Part shown: positions 1 through 64,000 of the stretch, piece after piece
How the letters are laid out: the number at the start of each line of letters is the position of its first letter
Position numbering within the stretch: the first letter of the stretch is position 1
Assembly (NCBI RefSeq): GCF_009931435.1
Contig: NZ_CP043414.1
Length of the DNA: 64,000 nucleotides
Source of the DNA: Escherichia coli
Lineage (GTDB): Bacteria; Pseudomonadota; Gammaproteobacteria; Enterobacterales; Enterobacteriaceae
Reading direction: 5' to 3' (one strand)
Made by a program: the position numbers and the translations under genes
The notes under the pieces: generated by a model
The model's database searches: none
What the model was told of the DNA's origin: nothing
The model's input: only the letters and a program-made list of their open reading frames with translations

Positions 1-62
1 CCGACATAATTCACCTCCTTTTTAAGCTATCATCTGGCTTAATTAACTGTTTATTATTTAAC

Positions 63-245
63 TCATGGCAGATGTTTATTTCCATCTAAAATGGCATCAA
101 CGGGAAAATAAGCAATGTGTTTATTGTTATTCTTCTCATTTATTTTATTGGTATGGTTGTTTTTTAAATCAATTGTTGCTTCCTCTTTATATTTCTTGGT
201 TGCTTCTTCAGGCGTAAAAGAAGATTTTTTTATGTTTATGTTCAT
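63..245 (-). CDS. hypothetical small Lys/Asn-rich protein
   Basis: 60-aa ORF on the same strand, 9 bp downstream of the chaperone ORF. Very AT-rich. No motif recognised. Confidence 0.3.
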   Translation of the reverse strand: MNINIKKSSFTPEEATKKYKEEATIDLKNNHTNKINEKNNNKHIAYFPVDAILDGNKHLP

Positions 246-254
246 TTTGCCGAC

Positions 255-752
255 TCACTCTGTTTGAACTTCCTCTTCGGAATTGGCTGTCAAGAGTTCA
301 AGATAAGCATTAGCCATCTCTTTAACTTTTTCATTTTGACTGTAGGTTACGACTGTATTAAATAACTCCGTGGCCATTTTAATGTTTTTTAAGCCCATCT
401 GGCATTGGCCCATATAATAAACCAAAGAGAAATCGTTATCGGGAGATAGCATCAAACAGATATGATACATGTCGAATGCCTTTTGATATTCTTTCTTCAA
501 CTGACAGACGGCGGCATATCCCTTTAAATAATTATAATTTTGGAAATCATAAATACAGAGAAATTTAAAAAAGAGTTCAGCTTCGTCAAGTCTTCCTTTT
601 TCATAAAAGTTATAAGCGTAAGCATAAACGCCTTCAAGGGTATCCGGGGTTATGCCATGCAGTTCTGCAAGCGTTGCTCCCATACCTAGTGCACGTTCGA
701 ACTTACTGGCAATTTCTTTATTTTCTTCTAAATCCAGATTTGCGCTTTCCAT
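255..752 (-). CDS. type III secretion class II chaperone, SicA/IpgC/LcrH (TPR) family
   Basis: 165 aa. The block GATLAELHGITPDTLEGVYAYAYNFYEKGRLDEAELFFKFLCIYDFQNYNYLKGYAAVCQLKKEYQKAFDMY parallels Salmonella SicA (recalled from memory) almost position for position. Confidence 0.85.
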   Translation of the reverse strand: MESANLDLEENKEIASKFERALGMGATLAELHGITPDTLEGVYAYAYNFYEKGRLDEAELFFKFLCIYDFQNYNYLKGYAAVCQLKKEYQKAFDMYHICLMLSPDNDFSLVYYMGQCQMGLKNIKMATELFNTVVTYSQNEKVKEMANAYLELLTANSEEEVQTE

Positions 753-1053
753 CTCTACTCTCTCCTTTCGAACATTCTTTGTTCAGACTTCACCATTTTT
801 TAGAGGGTGGTGATATCAAAATTCGCTCATTTTTATGCCCATCCGTTGGACTTCCTTTTCTGCATTAAAAACAACTATTGTTTCAATGAGATAAGATTTT
901 CTATGTGATGAAATGAAAATAATGTAGAGGGAATTTTATCCACAATCCTGATGAACGGGTTCAATTCTGATTGGAATTTGAAAAAGCAGGTGATTTACTG
1001 ATGTGCGAGCGTACGTCAGTGGCTGCTGGCCTGAGCGCGGAGGTGTGCGAAAT

Positions 1054-1347
1054 TCACATATCCGGGCATTCCACCTTACCCAGCGCTTCCCAGTAGTTAT
1101 TCTGATTATTACGCTCCATCGCCACAATAGCTTCGCGGATATGTTGTTTGTTACTCTCATCAGACAACATTAATTTTTCCCACGCTTCGTCTGATAATGA
1201 CGCCTGTGGCGTGCAAATTTTACGTAAATCTTGCAATACCGTGGTCTTTTCTTTTGCCGACTGTAGAGAACTGAATGGCGACTCGGCCTGAGAAATGGCT
1301 GGGAAAGTCAGGAATACGGTAATCATGAGTAGCATCGTTGGCTTCAT
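1054..1347 (-). CDS. yicS: YicS, small secreted protein of unknown function
   Basis: Internal ATG at 1347 gives MKPTMLLMITVF...ALGKVECPDM with a signal peptide, matching the K-12 YicS I recall. The ORF-track N-terminal extension is unlikely to be real. Confidence 0.85.
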   Translation of the reverse strand: MKPTMLLMITVFLTFPAISQAESPFSSLQSAKEKTTVLQDLRKICTPQASLSDEAWEKLMLSDESNKQHIREAIVAMERNNQNNYWEALGKVECPDM

Positions 1348-1555
1348 AGCTGCAACCTTCTGCAAATGTGCATCGAATGAAGCATAAGTGTAGTTTGCTT
1401 TTGCCGCTCTCATCATGCTGTACGAAAGGTGTTTGCGTGGTCAGTAAGAAGTGCCAGTTTTATATACCTTTTTCTTCTATTCGATAGCTTTTCGTTTTTT
1501 AAATCGTAGTGATCTTGCCATTATAGTCAGTTAACGATTAAAAAAAGGATAAAAA

Positions 1556-2374
1556 ATGAAACTGACAACACATCATCTACGGGCGGGGGCCGCATTATTA
1601 CTGGCAGGAATTCTGCTGGCAGGTTGCGACCAGAGCAGCAGCGATGAAAAGCACATTAAAGTGGGCGTTATTAATGGCGCAGAACAAGATGTCGCGGAAG
1701 TCGCTAAAAAGGTGGCAAAAGAGAAATATGGCCTCGATGTTGAACTGGTAGGATTTAGCGGTTCGTTGCTACCGAACGATGCGACAAATCATGGCGAGCT
1801 TGATGCGAACGTCTTCCAGCATCGACCCTTTCTTGAACAAGATAATCAGGCGCATGGTTATAAACTGGTAGCGGTGGGAAATACATTTGTCTTCCCCATG
1901 GCGGGTTATTCCAAAAAAATCAAAACCGTGGCGCAAATAAAAGAAGGCGCGACAGTGGCGATCCCCAACGACCCGACCAACCTTGGTCGCGCGCTTTTAC
2001 TGTTGCAAAAAGAGAAGCTAATTACTCTGAAAGAGGGAAAAGGGTTACTACCTACCGCGCTGGATATAACCGAGAATCCTCGTCATTTGCAGATTATGGA
2101 ACTCGAGGGGGCGCAGCTCCCGCGCGTACTGGATGATCCCAAAGTTGATGTGGCGATTATCAGCACCACTTACATTCAGCAGACCGGGCTTTCTCCGGTG
2201 CACGACAGCGTATTTATTGAAGATAAGAATTCGCCGTATGTGAATATTCTGGTGGCACGGGAAGATAATAAGAATGCAGAAAACGTGAAGGAATTTCTGC
2301 AATCTTATCAATCGCCCGAAGTCGCTAAAGCGGCAGAAACCATCTTTAACGGTGGCGCGGTGCCTGGCTGGTAA
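1556..2374 (+). CDS. nlpA: lipoprotein-28 (methionine-binding NlpA family lipoprotein)
   Basis: 272 aa with lipobox LLAGC. Full-length match to the E. coli NlpA sequence as recalled. Sits in the K-12 gene order yicS-nlpA-yicL-setC. Confidence 0.95.
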   Translation: MKLTTHHLRAGAALLLAGILLAGCDQSSSDEKHIKVGVINGAEQDVAEVAKKVAKEKYGLDVELVGFSGSLLPNDATNHGELDANVFQHRPFLEQDNQAHGYKLVAVGNTFVFPMAGYSKKIKTVAQIKEGATVAIPNDPTNLGRALLLLQKEKLITLKEGKGLLPTALDITENPRHLQIMELEGAQLPRVLDDPKVDVAIISTTYIQQTGLSPVHDSVFIEDKNSPYVNILVAREDNKNAENVKEFLQSYQSPEVAKAAETIFNGGAVPGW

Positions 2375-2377
2375 TTC

Positions 2378-3301
2378 TCACTCATGCCGCGCCGGACGAT
2401 TTATTTTTCTGGCGCGGCGACGGGAATCCATTGAAATCAAAATCACCGATGACAGAATCAGCAGTGTGCCCAGCCAGTCCGGCAATGTGAACGTGATCCC
2501 CAGCAACAGCAAAGAGAGCAGCGCGCTACTTAATGGTTCTGCACAGCTCAAAATGCTGGCTTTTGGCCCGCCAATGAGCTGTGCGCCTTTCAGATATAGA
2601 CTAAAGGTTAGCGAAGTTCCGATTACCACCAGATAGAAAAACGCCAGAATCAGGCTGCCATTAACCACGAAGTTTGTTCCTTGCCCGGCATAGAAGGGCA
2701 GCAGGATTAGACCACCGATCAGCATACTCCAGCCGACGACCGGTAACGTGCCATAGCGGGCAATCAGCGTTGAGGGATAGGTGGTATAGAATGCAGCAGC
2801 AAATGCCGAGGCAATGCCCCAGAATAACGCGGCCGGAGAGATCGATAATGACGTCGGATTACCGTGTGTCACCAATAAAAAAGTCCCGATCAACGATGTC
2901 AAAATAGCGCAAAAAACCAGAATGCCCGGGCGGGATTTACGCACCAGTGAGAACCAGGCGACGATAATCGTCGGTGAGAGGAATTGCAGCACCGTTGCCG
3001 TGGCAGCATTCGATTTTTCAATGGTTAGCAAAAAAGTGAGCTGTACGGTTAGCGCGCCAACCACGGAAAAAATCAGCAGACTAATGGCATCTTTGTGATT
3101 GTTAATAATAGAAAAGATTTTATCGCCATGCACAAATGACAGCGTCAGCAGAATCAAACCGGCGAATATCAAACGCGTCATAGTCAAAAACTGCGACGAC
3201 ATCTGGCTTTGCTCCATGATGTATTGCGCGCAGACCCCTGAACTTCCCCACAACACGGCGGCAATCAGAACGTTCAGCATCCCCTTTCTGGTGGAACCCA
3301 T
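2378..3301 (-). CDS. yicL: EamA/DMT-family inner membrane transporter YicL
   Basis: 307-aa polytopic membrane protein, [23 protein letters not shown]... Synteny with K-12. Confidence 0.9.
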
Positions 3302-3411
3302 TTTTCCCTCTGCATACTGTTTTGTCGTTTATGTATGCAGGCATGATAGCAAAAATGGCGAGGATGGCTCTGTTTGCGCCACGCCGATTTTTCTTAGCTC
3401 AGACTGGTGAG

Positions 3412-4596
3412 CTAAATATCTTTAATAAACAGCAGGCAAATCATCGCAATACCCAACATCCCTATCGCCAGCCAGAACAACGAGTGGTAGCTCCAGATTT
3501 CAACCATAATTCCGTCAACAGAGCCGGCGATAATCCAGCCGACGCGTGAGGTATTTGCATATAACGTTGTCGCAGAGCCTATTTTTTCAGGCATCAGATC
3601 CTGAAAATAAAGCATGCCGATACCACAGAGAATACCAAGGAAAATGGCATTTAGAATTTGCAATTCCAGCTCAACTGCCGGAGTCGTCGCCATGAGTACG
3701 CTGGCGTAAAAACACATACCACTCACGATAGCAATGAGCATTAATAGTCGCTTGCCAATACGTTTCATGTAATAGCCTGCGATTAACATCATCGGAATTT
3801 CCAGACCGGCAGCAATACCAATCATTTCTCCAGCCAGTTTATCGGTTAGATGCAGTTCATCAATAATAAATAGCGGCATATTTATCATGTAGAGATTATT
3901 CGCCGCCCACATCATTGAACAGACTACAAAAAGTAGCCGTGTATCCCGCTTTCTATGGATGGAGGGTAAAATTTCTACGGGTTGGGTAACGACAGGAATA
4001 TTTCTTTGTATTGATGGCAAAAACAACCAGACTATCAGCCCGCAAATAACAAATGCGATGGCAGCGGTGAGATACATCACTTTAAAACTAAATCCCATTG
4101 CCAGCTCATAAGCGAGCGGTGGCCCGATAACCCAGGCAAGCGAGATCTGAGCACGTAAAAATGTACTGAACATGACCGTCTCACGGCCTGTTCTGTCGGC
4201 GTGTTCACGGGCGAGGGCGAACATTTGCGGGTTTGCAGTGGAAGCAAAACTACTCAGAAGTACGCCCGTAGAGAGGAGAATGAAGTAGTTGCGATTCCAC
4301 GCAAAAAGAGTGCAGGCCAACACTCCAAATAAGCAACATAGCAGGATCAGTAATTTACGGTCGCCTTGTTTATCGGAGTGCCTTGCCAGAAATTGACTGA
4401 CCAGAATTCCCATAATAGCGCTACCGGTGAAGAAAAAACCTACCATTATAGGACGGGCTTTCAGTTCATCTGCGAGGAATATACTTAGGGTGGGAGTCTG
4501 GAGAGCGCCCGCAATACCAGTCAGAAAGGCGACAAGTAAAAATGCCGCGGCAGTGAGATCAAGTATTTTTGATGGAGTGGTAGCCATTTTTTGCAT
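3412..4596 (-). CDS. setC: MFS sugar efflux transporter SetC
   Basis: 394-aa MFS protein, MQKMATTPSKILDLTAAAFLL... Matches K-12 SetC as recalled. In K-12 it is the gene next to selC. Confidence 0.9.
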   Translation of the reverse strand: MQKMATTPSKILDLTAAAFLLVAFLTGIAGALQTPTLSIFLADELKARPIMVGFFFTGSAIMGILVSQFLARHSDKQGDRKLLILLCCLFGVLACTLFAWNRNYFILLSTGVLLSSFASTANPQMFALAREHADRTGRETVMFSTFLRAQISLAWVIGPPLAYELAMGFSFKVMYLTAAIAFVICGLIVWLFLPSIQRNIPVVTQPVEILPSIHRKRDTRLLFVVCSMMWAANNLYMINMPLFIIDELHLTDKLAGEMIGIAAGLEIPMMLIAGYYMKRIGKRLLMLIAIVSGMCFYASVLMATTPAVELELQILNAIFLGILCGIGMLYFQDLMPEKIGSATTLYANTSRVGWIIAGSVDGIMVEIWSYHSLFWLAIGMLGIAMICLLFIKDI

Positions 4597-4979
4597 TCTT
4601 CTGAATCACCGGGCGACAAAATATAACTGAGTTACAAATAAGTACCAGTCGAATGAGTATTATATTAAGAATTTTTGAGTATCGCTGATACAACCAGAAA
4701 GCAATGCTAGCGCAATATTATAGGGCCAGCAATTGAGATTATTAGCAAAAGCATGTTAAGAATTAATCACCGAATTTATATATTAATTATAGTAAGGCAA
4801 TGAGCTATTTTTGATAGTAAAAATAAAACAAGTTTAATTGATATATTAAATGAAAAAATTAATCTTGATGGCAGTCTGATTATTGGTGAAGTTTATAGGT
4901 CAGTTTTTTTCGCCAGCGGTTAAAGGAATAGAATCGTCGTATAAAAAAAGGGTGTTTTGGGGCGTGTAAAACAACATCT

Positions 4980-5175
4980 TCACCTTAATGGCGATACAGT
5001 TGGCTGAGAGTCAGCAGGGGGGCAAATCACCTGCAAATAAACACGGCGCATGCTGGCGCGAATATCGCGGATGCGTTCGAGGACAGAAGAACCGACAGGC
5101 GGATTCTTCAGTCGCTCATCGTCCATCACAAAACCTTTGATCAGGTATTCCTGAAGTTGATTAAATATTGAGCAG
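4980..5175 (-). pseudogene. RhuM-family protein fragment (degraded)
   Basis: The minus-strand reading gives QLQEYLIKGFVMDDERLKNP...LERIRDIRASMRRVYLQV, then a stop at 4980-4982. These are the conserved RhuM blocks, but with no start codon and an internal gap. Confidence 0.5.
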
Positions 5176-5234
5176 TAGAAAATATCTGGATTGACTGTAT
5201 TACAAGGGGTTGGAGAACGTCAGTAGAAGCAAAT

Positions 5235-5258
5235 TGGCGGAAGATCACAGGAGTCGAA
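5235..5258 (-). repeat. 24-nt copy of the selC tRNA 3' end (island att/boundary repeat)
   Basis: tggcggaagatcacaggagtcgaa is the reverse complement of TTCGACTCCTGTGATCTTCCGCCA, the T-arm/acceptor/CCA end of tRNA-Sec as recalled. Identity stops after 24 nt. Confidence 0.75.
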
Positions 5259-5393
5259 TATGGGTGTTAATGTTTTGATTTTAAATGATTAATCTGTGTT
5301 GGATAAATGAGTAACCCCCATAAGAACCCCCAAATAACTTTGTGTAAGGGAATGAAGCTAAAATACACAATCGAATCAATTCTTAGAGCTTTA

Positions 5394-6236
5394 TTATGAA
5401 GGTAACACTCCCGGATAGTGTTTCGCAATAATATCATTCAGCCTGTCAACCAGTTCTGGTTTCCTGAACCTGATGTGCGCGGAGCCTTTCTTAAAGTATC
5501 TGATGCTGAACATCTCATCTTCATAGCATTCTTTACCCTGAACAGACCGGATGTGATCATCCAGACGAATAGTGATGTTTTCCCGGTTGTCGGGGATCGG
5601 TTTGCCGCTGAACAGATGTAGCATTCTTTCCAGGTCGACGAGTCGGTCAGTCTGTTGCCCGGTGATAAGATGAAACCCCCACCGGTCCCACCTCACCAGG
5701 TTGTTGACGATAATTTTACTGCCAAATTTGCAGGGGCAATTGGTTTTGTAATTCCAGCTCAGTCCCCTGAAGACGTTGATCACCCCTCGCTCAAACACCT
5801 CATCCTTATTCTGGTGTAGTTGTTCAAATGTGATCAGAATGTTCGCTTCACTGATTTCCGGAAAATTATCGTACTCCAGTGACCGGTACCATGTATCACG
5901 GGCCTGTGCATCCATTAAGGAAAGCATCCCTGAACGTTGCATCAGGTCACGCCAGATTTCGCGATCGAGATTGCGTGTGATGGCTTTCATTGCGGTTTCC
6001 GGTTTCTCCATCAGCCAGCAGCCGCAGCGAAAATCCTGTTTCATGGCCCAGCCCGGGGTGGCTTTACCGCCAATACTTTCTGTCATTGCTGATATTTCAG
6101 CCAGTTGCCGGATAAGTGTGTCGATTTGCAGCAGTGTACTCTTTCGTACAGCCAGAATGTGGCGGATACTGGTTGAGCAGATAACGTCCGTATGCCCGGT
6201 GACCACTTCCGGACGGGAGATTGTGATGTCTGACAT
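5394..6236 (-). CDS. DUF4942-type protein (terminal gene of CP4-like elements)
   Basis: 280-aa ORF downstream of the cbtA/yeeW-like genes. Position and sequence are typical of the DUF4942 family as I recall it. Confidence 0.65.
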   Translation of the reverse strand: MSDITISRPEVVTGHTDVICSTSIRHILAVRKSTLLQIDTLIRQLAEISAMTESIGGKATPGWAMKQDFRCGCWLMEKPETAMKAITRNLDREIWRDLMQRSGMLSLMDAQARDTWYRSLEYDNFPEISEANILITFEQLHQNKDEVFERGVINVFRGLSWNYKTNCPCKFGSKIIVNNLVRWDRWGFHLITGQQTDRLVDLERMLHLFSGKPIPDNRENITIRLDDHIRSVQGKECYEDEMFSIRYFKKGSAHIRFRKPELVDRLNDIIAKHYPGVLPS

Positions 6237-6320
6237 TATCGGTTTCCCTTTTGGTTTATAAACGAAAACGCCAGCCCTGTTCAGGCTGACGTCAGTGGAA
6301 TGAAGTATGGTGAGTGATAT

Positions 6321-6743
6321 TTACCGGTTCTGGTGCAGAAGCTGCAGATGACGAAGAGTACGGACATCCTCCCGGGCCTGTTCGATACAGGGCAACAGTG
6401 CTGCCGAATCCGTTTTATCCTCATCGTTGTCAAAGATAATTCCCGATTCGCAGTCGATATTGTCCTGCAGCCACGCAATGAGGATATCCAGCGCTGTTTC
6501 AGTGGTTAATGGCATCACGCTCTGTATCACTGTATTGTCTTCCGGCAACTGATGAGGGCTGGCAGAAGTCGCCGGTGTTTCGGTAGCGTCACGTTCATCC
6601 ACCACGCGGAGTGAATAACCGTTTTCAGCGACCTTGTTAATCAGTTCAATGAGATTAACACCATCGACGTCAACGACAATTCGCCCCATGTTCAGCGCCT
6701 GCACGTTAACGCTGTCGGCTTCCAGCGTCAGGGTCAGTTTCAT
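6321..6743 (-). CDS. YeeW-like (DUF5983-type) protein
   Basis: 140-aa ORF. Its start overlaps the cbtA-family stop by 4 bp, the usual position of yeeW homologues. Confidence 0.55.
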
Positions 6744-7117
6744 CGTTTCGCCTCCGGATGCTTACCCAGGGTGATATTGTTCACCGTTCTGTAGTTGTGG
6801 CTGGTCATCAGGCCTGTTGCCCGGCGAGCCCGGAGAATATCAATGCTGTTGATTAACTGCGACGAGGCTCCTGCGCTGAATCCCGGCTGGTCGGTACGTA
6901 CCAGCGCGTATTTCTCAACGAGAAAGTTCACCGCATCACACAGTGAAATGCCCGCTTCAATATGCTGCTCAATCACACGTTCATCAGCGAACGGTGTGTC
7001 ATTCAGCGCGAGGCCGTAGTGCTGGTCCAGCAGTCGGGTGAGCAGTGTCTGCCAGATGGTGACGGGAGACGGGCAGTGCGATGCCTCCCGTATGTGTGTG
7101 TCGGGTAATGTTTTCAT
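6740..7117 (-). CDS. cbtA: CbtA/YeeV-family type IV toxin
   Basis: 125 aa. [43 protein letters not shown]... closely resembles YeeV/YkfI/YpjF. Confidence 0.9.
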
Positions 7118-7206
7118 ACTGAAGATTTTCCTGATATGCAGAGATGAAAAATGGGAAAGTGGCGTGATGAAAGCACCTGGCTGGAGCAGAGGGTTATCTT
7201 GGTGGT

Positions 7207-7572
7207 TTACGTTTTTGTTTCGGGCGTCGGATAAACAGCCAGATAAACGTAACCACAGGAGCCGAAGGTGTCGGCTTCGCAGGTCAGTCCTTTCGCATAC
7301 AGCGTGACGGTATGCTGATAGCGAGGGCTGAGTTCACCACTGGTGAGCATGAGCTCCAGTTGTTTCATCAGCAGCGGAAAGGCCTGGTCCAGGTGGTACG
7401 AATCCGCGTCGCTGAACCGGCCTCTGATACCGGCGCGGTCTGCAAGGTAATGCAAGCGGTTACCCTCCTGCACCAGACGTGCCCCGAAACAGGGCATCAC
7501 GGTGCAGGGTAGCCCCCACCAGGGGCGGTTGTTGTTGTCGGGATGCGTTGTCCCGGGCAGTGTGTCTGACAC
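7207..7572 (-). CDS. cbeA: CbeA/YeeU-family antitoxin
   Basis: A GTG at 7572 gives [49 protein letters not shown]..., colinear with YeeU. The ATG at 7632 in the ORF track adds 20 non-homologous residues. Confidence 0.85.
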
Positions 7573-7650
7573 GATAAAGTCCTCACTGAAATCAGTTAAG
7601 AATAGTTCGATGGTGGCGATAATTCGGCTCATCAGAATGCCCTTCCTGAC

Positions 7651-7872
7651 TTAGTTCAGGGTGACGCTCATCAGCCGGACATACGGGCCAAAACTGTCCT
7701 TACGGCGTTCAGCAAACACGGCAAGAACGCCGGGAATATCCTGCACTTCACGACCGGTATACGCTTCAGCGCTGCCGTGCCAGCGGTACTTACCGGTACA
7801 GAACGGAAAAAGACGGGATGCAGGATGCTGTTGGTGAATACGCATGGCTTCACCACGGGTGATAATTTTCAT
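7651..7872 (-). CDS. DUF987 protein (YeeT-like)
   Basis: 73 aa, MKIITRGEAMRIHQQHPASRLFPFCTGKYRWHGSAEAYTGREVQD..., near-identical to YeeT as recalled. Confidence 0.85.
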   Translation of the reverse strand: MKIITRGEAMRIHQQHPASRLFPFCTGKYRWHGSAEAYTGREVQDIPGVLAVFAERRKDSFGPYVRLMSVTLN

Positions 7873-7934
7873 GATGGGATACCTCTGAAGACAGAAGATA
7901 AAAGTGAAAACAAGTGTGATGTAGTTGTGACGGG

Positions 7935-8411
7935 TTAAAGCAGACCGTGTTCCGCAAAGGAGAAAACCTGGTTGCCACCGACTATCAGATGGTCCGGCAC
8001 CCGGATATCCACCAGGGCCAGTGCCTGTACCAGACGTTCGGTGATAAGCCGGTCTGCCTTACTGGGTGTGACTTCACCGGACGGGTGATTGTGTGCCAGC
8101 ACCACGGCAGCGGCATTGTGATACAGGGCGCGTTTAATCACTTCCCGGGGATGGACTTCCGTGCGGTTGATGGTGCCGGTGAAGAGGGTTTCACCGGCAA
8201 TCAGCTGATTCTGGTTGTTCAGATACAGCACCCGGAATTCTTCACGCTCCAGTCCCGCCATGTTCAGAATCAGCCATTCCCGTGCCGCATGCGTGGAGGT
8301 GAAGGCCACGCCGGGTTCATGAAGATGGCGGTCCAGGGTTTTCAGGGCCCGCTGAATGAGGCTGCGCTCACCGGGCGTCATTTCTCCGGGCAGAAAGGAA
8401 ATCTGTTGCAT
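7935..8411 (-). CDS. RadC-like JAB-domain protein (YeeS/YkfG/YfjY family)
   Basis: 158 aa with the JAMM-like motif AAAVVLAHNHPSGEVTPSKAD. Canonical position in CP4-type elements. Confidence 0.9.
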   Translation of the reverse strand: MQQISFLPGEMTPGERSLIQRALKTLDRHLHEPGVAFTSTHAAREWLILNMAGLEREEFRVLYLNNQNQLIAGETLFTGTINRTEVHPREVIKRALYHNAAAVVLAHNHPSGEVTPSKADRLITERLVQALALVDIRVPDHLIVGGNQVFSFAEHGLL

Positions 8412-8425
8412 TGTTCCGGCCCCTT

Positions 8426-8911
8426 TCAGTCAATGATGCGCATAATGGCGCTGCATTCCGGATGCTGCAGGGCGTAATCCCGCAACCGATAATAATGGAC
8501 CGTCATGGCATAACACTCCGTACGACAGGCATGATGGCTGTACGTCATCAGACAGGCTGCAATGCCGGCGGCTTCCGGGCTCATTTCAGCGCGGTTACCG
8601 TTCATGGCATTGAACAGTATCCAGGTTTCTCCATCATCTTCATCCGGTTCAGGTGCTATAAATGCGCCACCGTTGTTCAGGGTGTACAGATTCCAGATAC
8701 CCCCGCAGTAGTCTTCACACAGACGGTCCATCCAGCCGAAGACACGGGGCTCCAGGGTCACCCACTGTGGAATGAGGCCAAAGTGCTGCGGCCAGAAGCT
8801 GATGCGCTGTTCATCAGGGACGGGAGTGGCAACCAGTTGAGACTGGTTATTCCCTGATGCAGTAGTTACGGAAACAGAAGGTGTGGTGGAGCTATGCGAA
8901 AAGGTTGTCAT
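8426..8911 (-). CDS. antirestriction protein (ArdB/KlcA-like, YfjX family)
   Basis: Start taken at MTTFSHSSTT (ATG at 8911). The block WPQHFGLIPQWVTLEPRVFGWMDRLCEDYCGGIWNLYTLNNGGAF is typical of this family. Confidence 0.8.
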   Translation of the reverse strand: MTTFSHSSTTPSVSVTTASGNNQSQLVATPVPDEQRISFWPQHFGLIPQWVTLEPRVFGWMDRLCEDYCGGIWNLYTLNNGGAFIAPEPDEDDGETWILFNAMNGNRAEMSPEAAGIAACLMTYSHHACRTECYAMTVHYYRLRDYALQHPECSAIMRIID

Positions 8912-9002
8912 GAGATGATTCCTTATAAAAAGTAAATGAATGGAAGAATGCATGGGGACTGGTACAGACGTGAGTCAGGGCTGCACTTTCAGGGAAACAG
9001 CA

Positions 9003-9821
9003 TCAGCGCATGCTCTCCAGCAGCGTTTCTGCCATCACCCACAACGCCCGGTTGAGCTTAATGTCGGTATCGATGCTGTGAATGGCCCGGGTATGGATAC
9101 GTTTTCCTCTGGCACTGCGACCGGAAATCCCGCCTTTCAGCATATTTTCCTGGATGGTCTGATAAGCACTCCACAGGTCCTTACCGTAATCCTCCCGGCG
9201 TCGTGGCGTCAGAATGTCGGTAGTGGTGACGGGCTGATGTTCATCACCATAACGGTAAGTCAGCGCCGCCTGTGCCAGCGCCTGGCGTGCCGGTGGCGGC
9301 AGGACCAGCGACTGCATGGCATCACGCTTTTCCTCAATCCGGTCAAACACGCCCACCACTTCGTAAGCACCTTCAATCACCCTGTCCACCACGTTTCCCC
9401 GGTGGGGCACCCGGACTTCTCCCAGCGACTGACCGCAGACCAAGCCATTGGTGCAGATGGCACGAAAATATCCGGGTAACATCTGGTAGCTGGATGAACC
9501 GTCATGGGAGTTGAGCAGAATAATTTCAGGCACATGCTGACCGGTTATCTGTCCGGCCCGCCGCAGACGCAGCATATGTTTGGTATATTCCCGGCGGCTC
9601 TGGTCGCGCACACGGGTCTGGCAGGCGAAGAACGGCTGAAAGCCTTCCCGCTGCAGATTTTCCAGGACGGTGATGGTGGGAATGTACGCATACCGTTCAC
9701 TGCGGGAGGTGTGCCGGTCTTCTCCAAAAATACTCGGGACGTGGTACATCAGTTCTTCGCGTGTCAGTGGGCGCTCCCGACGGATCTGATTTACATGACC
9801 AAAACGACTGGCTAATTGCAT
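9003..9821 (-). CDS. DUF932 protein (YafZ/YfjQ-like)
   Basis: 272 aa. MQLASRFGHVNQIRRERPLTREELMYHVPSIFGEDRH... resembles YafZ. Confidence 0.8.
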   Translation of the reverse strand: MQLASRFGHVNQIRRERPLTREELMYHVPSIFGEDRHTSRSERYAYIPTITVLENLQREGFQPFFACQTRVRDQSRREYTKHMLRLRRAGQITGQHVPEIILLNSHDGSSSYQMLPGYFRAICTNGLVCGQSLGEVRVPHRGNVVDRVIEGAYEVVGVFDRIEEKRDAMQSLVLPPPARQALAQAALTYRYGDEHQPVTTTDILTPRRREDYGKDLWSAYQTIQENMLKGGISGRSARGKRIHTRAIHSIDTDIKLNRALWVMAETLLESMR

Positions 9822-9910
9822 ACTTTGCTCCTTATGAATGAATTAGCGGTATAAACGAAAAGGCCGCGTCTCCCGGAGAAGACGCGGCCTGATGGATGAA
9901 ATGAAGACGT

Positions 9911-10144
9911 TTATTGCCTGAGAATTCCCTCACTGGCGAGATACGAATTTAGCTGTTTTCCGGCATCAGGTTCAAAATTCCAGCACCGCCAGCGTAGCTG
10001 CCCTTCGGCATTGCGGATAACCAGCCGGAAATGCGTTCCCTGGTCATCTTCAATAAGCACATTGCGGTAAGCTGTTGTGACGGCAACCGCCTGTTCGCGT
10101 GAGAAAGGGCCTTCGGGCAATAAAACAGGGTGGCAGTCCGACAT
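9911..10144 (-). CDS. DUF905-type small protein
   Basis: 77-aa ORF in the conserved slot between the lipoprotein gene and the DUF932 gene of CP4-type elements. Confidence 0.55.
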
Positions 10145-10149
10145 ACCGG

Positions 10150-10827
10150 CTATTTTCCGATAAATTCAACGCTGGCGCCGGTGGCATTACCGTCAGCACC
10201 AACCGTGACGGTCACTTTGTCGTACGCACGGTCTTCAGGATTGAATACTTCAAACTCAACCTTATTGCCTTTTACTTCGTAAGAGCCAAAATCAGCGGTT
10301 TCTGTTGTTTCCTCGTCATATTCCCGGGCGTATGCCTGCCGGGCTGCCTGCAGGACGGAATCTTTATTAATAGTGGTCGTCTGTTTCGGGGAAAAACCGG
10401 CAAGTGATGTGACAAATTTCGGACAGACCTTCAGCATATCACCGCGGGTGAATTCCATTCGTACACCAAATGCCTGTAAAACGGACACATCACGCTCTGC
10501 TATGGAGTGAACGGCTTTTTTGACCATTTCCGGCGCCTGTCCGATTTCCACCTCAACAGCCCTGAATCCCGTCTGCTGATTACACATTTGTGATGTGGGG
10601 ATCAGGTTACCGTTAATACTGATACGGCTGCCCAGGAGCGTCTGTACGCCATTCGGGCATCCCTGCATCAGGCCGGTAATACCAATCGTGCCATTTTTCA
10701 GCATTACCAGCGCCTGACCATCTTCCGTCATGGTCTGACACCAGCCGTTTTTGACAGCCCAGTTGCCGGCGGAGGCGGAGAATGATGCCACAGTGAACAG
10801 CAGGGGAAAAAGAGCTCTGGTATTCAT
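10150..10827 (-). CDS. exported protein or lipoprotein (YafY/YfjS-like)
   Basis: The internal ATG at 10827 gives [23 protein letters not shown]..., a signal peptide. The 35-aa upstream extension in the ORF track is unlikely. Confidence 0.5.
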
Positions 10828-10974
10828 GACTGACCTCTGAAATGAACGTACGGTGTTATTGATAATGATGGAAGGTATGCAGTGACTGTTCAGGGAATGA
10901 CGTAGCCGTATATTTAGTTTTCTGTTCAACATATTGTCTCCATACCTGTCGGGACGGCTTTGGCAGGCCGGCGA

Positions 10975-11655
10975 TCACAGGTTAAAGGTGTTGATAAGTT
11001 TATGGATGAAAGAGAAATGTGGCAGGGCGGAGATAAAACGCTCTTCAGCGACCAGACTGTGGATGTGGCCTCTCCGTTCAAACCGTTCTGATGTCAGGCT
11101 GACTGATTTGATATCTGCCAGAGGAAAGACCTGCAGTTTTCCCTTCTGTAACGCGATCAGATACCAGCTACCGCTGTAATAAATGAGCCGGCAGGGCTCC
11201 AGTGACGGATACCATCGCTCAGTCATCAGAGAGATGTGGATACACTGTCTTATTGCCAGGATGAGTTGCGAGAAACACTCGGGGAACGTTGCAGTGATAT
11301 CCGGCGCCGGTAGCCAGATAAGGCAGGGAGAGGGCTCCTGGTTGTCGGTAAGACAGGTTATCAGTCGTCCGTTCCGGAGCGGAAGTATCCGTGCGATCCC
11401 GGTATTCTGTATAAAAGAAAGCATTTCAGGGATCGCACCTGGGCTGCTCTGTCGTCTGAGGCTGTACCTGCCATTTCTGTACTCTAAATCCAGGTGAACC
11501 AGACGCTGATGAAAATCGCGCTGTAAAGTACGTTCTGTAACGCCAAATTCATCTGACAGTGTTTTTAGTGACAGAGATTCTCCGGCCATCAGTCGGCTGA
11601 TAATGAGTGATAAGCGAACCGCCAGGCGATCATGCCGGGAACGATTATCAGACAT
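10975..11655 (-). CDS. HTH + WYL-type transcriptional regulator (YfjR-like)
   Basis: 226 aa. N-terminal HTH (LKTLSDEFGVTERTLQRDF) with a WYL-like C-terminal region (SGSWYLIAL). Confidence 0.7.
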   Translation of the reverse strand: MSDNRSRHDRLAVRLSLIISRLMAGESLSLKTLSDEFGVTERTLQRDFHQRLVHLDLEYRNGRYSLRRQSSPGAIPEMLSFIQNTGIARILPLRNGRLITCLTDNQEPSPCLIWLPAPDITATFPECFSQLILAIRQCIHISLMTERWYPSLEPCRLIYYSGSWYLIALQKGKLQVFPLADIKSVSLTSERFERRGHIHSLVAEERFISALPHFSFIHKLINTFNL

Positions 11656-11857
11656 AGATGTGCACTCCGTAAGAAAACATCTTTTATTTCATGATGTTAT
11701 TATGCATCATGATGTTGAAAGGATGTGTCGCATCCGGATAATCAGGAATAAAATGCAGCAGAAAAAATATTCTTTTAATTATCTGATTTTTAAGCATGAT
11801 TTCATAAAAAGAAGAATGCTCGTTAATCCAGCGACACATCCTGTCGGCGTGAGTGTG

Positions 11858-12742
11858 TCAGAACAGACGCTCCCACAGTGTGATCAGCAGGTGGATAATG
11901 CGGTCCCGGGCTTTACGCAGAAGCTGTAACATCCAGGCCGGAAAACTGAAACGGGCAACGGCGACGTCAAAACTTTTCCCGATGGTTTCACCAAAAGTCT
12001 GTTGTGCGTGTTTCTGGGCCTGTTCAGAGCGGTTTTCTCCCCGGATATGTGAATACACCGCGCTGGTTGCCTGTGGTGGCAGTGCGTGGATCATCAGCGA
12101 CACAAACGCCGGAAGGTTCCAGCCGACAGGTGCAGCAACGGAGAGTACCGGAAATGATGAAGGGAACAGGGTTGCCACCCGGGCTGTAACCGTCGCCAGT
12201 GAGAGCGCCTGCTGACGGGACGGGCATTTTTCTGTGGCATTCCATTCTTCAGCAGGAAACACGCGATCGGCATGGCTGAGAACAAACAGAAAACGCGAGG
12301 GATCTGCGCCTTCATTCAGTAAAAACTGATGCATGGTAATGTCGGCGGCATACGCGCGTTCATCTGCCCGCAGGATCCAGATAATCAAATCCACTTCCGG
12401 CAGTAACTGACGGTAAAGCGCCCGGTATTCCTGATCATGTTGCGGCGTCTCTCCAATGCCGGGCAGATCGACCAGCGTCATTCTGCGTTCACCGATCTGC
12501 AGGGTAAGACGATGAGCCTGGCGGGTGCAGCCGTTCAGGGGATGCGTGGCACAGATATGGGACTGAAAAATAGCATTACACAGGCTACTTTTGCCGGTGC
12601 CGGATTTACCCATAATGCCAATCACGGGTTCGTAATGAATAACGCTGTGGAGATGTTCAAGAATTTTCTGACGAATTTCTTCAGGAAGAAACGTCAGATA
12701 TGATTTCACTTGTGCGGAGAGGGAAGAATGGCTGAATGACAT
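11858..12742 (-). CDS. YfjP/YeeP/YkfA-family GTPase
   Basis: 294 aa. P-loop GKSGTGKSSLCNAIF, G3 motif DLPGIGE. Conserved CP4-element gene. Confidence 0.85.
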   Translation of the reverse strand: MSFSHSSLSAQVKSYLTFLPEEIRQKILEHLHSVIHYEPVIGIMGKSGTGKSSLCNAIFQSHICATHPLNGCTRQAHRLTLQIGERRMTLVDLPGIGETPQHDQEYRALYRQLLPEVDLIIWILRADERAYAADITMHQFLLNEGADPSRFLFVLSHADRVFPAEEWNATEKCPSRQQALSLATVTARVATLFPSSFPVLSVAAPVGWNLPAFVSLMIHALPPQATSAVYSHIRGENRSEQAQKHAQQTFGETIGKSFDVAVARFSFPAWMLQLLRKARDRIIHLLITLWERLF

Positions 12743-12926
12743 ACCGGTATCCTGTTGATTTCACTGAACCGGATCACACTAATCCGGTTTATCATTCAGG
12801 TAATATGGGCGTGAAAAATGATGGAATGTCTGAATTACGGACATTATTGTTAAAGTGTAATGGAGTATGGCGTCAGTTTTTCAGAACGGGAACTAATGAC
12901 ATACTGCTGTTTCAGGAGATGAGAGG

Positions 12927-14057
12927 ATGACCGGACGTAAAAACAAATGTGTCAGAAAAAATTGTAACAATCAGGTTTTCTCAGTAAAAATGGCAGTGGA
13001 GAAAAGACTGTGCAGAAAACATTATGAGAGGTTTTGTGAGCTCAAAAAAAGAAGAGAGCAAAATCCTGTTCACAGATTAAATGAAGCATTGCCAAGAAAG
13101 GTAGAAGGCCCAAAAAGAAAGAGGAAATTAGTAAAAGAAAGAGAAATCATTAACAGCAGGACGAAACATAAACAGGAGCAGGGACCATCTCTGGCTGAAC
13201 TTAATAAAAAAGTTCGTGAGATACTGAAAACCCCGGCATGGAGAACGCTGGAAACGAGAATTCGAAGAAACGGTATCACATTTAATTCAAAAGCAGAGTT
13301 AGATGCGCTTTCTGAACTTTATGCAATTTATTCATGGGTTTCATATTGCAAACGGTGCGATAATTATTCTGTGTGGTTTTTGAATTGTCCGGATGTAAAT
13401 ATAAATCTTCATGTGTGCGAATGCCGGTCTTCTGAAAGCGATTGTTATCTGCCATCCCGTTTTATTATTCTTCCAGCTCCATTAAGGCAAAAAGTAAAAA
13501 GAAAATACTCTGCTAATTCGTCTGGGGTATCAGGACATAATGATTCAAAAAGTCTTTATAAGACAGTTTTGTCTGTTTGTGGTGGGAAAAGAGAAACCGA
13601 ATTGTTCTTTTATTCACTGCCAGTAAAGACTAATCATCATCCTTACTGGATTAAAAGTGGTGTGGTTAAAAGATTTCCTCCTGTTTTTGGTTTGTTGTTT
13701 TATGAACAGGAAAGATTAACAGGAGGTGTTTTTCGTTATGTGTTGATAAGGTTTTATAATACTTTTAAGGAGAATTTGTTTTTTGTTGAGATTGTCTCGT
13801 GCTGTTTTCTTGTTGAGCTTTTTCATGATATTGATTCGTTTTTTATAAATCAACGATTAAGTAAGCTGGAAAGTTTTATAGATAAGTGGAGGGAGGGTAA
13901 AGAAATCTGGATAAAAGCATATCTACAACTGATACATAATACATTGGGAATAACTGAAACAGAAAAACTCGTCAATCTATATAATTCATTTTTTACTGAT
14001 AAAGTGGTTATCTGGGATGAATCAGTAAAAAAAGTTAAGTGGATTTATGAGAAATAG
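12927..14057 (+). CDS. hypothetical AT-rich Lys- and Cys-rich protein (orphan)
   Basis: 376-aa ORF with a GAGAGG Shine-Dalgarno before the ATG. N-terminal CxxxxC...CxxH pattern (CVRKNC...CRKHYERF), a basic linker and a hydrophobic C-terminal half. No family recognised. Confidence 0.5.
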   Translation: MTGRKNKCVRKNCNNQVFSVKMAVEKRLCRKHYERFCELKKRREQNPVHRLNEALPRKVEGPKRKRKLVKEREIINSRTKHKQEQGPSLAELNKKVREILKTPAWRTLETRIRRNGITFNSKAELDALSELYAIYSWVSYCKRCDNYSVWFLNCPDVNINLHVCECRSSESDCYLPSRFIILPAPLRQKVKRKYSANSSGVSGHNDSKSLYKTVLSVCGGKRETELFFYSLPVKTNHHPYWIKSGVVKRFPPVFGLLFYEQERLTGGVFRYVLIRFYNTFKENLFFVEIVSCCFLVELFHDIDSFFINQRLSKLESFIDKWREGKEIWIKAYLQLIHNTLGITETEKLVNLYNSFFTDKVVIWDESVKKVKWIYEK

Positions 14058-14596
14058 TACCATTTAACTGAAAGCCACCATAACGTCTTTTTGACTACAT
14101 CCATGATAATGAGTCTCATTTTGATTTCGTTTTTTTGTTCCGGGAAATTTTCCGAACATCAGTGATAATGAGGGTTTTGTTGTTTTTGTTTCTGCAATGT
14201 TTGAGGGCTGTTCCTGGAGATGATTCGTTGCTTGTGAGCAAGAGGTGGTCCGCTTTACTGGACAAGTTTTGCATTTGTTGAGTGGTGAAATGGAAGTAAA
14301 AAGAGCCCCTTTCTGGCAATGACTGAAAAAGTCAGTAGCGTGTGACAGTAAAAACTAACATAAAGTGATTATCGTATGATTATGACAATGACTTATAACT
14401 TTTATGAAAAGAACAACAGAAACTATGAAACCATAGCAGATTCCTGAGACCATGTTTTTTGAGGTAGAGAAAATAATTCAAGAGTAAACCAGTTTGTTTT
14501 TTGATCAGTAAAGAACCATGCCTGATGTGAAAACGGGTAATCAACATTCAGTCTGCATGAGTGTCTGAGAATGTTGCTAATGTCGGTATGATACTA

Positions 14597-14740
14597 TATA
14601 CACATATTTTACTAAGTATTTTTACTAAGCATTTCAGTAAGTGTTATACACGTATTTTCTACTAAGTGTTTTACCAGACATACACGTATTTTCATAAACA
14701 CTTCTACAAGTGTTTTCATTAAGTATTGTTATACACATTG
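14597..14740. repeat. iteron-like array of AAGT(G/A)TT and ATACAC(G/A)TATTTT motifs
   Basis: AAGTATT/AAGTGTT occurs at about 14614, 14638, 14664, 14708 and 14721, with an inverted copy AACACTT at about 14697. ATACAC(R)TATTTT occurs at about 14598, 14646 and 14680, and a truncated ATACACATTG at about 14731. Confidence 0.6.
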
Positions 14741-15523
14741 CTTTGTCTGACACACATCCGGTTTAGTAAATCTTTACGTTAGCTAAAATCAGTTTAAAGC
14801 TGCTACAAAGCAATCTTTCCTGTTTAAGCAATCAAGATGACATTCTGTTTTTCTGAAGTTACGTTTAACCTTTTCTGAGTTTTTGTGTTTTTGGTCGTTA
14901 ACCGGAGAAAAGTATCTTTACGTAAAAACGCAAATCCGACTGAGATAACCTGGCGTGATTTACGGAGTGCTTACGACGATTTAGTTAAATGGTTTTATGG
15001 ATGATTTTGTAGCGATGAGGTTGATGAGATGATTAACTGGCCCTGGTGTTTTTTTTCTCAGAGCAAGGCTCTTTTCAGAAAAAGCGTGATGATTGGTTCT
15101 GGTGTTTTGATTCAGATGAGGTTTACGTTATCGATGGTTAATCGCTTTTATGGTGCGTAGTGAAACGTAACATTTTCAGGATGAGAAAATCGATTCTGAT
15201 GTTAGTGGTTTTTGTTCTTGGGGTGGGGTTATCTGTAAACAGGTTTTAAACGCGCTATTCGGCTCTGTGATTGAGTTGTGTGGTTAAGCTATAGGTTTTG
15301 GTGTTGTTGTTGATTCACAGCGCCAGAAATCGTTCTGATTGCGTTTTTGATGTTTTGTTTGCACGTTCTGTTGATCCGTTTCCCTTCTGACTTTTCTCGT
15401 CGTCCATGCCGTTTTTAAATTCATTTGCTGTTGTTGTGTTTTTTTACCATCTTTTCGTTTGTAGGGGATTCCATTTTTATCCGGAGTAGGTTGTGTTGCT
15501 CAATGGTGGGAGTTCGTAAAGTT

Positions 15524-15553
15524 TTACCGCGGTGATTAATGATGTGAAGTCAA
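15524..15553 (+). repeat. conserved leader motif copy 1 (TTACCGCnnTGATTAATGATGTGAA..AAGTCAA)
   Basis: ttaccgcggtgattaatgatgtgaagtcaa lies 25 bp upstream of the first Gp2-like gene. A near-identical copy lies at 16460-16500. Confidence 0.6.
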
Positions 15554-15578
15554 TCCAAATCAATGGAGATCTCTCATC

Positions 15579-16310
15579 ATGAATCAACCAATACACAATG
15601 CTTACTGGTTATCCCGTTTTGAAAGTATTCTCAACAGTGCCCTGGCGCAACACCGTGCCGTCTCGTTAATCCGGGTGGATTTACGTTTCCCTGAGTATAT
15701 GCCTGCCACCATTATGGATACCGATTTAGATTCAGCGGTGATTTCTCGTTTTTTCGAATCCCTGAAAGCAAAAATTCAGGCTTACCAGCGACATAAACGA
15801 CGTGCCAACAAGCGTGTGCATGCAACCACTCTGCGTTATTTCTGGTGCCGGGAGTTCGGCAAGGAAAAAGGCAGGAAACATTATCACGTGATATTACTGC
15901 TCAACAAAGATACCTGGTGCTCGCCAGGGGATTTCACCGTTCCTTCTTCGCTGGCGACGCTGATCCAACTGGCATGGTGCAGTGCTCTGCATCTTGAGCC
16001 CTGGCAGGGTAATGGACTGGTTCATTTTTCCAGGCGGACGCCTTTCCGTAAACCGACATCATCCGATGCTCGCCCTTCTTCCGATGACACGCCTTTACCT
16101 GGTGGATGTTCTGATACCCGGAAGGATTCTGACAAAAAGTCTGGTGGATCCGCTGTGCTCTGGATCAAGCGTGGTGATGTAGAAGCGATGCAGAAAGCCA
16201 TGGAGAGAGCCCGTTATCTCGTGAAGTATGAGACGAAGCAGCATGACGGTTCTGGTCAACGTAATTATGGTTGCAGTCGTGGAGCGGGGCGTCTACTGGA
16301 TGGCAGGTGA
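15579..16310 (+). CDS. inovirus-Gp2-like protein (YagK/YfjJ family)
   Basis: 243 aa. The blocks LIRVDLRFPE...YFWCREFGKEKGRKHYHVILLLNKD are typical of the YagK/YfjJ family as recalled. Confidence 0.7.
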   Translation: MNQPIHNAYWLSRFESILNSALAQHRAVSLIRVDLRFPEYMPATIMDTDLDSAVISRFFESLKAKIQAYQRHKRRANKRVHATTLRYFWCREFGKEKGRKHYHVILLLNKDTWCSPGDFTVPSSLATLIQLAWCSALHLEPWQGNGLVHFSRRTPFRKPTSSDARPSSDDTPLPGGCSDTRKDSDKKSGGSAVLWIKRGDVEAMQKAMERARYLVKYETKQHDGSGQRNYGCSRGAGRLLDGR

Positions 16311-16459
16311 ACCCTGTAAAACGGCATCCGGTGCCTGAGCGTATGCCACGGTAGGGCGTCAGCCAACGCCCTTACCTCGTATTCTGATCACTCATTCTGA
16401 AGTCATGCAACGGTATTTTTATCTGCTTCCGCTCTTGGAAACACTCCGTCGGTAAAAAC

Positions 16460-16500
16460 TTACCGCCTTGATTAATGATGTGAACCGAAGTCAACGGAGG
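16460..16500 (+). repeat. conserved leader motif copy 2
   Basis: ttaccgccttgattaatgatgtgaaccgaagtcaacggagg. It shares the TGATTAATGATGTGAA core and the downstream CAAyGGAG with copy 1. Confidence 0.6.
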
Positions 16501-16693
16501 TCATTCACCTTAAACCCACCTCAGGAATTTTACACCTGTCAGGTCTCCTGACTGTCCTGGCATACGACATCTGCCATCCCCGGTTCCACGGTTATTACAT
16601 CAACAACCTCTGTACACGACGCCTTCAGTTTCACAATACGCTCGTCTTTCGCTGGCGGGGATGCGTCGTGCGTTTCTATATGGAGCATATCTT

Positions 16694-17266
16694 ATGAATG
16701 GTATCCCTCATTTCGACTATAGCCTGGCGCCCTTCTGGCCGTCTTATCAGAACAAAATCATCGGTGTTCTCAACCGTGCGCTGCGTGAACAGTCCTGCTC
16801 CCGGGTACGGCGGATCCTGCTTCGTCTGCCATGTGAATATGACACTACCTTCAGTAGCAGAAAGACCTGGTTTGGTATGGACTTTATCGAAACTGTCAGT
16901 GCGCTGATGAATGCAAACCCCGGACGTGATCTCTGCTGGCTCCTGACTCGTCATCCGGAAAAGCCGGAATACCACGTGGTGCTGTGCGTCAGACAGGAGT
17001 ATTTCGACGGCCCCGAACTGGATCGGTTGATACTGGATGCCTGGAGCAACGTACTGGGCTTCGCGTCACCGGGTGAAGCGGCACCGTACCAGAAGCAGAT
17101 AACACGGGATGTGGTGCTGGACAGTCGTTCACCGGACTGCGAAGACATCCTCAAAGAGCTGATATGGGCATTCAGTGATTTCGCCCGCGATCGTCGTGGT
17201 GTGCGCGATCCGGAAGCCCGTTACCTCGTCGGTAATCCCTGGTATCCCGTAGCAGGCCAGCTCTGA
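16694..17266 (+). CDS. divergent Gp2-like (YfjJ-family) paralogue
   Basis: Start chosen at ATG 16694, which has GGAG 8 nt upstream. ILLRLPCEYD...EYHVVLCVRQEYF is colinear with the RVDLRFPE...HYHVILLL blocks of the 15579 gene. Confidence 0.5.
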   Translation: MNGIPHFDYSLAPFWPSYQNKIIGVLNRALREQSCSRVRRILLRLPCEYDTTFSSRKTWFGMDFIETVSALMNANPGRDLCWLLTRHPEKPEYHVVLCVRQEYFDGPELDRLILDAWSNVLGFASPGEAAPYQKQITRDVVLDSRSPDCEDILKELIWAFSDFARDRRGVRDPEARYLVGNPWYPVAGQL

Positions 17267-17334
17267 AAGCACAGTTCAGCAGATTCACCCGCATTTGCCC
17301 AACCTTCATAAATCTCACAAAGGACATTCTGACC

Positions 17335-17568
17335 ATGTTGACCACAACAAGCCACGACAGCGTATTGCTGCGTGCTGACGATCCCCTGATCGACATGAAC
17401 TACATCACCAGTTTCACCGGTATGACCGATAAATGGTTTTACAAGCTGATCAGTGAAGGCCATTTTCCTAAACCCATCAAACTGGGTCGCAGCAGCCGCT
17501 GGTACAAAAGCGAAGTGGAGCAGTGGATGCAGCAGCGAATCGAGGAGTCACGAGGAGCTGCTGCATGA
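17335..17568 (+). CDS. alpA: AlpA-family phage/island transcriptional regulator
   Basis: 77 aa. The MerR-like HTH ITSFTGMTDKWFYKLISEGHFPKPIKLGRSSRWYKSEVEQWM is the AlpA signature. Confidence 0.8.
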   Translation: MLTTTSHDSVLLRADDPLIDMNYITSFTGMTDKWFYKLISEGHFPKPIKLGRSSRWYKSEVEQWMQQRIEESRGAAA

Positions 17569-17833
17569 AACGTGTTGTAATACCGGTACGCTGGCGATGT
17601 GCAAAATGCCGGCGCTGGTATTGTGGAAATCAGCCCTGTCCCTGGTGCTGGCGACACTCTCGTTCATCTTTCTGCTGATACCCTCCTGTCAGTAGCGGGT
17701 TGTAGCTCTTCCCTGACCGATTTGTCATTCCACTCTTATTGTTTATAACGGGTATTGAGCCGGTACTGGCGTGTTTTCCTGCATGTTTGCACCGGTTCAG
17801 TAAAATTCAACAGGATTCGAAAAGGAACATTTC

Positions 17834-18382
17834 GTGCAAATAACCGAAGCATTACTTTCAGAGCCAGGGGAAATCCGGCGTTTTGTTCAGCAGGCGGTGG
17901 ATCACTGGCCGCATCTGTTGGCATTTCACTTCACGCTCCATTCGGCTGAAGAAAACATCAACGGGCAACGGGTTCAGACATTCTGTACTTCCTTTTACCG
18001 GCAGGTACACGAACGTATTGCTGAACGTAATCACACGGCCAGTCCATCATCGCCGTTGGTATTACGCTGGTTGCGGGAACAACATGGAAAAGCAACAATA
18101 CGATGCCTGTTGCTGCTCAGCCAGACGAGCATTTGCCATCCGCGAGCCAGTGTCACAGTTGATGAACAATGTTCGCAAGTGGTGGATTTACTGCAACATA
18201 GCTGGCAGGTGATAAGTGCTGGCGGACAATGCCGGGTGGAAAGGTGTTTTCGGGTTGCCCGGGGTGATACATCCGGTCAGTATGTTGCGTTAAAAACAGT
18301 CGCATTGTCTCTGGGGTTACCGGTTGTGACCGCCATTACCCATCGTCCGGTACAGCGCTGTACATTGATTACAGCTCAGTGA
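17834..18382 (+). CDS. third Gp2-like (YfjJ-family) paralogue, GTG start
   Basis: 182 aa. LLAFHFTLHSAE...IRCLLLLSQ pattern parallels the other two. Assignment is weak. Confidence 0.4.
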   Translation: MQITEALLSEPGEIRRFVQQAVDHWPHLLAFHFTLHSAEENINGQRVQTFCTSFYRQVHERIAERNHTASPSSPLVLRWLREQHGKATIRCLLLLSQTSICHPRASVTVDEQCSQVVDLLQHSWQVISAGGQCRVERCFRVARGDTSGQYVALKTVALSLGLPVVTAITHRPVQRCTLITAQ

Positions 18383-18383
18383 A

Positions 18384-18725
18384 TCAGCGCTTTCTGGCTT
18401 TTCGTCGGTCATTCAGCACCATTAGCCGGGCCTCTGCCTCTTTCTGTTCCTGTAGTGTCACTTCCCCGCACGGCAGCCCCTTCAGATCGTAACGGGCGCC
18501 ATCTGCCATTAACGCACATGAATAGTGCGGAGACTGCACATAAGACGCCACTGCCGCGTGTAATGTACCAGCGCCAAACGCCAGTTCTCTGATGGCGATA
18601 TCCTGTATCAGGTCGTCAGGTATCTCAACTTTAAGCGGTTGGGGTTTTTCCCGGTTGAATAACTCAGGCCAGAGTTCCACAAGACGATTAATACGCTTAC
18701 GGTTTTTACGCTGGCGTTTTGTCAT
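18384..18725 (-). CDS. ProQ/FinO-domain RNA-binding protein
   Basis: 113 aa. LVELWPELFNREKPQPLKVEIPDDL...YDLKGLPCGEVTLQEQKEAEARL is colinear with the ProQ N-terminal domain (FLAERFPHCF..RPLKIGI..DL...VDLDGNPCGELDEQH) as recalled. Confidence 0.8.
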   Translation of the reverse strand: MTKRQRKNRKRINRLVELWPELFNREKPQPLKVEIPDDLIQDIAIRELAFGAGTLHAAVASYVQSPHYSCALMADGARYDLKGLPCGEVTLQEQKEAEARLMVLNDRRKARKR

Positions 18726-19618
18726 ATGCCGCCACGGTGTTTTTTCAGCAGAGCAGGGCTCTGTTTATCGTTCAACTGTGGTATCCGTTCCCTGGCCTTC
18801 ACGTTGTGTGCAGTGTTCGTTTTATCCTGCAGCGGCGTTGCCGGTGATTTACTGAAAATGCCCTGTGGTTTACGGTTAATGGTCAGCGTTACCATCAGTA
18901 TTGTTACCTCATGCTGTCAATGGAAGTAGTACTCCATCCAGAGCCTTGGCGACCCCGGGGCTGAAAACGAAACAATAACCCGCGCACAGTGCGAGGAGCC
19001 CGGGCGTGAAGCAATCAGCAGGTAATATTAATGGCAAGACCAGTAGGTTCTTTAAACAAACGAACAATATCAGCAAATACGACAACTCCCGGAGAGGTAA
19101 AAAGTTTTTCACTTGAGCACTTCTTAAAAAAATGGAGACGAACAAAAATGGGGCGACATACCTGGAAAGTATTGCTACCAGATGATGCTAAAAAGCAGAA
19201 ATAGTGTTCCAGGCCTGAAAGGGATGAGAATCAGTATCTGTGTGTATTTATAACATCTTCTTGAAGAGGCTGGAGATTGTTAGTCCATTAGTATAATCGA
19301 TATTCGTGTTCCTGCGAATATGCAGGCTACACCAGATATATGATTGCTACCGAATTTCATCAGTTTGATGAAATTACGCATCATACTGCGGGTTTTTCTC
19401 ATTAACATTAACGAAAGTGAATGGACTCAGACAAGTAGTGACCGGCGCAATTTCGCTAAGTATCAAATACAAAGAACGTTCTCTTACTTTCTGCGATGGC
19501 CTTTCCTTCGGAAAGGAAGTGACGATTAAGTACCGAAAAATGTGATACACATATTATTTTTATGGTGAATCACCTGATAGGATTTGCCATAAATGAATGA
19601 AAAGCTGAGTGTTAATAA

Positions 19619-20053
19619 ATGAGTAAGAAGAAAATTCCTTTTGAAAATGAAGAGTTCATTACTTACCGGGCATTACTTCTGAGTATTGACTTTGTTAAAA
19701 AACTGGTTATAGAAATGTCTGATGAAGATTTAAATAAGGTTAAGGAAAACTTTGACATAGCTATTCAGCAACGTAATGAGCGAAAGGAAAATATGAAAGC
19801 TATCAAATCACTCATGGATGAACATGGTATATCTCTGGAAGATTTTTATTGTGAATTTGGCAAAAAATCACAGGCAGGCAGAAAAAGTGTGTCAGGAAGG
19901 CATAAATACGAGTATGACGATAACGGTAAAAGAATGTACTGGAATGGACAAGGACGTCGGCCTAAGGCCATAGCAGAGGCTATAAAAGCCGGAGGTTCTC
20001 TTGATGATTTTCTTATATCTCAGGAAGTATCATCTGGTCCTGATTATGAATAA
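19619..20053 (+). CDS. H-NS-family nucleoid-associated protein (island-borne paralogue)
   Basis: 144 aa. Coiled-coil N-terminus. The C-terminal YWNGQGRRPKAIAEAIKAGGSLDDFLI corresponds to H-NS [28 protein letters not shown]. Confidence 0.85.
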   Translation: MSKKKIPFENEEFITYRALLLSIDFVKKLVIEMSDEDLNKVKENFDIAIQQRNERKENMKAIKSLMDEHGISLEDFYCEFGKKSQAGRKSVSGRHKYEYDDNGKRMYWNGQGRRPKAIAEAIKAGGSLDDFLISQEVSSGPDYE

Positions 20054-20469
20054 CAGCAATATATATTTTGATCTGTATTAATATCAAGAAATATATAGTA
20101 AACACTTCTCCGGAGTTGATATATTATCGGCAGGGAATGAAAATGCCTGACTTCATGCTAATATATGGCAATAAAGATAAATGAGTTATACTGTAGAGTT
20201 ATGAAATAACGATAGTGATAAGAGCCAGTCAGCGAGACTGATTGTTTTATCTGTACTGGCAGCAGGCAGTTTACCATGGCTTACTGCTTCAGCTTCTGAA
20301 TCTGTGTTGATGATATTTATCTGTTTATAAGGCAAGGCTTGTCTCTGTGAGTTGGTAATCTTTATCCCGGGATAGCTTTTCTCTGTATTTTTAGTATAGC
20401 CAGTAATCGATTACTCCTGTATGCGCAAAAATATAGCAACTCATCCATGGTAAACATGTCAGCTTTTAC

Positions 20470-21042
20470 CTACATATAGATAAATTCATATTTCACGATA
20501 TACGACCCAATTTTATTAACACGAGCTGTTACCCATACACCTGTCATCCCCTGTTTATGGTGACTGCGCGGGAACTCTTTATTTGTACAAAGTTGTATCC
20601 ATCTGGAAGTGTTTTGATCTTTCAACCAGAGTCCCGCTTCACAATGTCCATACTTTCCTCTTGATGGTCCCGGAAAAACAACATCATATTCAGATTCATA
20701 GCTAATAACCTTATCCGGAAAAAGATAAACACAGACATCGTAACAGTTCAGACTCAGTATAAATCCAAGACAAAATCCCCCCGTGAATGCATTTAATAAA
20801 TACTTTAATGTTCTGTTAAAGGTGCGGATATAAAATGCATAAATAAAAGAAAGAGAACCGGTGGTTATACCGGTGCAAAAATATGTTGTCCATTCAGGTA
20901 CCGTATTTTGTAAAACAGTATAATGAGATATGGCGGATGCCCACAACATATACCAGCACAAACCACCTGCAATAAGATATGTTATTGCTGTGGAAAACCA
21001 TTTCCTGTATTTATTTTCAGGGTGATTGTTTTTGCCCATCAA
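20470..21042 (-). CDS. hypothetical membrane protein (about 3 TM helices plus a C-terminal soluble domain)
   Basis: 190-aa ORF starting 97 bp downstream of the dGTPase-family gene on the same strand. Hydrophobic segments at about aa 17-37, 52-72 and 84-104. No family recognised. Confidence 0.5.
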   Translation of the reverse strand: MMGKNNHPENKYRKWFSTAITYLIAGGLCWYMLWASAISHYTVLQNTVPEWTTYFCTGITTGSLSFIYAFYIRTFNRTLKYLLNAFTGGFCLGFILSLNCYDVCVYLFPDKVISYESEYDVVFPGPSRGKYGHCEAGLWLKDQNTSRWIQLCTNKEFPRSHHKQGMTGVWVTARVNKIGSYIVKYEFIYM

Positions 21043-21139
21043 CGCATTTCCAGAATATTTAAAAATAACCTGTCACCGAAACAGAATAAAGGCGCAATAA
21101 CCATAGCGGGAAAATATGCGCCTCTGGTAATCGACAGTG

Positions 21140-22393
21140 TTACTTCAGACAGTGAGTTTCCCATTCCTTGACTGCAAATGTATCCATCATACCTGAAATA
21201 TAGTCAACCACTGCTCGTTTTTTGCTGATTTTAAATATATAGGAATCTGGTTGGGGTAAGGTGAATTTAAGTTCAGGAGGCAGAAATTTATAATTCTCTC
21301 CTTCATTGTAAAAGTCATATAAATCCCTGATTATTTTATTTCCCCTGAACTCATAGGTGAGGATATTACGTTTTCGCATGATGACTTTAAAGAGAAGTTT
21401 TTTGAGCCCTTCGGATAACGCATTCAGTTTCCCGAATCCCAGTTCCTGAAAACCATTCAGGTTCGTTACTACAGAAATATCTGCAACGAGGCGATTGACA
21501 ATATTTGAAGTTAACTCCTTGCGGAATATGATGGCAAATTCTTCTGAGGTTTTCAGTAAGTTAGCCTGAAAAGCGGTGTTTCTCGACTGAGTAACGATTT
21601 CCCTGAACTGTTCCCTCGCTCCCCGGAATTCGTCAGAAATCTGAAACTCATATTCAATATCTTCAATCGTGACCATGTTCCTGCTAAGGGCATCTTCCAG
21701 GTCATGCGCGGCATAGGCAATCTCATCCGCGAGATCCATTATCTGCGCATCAATCGTTTTCTCTCCGGGATTCAGATCGAGCTGATTTTCAGCAAGCAGG
21801 TTAATGTAAAAATAGTAATCATCATCATAAATGAACTTGCCGGCAGTAGCTGCAGCGCGGGGGATGGGATACTTAACAACCGAAAGTAAACTACGGTGAG
21901 TCAGATTTAATCCGTTGCAGTATGAAAATTTCTTCTCCAGTTTTCTCAGGATACGTAGCGCCTGTGCATTGCCTTCATAGCCGCCGATTTCTTCAGACAG
22001 TTCATTAAGTAGTTTTTCACCGGAATGACCGAAAGGAGGATTTCCGATGTCATGCGCCAGAGCTGCCAGTTCAACCACCACCGGGTTAACCAGTTTGAGG
22101 TCTGACGCGATACTTCGGGCGATCTGAGCAACCTCAAGACTGTGCGTTAATCTGTTTCTGTTGAATTTTTCAGGATCAATTTCAAAAAGTTGCATCTTTC
22201 CCTGCAGCCTGCGAAATGATGATGAATACAGAATACGCGCATAATCCCGTTGATAATTATCCCGGCTTCTTGTTTCACCATCGGGGGACGGGTGCTCTCT
22301 GGTATCAGCAAGCGCACTGATAAGTTTTTGTTCCTGCTCTTGCGCAAATTCTTTTAATTCATTGCAGTACATATTTCTTCCTTTCTGGAGCAT
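21140..22393 (-). CDS. dGTPase-family HD-domain dNTP triphosphohydrolase (Dgt-like, short form)
   Basis: 417 aa. YQRDYARILYSSSFRRLQGKMQLF...NRLTHSLEVAQIARSIA...LAALAHDIGNPPFGHSGE is the dGTP triphosphohydrolase family signature (H..HD metal site). Confidence 0.9.
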   Translation of the reverse strand: MLQKGRNMYCNELKEFAQEQEQKLISALADTREHPSPDGETRSRDNYQRDYARILYSSSFRRLQGKMQLFEIDPEKFNRNRLTHSLEVAQIARSIASDLKLVNPVVVELAALAHDIGNPPFGHSGEKLLNELSEEIGGYEGNAQALRILRKLEKKFSYCNGLNLTHRSLLSVVKYPIPRAAATAGKFIYDDDYYFYINLLAENQLDLNPGEKTIDAQIMDLADEIAYAAHDLEDALSRNMVTIEDIEYEFQISDEFRGAREQFREIVTQSRNTAFQANLLKTSEEFAIIFRKELTSNIVNRLVADISVVTNLNGFQELGFGKLNALSEGLKKLLFKVIMRKRNILTYEFRGNKIIRDLYDFYNEGENYKFLPPELKFTLPQPDSYIFKISKKRAVVDYISGMMDTFAVKEWETHCLK

Positions 22394-22522
22394 GTTACCA
22401 AATCAGAATACCGGATGAACAAAACTGGTGGCTACATCCTGTAGGGATTATGTATTAGTAAGCTCTGGCCATTAGTGCCATTTCAGGTTATGTGATCCTA
22501 CTCACGTAATATGGACACAGGC

Positions 22523-23389
22523 CTAAGTGAGGTTCTGGTTTTCAAATTGTTCCGGACTGAGGCCGCCACACCAACTGTGCCGCCGCCACCGATTGTAATC
22601 ACATTCGATATAATTAAACACCGTTGCCCGCATTATTTCCCGGCTGATAAAGTGTTCTCCATGGATACATTCCACTTTCAGCGAATGAAAGAAGCTTTCC
22701 ACGCAGGCATTATCGTAGCAGCAACCTTTTGCGCTCATACTTCCACGCAGATTATGCCGCTTCAGTTGCGCCTGATAATCTGCTGAACAGTACTGGCCTC
22801 CACGGTCCGTGTGAACGATAACGTTCCGGGGCCTCTTACGCCGCCACAGCGCCATCTGCAGGGCATCGCAGGCCAGTTGCGCCGTCATGCGTGGCGACAT
22901 TGACCAGCCAATAACGGCACGTGACCACAGGTCAATGACCACTGCCAGATACAGCCAGCCTTCATCTGTACGTAAGTACGTGATGTCTCCTGCCCACTTC
23001 TGGTTCGGGCCACTGGCGTAAAAATCCTGCTCCAACAGATTTTCTGACACAGGCAGGCCGTGTGCGCGGTAGCTGACCGGGCTGAACTTCCGGGAGGCCT
23101 TTGCCCTCAGTCCCTGACGGAGCAGGCTTGCCGCCACGGTTTTTACGTTAAAGGGGTAACCCTGAGCACGCAGTTCATCCGTCAGGCGTGGGGCACCGTA
23201 ACGCTGTTTTGACCGGGTAAAAGCCGCGAGGACAACGCTGTCGCAGTGTTGGCGGAACTGCTGACGCGTGCTTATCCTTGTCCGCCGCTGACACCACGTA
23301 TACCAGCCGCTGCGGGCCACCCGGAGCACGCGGCACATTGCTTTGATGCTGAACTCAGCCTGATGTTTTTCAATAAAGACATACTTCAT
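22523..23389 (-). CDS. insF: IS3 transposase OrfB (InsF), DDE domain
   Basis: 288 aa, [32 protein letters not shown]..., near-identical to IS3 InsF as recalled. Confidence 0.95.
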
Positions 23390-23684
23390 TTCAGACGATT
23401 CGCAAAGTATGTCGCGGCCTTTTGGAGGATAGCCAGTTCCTCTGCCTGCTCCGCCAGTTGCCGCTTCAGGCGGGCATTTTCAGCGGCCAGTTCACTTTCA
23501 CGATCTGACGAACTCATTTGTTGCTGCAGTTTGCTGCGCCACGCATAGAGCTGTGATTCATACAGGCTGAGTTCACGGGCTGCGGCAGCAACACCGATGC
23601 GTTCAGCAAGTTTCAGGGCTTCACTGAGAAATTCAGGCGAATGCTGTTTACGGGGTTTTTACTGGTTGATACTGTTTTTGTCAT
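23386..23684 (-). pseudogene. insE: IS3 orfA (insE) with a 1-nt deletion in an A-run
   Basis: ATG at 23684 reads MTKTVSTSKNPVNSIRLNFSVKP then stop. Shifting one base after AGTAAAAA restores KPRKQHSPEF...[15 protein letters not shown] ending at 23386. The span is 299 nt, not a multiple of 3. The ORF track shows no 60-aa or longer minus-strand ORF here. Confidence 0.8.
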
Positions 23685-23851
23685 GTGAGTCACCTCTGAC
23701 TGAGAGTTTACTCACTTAGCCGCGTGTCCACTATTGCTGGGTAAGATCAAGTCTTACTTACCCTGTGAACCATGTTGATATTGATACTATATTGACTATA
23801 TGCCATACAGGTGGTAATGATTAGTTACTACCATACAGGAAAAGGTAGAAA

Positions 23852-24832
23852 ATGACTCTTTTGGTAACGGCTGAGTGTGTTGACGATCTGATAAACGATG
23901 TTCATCAAGCTATCCTAGCGGATGGACTCAGTAACGATCCTACAAAAGGATCAACTCTAGAGATTCTTGGTGCCTATCTTGTCCTTACCGACCCCCGCCG
24001 AAGAATAAGTAGAACAGAATCCCGAGGAAAACTAATTAGTTGCTTAGGTGAATTTCTGTGGTATCTCTCAGCTCAGAACGATCTTGAGTTTATAAAACAC
24101 TTCATACCACGTTACGCTGAATCCGCTGAGTCAGATGGGAAAATACATGGTGGTTACGGGCCACGGTTGTTTAATATGCGTGGTTTATATAATCAGCTAA
24201 AAAATGTCATCAACCTTTTGCAGGAGAAAAAACCTACCAGACGTGCAGTAATACAGCTTTTCGATGCCTCAGACTTGGTGCCCTCAAAAACTGAACAGCG
24301 AGAATACGTAGATATTCCTTGTACAATATCTATGCAGTTTATTGTCAGATGTGAAGAGCTGCATCTATTTGTTTGTATGCGTTCTAACGATGCCTTTATG
24401 GGGCTGCCTCATGATGTATTTGCGTTCACGATGCTACAGGAATTAGTTGCCCGCTTGATAGGATGCGAATTGGGTCACTATCATCACTTTGTATCCAGCC
24501 TACATCTCTATAAAAATGATTTAGAAAAAGTGAAGGCTCTTCAGAAAGAGGGGTTCATGAGCACCCTACCAGTCATGGGATCGATGCCTGAAATGCATTC
24601 CTTAGATGATATCTTACCCCTGCTTGAGGCAGAAAAAGCTCTTCGAGAGAATAAGGAATTTGATATTGACACTACTTCCTTGAATGACTACTGGAAGGAT
24701 TTATTGCGTATATTAAAAATCCACTTTTTGTTACGTTCACATACACCCAACCACAAAGGACTAGCCTTCCAAGAGTTGGCTGCAATGAAAAATCAGGAAT
24801 ATCGGTTTATTTTTGAAGGAAGACTACAATGA
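23852..24832 (+). CDS. thymidylate-synthase-fold pyrimidine-C5 transferase homologue (Asp at the ThyA Asn177 position)
   Basis: 326 aa. Ungapped match to the ThyA core as recalled: IPCTISMQF/APCHAFFQF, MRSNDAFMGLPHDVFAF/QRSCDVFLGLPFNIASY, LHLYKN/THLYSN, GEFLWYL/HELLWFL. Confidence 0.8.
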   Translation: MTLLVTAECVDDLINDVHQAILADGLSNDPTKGSTLEILGAYLVLTDPRRRISRTESRGKLISCLGEFLWYLSAQNDLEFIKHFIPRYAESAESDGKIHGGYGPRLFNMRGLYNQLKNVINLLQEKKPTRRAVIQLFDASDLVPSKTEQREYVDIPCTISMQFIVRCEELHLFVCMRSNDAFMGLPHDVFAFTMLQELVARLIGCELGHYHHFVSSLHLYKNDLEKVKALQKEGFMSTLPVMGSMPEMHSLDDILPLLEAEKALRENKEFDIDTTSLNDYWKDLLRILKIHFLLRSHTPNHKGLAFQELAAMKNQEYRFIFEGRLQ

Positions 24833-25773
24833 AAAGACATAATCAAATCAGTCAGCTGGTTAGTAATTTGCAAAATTTTAGCCGCAATGAACACAACCTA
24901 AATGGTCTAAGTTCTCCTGCCTGCTTTGATGTTTTAGCCTGTCAGATTATCGACAGTATACGTCGTATACGCTATGTGGAAACTCTTGCATTACGGACCG
25001 ATTATATGACTCCGTTACGAAAAGAGCCGAATTCTGATGTTTTTGATCCTCTCCGCGCTGCCTGCCTTTATCTTCGTGACAACAATTACGATGAAGCCTG
25101 CTGGCTGGTTTTCCTTGCCACACATTTCGGCAAGAGTAACAAAACCGGCTGGATTTTGTGTCGAGATATATACAGTGGACTCGGTACACAAACGTGGACA
25201 TGGGATACGATAACTGATGACTTTGCTGCTTTTGAACAATGGTTCGCCAGCGTCTCTGATGAGTTGACAGCTAACAGTAGCCTAAGACAATATGGTAACC
25301 ATCGGAAATATGAAACGAAGAAATATCACTCTCGTCGTTCAATACCTGCGGTTTTTCGCTCTTACATCGGATTCATTGGTGCTACACACAGTCATGAGGC
25401 TAGGTTTGCAGAGGCCAAGAGCTTTTCATCTTCACCAGAATCTTTATTCGAACTATTGTATTCAGGGCTAAATGCCGTGATCTCATTTGGACGAACCGCA
25501 AAATTTGATTACCTAACTATGCTCAAGAAAACGGGACTTCTGGATGTAGAGCCGGGTCATGCTTTTCTGAATGGAGCAACCGGGCCCCTTCAAGGAAGCC
25601 GGCTACTTTTCAGCAATAGCCGGACTGCTGGTGACACAATAGACGTATTGAATGAAAAACTAGCTGACCTTGCGGCAATTATTCCTGCACCCTACTTGAG
25701 AATGCAGGTTATTGAAGATGCGTTGTGCAACTGGCAGAAATCACCTGACCGTTATGTCTATTTCGGCGGCTGA
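24829..25773 (+). CDS. hypothetical protein translationally coupled to the TS-fold gene
   Basis: 314-aa ORF whose ATG overlaps the upstream stop (ATGA at 24829-24832). No motif assignable by eye. Confidence 0.6.
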   Translation: MKRHNQISQLVSNLQNFSRNEHNLNGLSSPACFDVLACQIIDSIRRIRYVETLALRTDYMTPLRKEPNSDVFDPLRAACLYLRDNNYDEACWLVFLATHFGKSNKTGWILCRDIYSGLGTQTWTWDTITDDFAAFEQWFASVSDELTANSSLRQYGNHRKYETKKYHSRRSIPAVFRSYIGFIGATHSHEARFAEAKSFSSSPESLFELLYSGLNAVISFGRTAKFDYLTMLKKTGLLDVEPGHAFLNGATGPLQGSRLLFSNSRTAGDTIDVLNEKLADLAAIIPAPYLRMQVIEDALCNWQKSPDRYVYFGG

Positions 25774-25775
25774 TA

Positions 25776-26858
25776 TCAGACGATATCTTCTTTACGGAAT
25801 CTCACTTTAAACCGATTAAGGTGAGAAAAAGGTATATTACCTTCATGCTGCAAATATCCCAGTACGATCCCTTTGGATACCCCCATTTTCCTAGCTAACC
25901 GGATGATCTCTTTCCAATGCCGGACACCATAGCGACTAAGTTGCTGCCGGTATTCTTCTGGGATAAGAACATCAACGGCAAATTTATCTGCTTCCTTTTC
26001 CTCTTCCGACGAAAGACTATCTTTACCTTCTACGCGAACTCGGACAGCTTCATGCAAGATGAGATGCCCAATCTCATGAAACAGCGTAAACCAAAAATGG
26101 TCATCGGTCAGATAACGGAAACTCATGACTAGGGTTGCGCGATCTGGTGTAAAAAAGCAGGTAGCACCACTTGCCCGACATCCCTTTGGCGTTGGCAACA
26201 CAACGAGAGAAACTCCAGCAGTGGCGAGAAGGTCGCGAATGTAAGGGATAAAAATCCTCATGTCGGGTTCATTTGTAGCTTTGCGCAGTTCTGGCAACAA
26301 TGCTATCAGCACCTCTTTATCCCATACAGCACAGTTTTGGTTTGAGGTAAGTTGTGCAGCCCTAGTCAGCCACACCAAATCGGCCATAGGCTCGGTTGCC
26401 AGATTAAGAGATTTACGAAAAGCGACCAAAGGAGCATCTGACTGAATTTTATAAAAAAAATCATTGACGGAATTTATTCCGAAAAACGATAGGCAGTGCT
26501 GGAATTTACTTTCCCGAGTTGTAGTTTTGGGGATCCAACCAAACTCCATCATATCACGTACAGGCAATGATTCGAGCCAATCATTATTCACTTTCTCGAG
26601 GTATCCAATTTGCTGGCGATAAGCGACTTCGCGCTTGATCCAGAAGTCTGTCGATACGTTGAATAACTCCTCAAGCTTACAAGCCAGAGACTCATTGAGT
26701 CGGATTTTTCCTTCAAGAAGTTGCTGACCCCGGATAAGAGACAATCCAATCCTCTTACTCAGTTCTTCACCAGAAAGCCCATGTTCATCCATTAGATCTA
26801 TAATTGTATCACCGGGTGGAGATACCCAGTCAGGCTGGAAGTCCTGCGTAACTATCAT
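25776..26858 (-). CDS. XRE-type HTH fused to an ImmA/IrrE-family zinc metallopeptidase
   Basis: 360 aa. N-terminal HTH (LSGEELSKRIGLSLIRGQQLLEG) and C-terminal HExxH (LFHEIGHLILHE). Confidence 0.8.
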   Translation of the reverse strand: MIVTQDFQPDWVSPPGDTIIDLMDEHGLSGEELSKRIGLSLIRGQQLLEGKIRLNESLACKLEELFNVSTDFWIKREVAYRQQIGYLEKVNNDWLESLPVRDMMEFGWIPKTTTRESKFQHCLSFFGINSVNDFFYKIQSDAPLVAFRKSLNLATEPMADLVWLTRAAQLTSNQNCAVWDKEVLIALLPELRKATNEPDMRIFIPYIRDLLATAGVSLVVLPTPKGCRASGATCFFTPDRATLVMSFRYLTDDHFWFTLFHEIGHLILHEAVRVRVEGKDSLSSEEEKEADKFAVDVLIPEEYRQQLSRYGVRHWKEIIRLARKMGVSKGIVLGYLQHEGNIPFSHLNRFKVRFRKEDIV

Positions 26859-27181
26859 TTCACGTCACCTATGAACACTAACCGTATCCGGCTAACTCGG
26901 GACCAGTTAATTGTATTATCTTGATTTTTGGGCTGAACTGTATTCCCACAGACAAATCCCATTTTTACATCACCGAGAATGGTAATTGTAATACACTCTT
27001 CCCCATCCTCAAAGCAGACCTCCGGCGAACCTACGGGCAACAGTAAAATGTTGTCTGTCACGGAAAGATCGGAAAGTCGCGAGCGTAGTCTTGATGCCAC
27101 TTTGTCACCAAAGATCTCATTTGCCTCATGCATACTCTCGCAAATAGTCCTTAACTTCTTGCTTTGAAAGGTAATGAACAA
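26855..27181 (-). CDS. small putative toxin (HigB/killer-protein-like N-terminus) upstream of the HTH-ImmA gene
   Basis: 108-aa ORF overlapping the downstream gene by 4 bp. MFITFQSKKLRTICES resembles the start of HigB-type killer proteins, but the C-terminal family motif is not evident. Confidence 0.4.
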   Translation of the reverse strand: MFITFQSKKLRTICESMHEANEIFGDKVASRLRSRLSDLSVTDNILLLPVGSPEVCFEDGEECITITILGDVKMGFVCGNTVQPKNQDNTINWSRVSRIRLVFIGDVK

Positions 27182-27324
27182 AATTATCCACTTTTATTTT
27201 TCTTGGTTGCTACGTTTATAGCAAACTCAACGCTCATTCACAAAATGAGATGTAGCGAATTAATGGACTCTGCACATATTAAATGTTAATGATGGACTTA
27301 AAATCACGGATTCGTAAGGGAAAC

Positions 27325-27588
27325 ATGAAAGGTAAACATCAAGACACTAAAGCCCTGTCTGACGTGCTAGCGGAAATGCAACGGCAGGATGCCAAATGGG
27401 GGGCAGACCGTAATCAAGATCCTTTTATCTGGGGAGCGATTCTCGGAGAAGAGGTGGGAGAATTTCATCAGGCTGTCCTCCATGATCGTTTTGGTGGTAA
27501 AGCAGCCGGTACCAGTAGGGAGGAAGCAGTACAAATTGCTGCTGTTGCACTGCAAATCATCGAATATTATGATCGCGTAATAGATTGA
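27325..27588 (+). CDS. MazG-like all-alpha NTP pyrophosphohydrolase (small form)
   Basis: ATG at 27325 preceded by AAGGGA. KWG....W..ILGEEVGEFHQAV...EEAVQIAAVALQIIEY fits the MazG-type EExxE metal motif and helical pattern. Confidence 0.6.
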   Translation: MKGKHQDTKALSDVLAEMQRQDAKWGADRNQDPFIWGAILGEEVGEFHQAVLHDRFGGKAAGTSREEAVQIAAVALQIIEYYDRVID

Positions 27589-27862
27589 TAAATTAGAATT
27601 AATCAACTAAGAGTCTTTTACACGCGAAGATGAACTCTGGCAGCCATCTACCTTCGTGGGCCTGTAGAACACATCTAATTGCAATACTCCCAGTTAATCA
27701 CTAACCAGCCTCTCCAGTAAGGCTGGTCGATTAGGTTTAATTAAACAGATATAACAAGCAATTCACTTGGTATTACGCGGTTCACACAGACTTCTTTAGT
27801 TGTGTCATATCCTATAACTTTCAGAGGCTTATTTACGGTATTATCACGAACGGTGCAAAAGT

Positions 27863-28710
27863 GGCTCTTCCGCAACCTAGGTGGAGATTTTCATGCCAGT
27901 GGACTCATTACCCTCTGCCTAAGTAGTTCAAATCCGGCTCGACCATACATCAGACGTTTCAGCATCTTCAGGCGATTTACATGACCTTCGACAACACCGT
28001 TACTCCAGCGGCTGCTGGTTGCCTCACATATAGCCGCGGCATCAGCTTCCATCCCCGCAGCCACGCGCCGAAGTTCTGCTGAACCGTTTTCGTGGACTCG
28101 AGTGAACCAACTGCTTAGATTTGATTTATTTGGGGTTTTCAGAATACGGTAGAACTCAAGTACTAGTTGCTGCGCTATTTTCAGCGCCGGTTCTTTTTCA
28201 CACATCAGACTAATAAATCGGGAAGCATAATTTTCTTCACCCCTGATTATTATCCAGGGCATCAACCAGCGGCTTACCCGGGACACTGAAGGAAGTCTGG
28301 CGGCAGTAGTAACTGGTGGGTTCCAGCCTTTACGCCATTTGGCAACAGCATCCCTGACGATGGTTTCACTGCCTGTAACCCCCGGGCCACCATTTCCCGC
28401 CATATCCAGTCGCTGGTGTGCTGAATTGGTCATGTATGAAGGAAGATATCAATGGTGGTATCTCCCTTTCAAAAGGAAGTGAAAAGCTTGATGCCTGCTG
28501 CCAGGCAATCAATATTACGTGCTTTTAACGACTATCCTAAATGGTGGTAGCTATGCAGAGCTCCCGGTCCTAGCGCTGGGAGCTTATCGCTTATCTTTAC
28601 CGTAAGCGTAAACGGACCGCCGTATGTAGCCATTAAACCAGTATTGGTAACGTAGATACCCACCTTTTCAAAAGGGAAGTGGATAAAAGATAGCGAAAAT
28701 GCGAAGAGTT
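27863..28710 (-). mobile_element. internally deleted ISL3-family element (remnant)
   Basis: GGCTCTTCCGCA-type terminal repeat at 27863 and an inverted ...GCGAAGAGTT end near 28710. It encloses only the C-terminal part of a transposase gene. Boundaries are approximate. Confidence 0.5.
27891..28433 (-). pseudogene. ISL3-family transposase, C-terminal fragment
   Basis: 180 aa ending ...SSRWSNGVVEGHVNRLKMLKRLMYGRAGFELLRQRVM, the conserved ISL3 transposase C-terminus. The N-terminal half is missing. Confidence 0.75.
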
Positions 28711-29012
28711 GATTAATGCATTGAAACAAAATTCATTAATGATGAACTTGGAGAAAAGCTCCATCGTTTTATTGGCTCAAAAAACATATCCCATAGATGA
28801 TCAGCCATACCTTCATTGGTTAGCAAGGTATCCTGTGAGTAGCCATGGCTGAAGATGCCCATTGATGGGCGAAAACCAAGGATCTGACCGTTAGAGCAGT
28901 TATGTCGTTAAACACATCACCACCATATGCCATCCGGCTCACTTCGTCGGCCAAATTAGTGTGATATTCTTTCCAGAAATGCTGTTGTATCCACGACATA
29001 AGGCGATGATTG

Positions 29013-32000
29013 ATGGAGCAGTCTCTCAATTTTGAAATGTTGCGCAGCCAGTGGCCGGAACTGGCTGAACTCGCGTGTATGGCGGAACGCTATGTTCACT
29101 CCGATCCGGAAAGTTGTCTGGTCAAGCTGCGCAACTACACTGAATTGATGGTGCGCTGGTTGTATCGTCAGGAGCGGTTGCCGGAAGGTATTAAGGCTAA
29201 TCTTTACGATTTAATGAATGCTGATGTCTTTACCAGCATGATGCCGGAAGCCATCATCATGAAAATGGATGCGCTGCGTATCCATGGCAACCGTGCCGCG
29301 CACGGCGGACGTATCAAAGCTAAAGATACTTACTGGCTGCTCAAAGAAGCGTATTTGTTGGGAATTTGGCTGTATGTTCGCTACGCCCACGGTAATGTTG
29401 ATGACTGCCCCAAATTTACACTCCCTCCATTAACACAATCTTCAGGTCGTGCAGATGAAAAACGTCTGGAAGATGCAATCAGGGCTCAGGATGAAAGCCG
29501 TGAGCGCGAACTGGCGCTGCAACGCGCACTACAGCAAGAACAGGAAAAGGCCGAACACCTCACTCAACGCCTGAATGAAGCCAGAGCGCGTAACCAGCAT
29601 GTTGCCGATATTCTCTCTATTGATGAAGCGGAAACCCGCCGTCGCCTGATTGACTCTCGCCTGCTTGCTGCTGACTGGAATGTAGGCGAAGGCCTTAAAA
29701 ATACCGATCAGGTTACGCAGGAACATCCCGTTAAAGAACAACCTACCGCGACCGGAGACGGTTATGCGGACTATGTCTTGTGGGATGAGGCACACAAACC
29801 GCTGGCGGTGGTGGAAGCAAAAAAAACCAGCGTCAATGCCGAGCAAGGACGAATTCAGGCCCGGCTGTATGCAGACTGGCTGGAAAAAGAATACGGCCAG
29901 CGTCCGATCATCTTCTACACCAACGGCTATGATATCTGGCTGTGGGATGACCATAAAACTCATGGTTATCCCCCGCGTCGGGTGTTTGGCTTCTACAGCA
30001 AGGAAAGCCTGCAATATCTTATTCAACAGCGTGAAACCCGTCTTCCGCTGAACAGTGTGCCGTACGTAAAAGATAACGAAGGTAAGGCCGTTGCCGGACG
30101 TTTGTACCAGCTTGAAACCATTGCCCGTGTCAGCGAGCGGTTTACCAACAAATACCGGCAATCGCTAATTGTTCAGGCTACGGGTACAGGCAAAACCCGC
30201 GTGGCAATAGCGCTAAGCAAACTGATGATTGATGCCCGCTGGGTAAAACGCGTCCTGTTTCTTTGCGACCGCAAGGAACTACGTAAACAGGCGGCGAATG
30301 CCTTTAATCAATTCACCAATGAGCCGCTGTATGTGGTCGGGAAATCGAAAAAAGCAGACAGGCAGAATGCTAGGATCTACATCGCCACCTATCCTGGTAT
30401 GATGAAAATCATGGACCATTTCGATGTTGGTTATTTCGATTTGATCATCGCCGATGAATCCCATCGCTCTATCTACAACGTTTACGGCGATCTGTTTAAG
30501 TATTTTGATGCCCTCCAGATTGGCCTGACGGCCACGCCGATTGACATGGTGAGTAAAACCACTTTCGGCCTGTTTGGTTGTGAAGGACGTATTCCTACCG
30601 CCAACTACAGCCTGGAAGATGCCATCGCCGATAACAATCTGGTTCCCTATGAGGTTGTCACGCACACCACAGAATTCCTGCGCGAAGGCATCAAACGGGA
30701 GAAATTAAGCGACGCACAAATCCGCGAGCTGGAAGAACAAGGCATAGATCCCAATACGCTGGAGTTTGATGGCAAGGCGCTGGATGAGGCGATCTACAAC
30801 AAAGACACCAACCGCTATATCCTGCGTAACCTGATGGAAAATGGCCTGAAAGATCGGGACGGCCAGTTGCCAGGTAAAACCATCATTTTCGCCCGTAACC
30901 ACAAACACGCGCTGCTGTTGAATGAATTATTCGACGATATGTACCCGCAGTTTGCCGGGCGCTTCTGCCAGGTCATCGACAATTACGATCCCCGCGCCGA
31001 GCAACTGATTGATGATTTTAAAGGGCTGGATGAAAGCACCAACAAAGAGCTGACCATCGCTATCTCCGTTGACATGCTCGATACCGGTATTGATGTCCCG
31101 GAAATTGTGAATCTGGTCTTTGCCAAACCGGTCAAATCAAAAGTGAAGTTCTGGCAGATGATTGGCCGTGGTACGCGCCTCTGTCCGGGGTTGTACGGTT
31201 ACGACGATAACGGCAAACCTCTGGATAAACAGAAATTCCGCATTTTCGATCACTGGGGCAATTTTGAGTATCACGAACTGCATACCGAAGAGGCCGAAGT
31301 CACAGCGACAAAATCGCTTGCACAAAAACGCTTCGAAGCGTGGGTTATGCTGGGGGCCGCTGCGCAACGTAAATTCGACAAACAGGCGGTGGATTTAGTT
31401 GCTCACCAGCTACGCGAGCAAATCAATGCACTGGATGAAAAGTCGATTGCCGTCCAGGAAAAGTGGCATCAAAAAGCGCAGTACAGCGATGAAAAAGTGC
31501 TGCGCCAGCTTTCCCCGAAAACACAGCAGGATTTGCTATCTGTCCTGGCCCCGCTGATGCAGTGGCTGGACGTGCGCGGGCAAAGCGACGCTATGCGCTT
31601 TGATATGGATATTCTGGCGGCGCAAACTGCCCGTTATACCAACCCGGAAGAGCTGGATGTGCTCTGGCCGGTCATCGTCGAAAAAGTGGAGCGCCTGCCG
31701 CCGCATTTGGCGCAAGTCCAACAGCAAGGACCGCGGATCAATCAGCTTCGTGATTTAGGCTGGTGGAAGCAGGCCAGCCTGGAAGAGCTGGAAGATATCC
31801 GCATTCATCTGCGCGGCATCATGCACCTGATGGAAAAAGACGCGACGCCGAAATTTGGTTCGATACAGGTGGATATTACCGAAGATGCGAACCTGATTCA
31901 GACGGAAAACCGCAAAACCAACATCCGCTCGATTGACTTCAAACTCTATCGCCAGCAGGTGCAGGGAGCGCTGGAGCCGCTGTTCCAGCAAAATCCGGTG

Positions 32001-32426
32001 CTGAAGAAAATCCGCAACGGCGAGCCTGTGACGCAAAGCGAGCTGGATGAACTGGCTAAACTGGTGCTGATCCAGAACCCTAACGTTGATATCCGGGCAC
32101 TGAAAGAGTTCTACCCGCAGGCGACCGCCAGCCTGGATAAACTATTGCGTACCATCATCGGGATGGACAGCGACGCGGTGGAAGTGCGCTTTGCTCAGTT
32201 CGCCGCTGATAACAGCCTGACCAGCCAGCAATTGCGCTTCCTGTCATTGCTGAAAAACCACATTCGCGATTACGGCACCATTGAAATGCGGCAGCTCTTT
32301 GAACAGCCTTTTACGCATATCCACAACGAAGGCGTTACCGGTGTGTTCCCTGATATAGAGCAGATCGCCCGCCTACAAAAGATAGTCGAAGAGCTGGGTG
32401 TTGTGACCGACGCAGCAACGGTATAA
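29013..32426 (+). CDS. hsdR: type I restriction enzyme R subunit (HsdR) with a DUF4145-like N-terminal domain
   Basis: ATG at 29013 (the ORF track starts at TTG 29010). PD-(D/E)xK GYADYVLWDE...VVEAKK. SF2 helicase motifs QATGTGKT and DESH. EcoEI-type C-terminal domain. Confidence 0.9.
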   Translation: MEQSLNFEMLRSQWPELAELACMAERYVHSDPESCLVKLRNYTELMVRWLYRQERLPEGIKANLYDLMNADVFTSMMPEAIIMKMDALRIHGNRAAHGGRIKAKDTYWLLKEAYLLGIWLYVRYAHGNVDDCPKFTLPPLTQSSGRADEKRLEDAIRAQDESRERELALQRALQQEQEKAEHLTQRLNEARARNQHVADILSIDEAETRRRLIDSRLLAADWNVGEGLKNTDQVTQEHPVKEQPTATGDGYADYVLWDEAHKPLAVVEAKKTSVNAEQGRIQARLYADWLEKEYGQRPIIFYTNGYDIWLWDDHKTHGYPPRRVFGFYSKESLQYLIQQRETRLPLNSVPYVKDNEGKAVAGRLYQLETIARVSERFTNKYRQSLIVQATGTGKTRVAIALSKLMIDARWVKRVLFLCDRKELRKQAANAFNQFTNEPLYVVGKSKKADRQNARIYIATYPGMMKIMDHFDVGYFDLIIADESHRSIYNVYGDLFKYFDALQIGLTATPIDMVSKTTFGLFGCEGRIPTANYSLEDAIADNNLVPYEVVTHTTEFLREGIKREKLSDAQIRELEEQGIDPNTLEFDGKALDEAIYNKDTNRYILRNLMENGLKDRDGQLPGKTIIFARNHKHALLLNELFDDMYPQFAGRFCQVIDNYDPRAEQLIDDFKGLDESTNKELTIAISVDMLDTGIDVPEIVNLVFAKPVKSKVKFWQMIGRGTRLCPGLYGYDDNGKPLDKQKFRIFDHWGNFEYHELHTEEAEVTATKSLAQKRFEAWVMLGAAAQRKFDKQAVDLVAHQLREQINALDEKSIAVQEKWHQKAQYSDEKVLRQLSPKTQQDLLSVLAPLMQWLDVRGQSDAMRFDMDILAAQTARYTNPEELDVLWPVIVEKVERLPPHLAQVQQQGPRINQLRDLGWWKQASLEELEDIRIHLRGIMHLMEKDATPKFGSIQVDITEDANLIQTENRKTNIRSIDFKLYRQQVQGALEPLFQQNPVLKKIRNGEPVTQSELDELAKLVLIQNPNVDIRALKEFYPQATASLDKLLRTIIGMDSDAVEVRFAQFAADNSLTSQQLRFLSLLKNHIRDYGTIEMRQLFEQPFTHIHNEGVTGVFPDIEQIARLQKIVEELGVVTDAATV

Positions 32427-32438
32427 TACGCACATGAC

Positions 32439-32465
32439 AAGCCCCGGCAGCGGGGCTTTTGTATT
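32439..32465 (+). terminator. rho-independent terminator after hsdR
   Basis: aaGCCCCGgcagCGGGGCtttt: GC-rich 6-8 bp stem, 4-nt loop and a T-run, 13 bp after the hsdR stop. Confidence 0.7.
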
Positions 32466-32489
32466 TAAAACAGGATATAAAAGCTAACA

Positions 32490-34124
32490 ATGATCACTGG
32501 TGACTTAAAAAGTAAAATCGACGGCCTGTGGGAAGATTTCTGGGTGGGTGGTATCACCAACCCGCTGACCGTAATCGAACAGATCACCTATCTAATGTAT
32601 TCCCGGATGCTGGATACTCAGGAACAACGCGACGAGAAGCGTAAACAAATCGCGGGTATTGATTTTAAACCGCGTTTTGCACCAGAACAGCAGGAGTTCC
32701 GTTTCAGTCACTATAGCAATCTTGGCTCGGATGAGATGATGGAAGTGGTGCGCGATGGTGTATTCCAGCATTTTCGTCAGCTCGGCCAGGCTGATGCGTC
32801 GAAGGTAACGCTGCTGGGCAACTTTATGAAAGATGCCCGTCTGGAGATTGTTAAGCCTTCATTGCTGACCAAAGCGGTTGAGGTGATCAAAAACCTGCCA
32901 TTGGATCGCGGCGACACCAAAGGCGACCTTTACGAATACCTGTTAAGCAAGCTGACCACTGCCGGAATCAACGGCCAGTTTCGCACACCGCGCCACATTA
33001 TCCGCACGATGGTTGAAATGATGGAGCCGAACCCCGCCCGCGGCGAGACGATTTGCGATCCGGCCTGCGGCACCGGTGGCTTTCTGGCAACCAGCTATGA
33101 ATATCTACTGGAGAAGTACAGCTCGCTGGAATCCATTCATACCGAGATTGGCACCAACGAACGTGGTGAGCTGGAAGAGCAAAAAATCTTTACCGGCGAT
33201 CTGTTGACCCCGTGGCGTAACCATGTGGATAACAATATGTTCCACGGTTACGACTTTGACACCACAATGTTACGTATCGCCGCCATGAACCTGATTATGC
33301 ACGGCGTGGAAGCGCCGGATATCCACTATCAGGACACCATGAGCCAGAGCTTCAGCACAAACTTCCCGCAGGCCAGTAAAAACGCTTTCAACCTGATTCT
33401 GGCAAACCCGCCGTTTACCGGTTCACTGGACGAAGAAGATATCGACTCCACGCTGTCGGCAATGGTGAAAACCAAAAAAACCGAACTACTGTTCCTGGCG
33501 CGTATTCTGCAAATGCTGAAAGTGGGCGGGCGCAGTGCCACTATCGTGCCGCAGGGCGTGCTGTTTGGCTCCAGTAAGGCGCACCAGTCACTTCGCAAAA
33601 CGCTGGTGGAAGATAACCAACTGGAAGCGGTGATCAACCTGCCTTCCGGCGTATTTAAACCTTACGCTGGCGTGGCGACGGCGATCCTGATCTTTACCAA
33701 AGGCGGTCAGACGGACGAGGTCTGGTTCTACGATCTGCAAAATGATGGCTACAGCCTGGATGACAAGCGTAACCCAATTAAAGACAACGACCTGCCGCAT
33801 CTGCTGGCAAGCTGGAAGCATTACCGTACTTTACGCGGGCTGCCGGTTGATAACTTTATGGGTGAGAAATTAGCCTCGTTGCTTAAACAGCAGCACCCGG
33901 AAGGGATTGATGTTGGCGTTGATTTTAAAGATCGCACGCAGGCGGCGTTTGTAGTTCCAAAAGAAGATATTGCTGCGCAGAAATACGATCTCTCTATTAA
34001 TCGTTATAACGAAGTGGTGTATCAGGCGGAGGAGTATGAAGATCCGAAGGTGATACTGAAACGATTAAAAGATCTGGAAAAAGAGATTCTGGCGGATCTG
34101 GATGAGCTGGAGGGGATGCTGTGA
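32490..34124 (+). CDS. hsdM: type I R-M N6-adenine DNA methyltransferase (HsdM)
   Basis: 544 aa. AdoMet motif DPACGTGGF and catalytic NPPF ([10 protein letters not shown]). Confidence 0.9.
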
Positions 34125-35287
34125 GTTGTCGTTATTTAAAAATTGAGGATTTTTGTAGCACCGGTAGCGGTGGAACACCCAGTAGGTCAAAGCCTGAGTA
34201 TTATGAGGGGGGAGATATCCCTTGGATTAAATCAGGAGACCTTAAAGATTCAAAAATTTATGAAGCAAATGAGTACATTACAGCCGCAGGGCTAGAAAAT
34301 AGCAGCGCGAAAATAGTTGAGAAAGACTCAATCTTAATAGCAATGTATGGAGCCACTGTTGGTCGCTTAGCAATTTTAGGAATTAATGCAGCCACGAATC
34401 AAGCTATTTGCAATATCAGGCCAGATACGACAATTGCTGATATGAAGTATCTCTATTACTTCTTGAAGAGCAAGTTCAGCTATTTTGTCGAAAATGCGGT
34501 TGGTGGGGCTCAACCTAATATTAGCCAAGGATTGATTAAGTCATTAGAAGTTCCCCTACCTTCTTTAGATGAACAAAAGCGTATCGCAGATATTCTTGAT
34601 AAAGCTGCTGGTGTATGCCAAAAACGCGAGCAAGCTATCAAACTGGCTGATGATTTTTTGCGGGCTAAGTTTCTAGAGATGTTTGGAACTCCTGCAAACA
34701 ACATACATCGTTTCCCGAAAGGAACGATTCGCGACTTGGTTGATTCAGTAAATTATGGAACTTCAGCAAAAGCCTCTATTGATTCTGGTGAATATCCTAT
34801 ATTACGGATGGGTAATATAACATATCAAGGTAGGTGGGATTTTACAGATTTAAAATATATTGATCTCAGTGTAAAAGAAAAGGATAAATATTTGGTTAAA
34901 GAAGGCGATCTTCTTTTCAATCGTACTAACAGTAAGGAACTTGTTGGTAAAACAGCTGTGTATGAAGAAGACAGGCCTATGGCATTTGCTGGATATTTAA
35001 TCCGCGTTAGACCTAATTCTATCGGAAATAACTACTATATTTCAGGGTATCTTAATTCCATCCATGGCAAAATCACATTGATGAATATGTGTAAAAGTAT
35101 TGTTGGCATGGCTAATATTAATGCACAGGAATTGCAGAATATAGAGATATTAATCCCACCTAAGCATCTACAAGATGAGTATGAGATTATTTATAAAAAA
35201 ATAAAAAAAGGACTAAGCATTTATGATAAAAGCGCAATGCAACTTCAACTTTTAGCATCAAACCTATCGAATAAATATTTCATGTAA
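34121..35287 (+). CDS. hsdS: type I R-M specificity subunit (HsdS), two target-recognition domains
   Basis: 388 aa. GTG start overlapping the hsdM stop (GTGA). Conserved central and C-terminal helices (LPSLDEQKRIADILD..., IPPKHLQDEY). Much more AT-rich than hsdR and hsdM. Confidence 0.85.
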   Translation: MSCRYLKIEDFCSTGSGGTPSRSKPEYYEGGDIPWIKSGDLKDSKIYEANEYITAAGLENSSAKIVEKDSILIAMYGATVGRLAILGINAATNQAICNIRPDTTIADMKYLYYFLKSKFSYFVENAVGGAQPNISQGLIKSLEVPLPSLDEQKRIADILDKAAGVCQKREQAIKLADDFLRAKFLEMFGTPANNIHRFPKGTIRDLVDSVNYGTSAKASIDSGEYPILRMGNITYQGRWDFTDLKYIDLSVKEKDKYLVKEGDLLFNRTNSKELVGKTAVYEEDRPMAFAGYLIRVRPNSIGNNYYISGYLNSIHGKITLMNMCKSIVGMANINAQELQNIEILIPPKHLQDEYEIIYKKIKKGLSIYDKSAMQLQLLASNLSNKYFM

Positions 35288-35295
35288 GGTTCATT

Positions 35296-36918
35296 ATGAA
35301 ATTAACTAAACTTGTACTTGAAAATTTCAGATCTGTTAGAGAGCGGCAGGAAATTGATTTTGCACCTGTAACATTACTATTGGGGCCAAACAGCGCGGGC
35401 AAGACTACTATTTTAATTGCATTATTTTATCTTCAACAAATATTAGACCGTGAGCAGTGTGATCCTATATATTTAGAAGCTATGGGGAACAGGCGCATAG
35501 ATGGATTTAGATCTCTAGTCCATAATGGGGATCTGAATAATGTAATTACTATTGGTATCGGTTTCGATCCTGAACAAACAATAGGTGTAGAATATAAAAC
35601 ATATTTAGAAGAACTTGGTGATATTTTCGATATTCATTTTATAAAAATGAAAGACATTGCAGATGAAACTGAAAAGGTTTATGTAGAATTTAAAATCGCA
35701 TGGTCACAATTGCACAGAGCAGCATATATAAAGAACTATGCTGTTTCTATAAATAATGAATTTATTGGAGAGCTAAGTAATGATGAGTATACTAAATCAT
35801 CTTTAGTAAATAGATTGAACTTTACTCATCCGTTGCTTCTTCCTATTGATTATAATTTATGGCTTGAATCTATTGATAAGGAAGGATTAGATACGATTGC
35901 CAGTGAATTTGAAATATCTTTAAATGACTTAATTCCTGGCTTAGAACGTAATAAAAGTGGTGCAACAGAGCGAGTAAAAACTGTTGATTATATATTTGAA
36001 GAAGATAAAGAAAAACCAATGTTTCCTGTTTTTTTAAAGACGAAAATTGGTGCGTTACCTCAACTGGGAAGAACTGTTGATACAAATTTGAAAGTTTTTG
36101 ATATATCCGAGCCAGTTGAGTATTTTAATCGAGATATAATCACCAGAGTGCTAACGCAAGTTTTTACTTCTCCGTTAGATAAATTAAATAATTATTTAAA
36201 GGCTAGCGTATCTATTGGACCGTTAAGAATTATACCTGATTCTTCATTTACGCCAAATCCTTATCCAGAACAAAATGGATGGTTTGATGGTACATCAGCA
36301 TGGGATAAGCTGTGTTTATCTCAACAAAATGATAGTGATTTGATTAAAAAAGTAAGTGATTGGTTTTCCAATAGAGATAAACTAAACACTAATTATAATA
36401 TATTTAGTGGAGGAGAATTTGATATAAAAACCTCCCCTCAACTTTTAGGTCTGAAAGATAATGTTTACTTCTGTAAAATAGATTCAAGCCAAATGTTATT
36501 TCCAAATCAAGTCGGTGTCGGATTAACTCAGATAGCACCTCTTATTATTGCAGCCAATATAGTTCAGGATGGATTAATTGCTATAGAGCAGCCTGAGCTA
36601 CATATTCATCCCGCTTTACAACTCGCTGTAGGTGATCTGTTTACCCAATATCCCCTTGATGTTAAAAGACCTATGTTTTTAGTCGAAACACATAGTGAGC
36701 ACATTTTGCTTCGAATTTTAAAAAGAATTAGACAAACAACGGACAATGAATTACCTGAATCAAATTACCCAGTAAAACCTGATTTTATATCAGTGATCGT
36801 TTTCGAGGATAATAATGGTTCGACTGTTACTAGGAAAATAGATATTACTGATGATGGTGACTTCAAACAAAAATGGCCCAAAGGTTTCTTCGAAGAAAGA
36901 AGGGGAGAGCTTTTTTAA
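35296..36918 (+). CDS. ABC/AAA_15-21-type ATPase (OLD/PtuA/AriA-like nucleotide-binding architecture)
   Basis: 540 aa, starting 8 bp after hsdS. Walker A GPNSAGKTT, Walker B/D-loop IAIEQPELHIHP, H-loop ETHSEHIL, with a long insertion between the Walker motifs. C-terminal KWPKGFFEERRGELF. Confidence 0.75.
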   Translation: MKLTKLVLENFRSVRERQEIDFAPVTLLLGPNSAGKTTILIALFYLQQILDREQCDPIYLEAMGNRRIDGFRSLVHNGDLNNVITIGIGFDPEQTIGVEYKTYLEELGDIFDIHFIKMKDIADETEKVYVEFKIAWSQLHRAAYIKNYAVSINNEFIGELSNDEYTKSSLVNRLNFTHPLLLPIDYNLWLESIDKEGLDTIASEFEISLNDLIPGLERNKSGATERVKTVDYIFEEDKEKPMFPVFLKTKIGALPQLGRTVDTNLKVFDISEPVEYFNRDIITRVLTQVFTSPLDKLNNYLKASVSIGPLRIIPDSSFTPNPYPEQNGWFDGTSAWDKLCLSQQNDSDLIKKVSDWFSNRDKLNTNYNIFSGGEFDIKTSPQLLGLKDNVYFCKIDSSQMLFPNQVGVGLTQIAPLIIAANIVQDGLIAIEQPELHIHPALQLAVGDLFTQYPLDVKRPMFLVETHSEHILLRILKRIRQTTDNELPESNYPVKPDFISVIVFEDNNGSTVTRKIDITDDGDFKQKWPKGFFEERRGELF

Positions 36919-37814
36919 TGTTCTACGAATGCGCCATTTCACCAGAGGCTTTGTTTGAGATCGCAATTGATCGGAGAAATTATCGTGACTTCATAAAAGG
37001 ATTTTCTACGGGCGGTAACTTTCTCTATAGTGAATTACCAAAGCTGAAGAGAAATAAAAAACAATTGCTTGGGCTATTAAATGCTAATCATAGTGAACTT
37101 CAAAAAAAACGATTAGAGGACCTTATTATTTTTTTGAAAAATAATAAGGTTAGTAGGGTTTATGATTATGTTGGTGACATGTCATGGTCAGATAACATCT
37201 CTGCTGTAAATCGAATTGAACAATTTGATCATGTAGTGAGTTCTACTCCTTGTGATAACCTTGATGTAACTAATATAGATGATTTCTTTGGGTTAAATTA
37301 TGCTCGGCAAAAAATTGTTGCTAGAATTGCTGAGGATATGATATCTATAATCTCACGCTTATTAAAAACATCAGAGCATATTATTATAGTTGACCCATAC
37401 TTTAGTGACAAACAAAGATGGTGGAATGTATTTATTTCATTACTTAGCGTTAGTGCTAATAACTCTTATAAAAAAAATTTAAAGATAGATGTTATATTTG
37501 ATGGGAGTAAAGAAAACTCCCCAACGGTGAATTATTTGGCTAATAAGTTGAACCGCGAAAACCTTGTCTTTCCAGACGATTTTAAATTATCAGTAACATT
37601 TAAGTCTTTAACTTCTCGCGAGGGTAATGAACGTCTGCATAATAGATATGTTCTTTCTAATGTTGCTGGAGTTTGTTTCATGCATGGTTTAGATGAGGGA
37701 GAAGGAACGGATGATGTCTCAATTTTGTCGAAAGAGGGATATAATAAAAGATGGGAACATTACACTACGAATAATGTTTTTGATTTAATAGAAGAGCGTG
37801 AAGTTATATGTTAA
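36918..37814 (+). CDS. hypothetical partner of the ATPase (possible PLD-fold-like C-terminal module)
   Basis: ATG at 36918 overlaps the ATPase stop (TAATG). 298 aa. C-terminal pattern IIIVDPYF ... LHNRYVLSN..G..FMHGLDEG. No Toprim, HNH or HEPN motif seen. Confidence 0.55.
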   Translation: MFYECAISPEALFEIAIDRRNYRDFIKGFSTGGNFLYSELPKLKRNKKQLLGLLNANHSELQKKRLEDLIIFLKNNKVSRVYDYVGDMSWSDNISAVNRIEQFDHVVSSTPCDNLDVTNIDDFFGLNYARQKIVARIAEDMISIISRLLKTSEHIIIVDPYFSDKQRWWNVFISLLSVSANNSYKKNLKIDVIFDGSKENSPTVNYLANKLNRENLVFPDDFKLSVTFKSLTSREGNERLHNRYVLSNVAGVCFMHGLDEGEGTDDVSILSKEGYNKRWEHYTTNNVFDLIEEREVIC

Positions 37815-37913
37815 GTATTTCCCTTACTGTTTTCAATTAAATCCTACAAACTTATTAGGACCCTTTAAAATTTATTCAACACGCCAATAAAAAATCTAAT
37901 TCTATTAATCTTG

Positions 37914-37940
37914 ACCTGGTCTATCAAAATGATAGACCAG
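37914..37940 (+). terminator. perfect 12-bp hairpin downstream of the operon (possible terminator)
   Basis: CCTGGTCTATCA-aaa-TGATAGACCAGG about 100 bp after the last gene. Only a weak T-rich tail follows. Confidence 0.4.
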
Positions 37941-38036
37941 GCTTCTGTTATCTACATTACTTCTAGTGAAATAGCCAACCAATCGTCCCTATAAGGCAGG
38001 TTAAATAGTTTTAATTTAGCAAATTTGATAAACAAC

Positions 38037-38270
38037 TCACTCGCCATTACCCCGATTGATCTTCGCATAGTCAAACGGCGTAATCGCTCTCTCCCGATTG
38101 GCATCCAGAAAATCTGCCCACCACTGCAGCATCAGCTTGCGCTCATCCAGATGCTCCGCTTTATGGATATACGCTGCCTGCACTGAGTTACGTCCATGTG
38201 GCTCATCTGACGTTCAGCCGCTTTATCTCGTGCTGTTCTGGTCTCAATACTTCCATGCCGTTGCAATTAC
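38037..38270 (-). pseudogene. P4/CP4-type tyrosine integrase, C-terminal remnant with a frameshift
   Basis: The minus strand reads ...DEPHGRNSVQAAYIHKAEHLDERKLMLQWWADFLDANRERAITPFDYAKINRGNGE then stop (38037-38039). AERQMSH lies in another frame upstream. The rest of the gene is absent. Confidence 0.7.
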
Positions 38271-38497
38271 CTCTTAAACCATTCCTTACCATTTTCATGT
38301 CTTCGATAAGAAATCTTCATCATGCATGATCGATTTTGTCGATCGATTCGATCGAATTTTCTCTTTTTACCCTGCCTTTTGCATGGTTTTAAAATAGGCA
38401 AAATTACTTGTCATTCGTGGAAAATGATGGCGGAGATAACTGAGCTTAAAAAGTTTCTCTTGTCTCCGTCACTTGCCATACCAGCCAGGAAAAGAAG

Positions 38498-38866
38498 ATG
38501 TCAGCACAAGAAAAAACAGTACAGATTGATTCTTTTGATGCGAAATTTTTAGATATAAATACATTAAGCAAGCTTATCTATGAACGTAAGAGTTTTGTGA
38601 TAGAAAATGTTTCCGATGTTAGTGAAACGGTAAAAAGAGTGGAGCATGAAATAGAGAAAAGGAAATTAAGTTGTCGTGTATATACTGAGTACAGGAGCAC
38701 AGCTTTAGCTGGTTCTTTATGGTCACCAACCGTAATTCTGGGAGTGGCGAGTGCAGTAGCAATAGGTGTTCATAATTTATCTACATGGAACCCCGATTAT
38801 GAAATCGGTAAGAACTATATTAAACGGAGATTATCGGTAAAATATAAAAAGGCAGAAGTATTGTGA
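38498..38866 (+). CDS. hypothetical small protein with one predicted TM segment
   Basis: 122-aa AT-rich ORF with hydrophobic stretch PTVILGVASAVAIGV. No homology recognised. Confidence 0.3.
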   Translation: MSAQEKTVQIDSFDAKFLDINTLSKLIYERKSFVIENVSDVSETVKRVEHEIEKRKLSCRVYTEYRSTALAGSLWSPTVILGVASAVAIGVHNLSTWNPDYEIGKNYIKRRLSVKYKKAEVL

Positions 38867-39083
38867 TCGGTTACTCCAGTGCCCCTGCCTGTTCGTATTC
38901 TGGTGAGGTTGTATACACATAATTTCAGGCTGGCGTTCACGTCCTCACTGAGGAAATATATTTATTTTGTGTAGAGTAAAAGTCTGGCTTCCGTAGTGTG
39001 GAGGGGGGAGGCTGCCTTTAGTCCGGTTTTTAAATATTAAAAATATATATTAAAGTGATGATACAATAACGGAGATAATTGAA

Positions 39084-39830
39084 ATGAAAAAGGTTTTTGC
39101 TGTTTCAGTGGTGGGCGCAGCCTGTGTATTTGCAGCAAATGCAGGTGCTGAGGACGGTAAAAGCGGTTTTTATCTGACCGGTAAAGCCGGTGCCTCTGTG
39201 GTGTCACTTTCAGACCAGCGTTTCCTGTCAGGAGATGAAGAAGAAACGTCAAAGTATAAAGGTGGGGATGACCATGACACGGTATTCAGTGGCGGTATCG
39301 CAGCCGGTTATGATTTTTATCCGCAGTTCAGTATTCCGGTTCGTACAGAACTGGAGTTTTACGCACGTGGAAAAGCTGATTCGAAGTATAACATAGATAA
39401 AGGTAAAGGCAGCTGGTCAGATGGTTACTGGCGTGATGACCTTAAGAATGAGGTATCACTCAACACTCTGATGCTGAATGCATACTATGACTTCCGGAAT
39501 GACAGTGCATTCACACCATGGGTATCAGCAGGGATTGGTTACGCCAGGATTCATCAGAAAACAACCGGTATCAGCACCTGGGATTACGGGTACGGATACA
39601 GTGGTCGTGAATCGTTGTCACGTTCAGGCTCTGCTGACAACTTCGCATGGAGCCTTGGCGCGGGTGTTCGCTATGACGTAACCCCGGATATCGCTCTGGA
39701 CCTCAGCTATCGCTATCTTGATGCAGGTGACAGCAGTGTGAGTTACAAGGACGAGTGGGGCGATAAATATAAATCAGAAGTTGATGTTAAAAGTCATGAC
39801 ATCATGCTTGGTGTGACTTATAACTTCTGA
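39084..39830 (+). CDS. hra: Hra1/Hek/Tia-family outer-membrane adhesin/invasin (8-stranded beta-barrel)
   Basis: 248 aa. Signal peptide MKKVFAVSVVGAACVFAANAGA and terminal ...GVTYNF. The sequence matches heat-resistant agglutinin 1/Hek as recalled. Confidence 0.85.
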   Translation: MKKVFAVSVVGAACVFAANAGAEDGKSGFYLTGKAGASVVSLSDQRFLSGDEEETSKYKGGDDHDTVFSGGIAAGYDFYPQFSIPVRTELEFYARGKADSKYNIDKGKGSWSDGYWRDDLKNEVSLNTLMLNAYYDFRNDSAFTPWVSAGIGYARIHQKTTGISTWDYGYGYSGRESLSRSGSADNFAWSLGAGVRYDVTPDIALDLSYRYLDAGDSSVSYKDEWGDKYKSEVDVKSHDIMLGVTYNF

Positions 39831-39908
39831 CGACACTGCTTCTGAACGATAATTGCGCATATTTCTGCAATTAAGATAATTACGTATTTCTGTAATTAAA
39901 AAGGAACA

Positions 39909-39945
39909 CCCTGCAGTAATATTATACTGCAGGGTTGTCTGTTAT
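39909..39945 (+). terminator. rho-independent terminator after the hra-like gene
   Basis: CCCTGCAGTA-atatta-TACTGCAGGG followed by a T-rich tract (ttgtctgttatctgttt). Confidence 0.7.
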
Positions 39946-40014
39946 CTGTTTCACAGATAACTTCTGATTTTTATTATCCTGTTCTCTTCATAATAATGTT
40001 GTCGATATACTCCG

Positions 40015-41517
40015 ATGAATATAAGAAAACTGTTTTGTCCGGGCAACACTCCCCGGATTATATTGTTTTTATTCTTTTTTGTTGTTTCTGTCATAACCAC
40101 AATTGCATGCGGATACACTGAGAAGAATGCCACCGGGAATGTGTTGCTGCTGTTCCTTCTTCTGCTCCTTGCACACAGAAATACCCTCACATCCATTACA
40201 GCGCTGTTATTTCTGTTCTGTTGTGCACTGTATGCGCCTGCCGGTATGACGTACGGAAAAATCAACAACAGTTTTATTGTCGCGTTGTTGCAGACCACGG
40301 CGGATGAGGCTGCGGAGTTTACCGGGATGATTCCTGTTTATCATTTTCTGGTCAGTGCCGCGATTCTGGTGTTCATGGTTATTTTCTGGCGGACACACCA
40401 CCGTGGTCAACGTAACGCGATGGCTCTGTTGTTATTCGTATTATGCTCTGTAAACAGCTGGCCGTTACGGATGGTTAAAGGAACAGTTGTGGGGACAACT
40501 GACACATTGCGTGAAATGCAGCGTTATGAACAACTGAGTCGGCACGGTGCTGACAGCTGGAAAATCCTGCCGGGAGCACCATTATATGACACGATTGTTA
40601 TTGTTACTGGTGAGAGTGTCCGCAGGGATTATATGTCGGTATATGGTTATCCCGAGCCAACCACACCATGGCTGAATACGGCTCCCGGTTTATTTATTGA
40701 CGGTTATACATCGGCAGCAGCCAGTACCGTACCTTCCCTGAGCCGGACACTGATTTATGACTATGAGCAGAACCCTGACTCCGGCAACAACGTGGTGGCG
40801 CTGGCAGCAAAAGCAGGATACAGCACATGGTGGATATCCAATCAGGGAAAGCTGGGGGAGCATGATACACGCATCTCTGTTATTGCTTCTGATGCGGAGC
40901 ATACCGTTTTCCTCAAGAAAGGCAGCTTTGCTTCCCGTAAAACGGATGACATGTTGTTGTTACAGGAAACAGAACGTGCGCTGGCAGATACATCCACTCC
41001 GAAGGTGATTTTCCTGCACATGATGGGGTCTCATCCGAACCCGTGTGATCGGCTTCACTCCTGGCAGAATAATTACCTGGAGCAGTATTCCCGAAAAATT
41101 GCCTGTTATCTTGCCAGCATCAGTAAACTGGATAACTTTCTCGGTCAGCTTGATGGTATCCTTCGCCGGTATTCCCGTCATTTTGCCATGCTTTACTTTT
41201 CTGACCATGGGCTGTCGGTCAGCGACAGTGCTAATCCTGTTCATCATGATGGTCATGTGCAGGGAGGCTACAGCGTTCCCCTGATTATTACCGCCAGTGA
41301 CATCACGTCTCATCAGTCTGTCAGCAGAAAAATCAGTGCCCGTCATTTCGCAGGTATTTTTCAGTGGCTGACCGGCATTCGTACTGAAAATATACCGCCA
41401 TTCAATCCGCTGACAGACGAAGATAATGAACCCATTATGGTTTTTAACGGAGACAAGAATGTACCGACAGACAGCCTTGAGTCACAGCCTCTGATTCTTC
41501 CGGGCAAGGGAAAATAA
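40015..41517 (+). CDS. phosphoethanolamine transferase-family membrane sulfatase-fold enzyme
   Basis: 500 aa. N-terminal TM helices. Periplasmic domain motifs VIVTGESVRRDYMSVYGY and HMMGSHPNPCDR, typical of the EptA/YhbX family. Confidence 0.75.
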   Translation: MNIRKLFCPGNTPRIILFLFFFVVSVITTIACGYTEKNATGNVLLLFLLLLLAHRNTLTSITALLFLFCCALYAPAGMTYGKINNSFIVALLQTTADEAAEFTGMIPVYHFLVSAAILVFMVIFWRTHHRGQRNAMALLLFVLCSVNSWPLRMVKGTVVGTTDTLREMQRYEQLSRHGADSWKILPGAPLYDTIVIVTGESVRRDYMSVYGYPEPTTPWLNTAPGLFIDGYTSAAASTVPSLSRTLIYDYEQNPDSGNNVVALAAKAGYSTWWISNQGKLGEHDTRISVIASDAEHTVFLKKGSFASRKTDDMLLLQETERALADTSTPKVIFLHMMGSHPNPCDRLHSWQNNYLEQYSRKIACYLASISKLDNFLGQLDGILRRYSRHFAMLYFSDHGLSVSDSANPVHHDGHVQGGYSVPLIITASDITSHQSVSRKISARHFAGIFQWLTGIRTENIPPFNPLTDEDNEPIMVFNGDKNVPTDSLESQPLILPGKGK

Positions 41518-41703
41518 GAGTAATGTTCATCACCAGGTTATGTACGATGAGTTTTCCACTGTTTATAGCAATTATCTTGCTAATAACCAGACAGGAGTAA
41601 CCAGACCAACCGAAAACACCGGGGAGGTGATTACCCGCTGGCAGAGGAGGTGATGCTGCCAACTTACTGATTTAGTGTATGATGGTGTTTTTGAGGTGCT
41701 CCA

Positions 41704-41979
41704 GTGGCTTCTGTTTCTATCAGCTGTCCCTCCTGTTCAGCTACTGACGGGGTGGTGCGTAACGGCAAAAGCACCGCCGGACATCAGCGCTATCTCTGCT
41801 CTCACTGCCGTAAAACATGGCAACTGCAGTTCACTTACACCGCTTCTCAACCCGGTACGCACCAGAAAATCATTGATATGGCCATGAATGGCGTTGGATG
41901 CCGGGCAACCGCCCGCATTATGGGCGTTGGCCTCAACACGATTTTCCGCCATTTAAAAAACTCAGGCCGCAGTCGGTAA
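41704..41979 (+). CDS. insA: IS1 InsA
   Basis: 91 aa, [43 protein letters not shown]... Confidence 0.95.
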
Positions 41980-42401
41980 CCTCGCGCATACAGCCGGGCA
42001 GTGACGTCATCGTCTGCGCGGAAATGGACGAACAGTGGGGCTATGTCGGGGCTAAATCGCGCCAGCGCTGGCTGTTTTACGCGTATGACAGGCTCCGGAA
42101 GACGGTTGTTGCGCACGTATTCGGTGAACGCACTATGGCGACGCTGGGGCGTCTTATGAGCCTGCTGTCACCCTTTGACGTGGTGATATGGATGACGGAT
42201 GGCTGGCCGCTGTATGAATCCCGCCTGAAGGGAAAGCTGCACGTAATCAGCAAGCGATATACGCAGCGAATTGAGCGGCATAACCTGAATCTGAGGCAGC
42301 ACCTGGCACGGCTGGGACGGAAGTCGCTGTCGTTCTCAAAATCGGTGGAGCTGCATGACAAAGTCATCGGGCATTATCTGAACATAAAACACTATCAATA
42401 A
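41898..42401 (+). CDS. insB: IS1 InsB frame (expressed as InsAB' by -1 frameshift at the A6C run, 41955-41961)
   Basis: The 167-aa frame matches IS1 InsB. The slippery A-run ttaaaaaac lies at the insA end. Confidence 0.9.
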
Positions 42402-42474
42402 GTTGGAGTCATTACCCCCCGGACGAGTGGGAATCCATGGTAGGGATTTTTACCGAAATGGAAGAACACTATTA

Positions 42475-42512
42475 GGGGGCACCTCAGAAAACGGAAAATA
42501 AAGCACGCTAAG
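42475..42512 (+). repeat. Tn21 38-bp terminal inverted repeat (mer end)
   Basis: Match to the Tn21/Tn501-type IR sequence as recalled. Confidence 0.9.
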
Positions 42513-42942
42513 GCATAGCTGACCTTGCCAGGCCTGCTTCGCCCTGTAGTGACGCGATCAACGGGCAGGAAACATTCCCCTTTCGTGCATGGCAGGCGCA
42601 CACGAGTTCAGACAGCACGGTTTCCATGCGCGCCAAGTCGGCCATCTTCTCGCGCACGTCCTTGAGCTTGTGTTCGGCCAGGCTGCTGGCCTCCTCGCAG
42701 TGGGTGCCATCGTCGAGCCGCAACAGCTCGGCAATCTCGTCCAGACTGAACCCCAGCCGCTGTGCCGATTTCACGAATTTCACCCGAACCACGTCCGCCT
42801 CCCCATAGCGGCGGATGCTGCCGTAAGGCTTGTCCGGTTCCCGCAACAGGCCCTTGCGCTGATAGAAGCGGATTGTCTCCACGTTGACCCCGGCCGCCTT
42901 GGCAAAAACGCCAATGGTCAGGTTTTCCAAATTATTTTCCAT
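42508..42942 (-). CDS. merR: MerR mercury-responsive regulator
   Basis: 144 aa from ATG 42942, [33 protein letters not shown]..., with Cys residues C82, C117 and C126. Confidence 0.95.
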
Positions 42943-42947
42943 ATCGC

Positions 42948-42978
42948 TTGACTCCGTACATGAGTACGGAAGTAAGGT
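42948..42978 (+). promoter_or_regulatory. mer operator/promoter (PmerT with 19-bp spacer and MerR dyad)
   Basis: -35 TTGACT (42948-42953), dyad TCCGTACATGAGTACGGA (42953-42970), -10 TAAGGT (42973-42978). Confidence 0.9.
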
Positions 42979-43013
42979 TACGCTATCCAATCCAAATTCA
43001 AAAGGGCCAACGT

Positions 43014-43364
43014 ATGTCTGAACCACAAAACGGGCGCGGTGCGCTCTTCGCCGGCGGGCTGGCCGCCATTCTTGCATCGACCTGCTGCCTGGGGCCGCTA
43101 GTACTGGTCGCCCTGGGCTTCTCCGGTGCTTGGATCGGCAACCTGACGGTGCTGGAACCCTATCGACCGTTGTTCATCGGCGCGGCGCTAGTGGCGCTGT
43201 TCTTCGCCTGGAAGCGGATTTACCGGCCCGTGCAGGCATGCAAGCCAGGTGAGGTCTGCGCGATTCCGCAGGTGCGCGCCACCTACAAGCTGATTTTCTG
43301 GATCGTGGCCGTGCTGGTCCTGGTCGCGCTTGGATTTCCCTATGTCGTTCCATTTTTCTATTAA
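43014..43364 (+). CDS. merT: MerT mercuric ion transporter
   Basis: 116 aa from ATG 43014, [31 protein letters not shown]... Confidence 0.95.
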
Positions 43365-43377
43365 CCAGGAGTTCATC

Positions 43378-43492
43378 ATGAAGAAACTGTTTGCCTCCCT
43401 TGCCCTCGCCGCCGCTGTTGCCCCGGTGTGGGCCGCTACCCAGACCGTCACGCTAGCGGTTCCCGGCATGACTTGCGCCGCCTGCCCGATCA
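43378..43492 (+). pseudogene. merP: merP 5' part (interrupted by the Tn3-family transposon)
   Basis: MKKLFASLALAAAVAPVWAATQTVTLAVPGMTCAACPI, then the reading frame runs into the transposon IR. Confidence 0.95.
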
Positions 43493-43639
43493 GGGGTCTG
43501 ACGCTCAGTGGAACGAAAACTCACGTTAAGGGATTTTGGTCATGAGATTATCAAAAAGGATCTTCACCTAGATCCTTTTAAATTAAAAATGAAGTTTTAA
43601 ATCAATCTAAAGTATATATGAGTAAACTTGGTCTGACAG

Positions 43640-44512
<873 letters not shown>

Positions 44513-44682
44513 TCAATATTATTGAAGCATTTATCAGGGTTATTGTCTCATGAGCGGATACATATTTGAATGTATTTAGAAAAATAAACAAATAGGGGTT
44601 CCGCGCACATTTCCCCGAAAAGTGCCACCTGACGTCTAAGAAACCATTATTATCATGACATTAACCTATAAAAATAGGCGTA

Positions 44683-45401
<719 letters not shown>

Positions 45402-48400
45402 ATGCCCGTTGATTTTTTGACCACTGAGCAGGTTGAGAGTTATGGCAGGTTCACTGGCGAACCCGATGAACTTCAGCTGGCGCGTTATTTTCATCTTGAT
45501 GAAGCGGATAAAGAATTTATCGGGAAAAGCCGGGGTGATCACAATCGACTTGGTATTGCCCTGCAAATCGGGTGTGTGCGTTTTCTGGGCACTTTTCTTA
45601 CTGACATGAATCATATTCCTTCCGGCGTCCGGCATTTTACCGCCAGACAGCTCGGGATTCGTGATATCACCGTTCTTGCAGAATACGGTCAGAGGGAAAA
45701 TACCCGCCGTGAGCATGCAGCGCTGATACGTCAGCACTATCAGTATCGTGAATTTGCCTGGCCCTGGACATTTCGCCTTACCCGTCTTTTATATACCCGG
45801 AGCTGGATAAGCAACGAACGTCCTGGCCTGCTTTTCGACCTGGCGACAGGGTGGCTTATGCAACATCGTATTATTCTCCCCGGAGCCACCACGCTGACCC
45901 GGTTGATTTCAGAGGTAAGGGAAAAGGCGACGTTGCGCCTGTGGAACAAACTGGCACTGATACCGTCAGCCGAACAGCGTTCACAGCTGGAGATGCTGCT
46001 GGGGCCAACTGATTGCAGCCGCCTGTCTTTACTGGAATCACTGAAAAAAGGCCCTGTGACCATCAGTGGTCCGGCGTTTAATGAAGCAATTGAACGCTGG
46101 AAAACTCTGAACGATTTTGGCCTGCATGCTGAAAACCTGAGTACACTCCCGGCTGTGCGCCTGAAAAATCTCGCACGTTATGCTGGTATGACTTCGGTGT
46201 TCAATATTGCCAGGATGTCACCGCAGAAAAGGATGGCGGTTCTGGTTGCCTTTGTCCTTGCATGGGAAACGCTGGCGCTGGATGATGCACTGGACGTTCT
46301 GGACGCCATGCTGGCCGTTATCATCCGTGACGCCAGAAAGATTGGGCAGAAAAAACGGCTCCGCTCGCTGAAGGATCTGGATAAATCTGCATTGGCGCTC
46401 GCCAGCGCATGTTCGTACTTGCTGAAAGAAGAAACACCGGACGAATCGATTCGTGCTGAGGTGTTCAGCTACATCCCTAGGCAAAAGCTGGCTGAAATCA
46501 TCACGCTTGTCCGTGAAATTGCCCGGCCCTCAGACGATAATTTTCATGACGAAATGGTGGAGCAGTACGGGCGCGTTCGTCGTTTCCTGCCCCATCTGCT
46601 GAATACCGTTAAATTTTCATCCGCACCTGCCGGGGTTACCACTCTGAATGCCTGTGACTACCTCAGCCGGGAGTTCAGCTCACGGCGGCAGTTTTTTGAC
46701 GACGCACCAACGGAAATCATCAGTCAGTCATGGAAACGGCTGGTGATTAACAAGGAAAAACATATCACCCGAAGGGGATACACGCTCTGCTTTCTCAGTA
46801 AACTGCAGGATAGTCTGAGACGGAGGGATGTCTACGTTACCGGCAGTAACCGGTGGGGAGATCCTCGTGCAAGATTACTACAGGGTGCTGACTGGCAGGC
46901 AAATCGGATTAAGGTTTATCGTTCTTTGGGGCACCCGACAGACCCGCAGGAAGCAATAAAATCTCTGGGCCATCAGCTTGATAGTCGTTACAGACAGGTT
47001 GCTGCACGTCTTGGCGAAAATGAGGCTGTCGAACTCGATGTTTCTGGCCCGAAGCCCCGGTTGACAATTTCTCCCCTCGCCAGTCTTGATGAGCCGGACA
47101 GTCTGAAACGACTGAGCAAAATGATCAGTGATCTGCTCCCTCCGGTGGATTTAACGGAGTTGCTGCTCGAAATTAACGCCCATACCGGATTTGCTGATGA
47201 GTTTTTCCATGCCAGTGAAGCCAGTGCCAGAGTTGATGATCTGCCCGTCAGCATCAGCGCCGTGCTGATGGCTGAAGCCTGCAATATCGGTCTGGAACCA
47301 CTGATCAGATCAAATGTTCCTGCACTGACCCGACACCGGCTGAACTGGACAAAAGCGAACTATCTGCGGGCTGAAACTATCACCAGCGCTAATGCCAGAC
47401 TGGTTGATTTTCAGGCAACGCTGCCACTGGCACAGATATGGGGTGGAGGAGAAGTGGCATCTGCAGATGGAATGCGCTTTGTTACGCCAGTCAGAACAAT
47501 CAATGCCGGACCGAACCGCAAATACTTTGGTAATAACAGAGGGATCACCTGGTACAACTTTGTGTCCGATCAGTATTCCGGCTTTCATGGCATCGTTATA
47601 CCGGGGACGCTGAGGGACTCTATCTTTGTGCTGGAAGGCCTTCTGGAACAGGAGACCGGGCTGAATCCAACCGAAATTATGACCGATACGGCAGGTGCCA
47701 GCGATCTTGTCTTTGGCCTTTTCTGGCTGCTGGGATACCAGTTTTCTCCACGCCTGGCTGATGCCGGTGCTTCGGTTTTCTGGCGAATGGACCATGATGC
47801 CGACTATGGCGTGCTGAATGATATTGCCAGAGGGCAATCAGATCCCCGAAAAATAGTCCTTCAGTGGGACGAAATGATCCGGACCGCAGGCTCCCTGAAG
47901 CTGGGCAAAGTACAGGCCTCAGTGCTGGTCCGTTCATTGCTGAAAAGTGAACGTCCCTCCGGACTGACTCAGGCAATCATTGAAGTGGGGCGCATCAACA
48001 AAACGCTGTATCTGCTTAATTATATTGATGATGAAGATTACCGCCGGCGCATTCTGACCCAGCTTAATCGGGGAGAAAGCCGTCATGCAGTTGCCAGAGC
48101 CATCTGTCACGGTCAAAAAGGTGAGATAAGAAAACGATATACCGACGGTCAGGAAGATCAGTTGGGAGCTCTGGGGCTGGTCACTAACGCCGTCGTGTTA
48201 TGGAACACTATTTATATGCAGGCAGCTCTGGATCATCTCCGGGCGCAGGGTGAAACACTGAATGATGAAGATATCGCACGCCTCTCCCCGCTTTGCCACG
48301 GACATATCAATATGCTCGGCCATTATTCCTTCACGCTGGCAGAACTGGTGACCAAAGGTCATCTGAGACCATTAAAAGAGGCGTCAGAGGCAGAAAACGT

Positions 48401-48407
48401 TGCTTAA
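45402..48407 (+). CDS. tnpA: Tn3-type transposase
   Basis: 1001 aa from ATG 45402 (MPVDFLTTEQVESYGRF...). The gene ends inside the terminal IR. Confidence 0.95.
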   Translation: MPVDFLTTEQVESYGRFTGEPDELQLARYFHLDEADKEFIGKSRGDHNRLGIALQIGCVRFLGTFLTDMNHIPSGVRHFTARQLGIRDITVLAEYGQRENTRREHAALIRQHYQYREFAWPWTFRLTRLLYTRSWISNERPGLLFDLATGWLMQHRIILPGATTLTRLISEVREKATLRLWNKLALIPSAEQRSQLEMLLGPTDCSRLSLLESLKKGPVTISGPAFNEAIERWKTLNDFGLHAENLSTLPAVRLKNLARYAGMTSVFNIARMSPQKRMAVLVAFVLAWETLALDDALDVLDAMLAVIIRDARKIGQKKRLRSLKDLDKSALALASACSYLLKEETPDESIRAEVFSYIPRQKLAEIITLVREIARPSDDNFHDEMVEQYGRVRRFLPHLLNTVKFSSAPAGVTTLNACDYLSREFSSRRQFFDDAPTEIISQSWKRLVINKEKHITRRGYTLCFLSKLQDSLRRRDVYVTGSNRWGDPRARLLQGADWQANRIKVYRSLGHPTDPQEAIKSLGHQLDSRYRQVAARLGENEAVELDVSGPKPRLTISPLASLDEPDSLKRLSKMISDLLPPVDLTELLLEINAHTGFADEFFHASEASARVDDLPVSISAVLMAEACNIGLEPLIRSNVPALTRHRLNWTKANYLRAETITSANARLVDFQATLPLAQIWGGGEVASADGMRFVTPVRTINAGPNRKYFGNNRGITWYNFVSDQYSGFHGIVIPGTLRDSIFVLEGLLEQETGLNPTEIMTDTAGASDLVFGLFWLLGYQFSPRLADAGASVFWRMDHDADYGVLNDIARGQSDPRKIVLQWDEMIRTAGSLKLGKVQASVLVRSLLKSERPSGLTQAIIEVGRINKTLYLLNYIDDEDYRRRILTQLNRGESRHAVARAICHGQKGEIRKRYTDGQEDQLGALGLVTNAVVLWNTIYMQAALDHLRAQGETLNDEDIARLSPLCHGHINMLGHYSFTLAELVTKGHLRPLKEASEAENVA

Positions 48408-48440
48408 CGTGAGTTTTCGTTCCACTGAGCGTCAGACCCC

Positions 48441-48606
48441 GATCACAGTCAAGAAAGCGCTCTCCAAGGTCGAAGGCGTGAGCAAGGTCGATGTGGGCTT
48501 CGAGAAGCGCGAGGCCGTCGTCACTTTTGACGACACCAAGGCCAGCGTACAGAAGCTGACCAAGGCCACCGCAGACGCCGGCTATCCGTCCAGCGTCAAG
48601 CAGTGA
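48441..48606 (+). pseudogene. merP: merP 3' part
   Basis: After the GATCA duplication the frame continues TVKKALSKVEGVSKVDVGFEKREAVVTFDDTKASVQKLTKATADAGYPSSVKQ. Confidence 0.95.
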
Positions 48607-48641
48607 GCCAGCAAGCCAACGACAACAGCGAGAGCCGCTTC

Positions 48642-49064
48642 ATGGGACTGATGACACGCATTGCCGATAAAACCGGCGCGCTCGGCAGCGTCGTTTCCGC
48701 GATGGGCTGCGCCGCCTGCTTTCCAGCCCTCGCCAGCTTCGGCGCGGCCATCGGGCTGGGCTTCTTGAGCCAGTACGAGGGACTGTTCATCAGCCGCCTG
48801 CTGCCGCTGTTTGCCGCGCTGGCCTTCCTGGCGAACGCGCTGGGTTGGTTCAGTCATCGGCAATGGCTGCGCAGTCTGCTCGGCATGATCGGCCCGGCCA
48901 TCGTGTTTGCGGCCACGGTCTGGCTGCTCGGCAACTGGTGGACGGCGAACCTGATGTACGTCGGCCTGGCCTTGATGATTGGGGTGTCGATCTGGGACTT
49001 CGTGTCGCCGGCGCATCGCCGTTGCGGACCGGACGGCTGCGAACTCCCCGCCAAGCGCTTGTGA
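48642..49064 (+). CDS. merC: MerC mercury transport membrane protein
   Basis: 140 aa from ATG 48642, MGLMTRIADKTGALGSVVSAMGCAACFPA... Confidence 0.9.
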   Translation: MGLMTRIADKTGALGSVVSAMGCAACFPALASFGAAIGLGFLSQYEGLFISRLLPLFAALAFLANALGWFSHRQWLRSLLGMIGPAIVFAATVWLLGNWWTANLMYVGLALMIGVSIWDFVSPAHRRCGPDGCELPAKRL

Positions 49065-50810
<1,746 letters not shown>

Positions 50811-50827
50811 GGACAAGGAGGTGTGCG

Positions 50828-51190
50828 ATGAGCGCCTACACGGTATCGCAACTGGCCCATAACGCTGGGGTGAGCGTACATATCGTGCGCGACTACCTGG
50901 TGCGCGGCTTGTTACGGCCGGTGGCCTGCACCACGGGCGGCTACGGCGTGTTCGACGATGCGGCCTTGCAACGGCTGTGCTTCGTGCGCGCGGCCTTCGA
51001 GGCGGGTATCGGCCTGGATGCCCTGGCGCGGCTGTGCCGTGCGCTCGACGCAGCGGACGGCGCACAAGCCGCAGCGCAGCTTGCCGTGCTGCGCCAGTTG
51101 GTCGAGCGGCGGCGCGCGGCGTTGGCCCATCTGGACGCGCAACTGGCCTCCATGCCAGCCGAGCGGGCGCACGAGGAGGCATTGCCGTGA
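50828..51190 (+). CDS. merD: MerD co-regulator
   Basis: 121 aa from ATG 50828, [29 protein letters not shown] (MerR-like HTH). Confidence 0.9.
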
Positions 51191-51423
51191 ACGCCCCTGA
51201 CAAACTGCCGCCCGAGACGCGCCAACCCGTTTCCGGCTACCTGTGGGGTGCGCTGGCCGTGTTGACCTGCCCCTGCCATCTGCCGATTCTCGCCGCCGTG
51301 CTGGCCGGGACGACCGCCGGTGCCTTCCTTGGCGAGCATTGGGGTGTTGCCGCGCTCGCGCTGACCGGCTTGTTCGTTCTGGCCGTAACGCGGCTGCTGC
51401 GCGCCTTCCGGGGCGGATCATGA
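51187..51423 (+). CDS. merE: MerE
   Basis: 78 aa. GTG start overlapping the merD stop. [35 protein letters not shown]... Confidence 0.85.
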
Positions 51424-52060
51424 CGAGTTCGCAGCCCGCCGGATGGACGGCGGCCGAGTTGGCGCAGGCGGCGGCGCGCGGACAGCTTGACCTGCATTAC
51501 CAGCCGCTGGTCGATCTGCGCGATCACCGGATCGCTGGCGCGGAAGCGTTGATGCGCTGGCGGCATCCGAGGCTTGGCCTGTTGCCGCCCGGCCAGTTCC
51601 TGCCGCTGGCCGAGTCGTTCGGCCTGATGCCGGAAATAGGCGCGTGGGTGCTGGGCGAGGCCTGTCGCCAGATGCACAAGTGGCAAGGACCGGCATGGCA
51701 ACCGTTCCGTCTTGCCATCAATGTGTCCGCCAGCCAGGTTGGGCCAACGTTCGACGACGAGGTAAAGCGGGTGCTGGCCGATATGGCCCTGCCCGCCGAG
51801 CTTCTGGAGATCGAACTGACCGAATCGGTCGCATTCGGCAATCCAGCCCTGTTCGCCAGTTTCGACGCCTTGCGCGCCATCGGCGTGCGCTTCGCCGCCG
51901 ACGACTTCGGCACCGGCTATTCCTGCCTGCAACATCTGAAATGCTGCCCCATCACCACATTGAAAATCGACCAATCCTTTGTCGCCAGGCTCCCGGATGA
52001 TGCCCGTGACCAAACTATCGTGCGGGCGGTGATCCAGCTCGCGCACGGGCTGGGCATGGA
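51420..52060 (+). pseudogene. urf2 5' part (EAL-domain gene split by the integron)
   Basis: [14 protein letters not shown]...QLAHGLGMD. EAL-domain motifs (ELTE, DDFGTGYS) are present. The gene is cut at integron IRt. Confidence 0.85.
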
Positions 52061-52201
52061 TGTCATTTTCAGAAGACGACTGCACCAGTTGATTGGGCGT
52101 AATGGCTGTTGTGCAGCCAGCTCCTGACAGTTCAATATCAGAAGTGATCTGCACCAATCTCGACTATGCTCAATACTCGTGTGCACCAAAGCGAGGTGAG
52201 C

Positions 52202-53881
52202 ATGGCGACGGACACCCCACGGATTCCAGAACAAGGCGTGGCCACTCTGCCTGATGAGGCTTGGGAGCGTGCGCGCCGTCGTGCGGAGATCATCAGTCCG
52301 TTGGCGCAGTCGGAGACGGTCGGGCACGAAGCGGCCGATATGGCGGCTCAGGCGCTGGGCTTGTCTCGGCGCCAGGTATACGTTCTGATCCGGCGTGCCC
52401 GGCAAGGCAGCGGCCTCGTGACGGATCTGGTGCCCGGCCAGTCCGGTGGAGGTAAAGGTAAGGGGCGCTTGCCGGAACCGGTCGAGCGCGTCATCCACGA
52501 GCTACTGCAAAAGCTGTTCCTGACCAAGCAGAAGCGCAGCCTAGCGGCCTTTCACCGCGAAGTCACTCAGGTGTGCAAGGCTCAAAAACTGCGAGTGCCG
52601 GCGCGCAATACCGTGGCCTTACGGATCGCTAGCCTTGACCCGCGCAAGGTCATCCGCCGGCGGGAAGGCCAGGATGCCGCTCGTGACCTACAAGGTGTGG
52701 GCGGCGAGCCTCCTGCCGTGACCGCGCCGCTGGAGCAGGTGCAGATAGACCATACGGTCATCGACCTGATCGTGGTCGATGACCGCGACCGGCAACCTAT
52801 TGGCCGCCCGTACCTGACCCTCGCCATCGACGTGTTCACCCGCTGCGTGCTCGGCATGGTCGTCACGCTGGAAGCGCCGTCTGCCGTTTCGGTTGGCCTG
52901 TGCCTCGTGCATGTCGCCTGCGACAAGCGCCCTTGGCTGGAAGGACTGAACGTGGAAATGGATTGGCAGATGAGCGGCAAGCCCTTGCTGCTCTACCTAG
53001 ACAACGCGGCCGAGTTCAAGAGCGAGGCCCTGCGCCGGGGTTGCGAGCAGCATGGCATCCGGCTGGACTATCGCCCGCTGGGACAGCCGCACTATGGCGG
53101 CATCGTGGAACGGATCATCGGCACGGCGATGCAGATGATTCACGACGAACTGCCGGGAACGACCTTCTCCAACCCTGACCAGCGCGGCGACTACGATTCC
53201 GAAAACAAGGCCGCCCTGACGCTGCGCGAGCTAGAGCGCTGGCTCACATTGGCGGTCGGCACCTACCACGGTTCGGTGCACAACGGCCTGCTCCAACCGC
53301 CGGCCGCGCGCTGGGCCGAGGCCGTGGCGCGTGTCGGCGTACCGGCCGTCGTCACACGCGCTACTTCGTTCCTGGTCGATTTTCTGCCGATCCTCCGGCG
53401 CACGCTGACCCGCACCGGCTTTGTCATCGACCACATCCACTACTACGCCGATGCGCTCAAGCCGTGGATTGCGCGGCGTGAACGCTGGCCGTCCTTTCTG
53501 ATCCGGCGCGATCCGCGCGACATCAGCCGTATCTGGGTCCTGGAACCGGAGGGACAGCATTACCTGGAAATTCCCTACCGTACCTTGTCGCATCCGGCTG
53601 TCACCCTCTGGGAACAACGGCAGGCGCTGGCGAAACTGCGGCAGCAAGGGCGCGAACAGGTGGATGAGTCGGCGCTGTTCCGCATGATCGGCCAGATGCG
53701 TGAGATTGTGACCAGCGCGCAGAAGGCCACACGCAAGGCGCGGCGTGACGCGGATCGCCGCCAGCACCTCAAGACATCAGCTCGGCCGGACAAGCCCGTT
53801 CCGCCGGATACGGATATTGCCGACCCGCAGGCAGACAACTTGCCACCCGCCAAACCGTTCGACCAGATTGAGGAGTGGTAG
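52202..53881 (+). CDS. tniA: TniA (Tn402-type transposase)
   Basis: 559 aa from ATG 52202 (MATDTPRIPEQGVATLPDEAW...). DDE transposase. Confidence 0.9.
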   Translation: MATDTPRIPEQGVATLPDEAWERARRRAEIISPLAQSETVGHEAADMAAQALGLSRRQVYVLIRRARQGSGLVTDLVPGQSGGGKGKGRLPEPVERVIHELLQKLFLTKQKRSLAAFHREVTQVCKAQKLRVPARNTVALRIASLDPRKVIRRREGQDAARDLQGVGGEPPAVTAPLEQVQIDHTVIDLIVVDDRDRQPIGRPYLTLAIDVFTRCVLGMVVTLEAPSAVSVGLCLVHVACDKRPWLEGLNVEMDWQMSGKPLLLYLDNAAEFKSEALRRGCEQHGIRLDYRPLGQPHYGGIVERIIGTAMQMIHDELPGTTFSNPDQRGDYDSENKAALTLRELERWLTLAVGTYHGSVHNGLLQPPAARWAEAVARVGVPAVVTRATSFLVDFLPILRRTLTRTGFVIDHIHYYADALKPWIARRERWPSFLIRRDPRDISRIWVLEPEGQHYLEIPYRTLSHPAVTLWEQRQALAKLRQQGREQVDESALFRMIGQMREIVTSAQKATRKARRDADRRQHLKTSARPDKPVPPDTDIADPQADNLPPAKPFDQIEEW

Positions 53882-54744
53882 CCGTGGACGAATATCCCAT
53901 CATCGACCTGTCCCACCTGCTGCCGGCGGCCCAGGGCTTGGCCCGTCTTCCGGCGGACGAGCGCATCCAGCGCCTTCGCGCCGACCGCTGGATCGGCTAT
54001 CCGCGCGCAGTCGAGGCGCTGAACCGGCTGGAAGCCCTTTATGCGTGGCCAAACAAGCAACGCATGCCCAACCTGCTGCTGGTTGGCCCGACCAACAATG
54101 GCAAGTCGATGATCGTCGAGAAGTTCCGCCGCACCCACCCGGCCAGCTCCGACGCCGACCAGGAGCACATCCCGGTGTTGGTCGTGCAGATGCCGTCCGA
54201 GCCGTCCGTGATCCGCTTCTACGTCGCGCTGCTCGCCGCGATGGGCGCGCCGCTGCGCCCACGCCCACGGTTGCCGGAAATGGAGCAACTGGCTCTGGCA
54301 CTGCTGCGCAAGGTCGGCGTGCGCATGCTGGTGATCGACGAGCTGCACAACGTGCTGGCCGGCAACAGCGTCAACCGCCGGGAATTCCTCAACCTGCTGC
54401 GCTTCCTCGGCAACGAACTGCGCATCCCGTTGGTTGGGGTAGGCACGCGCGACGCCTACCTAGCCATCCGCTCCGATGACCAGTTGGAAAATCGCTTCGA
54501 GCCGATGATGCTGCCGGTATGGGAGGCCAACGACGATTGCTGCTCACTGCTGGCCAGCTTCGCCGCTTCGCTCCCGCTGCGCCGGCCTTCCCCAATTGCC
54601 ACGCTGGACATGGCTCGCTACCTGCTCACACGCAGCGAGGGCACCATAGGGGAACTGGCGCACTTGCTGATGGCGGCGGCCATCGTCGCCGTGGAGAGCG
54701 GCGAGGAAGCGATCAACCATCGCACACTCAGCATGGCCTGTTGA
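53875..54744 (+). pseudogene. tniB: tniB truncated by IS1326 (tniBdelta)
   Basis: AAA+ P-loop GPTNNGKS. The frame terminates at a TGA supplied by the first bases of IS1326. The exact GTG start is uncertain (53875 or 53884). Confidence 0.85.
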
Positions 54745-54845
54745 GTTGCATCTAAAATTGACCCACTTAGGGTAAAGATTTGCGTCGAAATTTGACCCAC
54801 GTATGACACTGTTTCCCGTCTGGATATGGCGGGAGAAATCAAGGA

Positions 54846-56369
54846 GTGATAAACGTGGCGATATTGAGCGCAATTCGACGCTGGCATTTTCGCGATGGTG
54901 CGTCGATTCGGGAAATAGCCCGACGAAGCGGCCTGTCCAGGAACACCGTTCGCAAGTATTTGCAAAGCAAGGTGGTTGAACCGCAGTACCCAGCGCGAGA
55001 CAGCGTTGGCAAGTTAAGTCCTTTTGAGCCCAAGTTAAGGCAGTGGCTCTCCACCGAGCACAAAAAGACAAAGAAGCTGCGCAGAAACCTGCGCAGCATG
55101 TACCGGGATTTGGTCGCTTTGGGCTTTACCGGGTCTTATGACCGAGTGTGTGCCTTTGCCCGACAGTGGAAAGATTCCGAACAGTTCAAGGCGCAAACCT
55201 CGGGCAAGGGTTGTTTCATCCCCTTGCGCTTTGCTTGTGGCGAAGCCTTCCAATTCGATTGGAGTGAGGACTTTGCCCGCATAGCGGGCAAACAGGTCAA
55301 ACTTCAGATTGCCCAGTTTAAGTTGGCCCACAGCCGGGCCTTTGTGCTTCGGGCTTACTACCAGCAAAAACATGAAATGCTGTTTGATGCCCACTGGCAT
55401 GCCTTTCAAATCTTCGGTGGCATTCCCAAGCGCGGCATCTACGACAACATGAAGACCGCTGTGGATTCGGTGGGGCGTGGCAAAGAGCGCAGGGTCAATC
55501 AGCGGTTCACTGCCATGGTCAGCCACTACCTGTTTGATGCGCAGTTCTGTAATCCAGCATCGGGTTGGGAGAAAGGCCAGATTGAGAAGAACGTGCAGGA
55601 TTCCCGCCAACGCCTGTGGCAAGGGGCACCAGACTTTCAAAGCCTTGCTGATTTGAATGTGTGGCTTGAGCATCGCTGCAAAGCGCTGTGGTCTGAGCTG
55701 CGCCACCCCGAATTGGACCAAACCGTGCAAGAGGCCTTTGCCGATGAACAAGGCGAGTTGATGGCGCTACCCAATGCCTTTGATGCATTCGTGGAGCAAA
55801 CCAAGCGAGTCACTTCAACCTGCCTTGTTCACCACGAGGGCAATCGCTACAGCGTTCCTGCCAGTTACGCCAACAGGGCCATCAGCCTTCGGATTTATGC
55901 AGACAAGCTGGTGATGGCTGCCGAAGGCCAACACATTGCCGAGCATCCAAGATTGTTTGGCAGTGGCCACGCTCGGCGTGGCCACACACAATACGACTGG
56001 CACCATTACTTGTCTGTGCTTCAGAAGAAACCTGGGGCGTTGCGCAATGGTGCGCCATTTGCTGAATTGCCACCCGCGTTCAAGAAGCTTCAATCCATCT
56101 TGCTGCAACGCCCCGGCGGTGACCGTGACATGGTGGAAATTCTGGCCCTTGTATTGCACCACGATGAAGGTGCGGTACTCAGTGCTGTGGAATTGGCATT
56201 GGAGTGTGGCAAGCCATCGAAGGAGCATGTGCTTAATCTGTTGGGACGTTTGACCGAAGAACCTCCACCCAAACCGATTCCAATTCCCAAGGGGTTAAGG
56301 CTGACATTGGAACCACAGGCCAACGTGAACCGCTATGACAGTTTAAGGAGAGCCCATGATGCAGCATGA
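54846..56369 (+). CDS. istA: IS1326 IstA transposase
   Basis: 507 aa, IS21-family DDE transposase. GTG start per the ORF track. Confidence 0.9.
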
Positions 56370-57141
56370 AGGCCATGTGAGAATCCTCAAATCCTTGAAA
56401 CTCTTTGGCATGGCACACGCCATTGAGGAGTTGGGCAATCAGAATTCACCAGCATTTAATCAAGCCTTGCCCATGCTGGACAGCTTGATTAAAGCTGAAG
56501 TGGCAGAGCGTGAAGTACGTTCGGTGAACTATCAATTGCGGGTGGCCAAGTTCCCCGTGTATCGGGACTTGGTGGGCTTTGACTTCAGTCAAAGCCTGGT
56601 TAATGAGGCCACGGTCAAACAATTGCACCGGTGCGACTTCATGGAACAAGCCCAGAACGTGGTGCTGATTGGTGGGCCAGGCACAGGCAAGACTCACCTG
56701 GCCACAGCCATTGGTACACAAGCAGTGATGCACTTGAACCGACGGGTGCGTTTCTTCTCCACCGTGGATTTGGTCAATGCACTGGAGCAAGAGAAATCAT
56801 CTGGGCGTCAGGGACAAATCGCAAACCGTCTGTTGTATGCCGATTTGGTGATTCTGGATGAGCTGGGATATTTGCCTTTTAGCCAAACCGGTGGGGCACT
56901 GCTGTTTCACCTGCTCTCAAAGCTGTACGAAAAAACCAGCGTGATACTGACCACCAACTTGAGCTTCTCGGAATGGAGCCGAGTGTTTGGCGATGAAAAG
57001 ATGACAACAGCGTTGTTGGACCGACTAACCCACCACTGCCACATCCTGGAAACCGGCAATGAAAGTTACCGCTTCAAACACAGTTCAACTCAGAATAAGC
57101 AGGAGGAAAAACAGACCCGCAAACTGAAAATCGAGACATAA
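56356..57141 (+). CDS. istB: IS1326 IstB ATP-binding helper
   Basis: 261 aa. Walker [12 protein letters not shown] and Walker [10 protein letters not shown]. Confidence 0.9.
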
Positions 57142-57316
57142 TTCTGACAACAAGGGGTGGGTCAAAATTCAATGCAAATCCCGGGTCAAATTTGGGTGCA
57201 AATCAACAGATATCGACAACCTCTCGCGCAACCAAGACATCGCGGTCGGACTGCAAGTGATCTTGAAGCCACGGGCCCGTCCCACCCCGACATGGACCTC
57301 GATGCCCGAACGGACG

Positions 57317-57817
57317 TTAGATTTCGAGTTCTAGGCGTTCTGCGATGAAGGTTGGATCCCAGCCGGGATTGAAAGTGTCGACGTGGGTGAATCCGAGCCG
57401 CTCGTATAGGCCACGCAGGTTCGGGTGGCAGTCGAGCCGCAGCTTGGCGCACCCCTGCGTTCGCGCGGCATGGCGGCAAGCCTCGATCAGCGCGGAGCTG
57501 ACACCCCGGCCCGCATGTGTCCGTCGCACCGCGAGCTTGTGCAGATATGCGGCCTCCCCCTTGAGGGCGTCGGGCCAGAACTCGGGATCCTCGGCCGACA
57601 AGGTGCAACAGCCGACGATGCCGTCGCTGCAACTCGCGACTAGGAGCTCGGATCTCAGGACGAAGGTCTCCGCGAATGTCCGGTCGATCCGCGCGACGTC
57701 CCAGGCGGGCGTTCCCTTGGCGGACATCCACGCCGCAGCGTCGTGCATCAGCCGCACAACCTCGTCGATATCACCCGAGCAGGCGACCCGAACGTTCGGA
57801 GGCTCCTCGCTGTCCAT
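57317..57817 (-). CDS. orf5 of the 3'-conserved segment (GNAT-family acetyltransferase)
   Basis: 166 aa. MDSEEPPNVRVACSGDIDEVVRLMHDAAAWM... matches integron orf5 as recalled. Confidence 0.85.
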   Translation of the reverse strand: MDSEEPPNVRVACSGDIDEVVRLMHDAAAWMSAKGTPAWDVARIDRTFAETFVLRSELLVASCSDGIVGCCTLSAEDPEFWPDALKGEAAYLHKLAVRRTHAGRGVSSALIEACRHAARTQGCAKLRLDCHPNLRGLYERLGFTHVDTFNPGWDPTFIAERLELEI

Positions 57818-57944
57818 TCGCTCCCCTGGCGCGGTATGAACCGCCGCCTCATAGTGCAGTTTGATCCTGACGAGCCCAGCATGTCTGCGCCCACCTTCGC
57901 GGAACCTGACCAGGGTCCGCTAGCGGGCGGCCGGAAGGTGAATG

Positions 57945-58784
57945 CTAGGCATGATCTAACCCTCGGTCTCTGGCGTCGCGACTGCGAAATTTCGCGAGGG
58001 TTTCCGAGAAGGTGATTGCGCTTCGCAGATCTCCAGGCGCGTGGGTGCGGACGTAGTCAGCGCCATTGCCGATCGCGTGAAGTTCCGCCGCAAGGCTCGC
58101 TGGACCCAGATCCTTTACAGGAAGGCCAACGGTGGCGCCCAAGAAGGATTTCCGCGACACCGAGACCAATAGCGGAAGCCCCAACGCCGACTTCAGCTTT
58201 TGAAGGTTCGACAGCACGTGCAGCGATGTTTCCGGTGCGGGGCTCAAGAAAAATCCCATCCCCGGATCGAGGATGAGCCGGTCGGCAGCGACCCCGCTCC
58301 GTCGCAAGGCGGAAACCCGCGCCTCGAAGAACCGCACAATCTCGTCGAGCGCGTCTTCGGGTCGAAGGTGACCGGTGCGGGTGGCGATGCCATCCCGCTG
58401 CGCTGAGTGCATAACCACCAGCCTGCAGTCCGCCTCAGCAATATCGGGATAGAGCGCAGGGTCAGGAAATCCTTGGATATCGTTCAGGTAGCCCACGCCG
58501 CGCTTGAGCGCATAGCGCTGGGTTTCCGGTTGGAAGCTGTCGATTGAAACACGGTGCATCTGATCGGACAGGGCGTCTAAGAGCGGCGCAATACGTCTGA
58601 TCTCATCGGCCGGCGATACAGGCCTCGCGTCCGGATGGCTGGCGGCCGGTCCGACATCCACGACGTCTGATCCGACTCGCAGCATTTCGATCGCCGCGGT
58701 GACAGCGCCGGCGGGGTCTAGCCGCCGGCTCTCATCGAAGAAGGAGTCCTCGGTGAGATTCAGAATGCCGAACACCGTCACCAT
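57945..58784 (-). CDS. sul1: sulfonamide-resistant dihydropteroate synthase Sul1
   Basis: 279 aa from ATG 58784, [26 protein letters not shown]... Confidence 0.95.
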
Positions 58785-59125
58785 GGCGTCGGCCTCCGCA
58801 GCGACTTCCACGATGGGGATCGGGCGAGCAAAAAGGCAGCAATTATGAGCCCCATACCTACAAAGCCCCACGCATCAAGCTTTTGCCCATGAAGCAACCA
58901 GGCAATGGCTGTAATTATGACGACGCCGAGTCCCGACCAGACTGCATAAGCAACACCGACAGGGATGGATTTCAGAACCAGAGAAAGAAAATAAAATGCG
59001 ATGCCATAACCGATTATGACAACGGCGGAAGGGGCAAGCTTAGTAAAGCCCTCGCTAGATTTTAATGCGGATGTTGCGATTACTTCGCCAACTATTGCGA
59101 TAACAAGAAAAAGCCAGCCTTTCAT
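58778..59125 (-). CDS. qacEdelta1: QacEdelta1 SMR efflux protein (truncated form)
   Basis: 115 aa, [27 protein letters not shown]... Its end overlaps the sul1 start, as in the 3'-conserved segment. Confidence 0.95.
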
Positions 59126-59227
59126 GATATATCTCCCAATTTGTGTAGGGCTTATTATGCACGCTTAAAAATAATAAAAGCAGACTTGACCTGATAGTTT
59201 GGCTGTGAGCAATTATGTGCTTAGTGC

Positions 59228-59287
59228 ATCTAACGCTTGAGTTAAGCCGCGCCGCGAAGCGGCGTCGGCTTGAACGAATTGTTAGAC
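59228..59287 (-). repeat. attC (59-base element) of the aadA1 cassette
   Basis: On the minus strand: GTCTAAC...imperfect palindrome...GTTAGAT. 60 bp, immediately after the aadA1 stop. Confidence 0.85.
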
Positions 59288-59288
59288 A

Positions 59289-60080
59289 TTATTTGCCGAC
59301 TACCTTGGTGATCTCGCCTTTCACGTAGTGGACAAATTCTTCCAACTGATCTGCGCGCGAGGCCAAGCGATCTTCTTCTTGTCCAAGATAAGCCTGTCTA
59401 GCTTCAAGTATGACGGGCTGATACTGGGCCGGCAGGCGCTCCATTGCCCAGTCGGCAGCGACATCCTTCGGCGCGATTTTGCCGGTTACTGCGCTGTACC
59501 AAATGCGGGACAACGTAAGCACTACATTTCGCTCATCGCCAGCCCAGTCGGGCGGCGAGTTCCATAGCGTTAAGGTTTCATTTAGCGCCTCAAATAGATC
59601 CTGTTCAGGAACCGGATCAAAGAGTTCCTCCGCCGCTGGACCTACCAAGGCAACGCTATGTTCTCTTGCTTTTGTCAGCAAGATAGCCAGATCAATGTCG
59701 ATCGTGGCTGGCTCGAAGATACCTGCAAGAATGTCATTGCGCTGCCATTCTCCAAATTGCAGTTCGCGCTTAGCTGGATAACGCCACGGAATGATGTCGT
59801 CGTGCACAACAATGGTGACTTCTACAGCGCGGAGAATCTCGCTCTCTCCAGGGGAAGCCGAAGTTTCCAAAAGGTCGTTGATCAAAGCTCGCCGCGTTGT
59901 TTCATCAAGCCTTACGGTCACCGTAACCAGCAAATCAATATCACTGTGTGGCTTCAGGCCGCCATCCACTGCGGAGCCGTACAAATGTACGGCCAGCAAC
60001 GTCGGTTCGAGATGGCGCTCGATGACGCCAACTACCTCTGATAGTTGAGTCGATACTTCGGCGATCACCGCTTCCCTCAT
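59289..60080 (-). CDS. aadA1: aminoglycoside (3'')(9) adenylyltransferase AadA1
   Basis: 263 aa from ATG 60080, MREAVIAEVSTQLSEVVGVIERHLEPTLLAVHLYGSAVDGGLKPHSDIDLLV... Confidence 0.95.
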   Translation of the reverse strand: MREAVIAEVSTQLSEVVGVIERHLEPTLLAVHLYGSAVDGGLKPHSDIDLLVTVTVRLDETTRRALINDLLETSASPGESEILRAVEVTIVVHDDIIPWRYPAKRELQFGEWQRNDILAGIFEPATIDIDLAILLTKAREHSVALVGPAAEELFDPVPEQDLFEALNETLTLWNSPPDWAGDERNVVLTLSRIWYSAVTGKIAPKDVAADWAMERLPAQYQPVILEARQAYLGQEEDRLASRADQLEEFVHYVKGEITKVVGK

Positions 60081-60083
60081 GAT

Positions 60084-60145
60084 GTTTAACTTTGTTTTAG
60101 GGCGACTGCCCTGCTGCGTAACATCGTTGCTGCTCCATAACATCA
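60084..60145 (-). other. attI1 integron recombination site
   Basis: On the minus strand: ...GATGTTATGGAGCAGCAACGATGTTACGCAGCAGGGCAGTCGCCCTAAAACAAAGTTAAAC, with the core GTTAAAC at the cassette junction. Confidence 0.8.
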
Positions 60146-60196
60146 AACATCGACCCACGGCGTAACGCGCTTGCTGCTTGGATGCCCGAGGCATAG

Positions 60197-60225
60197 ACTG
60201 TACCCCAAAAAAACAGTCATAACAA
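60197..60225 (-). promoter_or_regulatory. integron P2 promoter, active form (17-bp spacer through GGG insertion)
   Basis: Minus strand TTGTTA-tgactgtttttttgggg-TACAGT. The spacer counts to 17 nt. Confidence 0.8.
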
Positions 60226-60228
60226 GCC

Positions 60229-61242
60229 ATGAAAACCGCCACTGCGCCGTTACCACCGCTGCGTTCGGTCAAGGTTCTGGACCAGTTGCGTGAGCGCATA
60301 CGCTACTTGCATTACAGCTTACGAACCGAACAGGCTTATGTCCACTGGGTTCGTGCCTTCATCCGTTTCCACGGTGTGCGTCACCCGGCAACCTTGGGCA
60401 GCAGCGAAGTCGAGGCATTTCTGTCCTGGCTGGCGAACGAGCGCAAGGTTTCGGTCTCCACGCATCGTCAGGCATTGGCGGCCTTGCTGTTCTTCTACGG
60501 CAAGGTGCTGTGCACGGATCTGCCCTGGCTTCAGGAGATCGGAAGACCTCGGCCGTCGCGGCGCTTGCCGGTGGTGCTGACCCCGGATGAAGTGGTTCGC
60601 ATCCTCGGTTTTCTGGAAGGCGAGCATCGTTTGTTCGCCCAGCTTCTGTATGGAACGGGCATGCGGATCAGTGAGGGTTTGCAACTGCGGGTCAAGGATC
60701 TGGATTTCGATCACGGCACGATCATCGTGCGGGAGGGCAAGGGCTCCAAGGATCGGGCCTTGATGTTACCCGAGAGCTTGGCACCCAGCCTGCGCGAGCA
60801 GCTGTCGCGTGCACGGGCATGGTGGCTGAAGGACCAGGCCGAGGGCCGCAGCGGCGTTGCGCTTCCCGACGCCCTTGAGCGGAAGTATCCGCGCGCCGGG
60901 CATTCCTGGCCGTGGTTCTGGGTTTTTGCGCAGCACACGCATTCGACCGATCCACGGAGCGGTGTCGTGCGTCGCCATCACATGTATGACCAGACCTTTC
61001 AGCGCGCCTTCAAACGTGCCGTAGAACAAGCAGGCATCACGAAGCCCGCCACACCGCACACCCTCCGCCACTCGTTCGCGACGGCCTTGCTCCGCAGCGG
61101 TTACGACATTCGAACCGTGCAGGATCTGCTCGGCCATTCCGACGTCTCTACGACGATGATTTACACGCATGTGCTGAAAGTTGGCGGTGCCGGAGTGCGC
61201 TCACCGCTTGATGCGCTGCCGCCCCTCACTAGTGAGAGGTAG
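60229..61242 (+). CDS. intI1: class 1 integron integrase IntI1
   Basis: 337 aa, [49 protein letters not shown]... Confidence 0.95.
60316..60344 (-). promoter_or_regulatory. integron cassette promoter Pc, weak variant (PcW)
   Basis: Minus strand TGGACA-N17-TAAGCT, located inside intI1. Confidence 0.85.
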
Positions 61243-61444
61243 GGCAGCGCAAGTCAATCCTGGCGGATTCACTACCCCTGCGCGAAGGCCATCGGTGCCG
61301 CATCGAACGGCCGGTTGCGGAAAGTCCTCCCTGCGTCCGCTGATGGCCGGCAGCAGCCCGTCGTTGCCTGATGGATCCAACCCCTCCGCTGCTATAGTGC
61401 AGTCGGCTTCTGACGTTCAGTGCAGCCGTCTTCTGAAAACGACA

Positions 61445-61795
61445 ATGGAGGTGGTAGCCGAGGGTGTGGAAACACCCGACTGCCTTGCGTGGTTGCGGCA
61501 GGCGGGTTGCGACACGGTGCAGGGTTTCCTGTTCGCCAGGCCGATGCCGGCGGCGGCCTTCGTCGGCTTCGTCAACCAATGGAGGAACACCACCATGAAC
61601 GCCAATGAACCGAGCACCAGTTGCTGCGTGTGCTGCAAGGAAATCCCGCTCGATGCCGCCTTCACGCCGGAAGGGGCCGAGTACGTGGAGCATTTCTGCG
61701 GGCTGGAGTGCTATCAGCGCTTCCAGGCGCGGGCCAGCACTGCGACCGAAACCAGCGTCAAACCGGACGCTTGTGATTCGCCGCCGTCAGGTTGA
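61445..61795 (+). CDS. tnpM: tnpM (3' part of the split urf2 EAL gene)
   Basis: 116 aa from the ATG created at the ATGGA duplication. [35 protein letters not shown] continues the EAL domain (EGVE motif). Confidence 0.7.
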
Positions 61796-61970
61796 GGCAT
61801 ACCCTAACTTGATGTCAGGCAGGGCCGCGCCGCTTCGTCAGAATAGAGTCTGCTTTCCCATTTTTTGACACATGCCCGCGAAGGTTATAGATTTCAGCCT
61901 GACAGAAATGGGCTTTGAGGCACAACGGAACAGAAAGTGCACTTAAGCCGCCTTCAACCAAGGAGACATC
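61796..61970. promoter_or_regulatory. Tn21 res region
   Basis: Intergenic region upstream of tnpR, where the Tn21 res sites lie. Subsites were not mapped. Confidence 0.55.
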
Positions 61971-62531
61971 GTGCAGGGGCACCGCATCGGCTACGTCCGG
62001 GTCAGCAGCTTTGACCAGAACCCGGAACGCCAGCTGGAACAAACCCAGGTGAGCAAGGTGTTCACCGACAAGGCATCGGGCAAGGACACCCAGCGCCCCC
62101 AGCTCGAAGCGCTGCTGAGCTTCGTCCGCGAAGGCGATACAGTGGTGGTGCACAGCATGGATCGGCTGGCCCGCAACCTCGATGACCTGCGTCGCTTGGT
62201 ACAGAAGCTGACTCAGCGCGGCGTGCGCATCGAGTTCCTGAAGGAGGGCCTGGTGTTCACTGGCGAGGACTCGCCGATGGCCAACCTGATGCTGTCGGTG
62301 ATGGGGGCCTTCGCTGAGTTCGAGCGCGCCCTGATCCGCGAGCGGCAGCGTGAGGGCATCGCCTTGGCCAAGCAGCGTGGCGCGTACCGGGGCCGCAAGA
62401 AAGCCCTGTCCGATGAGCAGGCTGCTACCCTGCGGCAGCGAGCGACGGCCGGCGAGCCCAAGGCGCAGCTTGCCCGCGAGTTCAACATCAGCCGGGAAAC
62501 CCTCTACCAGTACCTCCGCACGGACGACTGA
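61971..62531 (+). CDS. tnpR: Tn21 resolvase
   Basis: 186 aa. GTG start. MQGHRIGYVRVSSFDQNPERQLEQTQVSKVFTDKASGKD... Confidence 0.95.
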   Translation: MQGHRIGYVRVSSFDQNPERQLEQTQVSKVFTDKASGKDTQRPQLEALLSFVREGDTVVVHSMDRLARNLDDLRRLVQKLTQRGVRIEFLKEGLVFTGEDSPMANLMLSVMGAFAEFERALIRERQREGIALAKQRGAYRGRKKALSDEQAATLRQRATAGEPKAQLAREFNISRETLYQYLRTDD

Positions 62532-62534
62532 CAC

Positions 62535-64000
62535 ATGCCGCGTCGCTTGATCCTCTCGGCCACGGAGCGGGACACCCTGCTTGCGCTGCCGGAAAGCCAG
62601 GATGACCTGATCCGCTACTACACCTTCAACGACTCCGACCTGTCGCTGATCCGCCAGCGACGCGGCGACGCCAACCGCCTCGGCTTCGCCGTGCAGCTCT
62701 GCCTGCTGCGCTACCCCGGTTACGCGCTGGGAACCGACAGCGAGCTGCCCGAGCCGGTCATCCTGTGGGTGGCGAAGCAAGTCCAGGCCGAGCCGGCGAG
62801 CTGGGCAAAGTACGGCGAGCGCGACGTGACCCGTCGCGAGCATGCCCAGGAACTGCGCACCTACCTGCAACTGGCCCCGTTCGGCCTGTCCGACTTCCGC
62901 GCCCTGGTGCGCGAGCTAACCGAGCTGGCCCAGCAGACCGACAAAGGCTTGCTGCTGGCCGGTCAGGCCCTGGAGAGCCTACGGCAGAAACGACGCATCC
63001 TGCCGGCGCTGAGCGTGATTGACCGGGCCTGCTCGGAAGCCATTGCGCGAGCCAATCGGCGGGTCTACCGCGCCCTGGTCGAACCACTCACGGACTCGCA
63101 TCGGGCCAAGCTGGACGAGCTGTTGAAGCTCAAGGCCGGCAGCAGCATCACCTGGTTGACCTGGCTGCGCCAGGCACCGCTGAAACCCAACTCTCGGCAC
63201 ATGCTGGAACACATCGAGCGGCTGAAGACATTTCAGTTGGTGGACTTGCCCGAAGGCCTGGGCCGGCACATCCACCAGAACCGCCTGCTCAAGCTGGCCC
63301 GCGAGGGTGGGCAGATGACGCCCAAAGACCTCGGTAAGTTCGAGCCGCAGCGCCGCTACGCGACCCTGGCCGCCGTGGTGCTGGAGAGCACCGCGACCGT
63401 GATCGATGAGCTGGTCGATCTGCATGACCGCATCCTGGTCAAGCTGTTCAGCGGCGCGAAGCACAAGCATCAGCAGCAGTTCCAGAAGCAGGGCAAGGCG
63501 ATCAACGACAAGGTGCGCCTGTACTCCAGGATCGGCCAGGCGCTGCTGGAAGCGAAGGAAAGCGGCAGCGACCCCTATGCCGCCATCGAGGCGGTGATTC
63601 CCTGGGACGAGTTCACCGAGAGCGTCAGCGAGGCCGAGCTGCTGGCCCGGCCGGAAGGCTTCGACCACCTGCACCTGGTCGGCGAGAACTTCGCCACCCT
63701 GCGCCGTTACACGCCGGCCTTGCTGGAGGTGCTGGAACTGCGCGCCGCGCCGGCCGCGCAAGGCGTGCTGGCAGCCGTGCAGACCCTGCGTGAGATGAAC
63801 GCCGACAACCTGCGCAAGGTGCCGGCCGATGCACCCACGGCCTTCATCAAGCCGCGCTGGAAGCCGCTGGTGATCACCCCGGAAGGCCTCGACCGGAAAT
63901 TCTACGAAATCTGCGCCCTGTCCGAGCTGAAGAACGCCCTGCGCTCCGGCGACATCTGGGTCAAGGGCTCGCGGCAGTTCCGCGACTTCGACGACTACCT
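62535..64000 (+). CDS. tnpA: Tn21 transposase (5' partial, runs off the window)
   Basis: ATG at 62535, then an open frame to the window end: [51 protein letters not shown]... It is absent from the ORF track because it has no stop codon in the window. Confidence 0.9.

Follow-up and report, generated by a model that had tools for sequence, protein, structure and literature searches.

In Ff filamentous phages long non-coding DNA lies directly before the gene of a gpII-family (PF23343/PF11726) HUH initiator; the origin region, of about 0.5 kb, is built of conserved hairpins, one of which holds the nick site, and the T-rich plus strand carries short repeats which may be bound by the initiator. The double-strand origin of pMV158-type plasmids consists of a nic hairpin and a bind locus of direct repeats. 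In these plasmids, as in parvoviruses, AAV and geminiviruses, the gene for the HUH nickase lies beside tandem short direct repeats, which are recognised by the HUH-fold proteins (AAV Rep, parvovirus NS1, geminivirus and pMV158 Rep) and double as autoregulatory operators. SaPI/PICI-type islands and P4-like satellites are located at tRNA genes and have an integrase and AlpA; near a gene of the replication type, an array of repeats lies in non-coding DNA that is AT-rich. Their initiators are helicases or primase-helicases, and next to the rep gene there is an AT-rich unwinding region flanked by iterons. Finally, H-NS-silenced regulatory regions, such as those upstream of ler and hilA, are long, AT-rich and located before island regulators.

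In the present study we have analysed a window of 64 kb from Escherichia coli, whose host element is a selC island of the CP4 type, and in it a non-coding module preceding a yagJ-type HUH-nickase gene. The module resembles the Ff region in its position, its T-rich plus strand and its short, possibly initiator-bound repeats, but it has no conserved hairpin and no similarity to phage records, it resides in a chromosomal island and the adjacent protein is only distantly related. With the pMV158-type and viral Rep systems it shares a nickase gene beside tandem short repeats; however, no nick hairpin was identified, the boxes are of two kinds and irregular, some 0.85-1 kb separate the array from the gene and the origin is putative only. 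The island itself is organised like the SaPI/PICI and P4-like elements, except that the neighbour of the array is a HUH nickase and a helicase partner is lacking. The module recalls the H-NS-silenced class in its length, its AT-richness, its position before island regulators and the H-NS paralogue of its island; asymmetry between the strands, exact repeats and exact palindromes do not belong to that class, and H-NS binding here would be hypothetical. We found no description of the region in the literature on YagJ/YagK/YfjJ, inovirus Gp2 and HUH proteins in islands. Gp2-like, AlpA and RadC genes are among those present in many Pseudomonas tmRNA islands (preprint, 10.1101/2024.08.29.610337).

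Results

Extent and distribution of the non-coding module

The region was singled out in an earlier note, made from the sequence, as having no ORF of 60 aa or more on either strand between 14320 and 15578. The ORF listing confirms this, the longest frames being two on the minus strand, of 55 aa (14380-14547) and 46 aa (15284-15424), and one of 43 aa on the plus strand (15029-15160), and the RefSeq annotation of the region is empty in near-identical genomes. It is the length of the non-coding DNA that is unusual, whereas the lack of ORFs, which the note had considered unusual, is in itself ordinary: by our own rough estimate, an ORF-free 1.26 kb is about what AT-rich non-coding DNA would be expected to give. 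The true left edge of the gene-free gap is at 14058. Homology between island families starts abruptly at about 14470, where identity rises from 0.3-0.5 on the left to 0.7-0.9 on the right, and the conserved part has a length of 1046-1204 bp (median 1093) in 51 measured copies. The GC content is 0.35-0.43 across 13-16 kb, against 0.50-0.55 in flanking core genes. The gene-free stretch is a genuine 1.1-kb non-coding module tied to a Rep-like (HUH) nickase gene in a widespread family of E. coli islands (Table 1).

Table 1. Features of the gene-free stretch and of the genes that follow it (window coordinates; a dot means no strand assigned)
Feature	Position	Strand	Basis or remark
Variable DNA 3' of the hypervariable 376-aa gene (12927-14057)	14058-14469	.	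Gene-free; outside the inter-island module
Conserved non-coding module	14470-15578	+	Always precedes a yagJ-type HUH gene
Extended -10-like promoter element TGnTACTAT (inferred)	14589-14597	+	Points right; predicted start inside the first A box
Array of two interleaved short boxes (A, B)	14597-14745	+	Motif counts, TRF, homologue comparison
A boxes (TATACACRTATTTT)	14597-14610, 14645-14658, 14679-14692; truncated copy 14730-14739	+	Motif matches
B boxes (TTYANTAAGYRTTT)	Cores at 14613, 14626, 14638, 14663, 14707, 14720	+	Mostly 12-13 bp apart
Palindrome AAACACTT-CTAC-AAGTGTTT, 8-bp arms	14696-14715	.	Within the array
Palindrome O1, GTAAATCTTTAC	14766-14777	.	Exact match to GTAAANNTTTAC
T-rich, C-poor spacer or putative untranslated leader	14778-15500	+	Composition
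Constrained proximal element	15501-15578	+	O2 (GTAAAGTTTTAC, 15516-15527), box TGATTAATGATGTGAA and Shine-Dalgarno GGAG (15565-15568)
yagJ-type Gp2/YagK-YfjJ family gene, HUH nickase, 243 aa	15579-16310	+	Clear Pfam member
Degenerate HUH paralogue, EYH replacing HYH	16661-17266	+	hhalign probability 90.7%, E = 1.2e-6; copy of the proximal element before the gene

In 1877 of 5426 complete E. coli genomes megablast located the module upstream of the yagJ-type gene; a genome may have as many as seven sites, and the E. coli copies number roughly 2600 altogether. The comparisons below are based on 69 unique full-length copies showing 72-100% identity; the copy of CFT073 (NC_004431.1 4331600-4333118) is 98% identical. 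Insertion sequences cut the module short in about one-sixth of the sampled genomes, as they do in K-12, in which the proximal element is kept upstream of yagJ after a cut by IS1. One natural variant has 15121-15468 (about 350 bp) swapped for 1.2 kb with a minus-strand ORF of 149 aa. A search of other genera in a collection of species-representative genomes gave just two loci, both probably mis-binned E. coli contigs, and phage records showed no similarity. Plasmid matches were limited to four E. coli plasmids, the one examined being IncF; an episome of the excised island was discarded as a candidate, the 31.7-kb "plasmid" match being an IncF replicon fragment.

An array of two interleaved boxes

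The earlier note had described an array of short motifs and placed it just upstream of 14320-15578; the array is real, but it falls inside that span. The motif ATACACRTATTTT is found exactly at 14598, 14646 and 14680 and truncated at 14731, while the chance expectation with at most one mismatch is about 0.15 matches in the whole window. AAGTRTT occurs in direct orientation at 14614, 14639, 14664, 14708 and 14721 and inverted at 14697-14703; inside the region there are four ATACAC (0.21 expected) and three TACTAAG (0.05 expected). Tandem Repeats Finder detects 5.2 copies of a 13-nt period, with 66% matches, at 14607-14672, and there are 29 pairs of direct 8-mers no more than 200 bp apart, compared with 6.9 +/- 3.3 in shuffled sequence.

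Comparison of related islands shows the array in 63 of 63 homologues in which both anchors are present, in 37 distinct versions of 112-232 bp. The number of boxes varies from 0 to 4 for A and from 1 to 7 for B, some copies having very few, and the position matrices of the boxes show fixed cores and free flanks. The motifs are therefore neither unconserved nor at chance frequency, two of the outcomes that the note had set against its own proposal, and the finding survives. The array is genuine and probably binds a protein; as far as sequence goes, the suggestion of a binding array for an island protein is supported by its non-randomness, its retention in all delimitable copies, the promoter-like element directly before it and the repeat arrays found elsewhere.

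It is not, however, a classical iteron array, since at least three near-identical repeats of about 17-22 bp in regular helical phasing were not found: the boxes are of two types and 12-14 bp in size, with irregular spacings of 12, 13, 25, 46 and 12 bp. The A+T content of the array is about 73%. The palindrome within it cannot be regarded as a conserved hairpin because it is intact in only 28 of the 69 copies. Beside the array a DnaA box was looked for and rejected, since the single relaxed match (TTATACACA, 14729-14737) is unconserved in homologues and such matches are at chance level window-wide (8 against 5.7 expected).

Promoter-like element, palindromes and rate of evolution

In about 64 of the 69 copies the promoter-like element reads TGATACTAT, TGGTACTAT or TGGTATTAT; it overlaps a call of the promoter scanner (CTGAGA-16-TATGAT, 14565-14592). 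A canonical -35 element beside it is absent, and the scanner returned fewer promoter-like sites (5) than in shuffled sequence (9.7). A scan of the plus strand between 12600 and 16400 gave no intrinsic terminator. The 64 kb contain the 12-bp palindrome GTAAANNTTTAC twice in exact form, in both cases within the region, with one copy at either end of the T-rich spacer. O1 is present in 52 of the 69 copies, most of the others having half-sites separated by an insertion, and O2 in 68. The paralogous copy of the proximal element before the next gene (16450-16500) includes the same palindrome with one mismatch (16452-16463).

The plus strand had been described as T/G-rich with long T-runs, and both points hold: the composition of 14746-15578 is T 0.39, G 0.236, A 0.22 and C 0.15, unlike the balanced composition of the downstream gene, and there are runs of eight (15049-15056) and seven (15439-15445) T. 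The plus-strand C/G ratio is 0.32-0.90 per 100 nt over 14900-15500, and the bias (T 0.39, C 0.156) is common to all copies.

Overall conservation was rejected as an argument for function once the module was compared with the four-fold sites in the gene next to it: in every segment but 15501-15578 pairwise divergence exceeds theirs by a factor of 1.2-2.2, while in that segment it falls to 0.54 times, the sole value below 1. As most of the region outpaces synonymous sites, only short elements in it can be functional; those conserved are TGnTACTAT, O1, O2 and the box cores, with reduced divergence only in the proximal 78 bp.

Coding capacity and RNA structure

No open frame is kept, the ORF inventories varying between copies, and the module has indels of 1, 4, 5 and 20 nt, none of them divisible by three. 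Neither Pfam nor NCBIfam gave a match for the recurrent ORFs of 82 and 89 aa or for the 149-aa ORF of the variant. A six-frame concatenated query against 5.8 billion proteins returned nothing at E <= 1e-3, a weak negative because the search also missed the short hypothetical protein annotated here by RefSeq in CFT073. A hidden or decayed gene was rejected on the basis of the unkept frames, the non-triplet indels and the lack of a protein homologue. The 750-bp spacing of the palindromes prompted a search for a decayed Gp2 paralogue between them, which was rejected (profile HMM, six frames of 69 copies, best E-value 0.32). Close to selC, an in-frame TGA (15002-15004) aligns with TGT or TGC in other copies of the 89-aa plus-strand ORF; a selenocysteine reading was dismissed because indels of 4 and 20 nt break the frame in other copies.

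Within the module there was no Rfam match at E <= 1, the search of 12-18 kb giving two chance-level matches, both outside the region. Sliding RNAalifold on 67 copies and both strands revealed no conserved fold, with consensus energies of -0.3 to -12 kcal/mol per 160 nt and 0-5 compensatory pairs, and no perfect stem of at least 6 bp is common to most of the 69 copies, the best (near 14704) being intact in 28.

Neighbouring genes and other lineages

Three Gp2-like genes had been proposed downstream. The first is a clear member and the second a remote homologue, but the third (17834-18382) is not significant (hhalign probability 1.7%). The HUH gene is intact, and the best structural matches of the protein model are the origin-binding nickase domains of NS1 and Rep. 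Further genes encode an AlpA-like excisionase-family protein (17335-17568), the adjacent Cys-rich, hypervariable protein of 376 aa, a WYL protein (10975-11655) and an H-NS-family paralogue (19619-20053), upstream of whose gene there is an A-box-like sequence. The minus-strand neighbours are antirestriction, DUF932 and RadC genes. In related islands a YfjI/DUF3987 gene, whose product we take to be possibly primase/helicase-like, adjoins the HUH gene; the present island has no such partner.

Distant islands of seven further lineages also have 400-1350 bp of gene-free DNA before a Gp2-like gene. Direct repeats are significantly enriched in five of nine lineages tested (the nine include the present window and K-12 yfjJ) and not in the other four; the arrays of other genera are unrelated in sequence to the present one, and distant lineages lack the strand asymmetry.

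Discussion

The elements described above exist, are statistically non-random and follow the stated pattern of conservation, and the module shows neither coding capacity nor a conserved RNA structure. The module as a whole is uncharacterised and is probably an ordinary control or relic-origin region, because most of its sequence evolves at silent-site speed.

We tentatively favour the proposal that 14470-15578 is the non-coding control region of the yagJ-type gene, formed by a promoter/operator, a multi-site binding array and a long untranslated leader. In this mechanism the conserved extended -10-type promoter would fire rightward, and transcription would first cross the A/B-box array, over about 150 bp with boxes 12-13 bp apart, which would offer multiple sites to a DNA-binding protein encoded by the island. 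The likeliest binder, as a guess by analogy with Rep proteins that bind iterons beside their own genes, may be the HUH protein itself; the AlpA-like and the Cys-rich 376-aa proteins are alternative candidates. The occupancy of the array would set the amount of transcription entering the leader. The spacer of about 740 nt between the two palindromes (14766 and 15516) may be transcribed through as an untranslated leader whose composition, with C below G, would make it unfavourable to Rho when read in sense and favourable when read in antisense, and the last 80 bp or so would serve as a constrained operator and ribosome-binding site. The region may plausibly be transcribed as an unstructured leader.

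Several lines of evidence argue for this control region. The array is non-random and present in every copy despite copy-number turnover, with its cores fixed; the promoter-like element is kept through variant sequences too; the palindrome is conserved at both ends of the spacer, and a third, degenerate copy stands before the paralogous gene. The proximal 78 bp alone are constrained, no plus-strand terminator intervenes and the sense C/G ratio is below 1. Long upstream regions recur in the seven further lineages, with repeat enrichment in five of nine, and the adjacent protein, as judged from its model, has the HUH origin-binding/nickase fold whose relatives recognise tandem short repeats. Against it count the missing canonical -35 element, the paucity of promoter-like sites relative to shuffles, a divergence mostly above synonymous, the irregular box spacing, the box-poor copies and the four lineages with no repeat enrichment. 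The opposite-strand gene that replaces part of the spacer in one variant is awkward for an obligatory read-through leader.

Two other explanations, each of which we consider unlikely, deserve attention. The first sees in the region a present or former origin of the rolling-circle type, either a double-strand origin or the oriT of the excised island, whose array would be the bind locus of the YagJ-type HUH protein with a nick nearby, and which may be a relic here. The intact nickase gene immediately 3' and the layout, comparable to the Ff intergenic region before gene II and to the Rep-repeat arrangements of pMV158, geminiviruses and AAV, are consistent with such an origin; the direct repeats are conserved, and their binding by the HUH protein is putative. 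In related islands the YfjI/DUF3987 gene stands beside the HUH gene, and the minus-strand genes resemble plasmid leading-region cargo, so that the space between the two gene blocks would be a sensible place for an origin. Repeat arrays with lineage-specific sequences would be expected if they co-evolve with the initiator, the T-rich, C-poor strand may be a product of single-stranded exposure, and near-neutral evolution suits a relic. The vestigial origin suggested by the earlier note thus keeps some ground, yet conservation is lacking for every hairpin or nick-site candidate, even the best palindrome being intact in 28 of 69 copies. Moreover, apart from the four E. coli plasmids, similarity to phage or plasmid origins is lacking, the sole DnaA-box match has no standing, distant lineages do not share the asymmetry, the present island has no YfjI-type partner and the papers searched contained no report of such islands replicating. 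Still less probable is a working origin of CP4-type islands, in which, after excision driven by AlpA and integrase, the YagJ-type protein would bind the array, nick nearby and drive rolling-circle replication or supply ssDNA for transfer.

The second explanation takes all but the proximal 80 bp or so as old, decayed island DNA of no function, in which slippage and unequal recombination made the repeats and reshuffle them. Divergence above four-fold sites everywhere but in the proximal element fits this account, as do the frequent indels, the block replaced in one variant, the drift in array length, the IS truncations and the absence of conserved RNA structure. On the other hand, the length is stable despite the deletion bias of bacteria, box cores and both palindromes persist while neighbouring bases change, and the TGn motif is preserved via compensating variants; neither the protein search nor the Gp2 profile detected a protein remnant, and other genera also have long repeat-bearing upstream regions.

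It is improbable, in our judgement, that the region is mainly a silencing platform, on which H-NS (of the host or the island paralogue) would nucleate on long AT-rich curved DNA and keep the HUH/AlpA module off, the repeats being incidental high-affinity or anti-silencer sites. The low GC content, the H-NS-family protein of the island and the A-box-like sequence upstream of its gene point in that direction, and a function at the level of composition would suit fast divergence with retained length and composition; strand asymmetry, exact palindromes and specific box cores are left unexplained by it. A functional long non-coding RNA or small RNAs, the former also suggested in the earlier note, can be considered very improbable, because the uninterrupted plus strand and its stabler RNA fold (-247 against -178 kcal/mol for the minus strand, a gap that the G+U content alone predicts) are set against the missing Rfam match, the weak consensus folds and a divergence exceeding the synonymous rate, so that a structured RNA is unsupported.

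The cargo of CP4-type islands includes virulence, resistance and anti-phage genes, and the module is present in about one-third of complete E. coli genomes, often in several copies. That most of this "conserved" kilobase is free of sequence constraint should temper hopes of a large functional RNA or a complex origin. The analysis yields a set of discrete, testable cis elements beside the HUH gene, namely the promoter-like TGn element, the A/B-box array and two palindromes, and with these defined the control of the HUH/AlpA module and the possible replication or movement of the excised islands become experimentally approachable. If the module were indeed a working origin, islands without conjugation or packaging genes would gain a mobility mechanism of their own.

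Results

Sequence, extent and distribution of the module

The window covers a composite island at tRNA-Sec (selC), and its segment matches E. coli FORC 064 at 99.9% over the query by megablast. The non-coding module at 14470-15578 sits between two gene blocks conserved in 'CP4-type' islands (see table). The sequence observation of the earlier note, an ORF-free, T/G-rich stretch with an iteron-like array, is confirmed by the absence of ORFs, the T-rich strand and the repeat statistics. The ORF inventory found no ORF of at least 60 aa within 14320-15578, an interval with no RefSeq annotation in near-identical genomes. Base frequencies on the plus strand over 14746-15578 are T 0.39, G 0.236, A 0.22 and C 0.15, unlike the balanced composition of the gene that follows. 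The note's motif counts were exact (AAGTRTT, five direct copies and one inverted; ATACAC box, three full and one truncated), and the comparison with shuffled sequence that it proposed showed enrichment, with 29 direct 8-mer pairs no more than 200 bp apart against 6.9 +/- 3.3 in shuffles. Unbiased k-mer counts gave ATACAC 4 times against 0.21 expected and TACTAAG 3 times against 0.05. ATACACRTATTTT occurs in 3 copies within 95 bp, against about 0.15 expected in the whole window (at most one mismatch allowed), four of the six window matches to TAAGTRTT fall in the array, and TRF reports a 13-nt period with 5.2 copies.

Features in and around the module; divergence is pairwise, in multiples of the value (0.090) for the neighbouring gene's four-fold degenerate sites
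Feature	Position	Strand	Divergence	Remark
YfjP-like GTPase gene	11858-12742	-		First of an operon; then WYL, DUF932, antirestriction, RadC/JAB, CbtA/YeeU toxin-antitoxin pair
About 75 bp 5' of GTPase gene	12743-12818			Almost invariant across islands
Inverted repeat	12768-12790			AACCGGAT-CACACTA-ATCCGGTT; perfect 8-bp arms
376-aa hypothetical gene	12927-14057	+		Precedes the gap
36-nt direct repeat	14097-14132, 14156-14191			75% identical; right after 376-aa gene, in its variable flank; T-rich runs follow each copy
Module segment	14470-14596		1.9	
TGnTACTAT	14589-14597			Directly 5' of array
Array (A and B boxes)	14597-14745		1.6	Inflated by repeat misalignment
Module segment	14746-15087		1.65	
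Palindrome GTAAANNTTTAC, first	14766-14777			
In-frame TGA	15002-15004	+		
Module segment	15088-15390		1.2	
Module segment	15391-15500		2.2	
Proximal element	15501-15578		0.54	Sole segment below 1
Palindrome GTAAANNTTTAC, second	15516-15527			
'Inovirus Gp2 family' gene, 243 aa	15579-16310	+		PF11726 and PF23343 matches
Copy of proximal element	16450-16500			
201-aa gene	16661-17266	+		
AlpA-like gene	17335-17568	+		Then 182-aa gene, same strand
A-box-like ATACACATATTAT	19545-19557			One mismatch; about 60 nt 5' of H-NS-family gene
H-NS-family gene	19619-20053			

The A-box-like site in front of the H-NS-family gene is one of only two near-matches to the A box outside the array in 64 kb.

Among 5426 complete E. 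coli genomes megablast locates the region in 1877, at up to seven places per genome and nearly always on the chromosome. Plasmid relatives were confined to four E. coli plasmids, the one examined being an IncF fragment, and no relatives were found in phage records. Many matches begin at query 406-414 (window ~14470) and extend to the ATG. Scanning metagenomes with a 24-mer from within the region gave 80 loci among the matches listed, which together with the genome loci yielded 69 unique full-length copies (72-100% identity), all with a left boundary near 14470. The module is 1046-1204 bp long (median 1093) in the 51 copies measured. Gene order does not vary: the GTPase gene is followed by one on the plus strand that encodes 316-407 aa, then by about 1.1-1.5 kb free of genes, and finally by the Gp2-family gene. 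In E. coli K-12 MG1655, yagJ (b0276) is orthologous to the 243-aa gene, and since IS1C lies 98 bp before the yagJ ATG the whole module is missing from this best-annotated genome; in about one sixth of the sampled genomes just the proximal 84-111 bp remain.

For the 376-aa ORF no family match was found. A 407-aa gene at the same position in different islands is its collinear counterpart at 20% identity, and the two proteins have in common an N-terminus rich in Lys and Arg, with C-x4-C...C-x2-H, as well as a C-terminal motif. Because their sequences place them in one hypervariable family between two conserved blocks, 14058-14469 is the variable flank of the 376-aa gene. The product may bind DNA or act in defence or anti-defence. 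On the other side of this gene, the inverted repeat upstream of the GTPase gene is present in about 62 of the loci retrieved, a conservation far above anything in the module; it could serve the minus-strand operon as an operator or 5'-UTR hairpin, or be a candidate nick-site hairpin.

Rate of evolution

Mean identity to the window copy is 0.866 for the non-coding module; at these loci the four-fold sites of the gene next to it average 0.898. As divergence lies mostly above that of four-fold sites, the kilobase appears 'conserved' only through the youth of the islands. Most of the module evolves near-neutrally, and any function must be confined to short elements, composition or length. The low correlations of segment divergence with that of the coding sequence (0.0-0.3) suggest a recombinational mosaic. 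In one E. coli island variant (L004 4787-5318, L007, L015) about 1.2 kb with a minus-strand ORF of 149-171 aa stands in place of the equivalent of 15121-15468; the ORF is a frameshifted 'DNA-binding protein' in RefSeq and has no Pfam or NCBIfam match.

Short conserved elements

The array is conserved in related islands, being present in all 63 copies with both anchors. It takes 37 distinct forms, 112-232 bp long, in which the A boxes number 0-4 and the B boxes 1-7. In position matrices from about 180 instances per box the cores (ATACAC...T; TAAG..TT) are fixed and the bases beside them vary freely, a pattern that reads as recognition motifs and not as recent slippage. About 64 of 69 copies keep TGnTACTAT, in the form TGATACTAT, TGGTACTAT or TGGTATTAT. 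The element overlaps the only plus-strand call of the promoter scanner; it reads as a predicted extended -10 promoter directed rightward. The window holds two exact occurrences of the palindrome GTAAANNTTTAC, one at each end of the T-rich spacer, with 52/69 copies keeping the first and 68/69 the second, which is surrounded by the constrained proximal element.

The Gp2-family proteins and other genera

H101 and H103 (HUH motif) and Y213 and K216 (YxxK motif) are invariant in 20 relatives of the 243-aa protein, down to 40% identity, so that its sequence is apparently that of an intact HUH nickase. The earlier note counted three Gp2-like genes downstream: the first stands, the second (201 aa) is a remote homologue (hhalign probability 90.7%), and the third has no significant relationship (1.7%). 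The 201-aa protein has EYH where the HUH motif has HYH, and its gene is preceded by a paralogous copy of the proximal element (palindrome and TTGATTAATGATGTGAA); the second gene appears to stem from a tandem duplication, with catalytic residues then lost.

Brenneria, Morganellaceae, Providencia, Jinshanibacter and metagenomic hosts have Gp2-like genes of 37-50% identity, which share the divergent layout, lie next to AlpA and are preceded by 400-1350 bp free of genes. These upstream regions are not similar to the E. coli module at the nucleotide level, and its strand asymmetry is not general among the lineages compared. Local direct repeats are enriched in 5 of 9 lineages tested (this window and K-12 yfjJ counted), such as three copies of TATGTGTTT in Providencia and, in Brenneria, three copies of GACACATTTTA and a further inverted one. 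A third example, Jinshanibacter sp. LJY008 (L119 2573-2760), has five tandem 36-bp units, each with an 11-bp-arm palindrome TTAGTATTAAT-AAT-ATTAATACTAA, located 240-430 bp 5' of the Gp2-like gene and 3' of alpA, then a terminator-like hairpin.

Discussion

The module is real, and no annotation or description of it was found in the records and literature searched. The class that suits it best is a repeat/operator region beside a Rep-like gene, a known kind of region. HUH proteins such as AAV Rep, NS1, geminivirus Rep, pMV158 RepB and Ff gpII recognise tandem short repeats beside the nick site, and these repeats are often located upstream of the rep gene and serve in its autoregulation.

The best-supported reading, which we hold tentatively, is that of a promoter/operator control region. 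The extended -10 promoter would fire rightward into the array, a multi-site platform for an island protein, followed by a palindromic operator, a leader of about 740 nt unconstrained in sequence, a second operator and a ribosome-binding site. The sense strand of the leader is C-poor and G/T-rich (C/G 0.32-0.90 per 100 nt), a composition that would make any long untranslated RNA a poor Rho substrate and its C-rich antisense a good one. The scan found no plus-strand terminator. Transcription, protein binding at the module and the Rho argument are all steps that we infer.

Binding to the array is common to this reading and to that of a replication origin. The latter is suggested by the HUH neighbour gene, by YfjI/DUF3987 partners in related islands and by analogy with Ff, pMV158 and AAV; however the module is without a conserved hairpin, none being common to most of the 69 copies and the array palindrome AAACACTT-N4-AAGTGTTT being intact in only 28 of them, and an origin is unlikely. 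A neutral relic, also unlikely, would fit the measured divergence rates but is at odds with the retention of length, box cores, palindromes and the TGn motif. A putative H-NS platform is less probable still. The long non-coding RNA template raised earlier finds no support, with no Rfam match at E <= 1 and an RNAalifold consensus of only -0.3 to -12 kcal/mol per 160 nt (0-5 compensatory pairs, either strand); a known or visibly structured RNA was rejected, and a functional RNA is highly improbable.

Coding sequence was dismissed: ORFs vary between copies, frame-breaking indels of 1, 4, 5 and 20 nt are common, recurrent ORFs have no Pfam or NCBIfam match, the six-frame query found no protein homologue (a weak negative), and the Gp2-family profile detected no remnant in any frame across 69/69 copies. 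The in-frame TGA, which aligns with TGT/TGC (Cys) where the ORF is 89 aa, invites a selenocysteine reading in an island at selC, dismissed as coincidence because 4-nt and 20-nt indels break the frame in other copies.

Near-neutral evolution across most of the module tempers its significance; it matters in that the island family is very common and its HUH/AlpA module uncharacterised.

Follow-up and report, generated by a model that had tools for sequence, protein, structure and literature searches.

Gene organization of the locus

The window, that is, the whole 64,000-nt stretch of Escherichia coli DNA that was analyzed, contains a dGTPase gene and a small membrane protein gene, both on the minus strand. 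The features of the locus are listed below.

20470..21042, minus strand: orphan small membrane protein of 189/190 aa; three TM helices are predicted, followed by a beta domain at the C-terminus with two invariant Cys
21043..21139, minus strand: 97-bp spacer between the dGTPase and the membrane gene, the junction of two unrelated sequence blocks
21140..22372, minus strand: predicted Vdg-class stand-alone dGTP triphosphohydrolase, 410 aa, RefSeq WP_000271621.1 (HMM and PDB matches)
21140..22393, minus strand: longest form of the dGTPase ORF, 417 aa (ORF list)
22373..22485, minus strand: leader of the dGTPase cassette (blastn homology to Proteus and Edwardsiella loci) with a probable, putatively placed promoter region
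22523..23389, minus strand: IS3-family transposase ORF, frameshifted in RefSeq (ORF list and RefSeq annotation of strain RX24)

The first-pass annotation had described a 417-aa ORF and a 190-aa ORF on the same strand and 97 bp apart, and the ORF list agrees with this layout apart from two minor corrections of the start codons. The RefSeq start of the membrane protein is an ATG one codon later than that of the 190-aa ORF, which gives 189 aa. The true start of the dGTPase is probably Met8, at window position 22372, because RefSeq, the alignment with Vdg, and an AGGAAG Shine-Dalgarno sequence preceding this ATG all agree on it. The resulting protein of 410 aa instead of 417 aa also agrees with the N-termini of homologues. 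In RefSeq, the dGTPase is labeled 'deoxyguanosinetriphosphate triphosphohydrolase family protein' (410 aa, WP_000271621.1) and the membrane protein 'hypothetical protein' (189 aa, WP_021522448.1). A literature search for these two accessions found no mention of either.

The GC content was 36-41% over 19-22 kb of the window, compared to approximately 50% in the flanking E. coli sequence, and the dGTPase was present in 345 of 5426 complete E. coli genomes (6%). Both values bear out the earlier description of the region as an AT-rich accessory island. The 2.2-kb region of the dGTPase and the membrane gene is 100% identical to the chromosome of E. coli strain RX24, where it lies within an integrative island adjoining setC/yicL. 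The cargo of the RX24 island includes CbtA/YeeU toxin-antitoxin genes, IS3 copies, an H-NS paralogue, a type I R-M system, and an integrase remnant. The dGTPase thus shares its island with a type I R-M system and with further candidate defense genes. The IS3-family ORF adjoins the dGTPase leader on the upstream side and delimits the cassette within the E. coli island. Just past the IS3 element, the window also contains a thymidylate-synthase-like/aGPT-Pplase3/MazG-like gene cluster.

Family assignment of the dGTPase

The dGTPase matched the Pfam domains HD (1.2e-14) and HD_assoc (5.4e-15), and it passed the TIGR01353 dGTP_triPase model with 317.3 bits at a cutoff of 152.35. The dGTPase model of PADLOC matched residues 21-413 with an E-value of 1.4e-109. 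The scores were below the cutoff for NCBIfam NF041026 (anti-phage dGTPase; 284.7 bits vs. 400, in two separate stretches), for NF003701 (252 vs. 383), and for the housekeeping Dgt model PRK04926 (155.3 vs. 405). None of the equivalog models, PRK04926 and the NCBIfam anti-phage dGTPase models included, was passed by the protein. The metal and HD residues H114, D115, and D223 (ORF numbering) align with the metal and HD residues of Vdg. Its sequence places the protein in the dGTP triphosphohydrolase subfamily (TIGR01353) and, as judged by the comparison in the following section, in the Vdg class.

The first-pass annotation had recognized a dGTPase signature of the defense type, and this reading held: the TIGR01353, Pfam, and PADLOC matches agree with it, and the closest structure is that of the anti-phage Vdg. 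Its view of the protein as a short form distinct from the housekeeping dgt gene was likewise borne out by the PRK04926 score, the presence in a minority of E. coli genomes, and the length of 410 aa.

Comparison with Vdg

By a wide margin, the closest solved structures were PDB 9VWA and 9VWC (8 chains, 402 aa), with an E-value of 2e-114 and query residues 8-414 aligned to residues 1-390 of Vdg. Both entries were determined by cryo-EM, in apo and ligand-bound form, for Vdg, a dGTPase of Vibrio cholerae with 402 aa (PMC13519002). Vdg forms an octamer, hydrolyzes dGTP, and binds dAMP at an allosteric site (PMC13519002). Expression of Vdg by itself protects E. coli from phiX174, T2, T4, T5, T6, and T7, and this protection needs H114 and the dimer-to-octamer interface (PMC13519002).

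The two proteins are similar in length and organization, since Vdg (V. cholerae O1; DGT1B_VIBCH; PDB 9VWA, 9VWC, 9VWG; PMC13519002) is a single gene product of 402 aa compared to 410 aa for the E. coli dGTPase. The identity was 55.6% over 387 aligned residues. In the alignment, the HD pair (H114/D115), the His/Glu dyad (H123/E126), and D223 are conserved, and all nine dGTP-contact residues named for Vdg are identical in the E. coli protein. At the dAMP site, seven of the eight residues named for Vdg are identical; R31 is replaced by Glu, with an Arg two residues on, and dAMP binding is predicted. At the octamer interface, E236, R322, and K323 are identical, K324 is replaced by Arg, and H235 by Tyr; the alignment stops short of Y400 and K402. 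The proteins differ in host and genomic context, and the residues that stack Vdg octamers into a 16-mer (C127, N364, and C366) are not conserved in the E. coli dGTPase.

Comparison with other dGTPases

The Sp-dGTPase-type enzymes (Tal et al.; NF041026), which include that of E. coli G177, belong to the same superfamily and share the proposed depletion of dGTP on infection. They are also single genes located in defense islands or adjoining type I R-M systems. However, they are approximately 455-463 aa long, and the dGTPase of the window falls short of their family cutoff, as given above. We rejected the identification of this dGTPase with the E. coli enzyme tested by Tal et al.: the validated G177 protein has 455 aa and a different N-terminus and is encoded by a separate gene.

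Clover, composed of the dGTPase CloA and the nucleotidyltransferase CloB (PDB 9P8S and others; PMC12265719), also uses an HD-domain dGTPase as an effector in phage defense, and it provides a known example of a dGTPase regulated by a partner gene (PMC12265719). Its partner, however, synthesizes p3diT as a soluble NTase of the Pol-beta type, whereas the neighbor in the window is a membrane protein without an NTase motif or family match. The similarity of CloA to the window dGTPase was weak and partial (3.4e-25 over residues 37-271). No adjacent Pol-beta-type nucleotidyltransferase was found, the neighbors being an H-NS-like gene, the membrane protein, and the IS3 element. An orphaned Clover CloA was therefore rejected as an identity for the dGTPase, owing to the weak CloA similarity and the absence of an NTase gene nearby. 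A further match, also much weaker than that to Vdg, was to a chain of PDB 9P8W (462 aa), at 2.6e-48.

The housekeeping Dgt of E. coli (505 aa; PDB 4X9E) is likewise an HD-domain dGTP triphosphohydrolase, but only about 90 N-terminal residues align with the window dGTPase (E = 1.9e-21). Dgt is a core gene, whereas the window dGTPase occurs in 6% of E. coli genomes.

Distribution and context of dGTPase relatives

Eight relatives in other genera, with 66-81% identity, were all located in prophages or defense islands, as listed below.

Proteus: prophage end, with an adjacent integrase
Edwardsiella: within a lambdoid prophage, with recombination genes on one side and the N/cI region on the other
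Morganella: within a lambdoid prophage, close to Q and the lysis genes
Providencia: adjoining P2-type phage genes (gpD, Ogr)
Klebsiella: adjoining a NACHT protein
Pantoea: adjoining a SIR2 protein
Xenorhabdus: adjoining a Lamassu LmuB-type gene
Cronobacter: adjoining nucleotide-modification genes

Some relatives were also present on viral contigs of IMG/VR. The gene downstream of the dGTPase differs in nearly every one of the eight foreign contexts. This sparse, mobile, and defense-linked distribution fits a defense gene. A functional link of the dGTPase to the thymidylate-synthase-like/aGPT-Pplase3 pair beyond the IS3 element was considered and rejected, as such genes occur in none of the eight foreign contexts. 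Separately, an unannotated partner of approximately 196 aa was observed to be conserved downstream of a distant dGTPase clade.

The distribution bears on the reading of the dGTPase as a housekeeping enzyme, acting on the nucleotide pool or the mutation rate, which lies in the island by chance and takes no part in defense. Many bacterial dGTPase homologues have no known defense role, defense genes are rare neighbors of homologues with an identity to Sp-dGTPase below 45% (Tal et al.), and the score below the NCBIfam anti-phage cutoff points in the same direction. We nevertheless regard this reading as very unlikely. The gene is carried by just 6% of E. coli genomes, and its likeness to Dgt is weak both in the PRK04926 score (155 vs. 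405) and in the structural match (4x9e, 2e-21, about 90 residues). Moreover, the relatives lie in prophages or defense islands in all eight genera, Vdg, which is 56% identical, is experimentally defensive, and the same island holds the type I R-M system and the other candidate defense genes.

Properties and loci of the membrane protein

The AlphaFold2 model of the membrane protein, made with the family alignment, had a mean pLDDT of 89.6. It contains helices at residues 8-39, 50-72, and 79-107, followed by a C-terminal domain of seven strands at residues 111-189. With a 19-residue hydropathy window, helices 1 and 3 were clearly supported, and helix 2 was weaker. The earlier description as a protein with about three TM helices and a soluble C-terminal domain therefore stands for the three helices and the beta domain of the model, while hydropathy is clear for helices 1 and 3 only.

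The N-terminal tail has on average 4.1 K+R residues, loop 1 has 1.1, and loop 2, which is 7 residues long, has 2.0. Based on this charge distribution, the N-terminus would lie inside and the C-terminal domain outside, in the periplasm. The C-terminal domain carries two cysteines, C134 and C152, and the motif PGP...G..CE.G, all of them invariant. The cysteine pair is compatible with a periplasmic disulfide.

No passing family match of the membrane protein was obtained in Pfam, NCBIfam, PADLOC, or PHROGs. A sub-threshold match to Voltage_CLC (16 bits vs. 24.8) was rejected as an artefact of hydrophobic segments. The homologues formed 57 clusters, all from Enterobacterales, Pseudomonas, and Aeromonas, and none of them was annotated.

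The loci of these homologues were collected by a family-alignment scan with one genome per species, which gave 36 loci in 36 species; a Pantoea plasmid locus from BLAST brought the set to 37. Clustering of all neighboring ORFs at these loci revealed no conserved partner. The recurrent neighbors were LysR regulators (12 loci) and LysE exporters (9 loci), and further neighbors included a chemoreceptor (MCP), a solute-binding protein (SBP), and a SulP permease. LysR and LysE were rejected as partners because they are generic genes found at variable distance and strand. Elsewhere, the membrane protein gene is thus found in an ordinary chromosomal context, not in a defense context.

These contexts count against a second reading, in which the membrane protein is an independent defense or superinfection-exclusion protein that acts in parallel to the dGTPase and not together with it. 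Abortive-infection and exclusion effectors are often small membrane proteins, and a protein without a known family in a defense-rich island could be one of them. However, its neighbors in the 36 other species are transport, regulator, and chemotaxis genes, phage or defense context is absent there, PADLOC and PHROG matches were none, and the gene is often truncated in E. coli. We judge this reading to be quite improbable. The membrane protein is best explained as a member of an orphan family of small inner-membrane proteins unrelated to the dGTPase, and our tentative view is of a small protein of the cell envelope with no relation to nucleotide metabolism.

Pairing of the two genes across loci

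The pairing was examined from both sides. In a tblastn search with the dGTPase over 6 kb around each membrane-protein locus, none of the 37 loci carried a dGTPase. On the other side, 115 dGTPase loci were examined (14 exact-protein look-ups, 80 metagenomic, and 21 viral). The membrane protein was detected by tblastn and the family HMM at two of them, and both were copies of the E. coli island with at least 99% identity. For the count of downstream neighbors, 700 bp or more of sequence beyond the dGTPase was required, which left 66 non-E. coli loci. The membrane protein was beside none of these: 0/16 at 60-95% identity to the dGTPase, 0/15 at 40-60%, and 0/35 below 40%.

The first-pass annotation had proposed conservation of the dGTPase/TM pair as a check, and it had named the absence of the membrane protein from dGTPase homologues elsewhere as evidence against a pair. 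This absence is what the foreign loci display (0/37 and 0/66), and the pair is not conserved.

Junction and decay of the membrane gene

In blastn comparisons with the Proteus and Edwardsiella dGTPase loci, homology extended from the stop codon (21137-21140) to 22461-22485. The homology to foreign dGTPase loci reaches approximately 90 bp upstream of the start codon, so the leader travels with the cassette. Homology to the foreign membrane-protein loci spans roughly 20427-21018. No match to the 97-bp spacer was found at the foreign loci of either gene. One block of homology stops at the dGTPase stop codon and the other at the ends of the membrane ORF, which indicates separate blocks with separate histories.

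Consensus scans found neither a terminator nor a promoter in the 97-bp spacer, and no sigma-70 site in the leader at 22373..22485. Because a terminator was not found in the gap, a single transcript may span the dGTPase and the membrane gene in E. coli.

Coverage of the dGTPase reached at least 80% in 319 E. coli genomes, and 203 genomes had a full-length membrane gene. About 131 E. coli genomes have an intact dGTPase and a membrane gene that breaks off after approximately codon 97, with its 5' half kept and fused to a papA fragment. The conjugative IncI plasmid pNDM5_LS003 also carries an intact dGTPase with a truncated membrane gene. The membrane gene thus decays independently of the dGTPase. 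The truncations may stem from a single deletion event and would then count as approximately one observation rather than about 130; since they are possibly one inherited event, they were weighed as supporting evidence and not as 131 independent tests. The E. coli copies of the region are 95-100% identical to each other.

These data bear on an E. coli-specific two-gene system, in which the membrane protein was recently recruited as a sensor, anchor, or second effector and, being co-transcribed, modulates the dGTPase. The shared strand, the gap of 97 bp in which no terminator-like site was found, and the adjacency in about 200 E. coli genomes would all suit such a system, and Clover is an existing two-gene dGTPase system. 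However, none of the 37 foreign loci of the membrane protein and none of the 66 foreign loci of the dGTPase has the adjacency, and the 95-100% identity of the E. coli copies indicates a single origin, not repeated selection. In addition, about 131 genomes combine a truncated membrane gene with an intact dGTPase, the close homologue Vdg works alone, and the conserved two-Cys domain would lie in the periplasm, away from the cytoplasmic enzyme. A two-gene system is therefore very improbable. The role of sensor, regulator, or second effector suggested for the membrane protein at first pass is not borne out, given that the adjacency is absent outside E. coli and the gene is cut in about 130 genomes. 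It is the fallback of the same annotation, an unrelated neighbor, that holds up, in agreement with the separate homology blocks and with an adjacency confined to E. coli.

Proposed function of the locus

Judged from these comparisons, the locus very probably encodes a stand-alone, mobile, anti-phage dGTPase of the Vdg class, with the membrane gene as an unrelated neighbor joined to it once, in an ancestor of the island. For the E. coli enzyme itself we infer catalytic activity, oligomeric state, and phage defense. By homology, the dGTPase would hydrolyze dGTP to deoxyguanosine and triphosphate at the metal site of the HD domain, and the loss of dGTP would starve phage DNA replication. The enzyme probably assembles into an octamer that has a site for allosteric dAMP, by which it is possibly tuned. 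In a Vdg-like mode, it would be constitutively expressed and self-sufficient, and no partner gene would be required. The dGTPase and the membrane gene would have met once, in the island ancestor, and would be linked by descent alone.

Several observations count against this explanation. The dGTPase scores below the NCBIfam anti-phage cutoff, two positions that matter in Vdg are changed (H235 to Tyr and R31 to Glu), and no terminator was found in the gap between the genes. Least probable of all, and barely to be expected, is that, in the lineage of this E. coli island alone, a co-transcribed membrane protein was taken over to sense envelope stress or phage entry, or to serve as a membrane anchor, and in this way tunes the dGTPase; the very small residual probability left to such co-option has the lack of a terminator in the gap as its sole basis. 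If true, the pair would represent a two-gene dGTPase system of very recent origin.

With the stand-alone Vdg-class enzyme as the preferred explanation, the dGTPase is an already known kind of single-gene defense system that is recognized by standard tools, and its pairing with the membrane gene is a lineage-specific accident of island assembly. This case calls for caution, as same-strand adjacency in a defense island does not count as evidence for a functional pair when all copies share one island ancestor. The gain for annotation is that the gene can be labeled as a putative Vdg-class stand-alone defensive dGTPase; it has little meaning beyond annotation. Since the dGTPase is distinct both from Dgt and from the Sp-dGTPase-type enzyme of G177, E. 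coli would carry at least two lineages of defensive dGTPases.

Truncation of the membrane gene and possible downstream partners of dGTPases

About 131 E. coli genomes carry the membrane gene beside the dGTPase in a form broken off after approximately codon 97, its remainder fused to a papA/pap regulatory region that is itself truncated; the same junction was present on the NDM-5 IncI plasmid pNDM5_LS003. Wherever this truncation was seen, the dGTPase was intact. The region concerned and the genes found 3' of dGTPases in loci from other genomes and from metagenomic and viral contigs (L-numbers, local coordinates) were as follows.

Window 20470-20747; L002 and L003, about 7950-8300: region of the membrane-gene truncation
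L063 4183-4779; L143 4244-4831: examples of the ~196-aa ORF
L043 6619-7476; L050 6484-7341: DUF4365 gene, 285 aa

Among dGTPases of metagenomic and viral contigs that are 40-44% identical to the window enzyme, a conserved, soluble ORF of ~196 aa was located directly 3' of the dGTPase on the same strand in 12 of the 15 loci with readable downstream sequence (L060, L061, L063, L066, L067, L068 and L141-L146). Pfam and PADLOC searches returned no match for this ORF, and its product is unrelated to the membrane protein of the window. It may be a genuine, so far undescribed dGTPase partner in this clade. Edwardsiella tarda and Xenorhabdus japonica each have the DUF4365 gene just downstream of the dGTPase, in convergent orientation; the two genes may represent a co-travelling pair.

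Surrounding genes in the window

19619-20053: H-NS/StpA-family paralogue, 144 aa, within the island's AT-rich stretch
22523-23389: IS3-family transposase, frameshifted
23852-27588: thymidylate-synthase-like/aGPT-Pplase3/MazG-like cluster
29010-37814: type I R-M system and ATPase/hypothetical pair
49000-57000: Tn21-type mercury-resistance, tni and IS1326 module, 60-68% GC

The transposase adjoins the conserved dGTPase leader about 40 bp past the end of cross-genus homology and could affect dGTPase expression. Xenogeneic silencing of island genes, that for the dGTPase among them, may be the role of the H-NS/StpA-family paralogue.

In the type I R-M system, a 1138-aa HsdR-like DEAD/DEAH helicase is followed by the M and S subunits. 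Next to the system come a 540-aa AAA ATPase and a hypothetical protein of 313 aa, which may form a further two-gene defence module. The Tn21-type module has 100% identical counterparts in the E. coli 042 and strain 789 chromosomes and on numerous plasmids; high GC continues beyond 57000, up to 64000.

Within the 23852-27588 cluster, a 326-aa thymidylate-synthase-like gene is translationally coupled with a 314-aa aGPT-Pplase clade 3/ADDT protein (Pfam, 4.8e-90). The pair is followed by a convergent HTH and M78-peptidase regulator (PADLOC PD-Lambda-2_B, 3.3e-30). Upstream of the regulator lies a 108-aa ORF, and the MazG-like gene comes next. Both aGPT-Pplase and MazG figure in the DefensePredictor paper as predicted, unvalidated defence domains. 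This cluster appears to be a candidate defence cassette of the nucleotide or DNA-modification kind; its novelty is greater than that of the dGTPase.

Follow-up and report, generated by a model that had tools for sequence, protein, structure and literature searches.

What is the role of a thymidylate synthase (TS)-fold enzyme whose gene is coupled to one for a 314-aa protein in the midst of an Escherichia coli defence island? The window analysed here is a stretch of 64,000 nt from assembly GCF_009931435.1 (contig NZ_CP043414.1), and a sequence-only reading of it had singled out this pair (ORF1 and ORF2), noting an IS3 element, a dGTPase, a toxin/ImmA module, and a type I R-M system nearby. All four were located in that neighbourhood, and the relevant features are as follows.

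21140-22393, dGTPase, intact (PADLOC, E 1e-109)
22523-23389, IS3, with the IS end at 23750
23751-23851, forward strand, conserved upstream region of the TS-AG operon (promoter scan)
23852-24832, forward strand, ORF1, TS-fold enzyme, 326 aa, predicted dCMP C5-hydroxymethylase (WP_000174035.1; PF00303 and MilA matches)
24829-25773, forward strand, ORF2 (AG), aGPT-Pplase clade 3 protein, AADT-like, 314 aa, translationally coupled to the TS gene (WP_000820616.1)
25776-26858, reverse strand, HigA-like HTH fused to an ImmA/IrrE (M78) metallopeptidase (WP_000637420.1; Pfam HTH_3 and Peptidase_M78)
26855-27181, reverse strand, small protein of predicted RelE/HigB fold, 108 aa, TTG start, overlapping the peptidase gene by 4 nt
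27325-27588, forward strand, MazG-like family protein by RefSeq label, divergent from the HigB-like gene (WP_000676590.1)
29010-35287, type I R-M system

ORF1 lies at the coordinates and on the strand first given for it, and matches the Pfam Thymidylat_synt model PF00303 at an E value of 5e-25. Its best solved relative is MilA (5b6d/5jnh), a CMP 5-hydroxymethylase (E 1.6e-41, 34.6% identity). The ThyA-like motifs quoted in the sequence-only reading are all found in ORF1, its core shows, as had been described, no gaps against a bacterial ThyA between the Cys loop and LHLY, and the C-terminal extension is real: the MilA alignment runs to residue 304, and the extension is homologous to that of MilA. 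Identity as housekeeping ThyA, which had been discounted from the outset, is rejected both by score (81.4 bits, versus NCBIfam equivalog cut-offs of at least 327) and by the presence of Asp188 and Asp154 instead of Asn177 and Leu143.

The key residues of ORF1 are Glu67, Arg130/Arg131, Asp154, Cys157, Arg177, Ser178, Asp180, Asp188, His218, and Tyr220, and the markers among them were interpreted by the criteria of the papers on MilA and on 5hodC across a family sample of 88 members. In ThyA, Asn177 selects uracil and the hydrophobic Leu143 excludes water, giving a methyl product; in MilA and BcmA, Lys133 and Ala176 select ribose. Asp188 aligns opposite the Asn of 'vpfNiasy' in bacterial ThyA, in agreement with the proposed Asn-to-Asp specificity switch, and this cytosine-selecting Asp is present in 88/88 members, as are the nucleophile Cys157 and the deoxyribose-state marker Ser178. 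The other deoxyribose-state marker, Arg130, is present in 85 of the 88 and an acidic residue (Asp/Glu) at position 154, the ThyA Leu143 position, in 82; Cys157, the catalytic Glu67, and the sugar contacts His218 and Tyr220 are kept in 85 to 88. Because the cytosine Asp occurs together with both deoxyribose-state markers and an acidic side chain at the Leu143 position, the predicted reaction is conversion of dCMP to 5-hydroxymethyl-dCMP, and by its residues we identify ORF1 as a catalytically intact TS-fold enzyme with the specificity residues of a dCMP C5-hydroxymethylase. The state had been likened to that of T4-type dCMP hydroxymethylase, which holds for the cytosine Asp, but the nearest characterised relative is MilA and not T4 gp42, even though the ribose-selecting positions of ORF1 are in the deoxy state. 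ORF1 shares with both the TS fold, the Cys nucleophile, the cytosine Asp, and the acidic residue at the ThyA-L143 position; it differs from MilA in having Arg and Ser in place of Lys133 and Ala176 and in having no MilB-like partner, and from gp42 in not being phage-encoded and in the absence of a gp1-type kinase and glucosyltransferases. The product is nonetheless uncertain, since TS homologues sharing the same Asp and acidic markers, RB69 gp48 and DLP3 gp80, are flavin-dependent 5-hydroxy-dCMP synthases.

The ORF2 start overlaps the ORF1 stop in an ATGA (...CAATGAAA...), and both this overlap and the position and length of ORF2 are as originally reported. The sequence-only reading assigned no motif to it, which proves too cautious, as PF18746 (aGPT-Pplase3) matches at an E value of 4.8e-90 (302 bits, cut-off 25) and PF18724 scores 199 bits; its suspicion of a relation to aGPT-pyrophosphorylase clade 3 was well founded. 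Invariant residues include Glu89, GNHRKY (156-161), the FGR..FD hairpin (220-227), TGP (251-253), and Q293/E296/D297/C300/N301/W302/Q303/K304, and the HhH-like FGRT hairpin is invariant in the family. E296 and C300 are invariant in 20/20 AG sequences and in register with 'EVETILCKW' of gp46 (Glu243/Cys247 of PUGT), although the hhalign score against gp46 is weak because the template is a single sequence. The AG family profile matches no PDB sequence even at an E value of 10, and the link to PUGT comes only from fold comparison, which gives an HhH-glycosylase-like all-alpha fold; the best BFVD match has a TM score of about 0.45. On these residue and fold comparisons, ORF2 is an HhH-fold enzyme of the amino-acid:DNA transferase (AADT) superfamily that keeps the predicted Glu/Cys catalytic pair.

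The nearest structural relative of AG acts on DNA (PMC11472151). All characterised AADTs require a 5-hydroxymethyl kinase, and the PUGT-type transferases are partnered by a 5-hmdU DNA kinase and use 5-phosphomethyl-dU in DNA as substrate. In contrast to these phage enzymes, which belong to aGPT-Pplase clade 2 (PaMx11 gp46/PUGT, M6 gp51, ViI gp247), AG is of clade 3 and bacterial, no 5-hmdU DNA kinase accompanies it, and its partner TS is cytosine-type (Asp) rather than uracil-type (Asn). A tblastn search of 50,697 phage genomes with ORF2 gave zero matches, which weakens the idea of a captured phage anti-restriction module.

The TS-AG pair is not autonomous, and belongs to a mobile four-gene cassette spanning roughly 23751-27600. 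A conserved order, in which the TS gene is followed by AG (with an additional gene, MID, between them at some loci) and the oppositely oriented peptidase and HigB-like genes converge on this pair, is seen across 102 loci in at least 10 phyla, including Proteobacteria, Acidobacteriota, Planctomycetota, Bacteroidota, Verrucomicrobiota, Actinomycetota, and Chloroflexota, and independent public gene calls give the identical order. Co-occurrence of TS and AG beyond this genome is nearly obligate: a TS gene lies upstream of AG on the same strand at 97 of the 98 loci having upstream room. The peptidase gene is found at 100/102 loci, and its homologues down to 38% identity all adjoin TS-(MID)-AG in the independent gene calls. 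The toxin/ImmA module that had been noted beside the pair is therefore present, but as a conserved part of one cassette and not as a separate neighbour.

Among 5,426 complete E. coli genomes, 231 (4.3%) carry the intact 3.85-kb module, in the selC island, where it is flanked by the dGTPase on one side and by the type I R-M and an AAA_15 system on the other; these neighbours and the island location bear out the earlier placing of the pair in a defence island, which is defence-rich and mobile. The cassette has a GC content of 42.9%, versus 49.8% for the window. Elsewhere the neighbours are variable, with integrases and scattered defence genes in a crude PADLOC tally. No kinase family, including 5-hydroxymethyl or dNMP kinases, recurs in the 102 neighbourhoods, and no restriction partner is conserved across the 102 loci. 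A megablast search of 72,556 plasmids with the module found none, and a phage-borne hypermodification module was rejected on this result together with the lack of phage matches to ORF2. Around the 'viral' IMG/VR loci, integrases, helicases, and primases predominate, and the 25 most frequent families listed include no structural genes.

Several loci carry accessory genes, among them Nudix and DUF4031 genes (by HMM). The MazG-like gene of the window (cluster c5) accompanies the cassette in Enterobacterales only, at 10 or 11 loci; its identity is a RefSeq label, with an EEVGE motif recognised by eye and no HMM or PDB match. A further small accessory protein (c8) has no detectable homology to c5 and weakly matches a MazG-type pyrophosphatase in the PDB (E 0.19). 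MID, a gene of 270 aa at 30 loci, has no match in Pfam, NCBIfam, PADLOC, or PDB sequence searches, and we suspect a UDG-like fold from its motifs GLNPS and NHNIQSS.

The peptidase and its small partner resemble PD-lambda-2, a validated E. coli abortive-infection system (Vassallo et al. 2022) in which the peptidase protein is toxic, a HigB-like protein neutralises it, and a third, non-neutralising component is needed for defence. Residues 14-340 of the peptidase, nearly the whole protein, match the PADLOC PD-Lambda-2_B model at an E value of 3.3e-30, a far stronger match than that to capP (1.8e-10); the match to the HigA model TIGR02607 is weak. The HExxHLxLH motif (H261, E262, H265, H269) is conserved in the family (90 sequences). 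Neither of the two E. coli RefSeq records examined annotates the small protein, which has no match in sequence searches of Pfam, PDB, NCBIfam, and PADLOC, including the PD-Lambda-2_A model, nor do PADLOC models match the TS or AG proteins; a RelE/HigB fold is suggested by an AF2 structure model, confident in one of five models. As in PD-lambda-2, a first gene, here putatively HigB-like, precedes a HigA-HTH/ImmA-peptidase fusion, and both systems occupy E. coli accessory islands; the difference is that the cassette has no PD-lambda-2C (P4-antitoxin-like) gene and is instead strictly linked to the convergent TS and aGPT-Pplase3 operon. The DNA-damage-responsive CapH/CapP and ImmR/ImmA pairs similarly have an M78/ImmA-type metallopeptidase and an XRE HTH beside defence genes, whereas here HTH and peptidase form one protein, paired with a HigB-fold protein. 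The peptidase also resembles Lit, a triggered Abi protease.

The cassette is probably a phage defence. The sequence-only reading knew of no validated system built on the pair, but the cassette had already been flagged: DefensePredictor (2026, Table S10) lists the exact ORF1 protein as a 'predicted novel defence gene' with a log-odds of 7.63, and flags aGPT-Pplase systems as predicted defences. Among its screened units (Table S6), 'thymidylate synthase' appears only once, for DS-4, and the cassette is not included. DS-4 ('NTTI'; TS, dNMP kinase, 5-hmdU DNA kinase, TIR, and NMAD), validated in E. coli, is likewise a bacterial unit around a TS-family enzyme with phage-type hypermodification chemistry, the cassette being a predicted defence. 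However, the DS-4 TS shares 29% identity with ORF1 and has Asn at the Asp188 position of the latter, the cassette has no kinases, TIR, or NMAD, and DS-4 has no aGPT-Pplase.

We propose that the four genes form an abortive-infection-type anti-phage system in which TS-AG is an enzymatic arm attacking dC, a reading to which we give a little less than an even chance. It draws on the identity of the parts, their near-obligate linkage, the PD-lambda-2-like architecture, the DefensePredictor score, the island setting, the presence in 4.3% of E. coli, and the variable neighbours, and its nucleotide logic on the accessory Nudix, DUF4031, and MazG-like genes. The HigB-like protein and the peptidase would be a PD-lambda-2-like core, acting as toxin and neutraliser or as trigger, with TS-AG in place of the third PD-lambda-2 component. 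TS would convert dCMP, supplied in some lineages by the MazG-like or Nudix dNTP pyrophosphatases, to 5-hydroxymethyl-dCMP, and Cys300 of AG would attack C6 of 5-hydroxymethylcytosine, such that the hydroxymethyl group is replaced or trapped. We lean toward 5hmC already in replicating DNA as the site, which would give a bulky adduct or covalent block, with action on the free nucleotide, as an irreversible dC sink, only slightly less likely; in both cases phage DNA synthesis would face a corrupted or starved dC supply. Against this explanation stand the absence of a 5-hydroxymethyl kinase, of a dNMP kinase that would move hm-dCMP on toward DNA, and of a shared operator. In its most specific form (an infection-controlled dCMP hydroxymethylase and a kinase-independent, cytosine-directed clade-3 transferase that makes a 5hmC adduct or trap, under a PD-lambda-2-type protease/HigB switch) the proposal is tentative and on balance doubtful.

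The same enzymes might simply deplete the nucleotide pool, with TS (and MazG/Nudix enzymes converting dCTP to dCMP) and AG forming an irreversible sink for dC nucleotides and leaving DNA unmodified. AG would then act on free hm-dCMP, being perhaps an N-glycosidase or a transferase, and the outcome would resemble that of dCTP-deaminase and dGTPase defences. This reading is unlikely: the nearest structural relative of AG works on DNA (PMC11472151), the HhH-like FGRT hairpin is invariant, hydroxymethylation is needlessly elaborate for mere dCMP removal, and the main de novo synthesis of dCTP does not pass through dCMP. Constitutive self-modification, in which a 5hmC-derived base in host or mobile-element DNA has an epigenetic or anti-restriction role and the HigB/HigA-peptidase pair provides only addiction or regulation, would suit the protective DNA hypermodifications built by all characterised AG relatives, carriage on integrative elements, and the adjoining type I R-M in E. 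coli. We nevertheless consider it quite unlikely, given that the cassette offers neither a kinase nor a partnering dNMP kinase or polymerase, that no restriction partner is conserved across the 102 loci, that ORF2 has no match in the 50,697 phage genomes and the module none in the 72,556 plasmids, and that genome-wide replacement of C in a cell would need a dedicated dNTP pathway.

TS-AG could alternatively detect phage 5-hydroxymethyl-pyrimidine nucleotides or modified DNA and free the toxic peptidase from its HigB-like inhibitor. The peptidase subfamily does co-evolve strictly with TS-AG, its similarity to Lit is to a protease that is triggered, and the third PD-lambda-2 component is needed for defence without neutralising; yet full catalytic sets are kept in both enzymes in all phyla, which points to turnover rather than mere binding, and sensing hm-dCMP needs no hm-dCMP synthase. 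Moreover, no hmC or hmU phages are known for many of the phyla hosting the cassette, and such a sensor seems decidedly improbable. There is only a very slight chance of a small-molecule pathway in the style of MilA/MilB or BcmA/BcmB, in which free 5-hydroxymethylcytosine, or something derived from it, would serve as an antimetabolite or signal. Among solved homologues MilA is the closest, C-terminal extension included, and AG has a glycosylase-type fold, but the deoxy-state Arg/Ser replace Lys133/Ala176 in 85 to 88 of the 88 members, the loci share no conserved tailoring genes such as a methyltransferase or kinase, and linkage to a TA-like pair is atypical for biosynthetic clusters; a MilA/BcmA-type antibiotic pathway in particular was rejected on the ribose markers and the missing tailoring genes.

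If the cassette defends, it joins three themes: the nucleotide hydroxymethylases of the TS family, the hypermodifying transferases by which phages escape restriction, and TA abortive infection of the PD-lambda-2 type. AG would then provide the first function for aGPT-Pplase clade 3, whose roughly 3,900 sequence clusters are spread over many phyla. If the most specific form of the proposal holds, it would also be the first activity assigned to the clade, and AG the first superfamily transferase for which a cytosine derivative is the established substrate. The cassette might further yield a kinase-independent enzyme for derivatising 5-hydroxymethylcytosine, with practical appeal for labelling 5hmC. 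Its function lends itself to direct testing: at 3.85 kb it is compact, it is native to E. coli, and its catalytic residues are clear.

As to how the two convergent gene pairs are controlled, no operator common to the TS-upstream and SM-upstream regions was found (SM being the HigB-like gene), the longest common words averaging 8.1 versus 8.2 in shuffled sequences, and the recurring GGTAATGA, a candidate shared operator, was rejected as it falls inside the SM coding start. A promoter scan of the region upstream of TS predicts a promoter-like site at 23792-23821 (TTGACT, 18 nt, AATGAT), and an inverted repeat, GTAA-n7-TTAC, spans its candidate -10 element. This upstream region is kept in Kluyvera, Yokenella, Enterobacter, and Citrobacter, and the homology stops exactly at the IS3 end.

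The two overlapping ORFs picked out by the sequence-only reading are both present on the + strand, with the stop of the first overlapping the start of the second (ATGA), but the boundaries it drew were too narrow, its interpretation otherwise being largely right. The pair belongs to a cassette of four obligately linked genes whose products are identifiable and catalytically complete:

23852-24832, + strand: ORF1 (TS), a thymidylate synthase (TS)-fold enzyme of 326 aa, RefSeq WP_000174035.1 'thymidylate synthase'
24829-25773, + strand: ORF2 (AG), an aGPT-Pplase clade 3 enzyme of 314 aa, RefSeq WP_000820616.1
25776-26858, - strand: IMM, a member of a ~360-aa family
26855-27181, - strand: SM, a member of a ~110-aa family (108 aa, TTG start, predicted HigB fold)
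27325-27588: a small accessory gene with the RefSeq label MazG-like, found in 10-11 loci

ORF1 has the TS fold and, as the sequence-only reading held, is not the housekeeping ThyA: it matches Pfam Thymidylat_synt (E 5e-25), yet its 81 bits come nowhere near any of the NCBIfam equivalog cut-offs for ThyA (327 bits or more). Its closest solved relative is MilA (E 1.6e-41, residues 26-304), the CMP 5-hydroxymethylase of mildiomycin biosynthesis, with ThyA proteins at E 1e-18 or weaker; this alignment also covers the C-terminal extension noted earlier, which is real. Comparison with determinants published in the MilA paper and the 5-hydroxycytosine paper gives Cys157 as the nucleophile and Glu67 as the catalytic acid (Cys and Glu in the references), and the aspartate suspected at the cytosine-selecting position (ThyA N177, MilA D186) is indeed there as Asp188. 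The water access position (ThyA L143) is Asp154, the hydroxymethylase state, and the two residues governing deoxy versus ribo substrates (MilA Lys133 and Ala176) are Arg130 and Ser178, the pair carried by the dCMP-preferring double mutant A176S/K133R of MilA (MilA paper). Among the partner TS proteins of other loci (88 distinct sequences), the Cys, Asp188, and Ser178 are each present in 88/88, Arg130 in 85/88, and an acidic residue at 154 in 82/88. The predicted reaction is thus dCMP to 5-hydroxymethyl-dCMP; sequence alone cannot fix the product, because RB69 gp48 and DLP3 gp80, which are likewise MilA-like and share the substitutions at the Asp188 and Asp154 positions, are flavin-dependent 5-hydroxy-dCMP synthases (5-hydroxycytosine paper).

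The suspicion that ORF2 is an aGPT-Pplase clade 3 protein was well founded (PF18746, E 4.8e-90), although the accompanying view that it has no assignable motif does not hold. It also matches the amino-acid:DNA transferase family PF18724 (E 9e-59), and its own family (3,903 clusters with E ≤ 1e-5, almost all 305-325 aa long) has invariant Glu89, GNHRKY (156-161), an FGR..FD hairpin, TGP (251-253), and Q293-x2-E296-D297-x2-C300-N-W-Q-K. In a profile alignment, ORF2 'MQVIEDALCNWQK' faces 'IQEVETILCKWKS' of gp46, the amino-acid:DNA transferase of phage PaMx11, and because E296 and C300 fall on the published Glu243 and Cys247, ORF2 keeps the transferase catalytic pair. A tblastn search of 50,697 phage genomes gave zero ORF2 matches, and the best viral predicted structure reaches a TM-score of only ~0.45; the clade is bacterial and distinct from the phage transferases.

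For the cassette as a whole, we called ORFs and clustered neighbors at 102 loci (23 from IMG/VR and 79 from species-representative genomes). Co-occurrence of the pair elsewhere, a check the earlier reading had called for, was found almost throughout: of 98 loci with room for it, 97 have a TS homolog upstream of AG and in the same orientation, adjoining in 66 and ~800 bp away in 31. Only two other families are near-universal, those of IMM (100/102) and SM (82/102), both on the opposite strand and convergent with AG, so that what had been taken for a separate toxin/ImmA neighbor is a conserved part of the cassette. SM is left unannotated in two RefSeq E. coli records that we inspected. The order is TS> [MID>] AG> IMM< SM<, where MID is a ~270-aa gene present in 30/102 loci (~30%; including L009, L013, L039-L042, L049-L052, L058, and L059) and absent from the window. 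MID is highly conserved, with invariant motifs including GLNPS, HLD..P.AT, LNG, and NHN.QSS, and had zero matches in Pfam, NCBIfam, PADLOC, or PDB sequences. Rarer accessory genes belong to DUF4031 (10 loci, eight also with MID), to Nudix (5 loci), and to what may be a second MazG-like family (7 loci). Hosts span Alpha-, Beta-, and Gammaproteobacteria, Myxococcota, Acidobacteriota, Planctomycetota, Verrucomicrobiota, Bacteroidota, Actinomycetota, Chloroflexota, Gemmatimonadota, and Saccharibacteria. The sole locus lacking TS despite ample upstream sequence, L085 of Chryseolinea serpens, reads MID-AG-IMM-SM, and tblastn found no TS remnant there; at L033 of Enterobacter hormaechei, an insertion amounting to about two ORFs apparently interrupts AG (AG>.>.> AG>).

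IMM combines an N-terminal XRE/HigA-like HTH with a C-terminal M78 (ImmA/IrrE) peptidase whose HExxHLxLH motif is kept in at least 90% of 90 sequences. Its best PADLOC model is PD-Lambda-2_B (E 3.3e-30, residues 14-340), followed by capP, RmrA, and Lit. In PD-lambda-2, an abortive-infection system of E. coli that has been validated, a HigB-like A protein neutralizes B, a HigA-HTH/peptidase fusion that is toxic alone, and defense requires a third component, C. The cassette has an A/B-like pair, and TS-AG stands where PD-lambda-2 has C. The IMM subfamily appears tied to the cassette, since public gene calls near three distant homologs (38-42% identity) repeat the arrangement.

We infer that the cassette is an anti-phage defense system, in which TS would make 5-hydroxymethyl-dCMP, Cys300 and Glu296 of AG would derivatize or trap 5-hydroxymethylcytosine, in DNA or on the nucleotide, and the IMM/SM pair may be the switch or toxin. 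Action of AG on DNA would agree with its nearest relatives being DNA enzymes and with the invariant HhH-like hairpin; action on the free nucleotide would agree with a cassette that has no dNMP kinase, with the accessory dNTP pyrophosphatases, and with the precedent of QNG1 within the fold. No recurring kinase family was found among neighbors of the 102 loci. Rival accounts would have the cassette act by pool depletion only, in constitutive self-modification, as a sensor, or in small-molecule synthesis. Control of the TS operon by IMM might involve an operator common to both operons; we looked for one and found none.

In the table that DefensePredictor (Science 2026) gives for 3,000 strains, WP_000174035.1 is classed as a 'predicted novel defense gene' (log-odds 7.63); the study also singles out aGPT-Pplase systems as predictions still awaiting validation. 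The sole TS-containing unit in its screen, DS-4 (TS, dNMP kinase, 5-hmdU kinase, TIR, NMAD), has a TS with 29% identity to ORF1 and Asn at the Asp188 position; this TS is uracil-directed and part of a different system. Among the papers searched, we found no description of the cassette beyond this prediction; it is partly anticipated by that machine-learning work and by PD-lambda-2, yet uncharacterized.

The TS-AG pair occurs at 99-100% identity in 232/5426 complete E. coli genomes, and 231 carry an intact copy of the 3.85-kb module (23751-27600), always on the chromosome, in the selC (tRNA-Sec) island; a search of the plasmid collection gave none. The module has a GC content of 42.9%, versus 49.8% for the window. 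IS3 and a dGTPase gene flank it on one side, and the other side holds an ISL3 fragment and two systems, one a type I R-M and one with an AAA_15 ATPase:

21140-22393, - strand: dGTPase-family defense gene, 417 aa, intact (PADLOC E 1e-109)
22493-23750: IS3, abutting the left cassette boundary exactly
35296-37814, + strand: unit with an AAA_15/DUF3696 ATPase of 540 aa, directly 3' of hsdS

With the same IS3, FORC_028 has lost all of the cassette except the last ~200 bp (27394-27600), and B1-56 has ISKpn26, ISVsa5, and a tet(B) region in its place. The 101 bp 5' of the TS gene, where homology ends exactly at the IS3 end, are kept in four other genera and hold a putative promoter-like site with an inverted repeat across the -10 element. 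Neighbors in other genomes are highly variable, including integrases and scattered defense genes.

The 35296-37814 unit, embedded downstream of the type I R-M system, looks like a second candidate for a two-gene defense unit; the best PADLOC models for its ATPase are PDC-M55A, NsnB, and AriA-like, and the overlapping 313-aa ORF has zero PADLOC matches. The type I HsdR (29010-32426, +) carries an N-terminal DUF4145 besides the usual HSDR_N, ResIII, and EcoEI_R_C. RefSeq annotates the dGTPase gene as frameshifted in strain 4FM (L001). Region 15579-20053 is typical CP4-like/selC cargo, with a YagK/YfjJ ('inovirus Gp2 family') protein, an H-NS paralog, and a ProQ/FinO-like protein whose gene is frameshifted in some strains.

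Follow-up and report, generated by a model that had tools for sequence, protein, structure and literature searches.

Does a 108-aa open reading frame that runs into the gene for a 360-aa HTH-peptidase fusion protein in Escherichia coli encode the toxin of a toxin-antitoxin pair? The first-pass annotation of the 64,000-nucleotide stretch of DNA analyzed here (the window) had read the locus in this way, with the small protein as the toxin and the fusion as its antitoxin. We do not take this as the default reading. Judged from sequence and structural models, the pair is a derived HigB/HigA module in which the HigA HTH has gained a C-terminal zinc peptidase of the ImmA/IrrE/CapP type. Because the pair nearly always lies tail-to-tail with two pyrimidine-modifying genes, it looks like the control half of a four-gene system that is probably anti-phage. 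We propose, at about even odds, that the effector that modifies pyrimidines is under the control of a protease switch derived from HigBA and that it probably serves in defense against phages.

The arrangement of the two genes was as annotated. Plus-strand bases 26855-26858 read tcat, which is ATGA on the minus strand; therefore, the ATG of the peptidase gene overlaps the TGA of the small gene by 4 bp (Table 1). An SD-like AGGTGA lies 6 nt 5′ of this ATG, and the ATGA overlap predicts translational coupling of the two genes. The gene order and the 4-bp coupling both agree with the toxin-first organization of higBA to which the locus had been compared. A homologue of the small gene is conserved upstream of the fusion gene in 77 of 80 loci, and in 74 of 79 loci it either overlaps the peptidase start or lies no more than 3 nt from it. 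At the other end of the pair, the last base of the aGPT-Pplase3 stop codon is 25773, and the 360-aa gene has its own stop at 25776-25778. The pair and the convergent TS-fold operon are thus separated by two bases, which is what the "3 bp apart" of the annotation amounts to.

Table 1. Positions in the window of the gene pair, its domains and motifs, and its neighbors.
Feature	Position	Strand	Description
TS-fold gene	23852-24832	plus	Closest to MilA CMP 5-hydroxymethylase; 4-bp overlap and operon with the aGPT-Pplase3 gene
aGPT-Pplase3 (amino-acid:DNA-transferase-like) gene	24829-25773	plus	Pfam PF18746, E 4.8e-90; conserved partner of the pair
HTH-peptidase fusion gene	25776-26858	minus	360 aa, ATG start; HigA-like Xre HTH, helical middle, ImmA/IrrE/CapP-type zinc peptidase
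Peptidase_M78 domain (PF06114)	25863-26150	minus	Residues 237-332; 42 bits (cut-off 22)
HEIGH (HExxH)	26064-26078	minus	Residues 261-265, intact
Low-confidence linker	26394-26435	minus	Residues 142-155, pLDDT below 50; candidate (auto)cleavage or docking site
HTH DNA-binding domain	26640-26798	minus	Residues 21-73; Pfam HTH_3, 23.9 bits (cut-off 23)
ATGA overlap	26855-26858	minus	TGA of the small gene and ATG of the peptidase gene, 4 bp
Small gene, predicted HigB-derived	26855-27181	minus	TTG start, 108 aa, RelE/HigB fold (model)
Perfect palindrome TTGCTA-N6-TAGCAA	27207-27224		26 nt upstream of the TTG start; candidate HTH operator
Divergent MazG-like gene	27325-27588	plus	RefSeq "MazG-like family protein"; possible accessory specific to Enterobacteriaceae

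The small gene is left out of the RefSeq annotation in the E. coli records that we inspected and, because of this omission, homology-based defense finders see only an "XRE family regulator" at the locus. With a dN/dS of 0.15-0.25, versus 0.95-1.8 for both control frames, the open reading frame is under purifying selection. Five enterobacterial genera share its TTG start, its frame and an SD-like AAGTGGA. At least 871 clusters at 50% identity match the profile of the small-protein family (E ≤ 1e-3), and most of these members are full-length (~105-111 aa).

The small protein had been called HigB-like, and the structural comparison upholds this description. Its AF2 model (mean pLDDT 94.9) has the RelE/HigB alpha-beta fold, and the best solved match to the model in a Foldseek search of the PDB was to the HigB chains of Proteus vulgaris (TMt 0.72, prob 1.0), with YoeB, RelE and YafQ among the further top matches. 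Curated families did not recognize the protein: Pfam gave no match at E ≤ 1, which places it below the curated PF05015 threshold, and scans of the 108-aa protein against NCBIfam and PADLOC gave no match. A PDB sequence-profile search with the small-protein family returned chance matches only (E > 0.6). An hhalign comparison with a single HigB sequence was weak (prob 12%), with a sensible N-terminal alignment, and because of this weakness the fold comparison and a bridging homologue were needed. The bridge is a toxin encoded on a Deinococcus plasmid: it scores above the PF05015 cut-off and is also recovered by the small-protein profile (E 1e-12), so that the proposed homology to PF05015 is a transitive one, made through this toxin only. 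Among 92 relatives of the small protein, nine matched PF05015 weakly (best E 0.0011) and no other family recurred; a PADLOC scan of the 92 gave nothing recurrent and no match to PD-Lambda-2_A, and PF09907 matched neither the 108-aa protein nor any of these relatives. Taken by sequence and model, the small protein is predicted to be a divergent HigB of the PF05015 type.

The catalytic residues of P. vulgaris HigB are H54, D90, Y91 and H92, and structures of its Y91A and ΔH92 variants are among the PDB entries. In the hhalign alignment, H54 pairs with E54 of the small protein, and none of the four residues has a conserved counterpart in the family. The absence of the usual C-terminal RelE/HigB motif, to which the annotation had drawn attention, is real: the 108-aa protein ends in ...IGDVK with no DYH, and C-termini are unconserved across the family. 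Relative to HigB there is an extra insertion of ~18 residues (79-97). Conserved positions in the small-protein family are R11, R35, D38, W93 and R98. RelE-family active sites vary, and the missing HigB residues are no proof that activity has been lost.

The fusion protein was correctly described as an Xre HTH joined to an ImmA/IrrE-type HExxH peptidase, and both domains score above their Pfam cut-offs (Table 1). With the NCBIfam model TIGR02607 (antidote_HigA) it reaches 22.5 bits, under the 47.7 cut-off. In structure comparison, the HTH matches P. vulgaris HigA bound to DNA (6chv); the best matches are the HigA proteins of P. vulgaris, E. coli and Coxiella, and other matches include CapH, DdrO, ImmR, C.BclI and C.AhdI. 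A HigA-type Xre HTH is thus encoded directly 3′ of a higB-like gene. The C-terminal half of the fusion is closest to CapP/IrrE; its peptidase is similar to CapP and PprI, with an alignment to CapP that extends over just 132-180 residues. Residues H261, E262, H265 and E287 were invariant in 18 and in 90 homologues; E287 is likely the third zinc ligand, and the active site is predicted to be competent.

CapP and IrrE peptidases carry a GAF domain that senses ssDNA. The model of the fusion ends 20-30 residues past the peptidase domain and contains no GAF-like sensor domain. Between the HTH and the peptidase, the low-confidence linker includes a nearly invariant motif, A-F147-R148-(K/T)-S150, in which F147, R148 and S150 are at least 90% conserved among 90 sequences. 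CapP cuts CapH at F82-R83 (PMC13228613), and by analogy F147-R148 may be a cleavage site of the fusion protein.

Upstream of the small gene, the palindrome that could serve as an operator for the HTH has no other exact copy in the window, and its sequence does not vary among five enterobacterial genera. The intergenic region around it is 92% conserved overall, copies with up to two mismatches were not enriched over chance, and no second copy was found near the TS-like gene. No inverted repeat of 8 nt or more came up when the region upstream of the small gene was scanned. Scans for sigma-70 sites and terminators gave no sites above expectation, and there was no terminator between the convergent genes. 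Comparison of the upstream regions of the small gene and the TS-like gene in 61 loci gave no signal of a shared operator (7.8 nt versus 7.3 nt in shuffled sequence), in a crude exact-word test that does not exclude degenerate sites.

The convergent neighbors proved to be more than bystanders. The aGPT-Pplase3 gene accompanies the pair in 66 of 80 loci from many phyla and the TS-like gene does so in 62 of 80, these association counts being drawn from the best 80 matches of each scan (35-100% identity) and describing this subfamily, not all Xre-M78 fusions. The partner genes are always convergent to the pair, with a stop-to-stop gap that is mostly -4 to +20 nt. In the reverse test, every aGPT-Pplase3 locus with enough flank carried the pair (60/60 metagenomic and 27/27 viral), and a further count found the TS-like gene as well in 45 of 47 loci. 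Pairwise identities of the peptidase and aGPT-Pplase3 proteins are correlated (r = 0.81); the Spearman coefficient was 0.73, versus a maximum of 0.24 over 200 label permutations, and this co-variation is as strong as that between the peptidase and the small protein. Because the TS-fold operon is nearly obligatory across phyla, the pair is not self-contained, and the unit is a four- or five-gene cassette. Of the label "toxin-antitoxin-like pair," the anatomy therefore stands and the self-contained pair does not. Coincidental packing of the TS-like and aGPT-Pplase3 genes into the same island was also considered and was ruled out by the forward and reverse counts and the co-variation.

The cassette sits in a defense island, flanked by a dGTPase, a type I R-M system and an AriA/NsnB-like ATPase. 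Across the 80 loci, the MazG-like gene adjoins the pair only in the four enterobacterial ones. The convergent operon sometimes carries an additional 266-aa protein (protein X), for which we found no significant PDB profile match and no Pfam match; its GLNPS motif might, at a guess, mark a UDG-like fold. At least 491 GTDB species representatives and 4% of complete E. coli genomes carry the locus. The entire cassette also occurs on Pantoea and Leptospira plasmids, and it is found in prophage-like contigs. In loci without the TS/aGPT genes, the pair is followed on the same strand by SIR2-HerA, a DNA methylase or helicases, and loci of more distant relatives of the fusion combine it with a RelE gene and with a third gene that varies, Fic being one example. 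The pair is thus a more general module than its TS/aGPT cargo. It is also the most conserved half of a mobile cassette.

What would the cargo do? In a phmmer search of the PDB, the TS-like protein matched MilA (5b6d) at E 1.6e-41, versus 1e-18 or weaker for thymidylate synthases. Its catalytic Cys and an Asp at the position of ThyA N177 were invariant in 57 of 57 sequences, and the enzyme is predicted to be a MilA-like hydroxymethylase of the cytosine type. The substrate of MilA is CMP as a free nucleotide, and the enzyme belongs to an antibiotic pathway. A PDB profile search with aGPT-Pplase3 returned no match. This clade 3 protein has an invariant Cys300 within EDALCNW that resembles the essential Cys of the clade 2 aGPT-Pplase transferases (PMC8989533), and in phages, DNA bases are the substrates of aGPT-Pplase relatives (PMC8989533).

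The annotation had regarded such protease-containing pairs as barely characterized, and here the literature says otherwise. Makarova et al. had already linked RelE to an Xre-COG2856 fusion in 2009, as a RelE/PIN "three-component TAS" (PMC2701414). Their class is exactly this pair, a RelE-family gene and an Xre-Zn-peptidase fusion in one operon; they predicted a regulatory cascade and left its third component unnamed, and the TS-like/aGPT-Pplase3 partner of the present subfamily is absent from their description (PMC2701414). The fusion also matches component B of PD-lambda-2 (PADLOC PD-Lambda-2_B, PDLC03982, E 3.3e-30), with residues 15-341 aligned to model positions 60-378 of 402. PD-lambda-2 is a validated E. 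coli defense system in which A rescues cells from the toxicity of B and defense depends on a third gene as well (PMC9519451).

The likeness to PD-lambda-2 of E. coli ECOR42 (Vassallo et al. 2022) extends to gene order, with a HigB-like gene first and an Xre/HigA HTH-PF06114 fusion after it, and to its place in an accessory region of E. coli. There are two differences: (i) PD-lambda-2A belongs to PF09907, whereas the small protein here matches neither PF09907 nor the PADLOC A model, and (ii) PD-lambda-2C (P4 beta-like, PF14350, same strand) is absent, and the convergent TS-like/aGPT-Pplase3 operon stands in its place. A same-strand third gene equivalent to PD-lambda-2C was sought and rejected, with no conserved same-strand downstream ORF in the 80 loci. 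Because the fusion of PD-lambda-2 is toxic and its HigB-like protein rescues, and because the small protein here lacks the HigB catalytic residues, a small toxin with a fusion antitoxin is not the default reading. PD-lambda-2A is from another HigB family, and what it does in rescue may therefore not apply to the small protein.

Classical HigB-HigA of P. vulgaris (Rts1) provides the best solved match for both proteins and shares the toxin-first order and overlapping genes. Identity between the two HTH domains is 27-28%, and P. vulgaris HigA, at 104 aa, has no peptidase, whereas the present protein continues for 260 residues beyond the HTH. P. vulgaris HigB keeps the four catalytic residues that the small protein, with its insertion, lacks. 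In the CapH/CapP, IrrE(PprI)/DdrO and ImmR/ImmA systems, repressor and peptidase are separate proteins; here they form a single chain with the HTH at the N terminus, without a GAF domain and with an extra HigB-fold partner. Regulators of the CapH/CapP type are divergent and upstream of their operon, whereas the pair described here is convergent to its cargo.

A further comparison comes from DefensePredictor. In that study, WP_000174035.1, which is the TS-like protein of the window, is a predicted novel defense gene (log-odds 7.6; PMC13092281). The study also highlights an unvalidated aGPT-Pplase system containing a homologue of a known defense gene (PMC13092281), and this system may be the cassette; the domain key of the figure, shared by eight highlighted systems, includes HTH. 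The co-occurrence of the pair with aGPT-Pplase3 and a TS-fold gene fits a predicted cassette of this kind. DS-4, which is validated, shows that a TS-fold enzyme with phage-type hypermodification enzymes can defend (PMC13092281). The composition of DS-4 (TS, dNMP kinase, 5-hmdU DNA kinase, TIR and NMAD) differs from that of the cassette.

From these comparisons, we propose the following working model for the protease switch. At rest, the fusion protein would bind DNA through its HigA-like HTH, and the small HigB-like protein would restrain the peptidase, mirroring the way in which PD-lambda-2 A neutralizes toxic B. A signal derived from phage or from damage would release the peptidase, which would then cut a substrate, most plausibly its own disordered F147-R148 linker, in a single-chain version of the CapP/CapH cleavage at F-R or of ImmA/ImmR. 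Cleavage would turn on the effector arm, whose enzymes would make 5-hydroxymethyl-(d)CMP from (d)CMP and then carry out further modification; the MazG-like pyrophosphatase may feed these enzymes in Enterobacteriaceae. Phage replication would be blocked because pyrimidine pools are drained or corrupted, or because the DNA itself is corrupted.

Stated in full, the proposal would be that a bacterial, non-phage pathway for pyrimidine C5-hypermodification, made up of a MilA-like (d)CMP hydroxymethylase and an HhH-type aGPT-Pplase3 transferase, is under the control of a protease switch derived from HigBA. The effector would be inducible by infection and would poison or drain cytosine nucleotides or mark replicating phage DNA, with the HigB-fold protein turned from an RNase toxin into a protease inhibitor or sensor and the fusion as a self-cleaving repressor that unites CapH and CapP in one chain. 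We offer this detailed version tentatively, and we doubt that it will hold in every part. Some observations run against the protease-switch reading: the operons are convergent, not divergent as with regulators of the CapH/CapP type, and no shared operator was found by the crude test of 61 loci; nor does the fusion have the GAF domain with which CapP and IrrE detect ssDNA.

Other explanations account for parts of the same evidence. The best structural matches of the two proteins are the two chains of one P. vulgaris HigBA complex, which is what would be expected if the pair were a classical, self-contained type II HigBA system, with the small protein as a translation-dependent RNase toxin, the fusion as antitoxin and autorepressor, and the whole as an addiction or abortive-infection module that merely stabilizes the enzyme genes. 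The toxin-first order with its 4-bp overlap, the fit of the upstream palindrome to autoregulation and a canonical RelE/HigB toxin with C-terminal DYH upstream of more distant fusion relatives all agree with it. We consider it unlikely. H54, D90, Y91 and H92 have no conserved counterparts and the C terminus is variable; PD-lambda-2, the sole tested relative, has a toxic fusion that the HigB-like protein rescues (PMC9519451); and a conserved, intact peptidase would be left without a role. The linkage of aGPT-Pplase3 is one-sided but complete (87/87 loci), and the abutting stops across phyla together with the strong peptidase-aGPT co-variation exceed what hitch-hiking would predict. The pair could instead lack toxin activity altogether and act on transcription alone, as a one-chain counterpart of ImmR/ImmA or CapH/CapP that derepresses the adjoining cargo operon upon DNA damage or infection. 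Such a switch would suit a peptidase like CapP and PprI, an HTH like CapH, DdrO and ImmR, an F-R motif placed in a disordered linker like the CapH cleavage site, and the differing defense cargos that adjoin the pair (SIR2-HerA, methylase, helicases and Fic). Yet the genes are convergent with overlapping 3′ ends and have no shared divergent promoter, the exact-word test of 61 loci detected no shared operators, and the fusion has no GAF or other ssDNA-sensing domain. It would also give no role to a strictly conserved and coupled HigB-fold partner, and PD-lambda-2B is toxic alone (PMC9519451); we thus regard a purely transcriptional switch as quite unlikely.

Modification of the element's own DNA is a further possibility. 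In a self-modification cassette of a mobile element, R-M-like or anti-restriction in nature, the TS-like and aGPT-Pplase3 enzymes would hypermodify pyrimidines in its own or host DNA, and the pair would be the controller or a toxic arm that punishes lost modification. Tightly packed convergent gene pairs with an Xre "C-protein"-like HTH recall R-M systems, C.BclI and C.AhdI are among the HTH matches, the cassette travels on plasmids and in prophage-like contigs, and relatives of aGPT-Pplase act on phage DNA bases (PMC8989533). Against this, the cassette lacks a nuclease and a 5-hmdU DNA kinase, it has neither a polymerase nor a dNMP kinase dedicated to incorporation of a modified base, and the closest solved relative of the TS-like enzyme uses free CMP for antibiotic biosynthesis. 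We consider self-modification very unlikely.

In PD-lambda-2, a HigB-like protein and an Xre-peptidase fusion defend E. coli with toxin and antitoxin roles that are apparently reversed, and the locus described here is a widespread natural variant that gives handles on the PD-lambda-2 mechanism. These are (i) a HigB-fold partner without the HigB catalytic residues, (ii) an F-R motif, conserved within a disordered linker and suggestive of intramolecular cleavage of the CapP-on-CapH type, and (iii) a defined and enzymatically tractable cargo, a predicted cytosine-type hydroxymethylase with aGPT-Pplase3. If the cassette defends, phage-style base-hypermodification chemistry would join the nucleotide-centered arm of bacterial immunity, and the existence of an aGPT-Pplase clade in bacteria would be explained.

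The small and large genes share an ATGA tetranucleotide that holds the stop of the former and the start of the latter, which confirms the 4-bp overlap that the first-pass annotation had described between a 108-aa ORF and a 360-aa HTH-peptidase gene. The convergent stops that it had placed 3 bp apart nearly abut as well, with two bases between the stop of the large gene and that of the gene ending at 25773. The observation is real and well described. RefSeq names the large gene “XRE family transcriptional regulator” and leaves the 467 bp containing the small ORF unannotated. The window is part of an E. coli chromosomal island, and bases 25700-27300 recur at at least 99% identity in 230 of 5,426 complete genomes; four others carry less similar copies.

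Coordinates of the pair, its partner genes and neighbouring elements (window positions unless a homologous locus, L, is named)
Feature	Position	Strand	Remarks
Small ORF, 108 aa	26855-27181	-	TTG start
Large ORF, 360 aa	25776-26858	-	ATG start
TS-like gene	23852-24832	+	RefSeq “thymidylate synthase”; nearest MilA
aGPT-Pplase3 gene	24829-25773	+	convergent with the pair
Extra ~266-aa gene	L013:6007-6807, L012:5143-5949, L163:6012-6815, ~40 other loci		not in the window
MazG-like gene	27325-27588	+	divergent from the small gene; RefSeq name only
IS3-family element, frameshifted	22523-23719		between the dGTPase gene and the cassette
Transposase fragment	27891-28433	-	RefSeq frameshifted partial pseudogene
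ABC/AAA ATPase gene	35296-36918	+	PADLOC models PDC-M55A, NsnB, AriA
313-aa gene	36873-37814	+	overlaps the ATPase gene; no match

The small ORF is a genuine gene. The TTG start and the reading frame, together with a Shine-Dalgarno-like AAGTGGA five bases 5' of the start, are kept in Escherichia, Yokenella, Raoultella, Enterobacter and Citrobacter, and its dN/dS is 0.15-0.25 in frame versus 0.95 and 1.8 in the two other frames. A profile search of 1.84 billion representatives returned 871 clusters at E ≤ 1e-3; most are 105-111 aa long and match from residue 1, which favours the TTG over an internal ATG at codon 17. Eighty loci were fetched from GTDB species representatives with the large protein (the best 80 of at least 491 confirmed relatives), spanning Pseudomonadota, Acidobacteriota, Bacteroidota, Chloroflexota, Planctomycetota, Verrucomicrobiota, Spirochaetota and others. 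The small ORF is conserved upstream of the homologous large genes, a homologue lying directly 5' in 77 of the 80 loci and overlapping the large-gene start or falling within 3 nt of it in 74 of 79.

Between E. coli and Raoultella/Enterobacter (loci L003/L004), dS is three times lower in the small gene than in the adjacent peptidase gene (0.37 versus 1.12), and the intergenic region 5' of the small gene is 92% identical. Together, these values hint at recombination with a breakpoint close to where the two genes meet, or at constraint on the nucleotide sequence of the small gene.

The main new result is that the pair makes up one half of a bigger conserved unit, in which it is accompanied by the convergent genes that the first-pass annotation had noted as neighbours. 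The linkage counts, taken over the best 80 matches of each scan and valid for this subfamily only, are 66 of 80 genome loci for an aGPT-Pplase3 homologue and 62 of 80 for a TS-fold homologue, both always on the opposite strand and just downstream of the pair. Peptidase and aGPT-Pplase3 stop codons are mostly -4 to +20 nt apart, with a 4-nt overlap in 15 loci. Pairwise identities of these two proteins are correlated (r = 0.81; Spearman 0.73 observed versus a maximum of 0.24 over 200 label permutations), the correlation being 0.73 for peptidase versus small protein and 0.64 for aGPT versus TS. The reverse test gave an even clearer picture: on 80 metagenomic loci selected by aGPT-Pplase3 similarity, a convergent peptidase and small gene were found in all 60 loci with at least 1.5 kb downstream and a TS-like gene in 45 of 47 with at least 2 kb upstream. 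The peptidase was present in 27 of 27 IMG/VR loci with sufficient room, and one Pantoea plasmid and one Leptospira interrogans plasmid carry the entire cassette. Fourteen genome loci have the pair without TS/aGPT and with other cargo 3' of the peptidase on the same strand. Such cargo includes SIR2 and HerA (L032:5014-8183, a Spirochaetes MAG) and an N6/N4 DNA methylase and a DEAD-box helicase (L043:5078-6832; L078:4992-7178), and the pair thus looks like a front end that can be combined with various defence cargos. The aGPT-Pplase3 clade was never seen without the pair while the pair occurs with other cargo; therefore, the dependence is asymmetric.

The profile and structure search that the first-pass annotation had suggested for the small protein gave no match in the profile libraries (Pfam, NCBIfam and PADLOC scans) and a clear relative by fold. 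Its AF2 model is confident (pLDDT 94.9), and the best solved matches are Proteus vulgaris HigB chains (TM 0.63/0.72, prob 1.0), followed by YoeB, RelE and YafQ. Nine of 92 relatives weakly match PF05015 (HigB-like_toxin), and no other family recurs. A RelE/ParE toxin encoded on a Deinococcus plasmid, 5' of a distant fusion-protein relative, scores above the PF05015 threshold and also matches the small-protein profile at E 1e-12. Given this bridging toxin and the PF05015 matches, the small-protein family is a divergent HigB branch. H54, D90, Y91 and H92, the residues that give P. vulgaris HigB its RNase activity, have no conserved counterparts in the family. The C-terminus is variable, bearing out the earlier remark that the C-terminal RelE/HigB motif is missing, and an insertion of ~18 residues (79-97) bears family-specific conserved residues. 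The peptidase site of the large protein is intact: HEIGH occupies residues 261-265, and all 90 homologues keep H261, E262, H265 and E287. No GAF domain is present in this protein. Since a single classical toxin-antitoxin complex supplies, in its two chains, the best structural matches for both proteins, the module derives from HigBA through gain of a protease by the antitoxin.

Such pairs had been called sparsely characterised, which holds for their mechanism; the class itself was already known. Operons that pair a RelE or PIN gene with an Xre-COG2856 fusion were listed by Makarova et al. (2009), who predicted a system with three components (PMC2701414). In PD-lambda-2, which Vassallo et al. 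(2022) recovered from E. coli ECOR42, a HigB-like protein (A) and a HigA-peptidase protein (B) are joined by a P4 beta-like protein (C); B is toxic alone and rescued by A, and defence requires C (PMC9519451). The 360-aa protein resembles B, matching PADLOC PD-Lambda-2_B over nearly its whole length (E 3.3e-30). However, the locus differs in the other two of the three components: A is a PF09907 protein, a family matched by neither the small protein nor its 92 relatives, and the C gene is absent at the window locus. In the literature searched, no later work on the mechanism of PD-lambda-2 turned up, and the pair belongs to a known, mechanistically unsolved class. Fusion relatives at a greater distance (25-29% identity) come from plasmids and one phage; a canonical PF05015 toxin gene precedes them, and a third same-strand gene differs from one to the next (Fic in Deinococcus; uncharacterised proteins in Thauera and an Achromobacter phage).

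The TS-like protein is far closer to the CMP 5-hydroxymethylase MilA (5b6d, E 1.6e-41) than to thymidylate synthases (1e-18 or weaker). Across 57 sequences, neither its catalytic Cys nor the Asp that takes the place of E. coli ThyA N177 varies. In thymidylate synthase and T4 dCMP hydroxymethylase, the residue at this position sets the preference for cytosine or uracil. The invariant Asp points to cytosine, not uracil, in the substrate, and RefSeq has probably misassigned both the name and the GO term “dTMP biosynthesis”. The aGPT-Pplase family is of the HhH, glycosylase-like type. Its clade 2 members, amino-acid:DNA transferases, have a Cys that is essential (PMC8989533), and in clade 3 Cys300 of EDALCNW is invariant. 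About half of the loci have an extra 266-aa gene between the TS-like and aGPT genes, absent in E. coli and other Enterobacteriaceae, whose product shows invariant motifs (ATLGLNPSNREF, ACHLDL.P and NHN.QSSFG) and no Pfam or PDB-sequence match. The MazG-like gene, whose product has no Pfam match, adjoins the pair only in four enterobacterial loci among the 80. In T4, gp56 (dCTPase) feeds gp42 (dCMP hydroxymethylase), a pair that the MazG-like protein and the cytosine-type hydroxymethylase recall.

The analysis shows the gene structure, the folds, an intact peptidase site, the absence of HigB's catalytic residues, the linkage into a cassette and the setting in a defence island. Beyond these, we infer that the pair is the control or sensor half of the cassette and the enzymes the effector half. 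Fusion residues 142-155 were not placed by AF2, yet they include a nearly invariant motif (A-F147-R148-(K/T)-S150). Because F147-R148 lies in this segment and CapP cuts CapH between F82 and R83 (PMC13228613), we propose that the fusion combines repressor and peptidase in one chain and cleaves its own linker, either in cis or between dimer subunits. By analogy with the neutralisation of B by A in PD-lambda-2, the HigB-fold partner would restrain the fusion until infection. The effector would convert (d)CMP to 5-hydroxymethyl-(d)CMP, which would then be modified further; in Enterobacteriaceae, the MazG-like pyrophosphatase may supply the monophosphate, much as gp56 feeds gp42. The pyrimidine pool would thereby be drained or corrupted. 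The convergent layout and the missing GAF sensor domain are weak points of this mechanism, and no shared operator was detected between the upstream regions of the two operons.

A classical HigBA addiction module would have the same folds and gene order, but it is unlikely, as it leaves the catalytic-residue loss, the conserved protease and the obligate linkage unexplained. Less probable still is a pure ImmR/ImmA-like switch, which accounts for the similarity to CapP and the variety of cargo but not for the HigB-fold partner, the toxicity of PD-lambda-2 B or the convergent arrangement. Modification of self DNA by an R-M-like cassette, although in keeping with the chemistry of aGPT relatives, is the most doubtful of the three: the cassette has no nuclease, no base kinase and no route into DNA.

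Around the cassette, the island also carries a dGTPase defence gene, the genes of a type I R-M system and one for an AriA/NsnB-like ATPase. This ATPase gene and the 313-aa gene lie directly 3' of the type I R-M hsdS and may be a separate embedded two-gene defence system. The transposase fragment, between the MazG-like gene and hsdR, marks an island-module junction. The IS3-family element ends ~130 bp 5' of the TS-like start codon and may have replaced or displaced the native promoter/operator of the E. coli TS-like/aGPT operon. Just 5' of that start, a direct repeat seen by eye (CCATACAGG, two copies 28 nt apart, starting at 23802 and 23830) flanks an imperfect inverted repeat (GGTGGTAA-N7-TTACTACC, within 23800-23845, + strand). 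These repeats could be an operator, although dissimilar to the palindrome upstream of the small gene.

In the DefensePredictor study (Science 2026), the exact TS-like protein of the window (WP_000174035.1) is listed as a predicted novel defence gene, and an unvalidated aGPT-Pplase system is highlighted in a figure where HTH appears in the shared domain key; the validated DS-4 described there differs from the cassette in composition (PMC13092281). What makes the pair of interest is its obligate coupling, across phyla, to a cytosine-type hydroxymethylase and aGPT-Pplase3.
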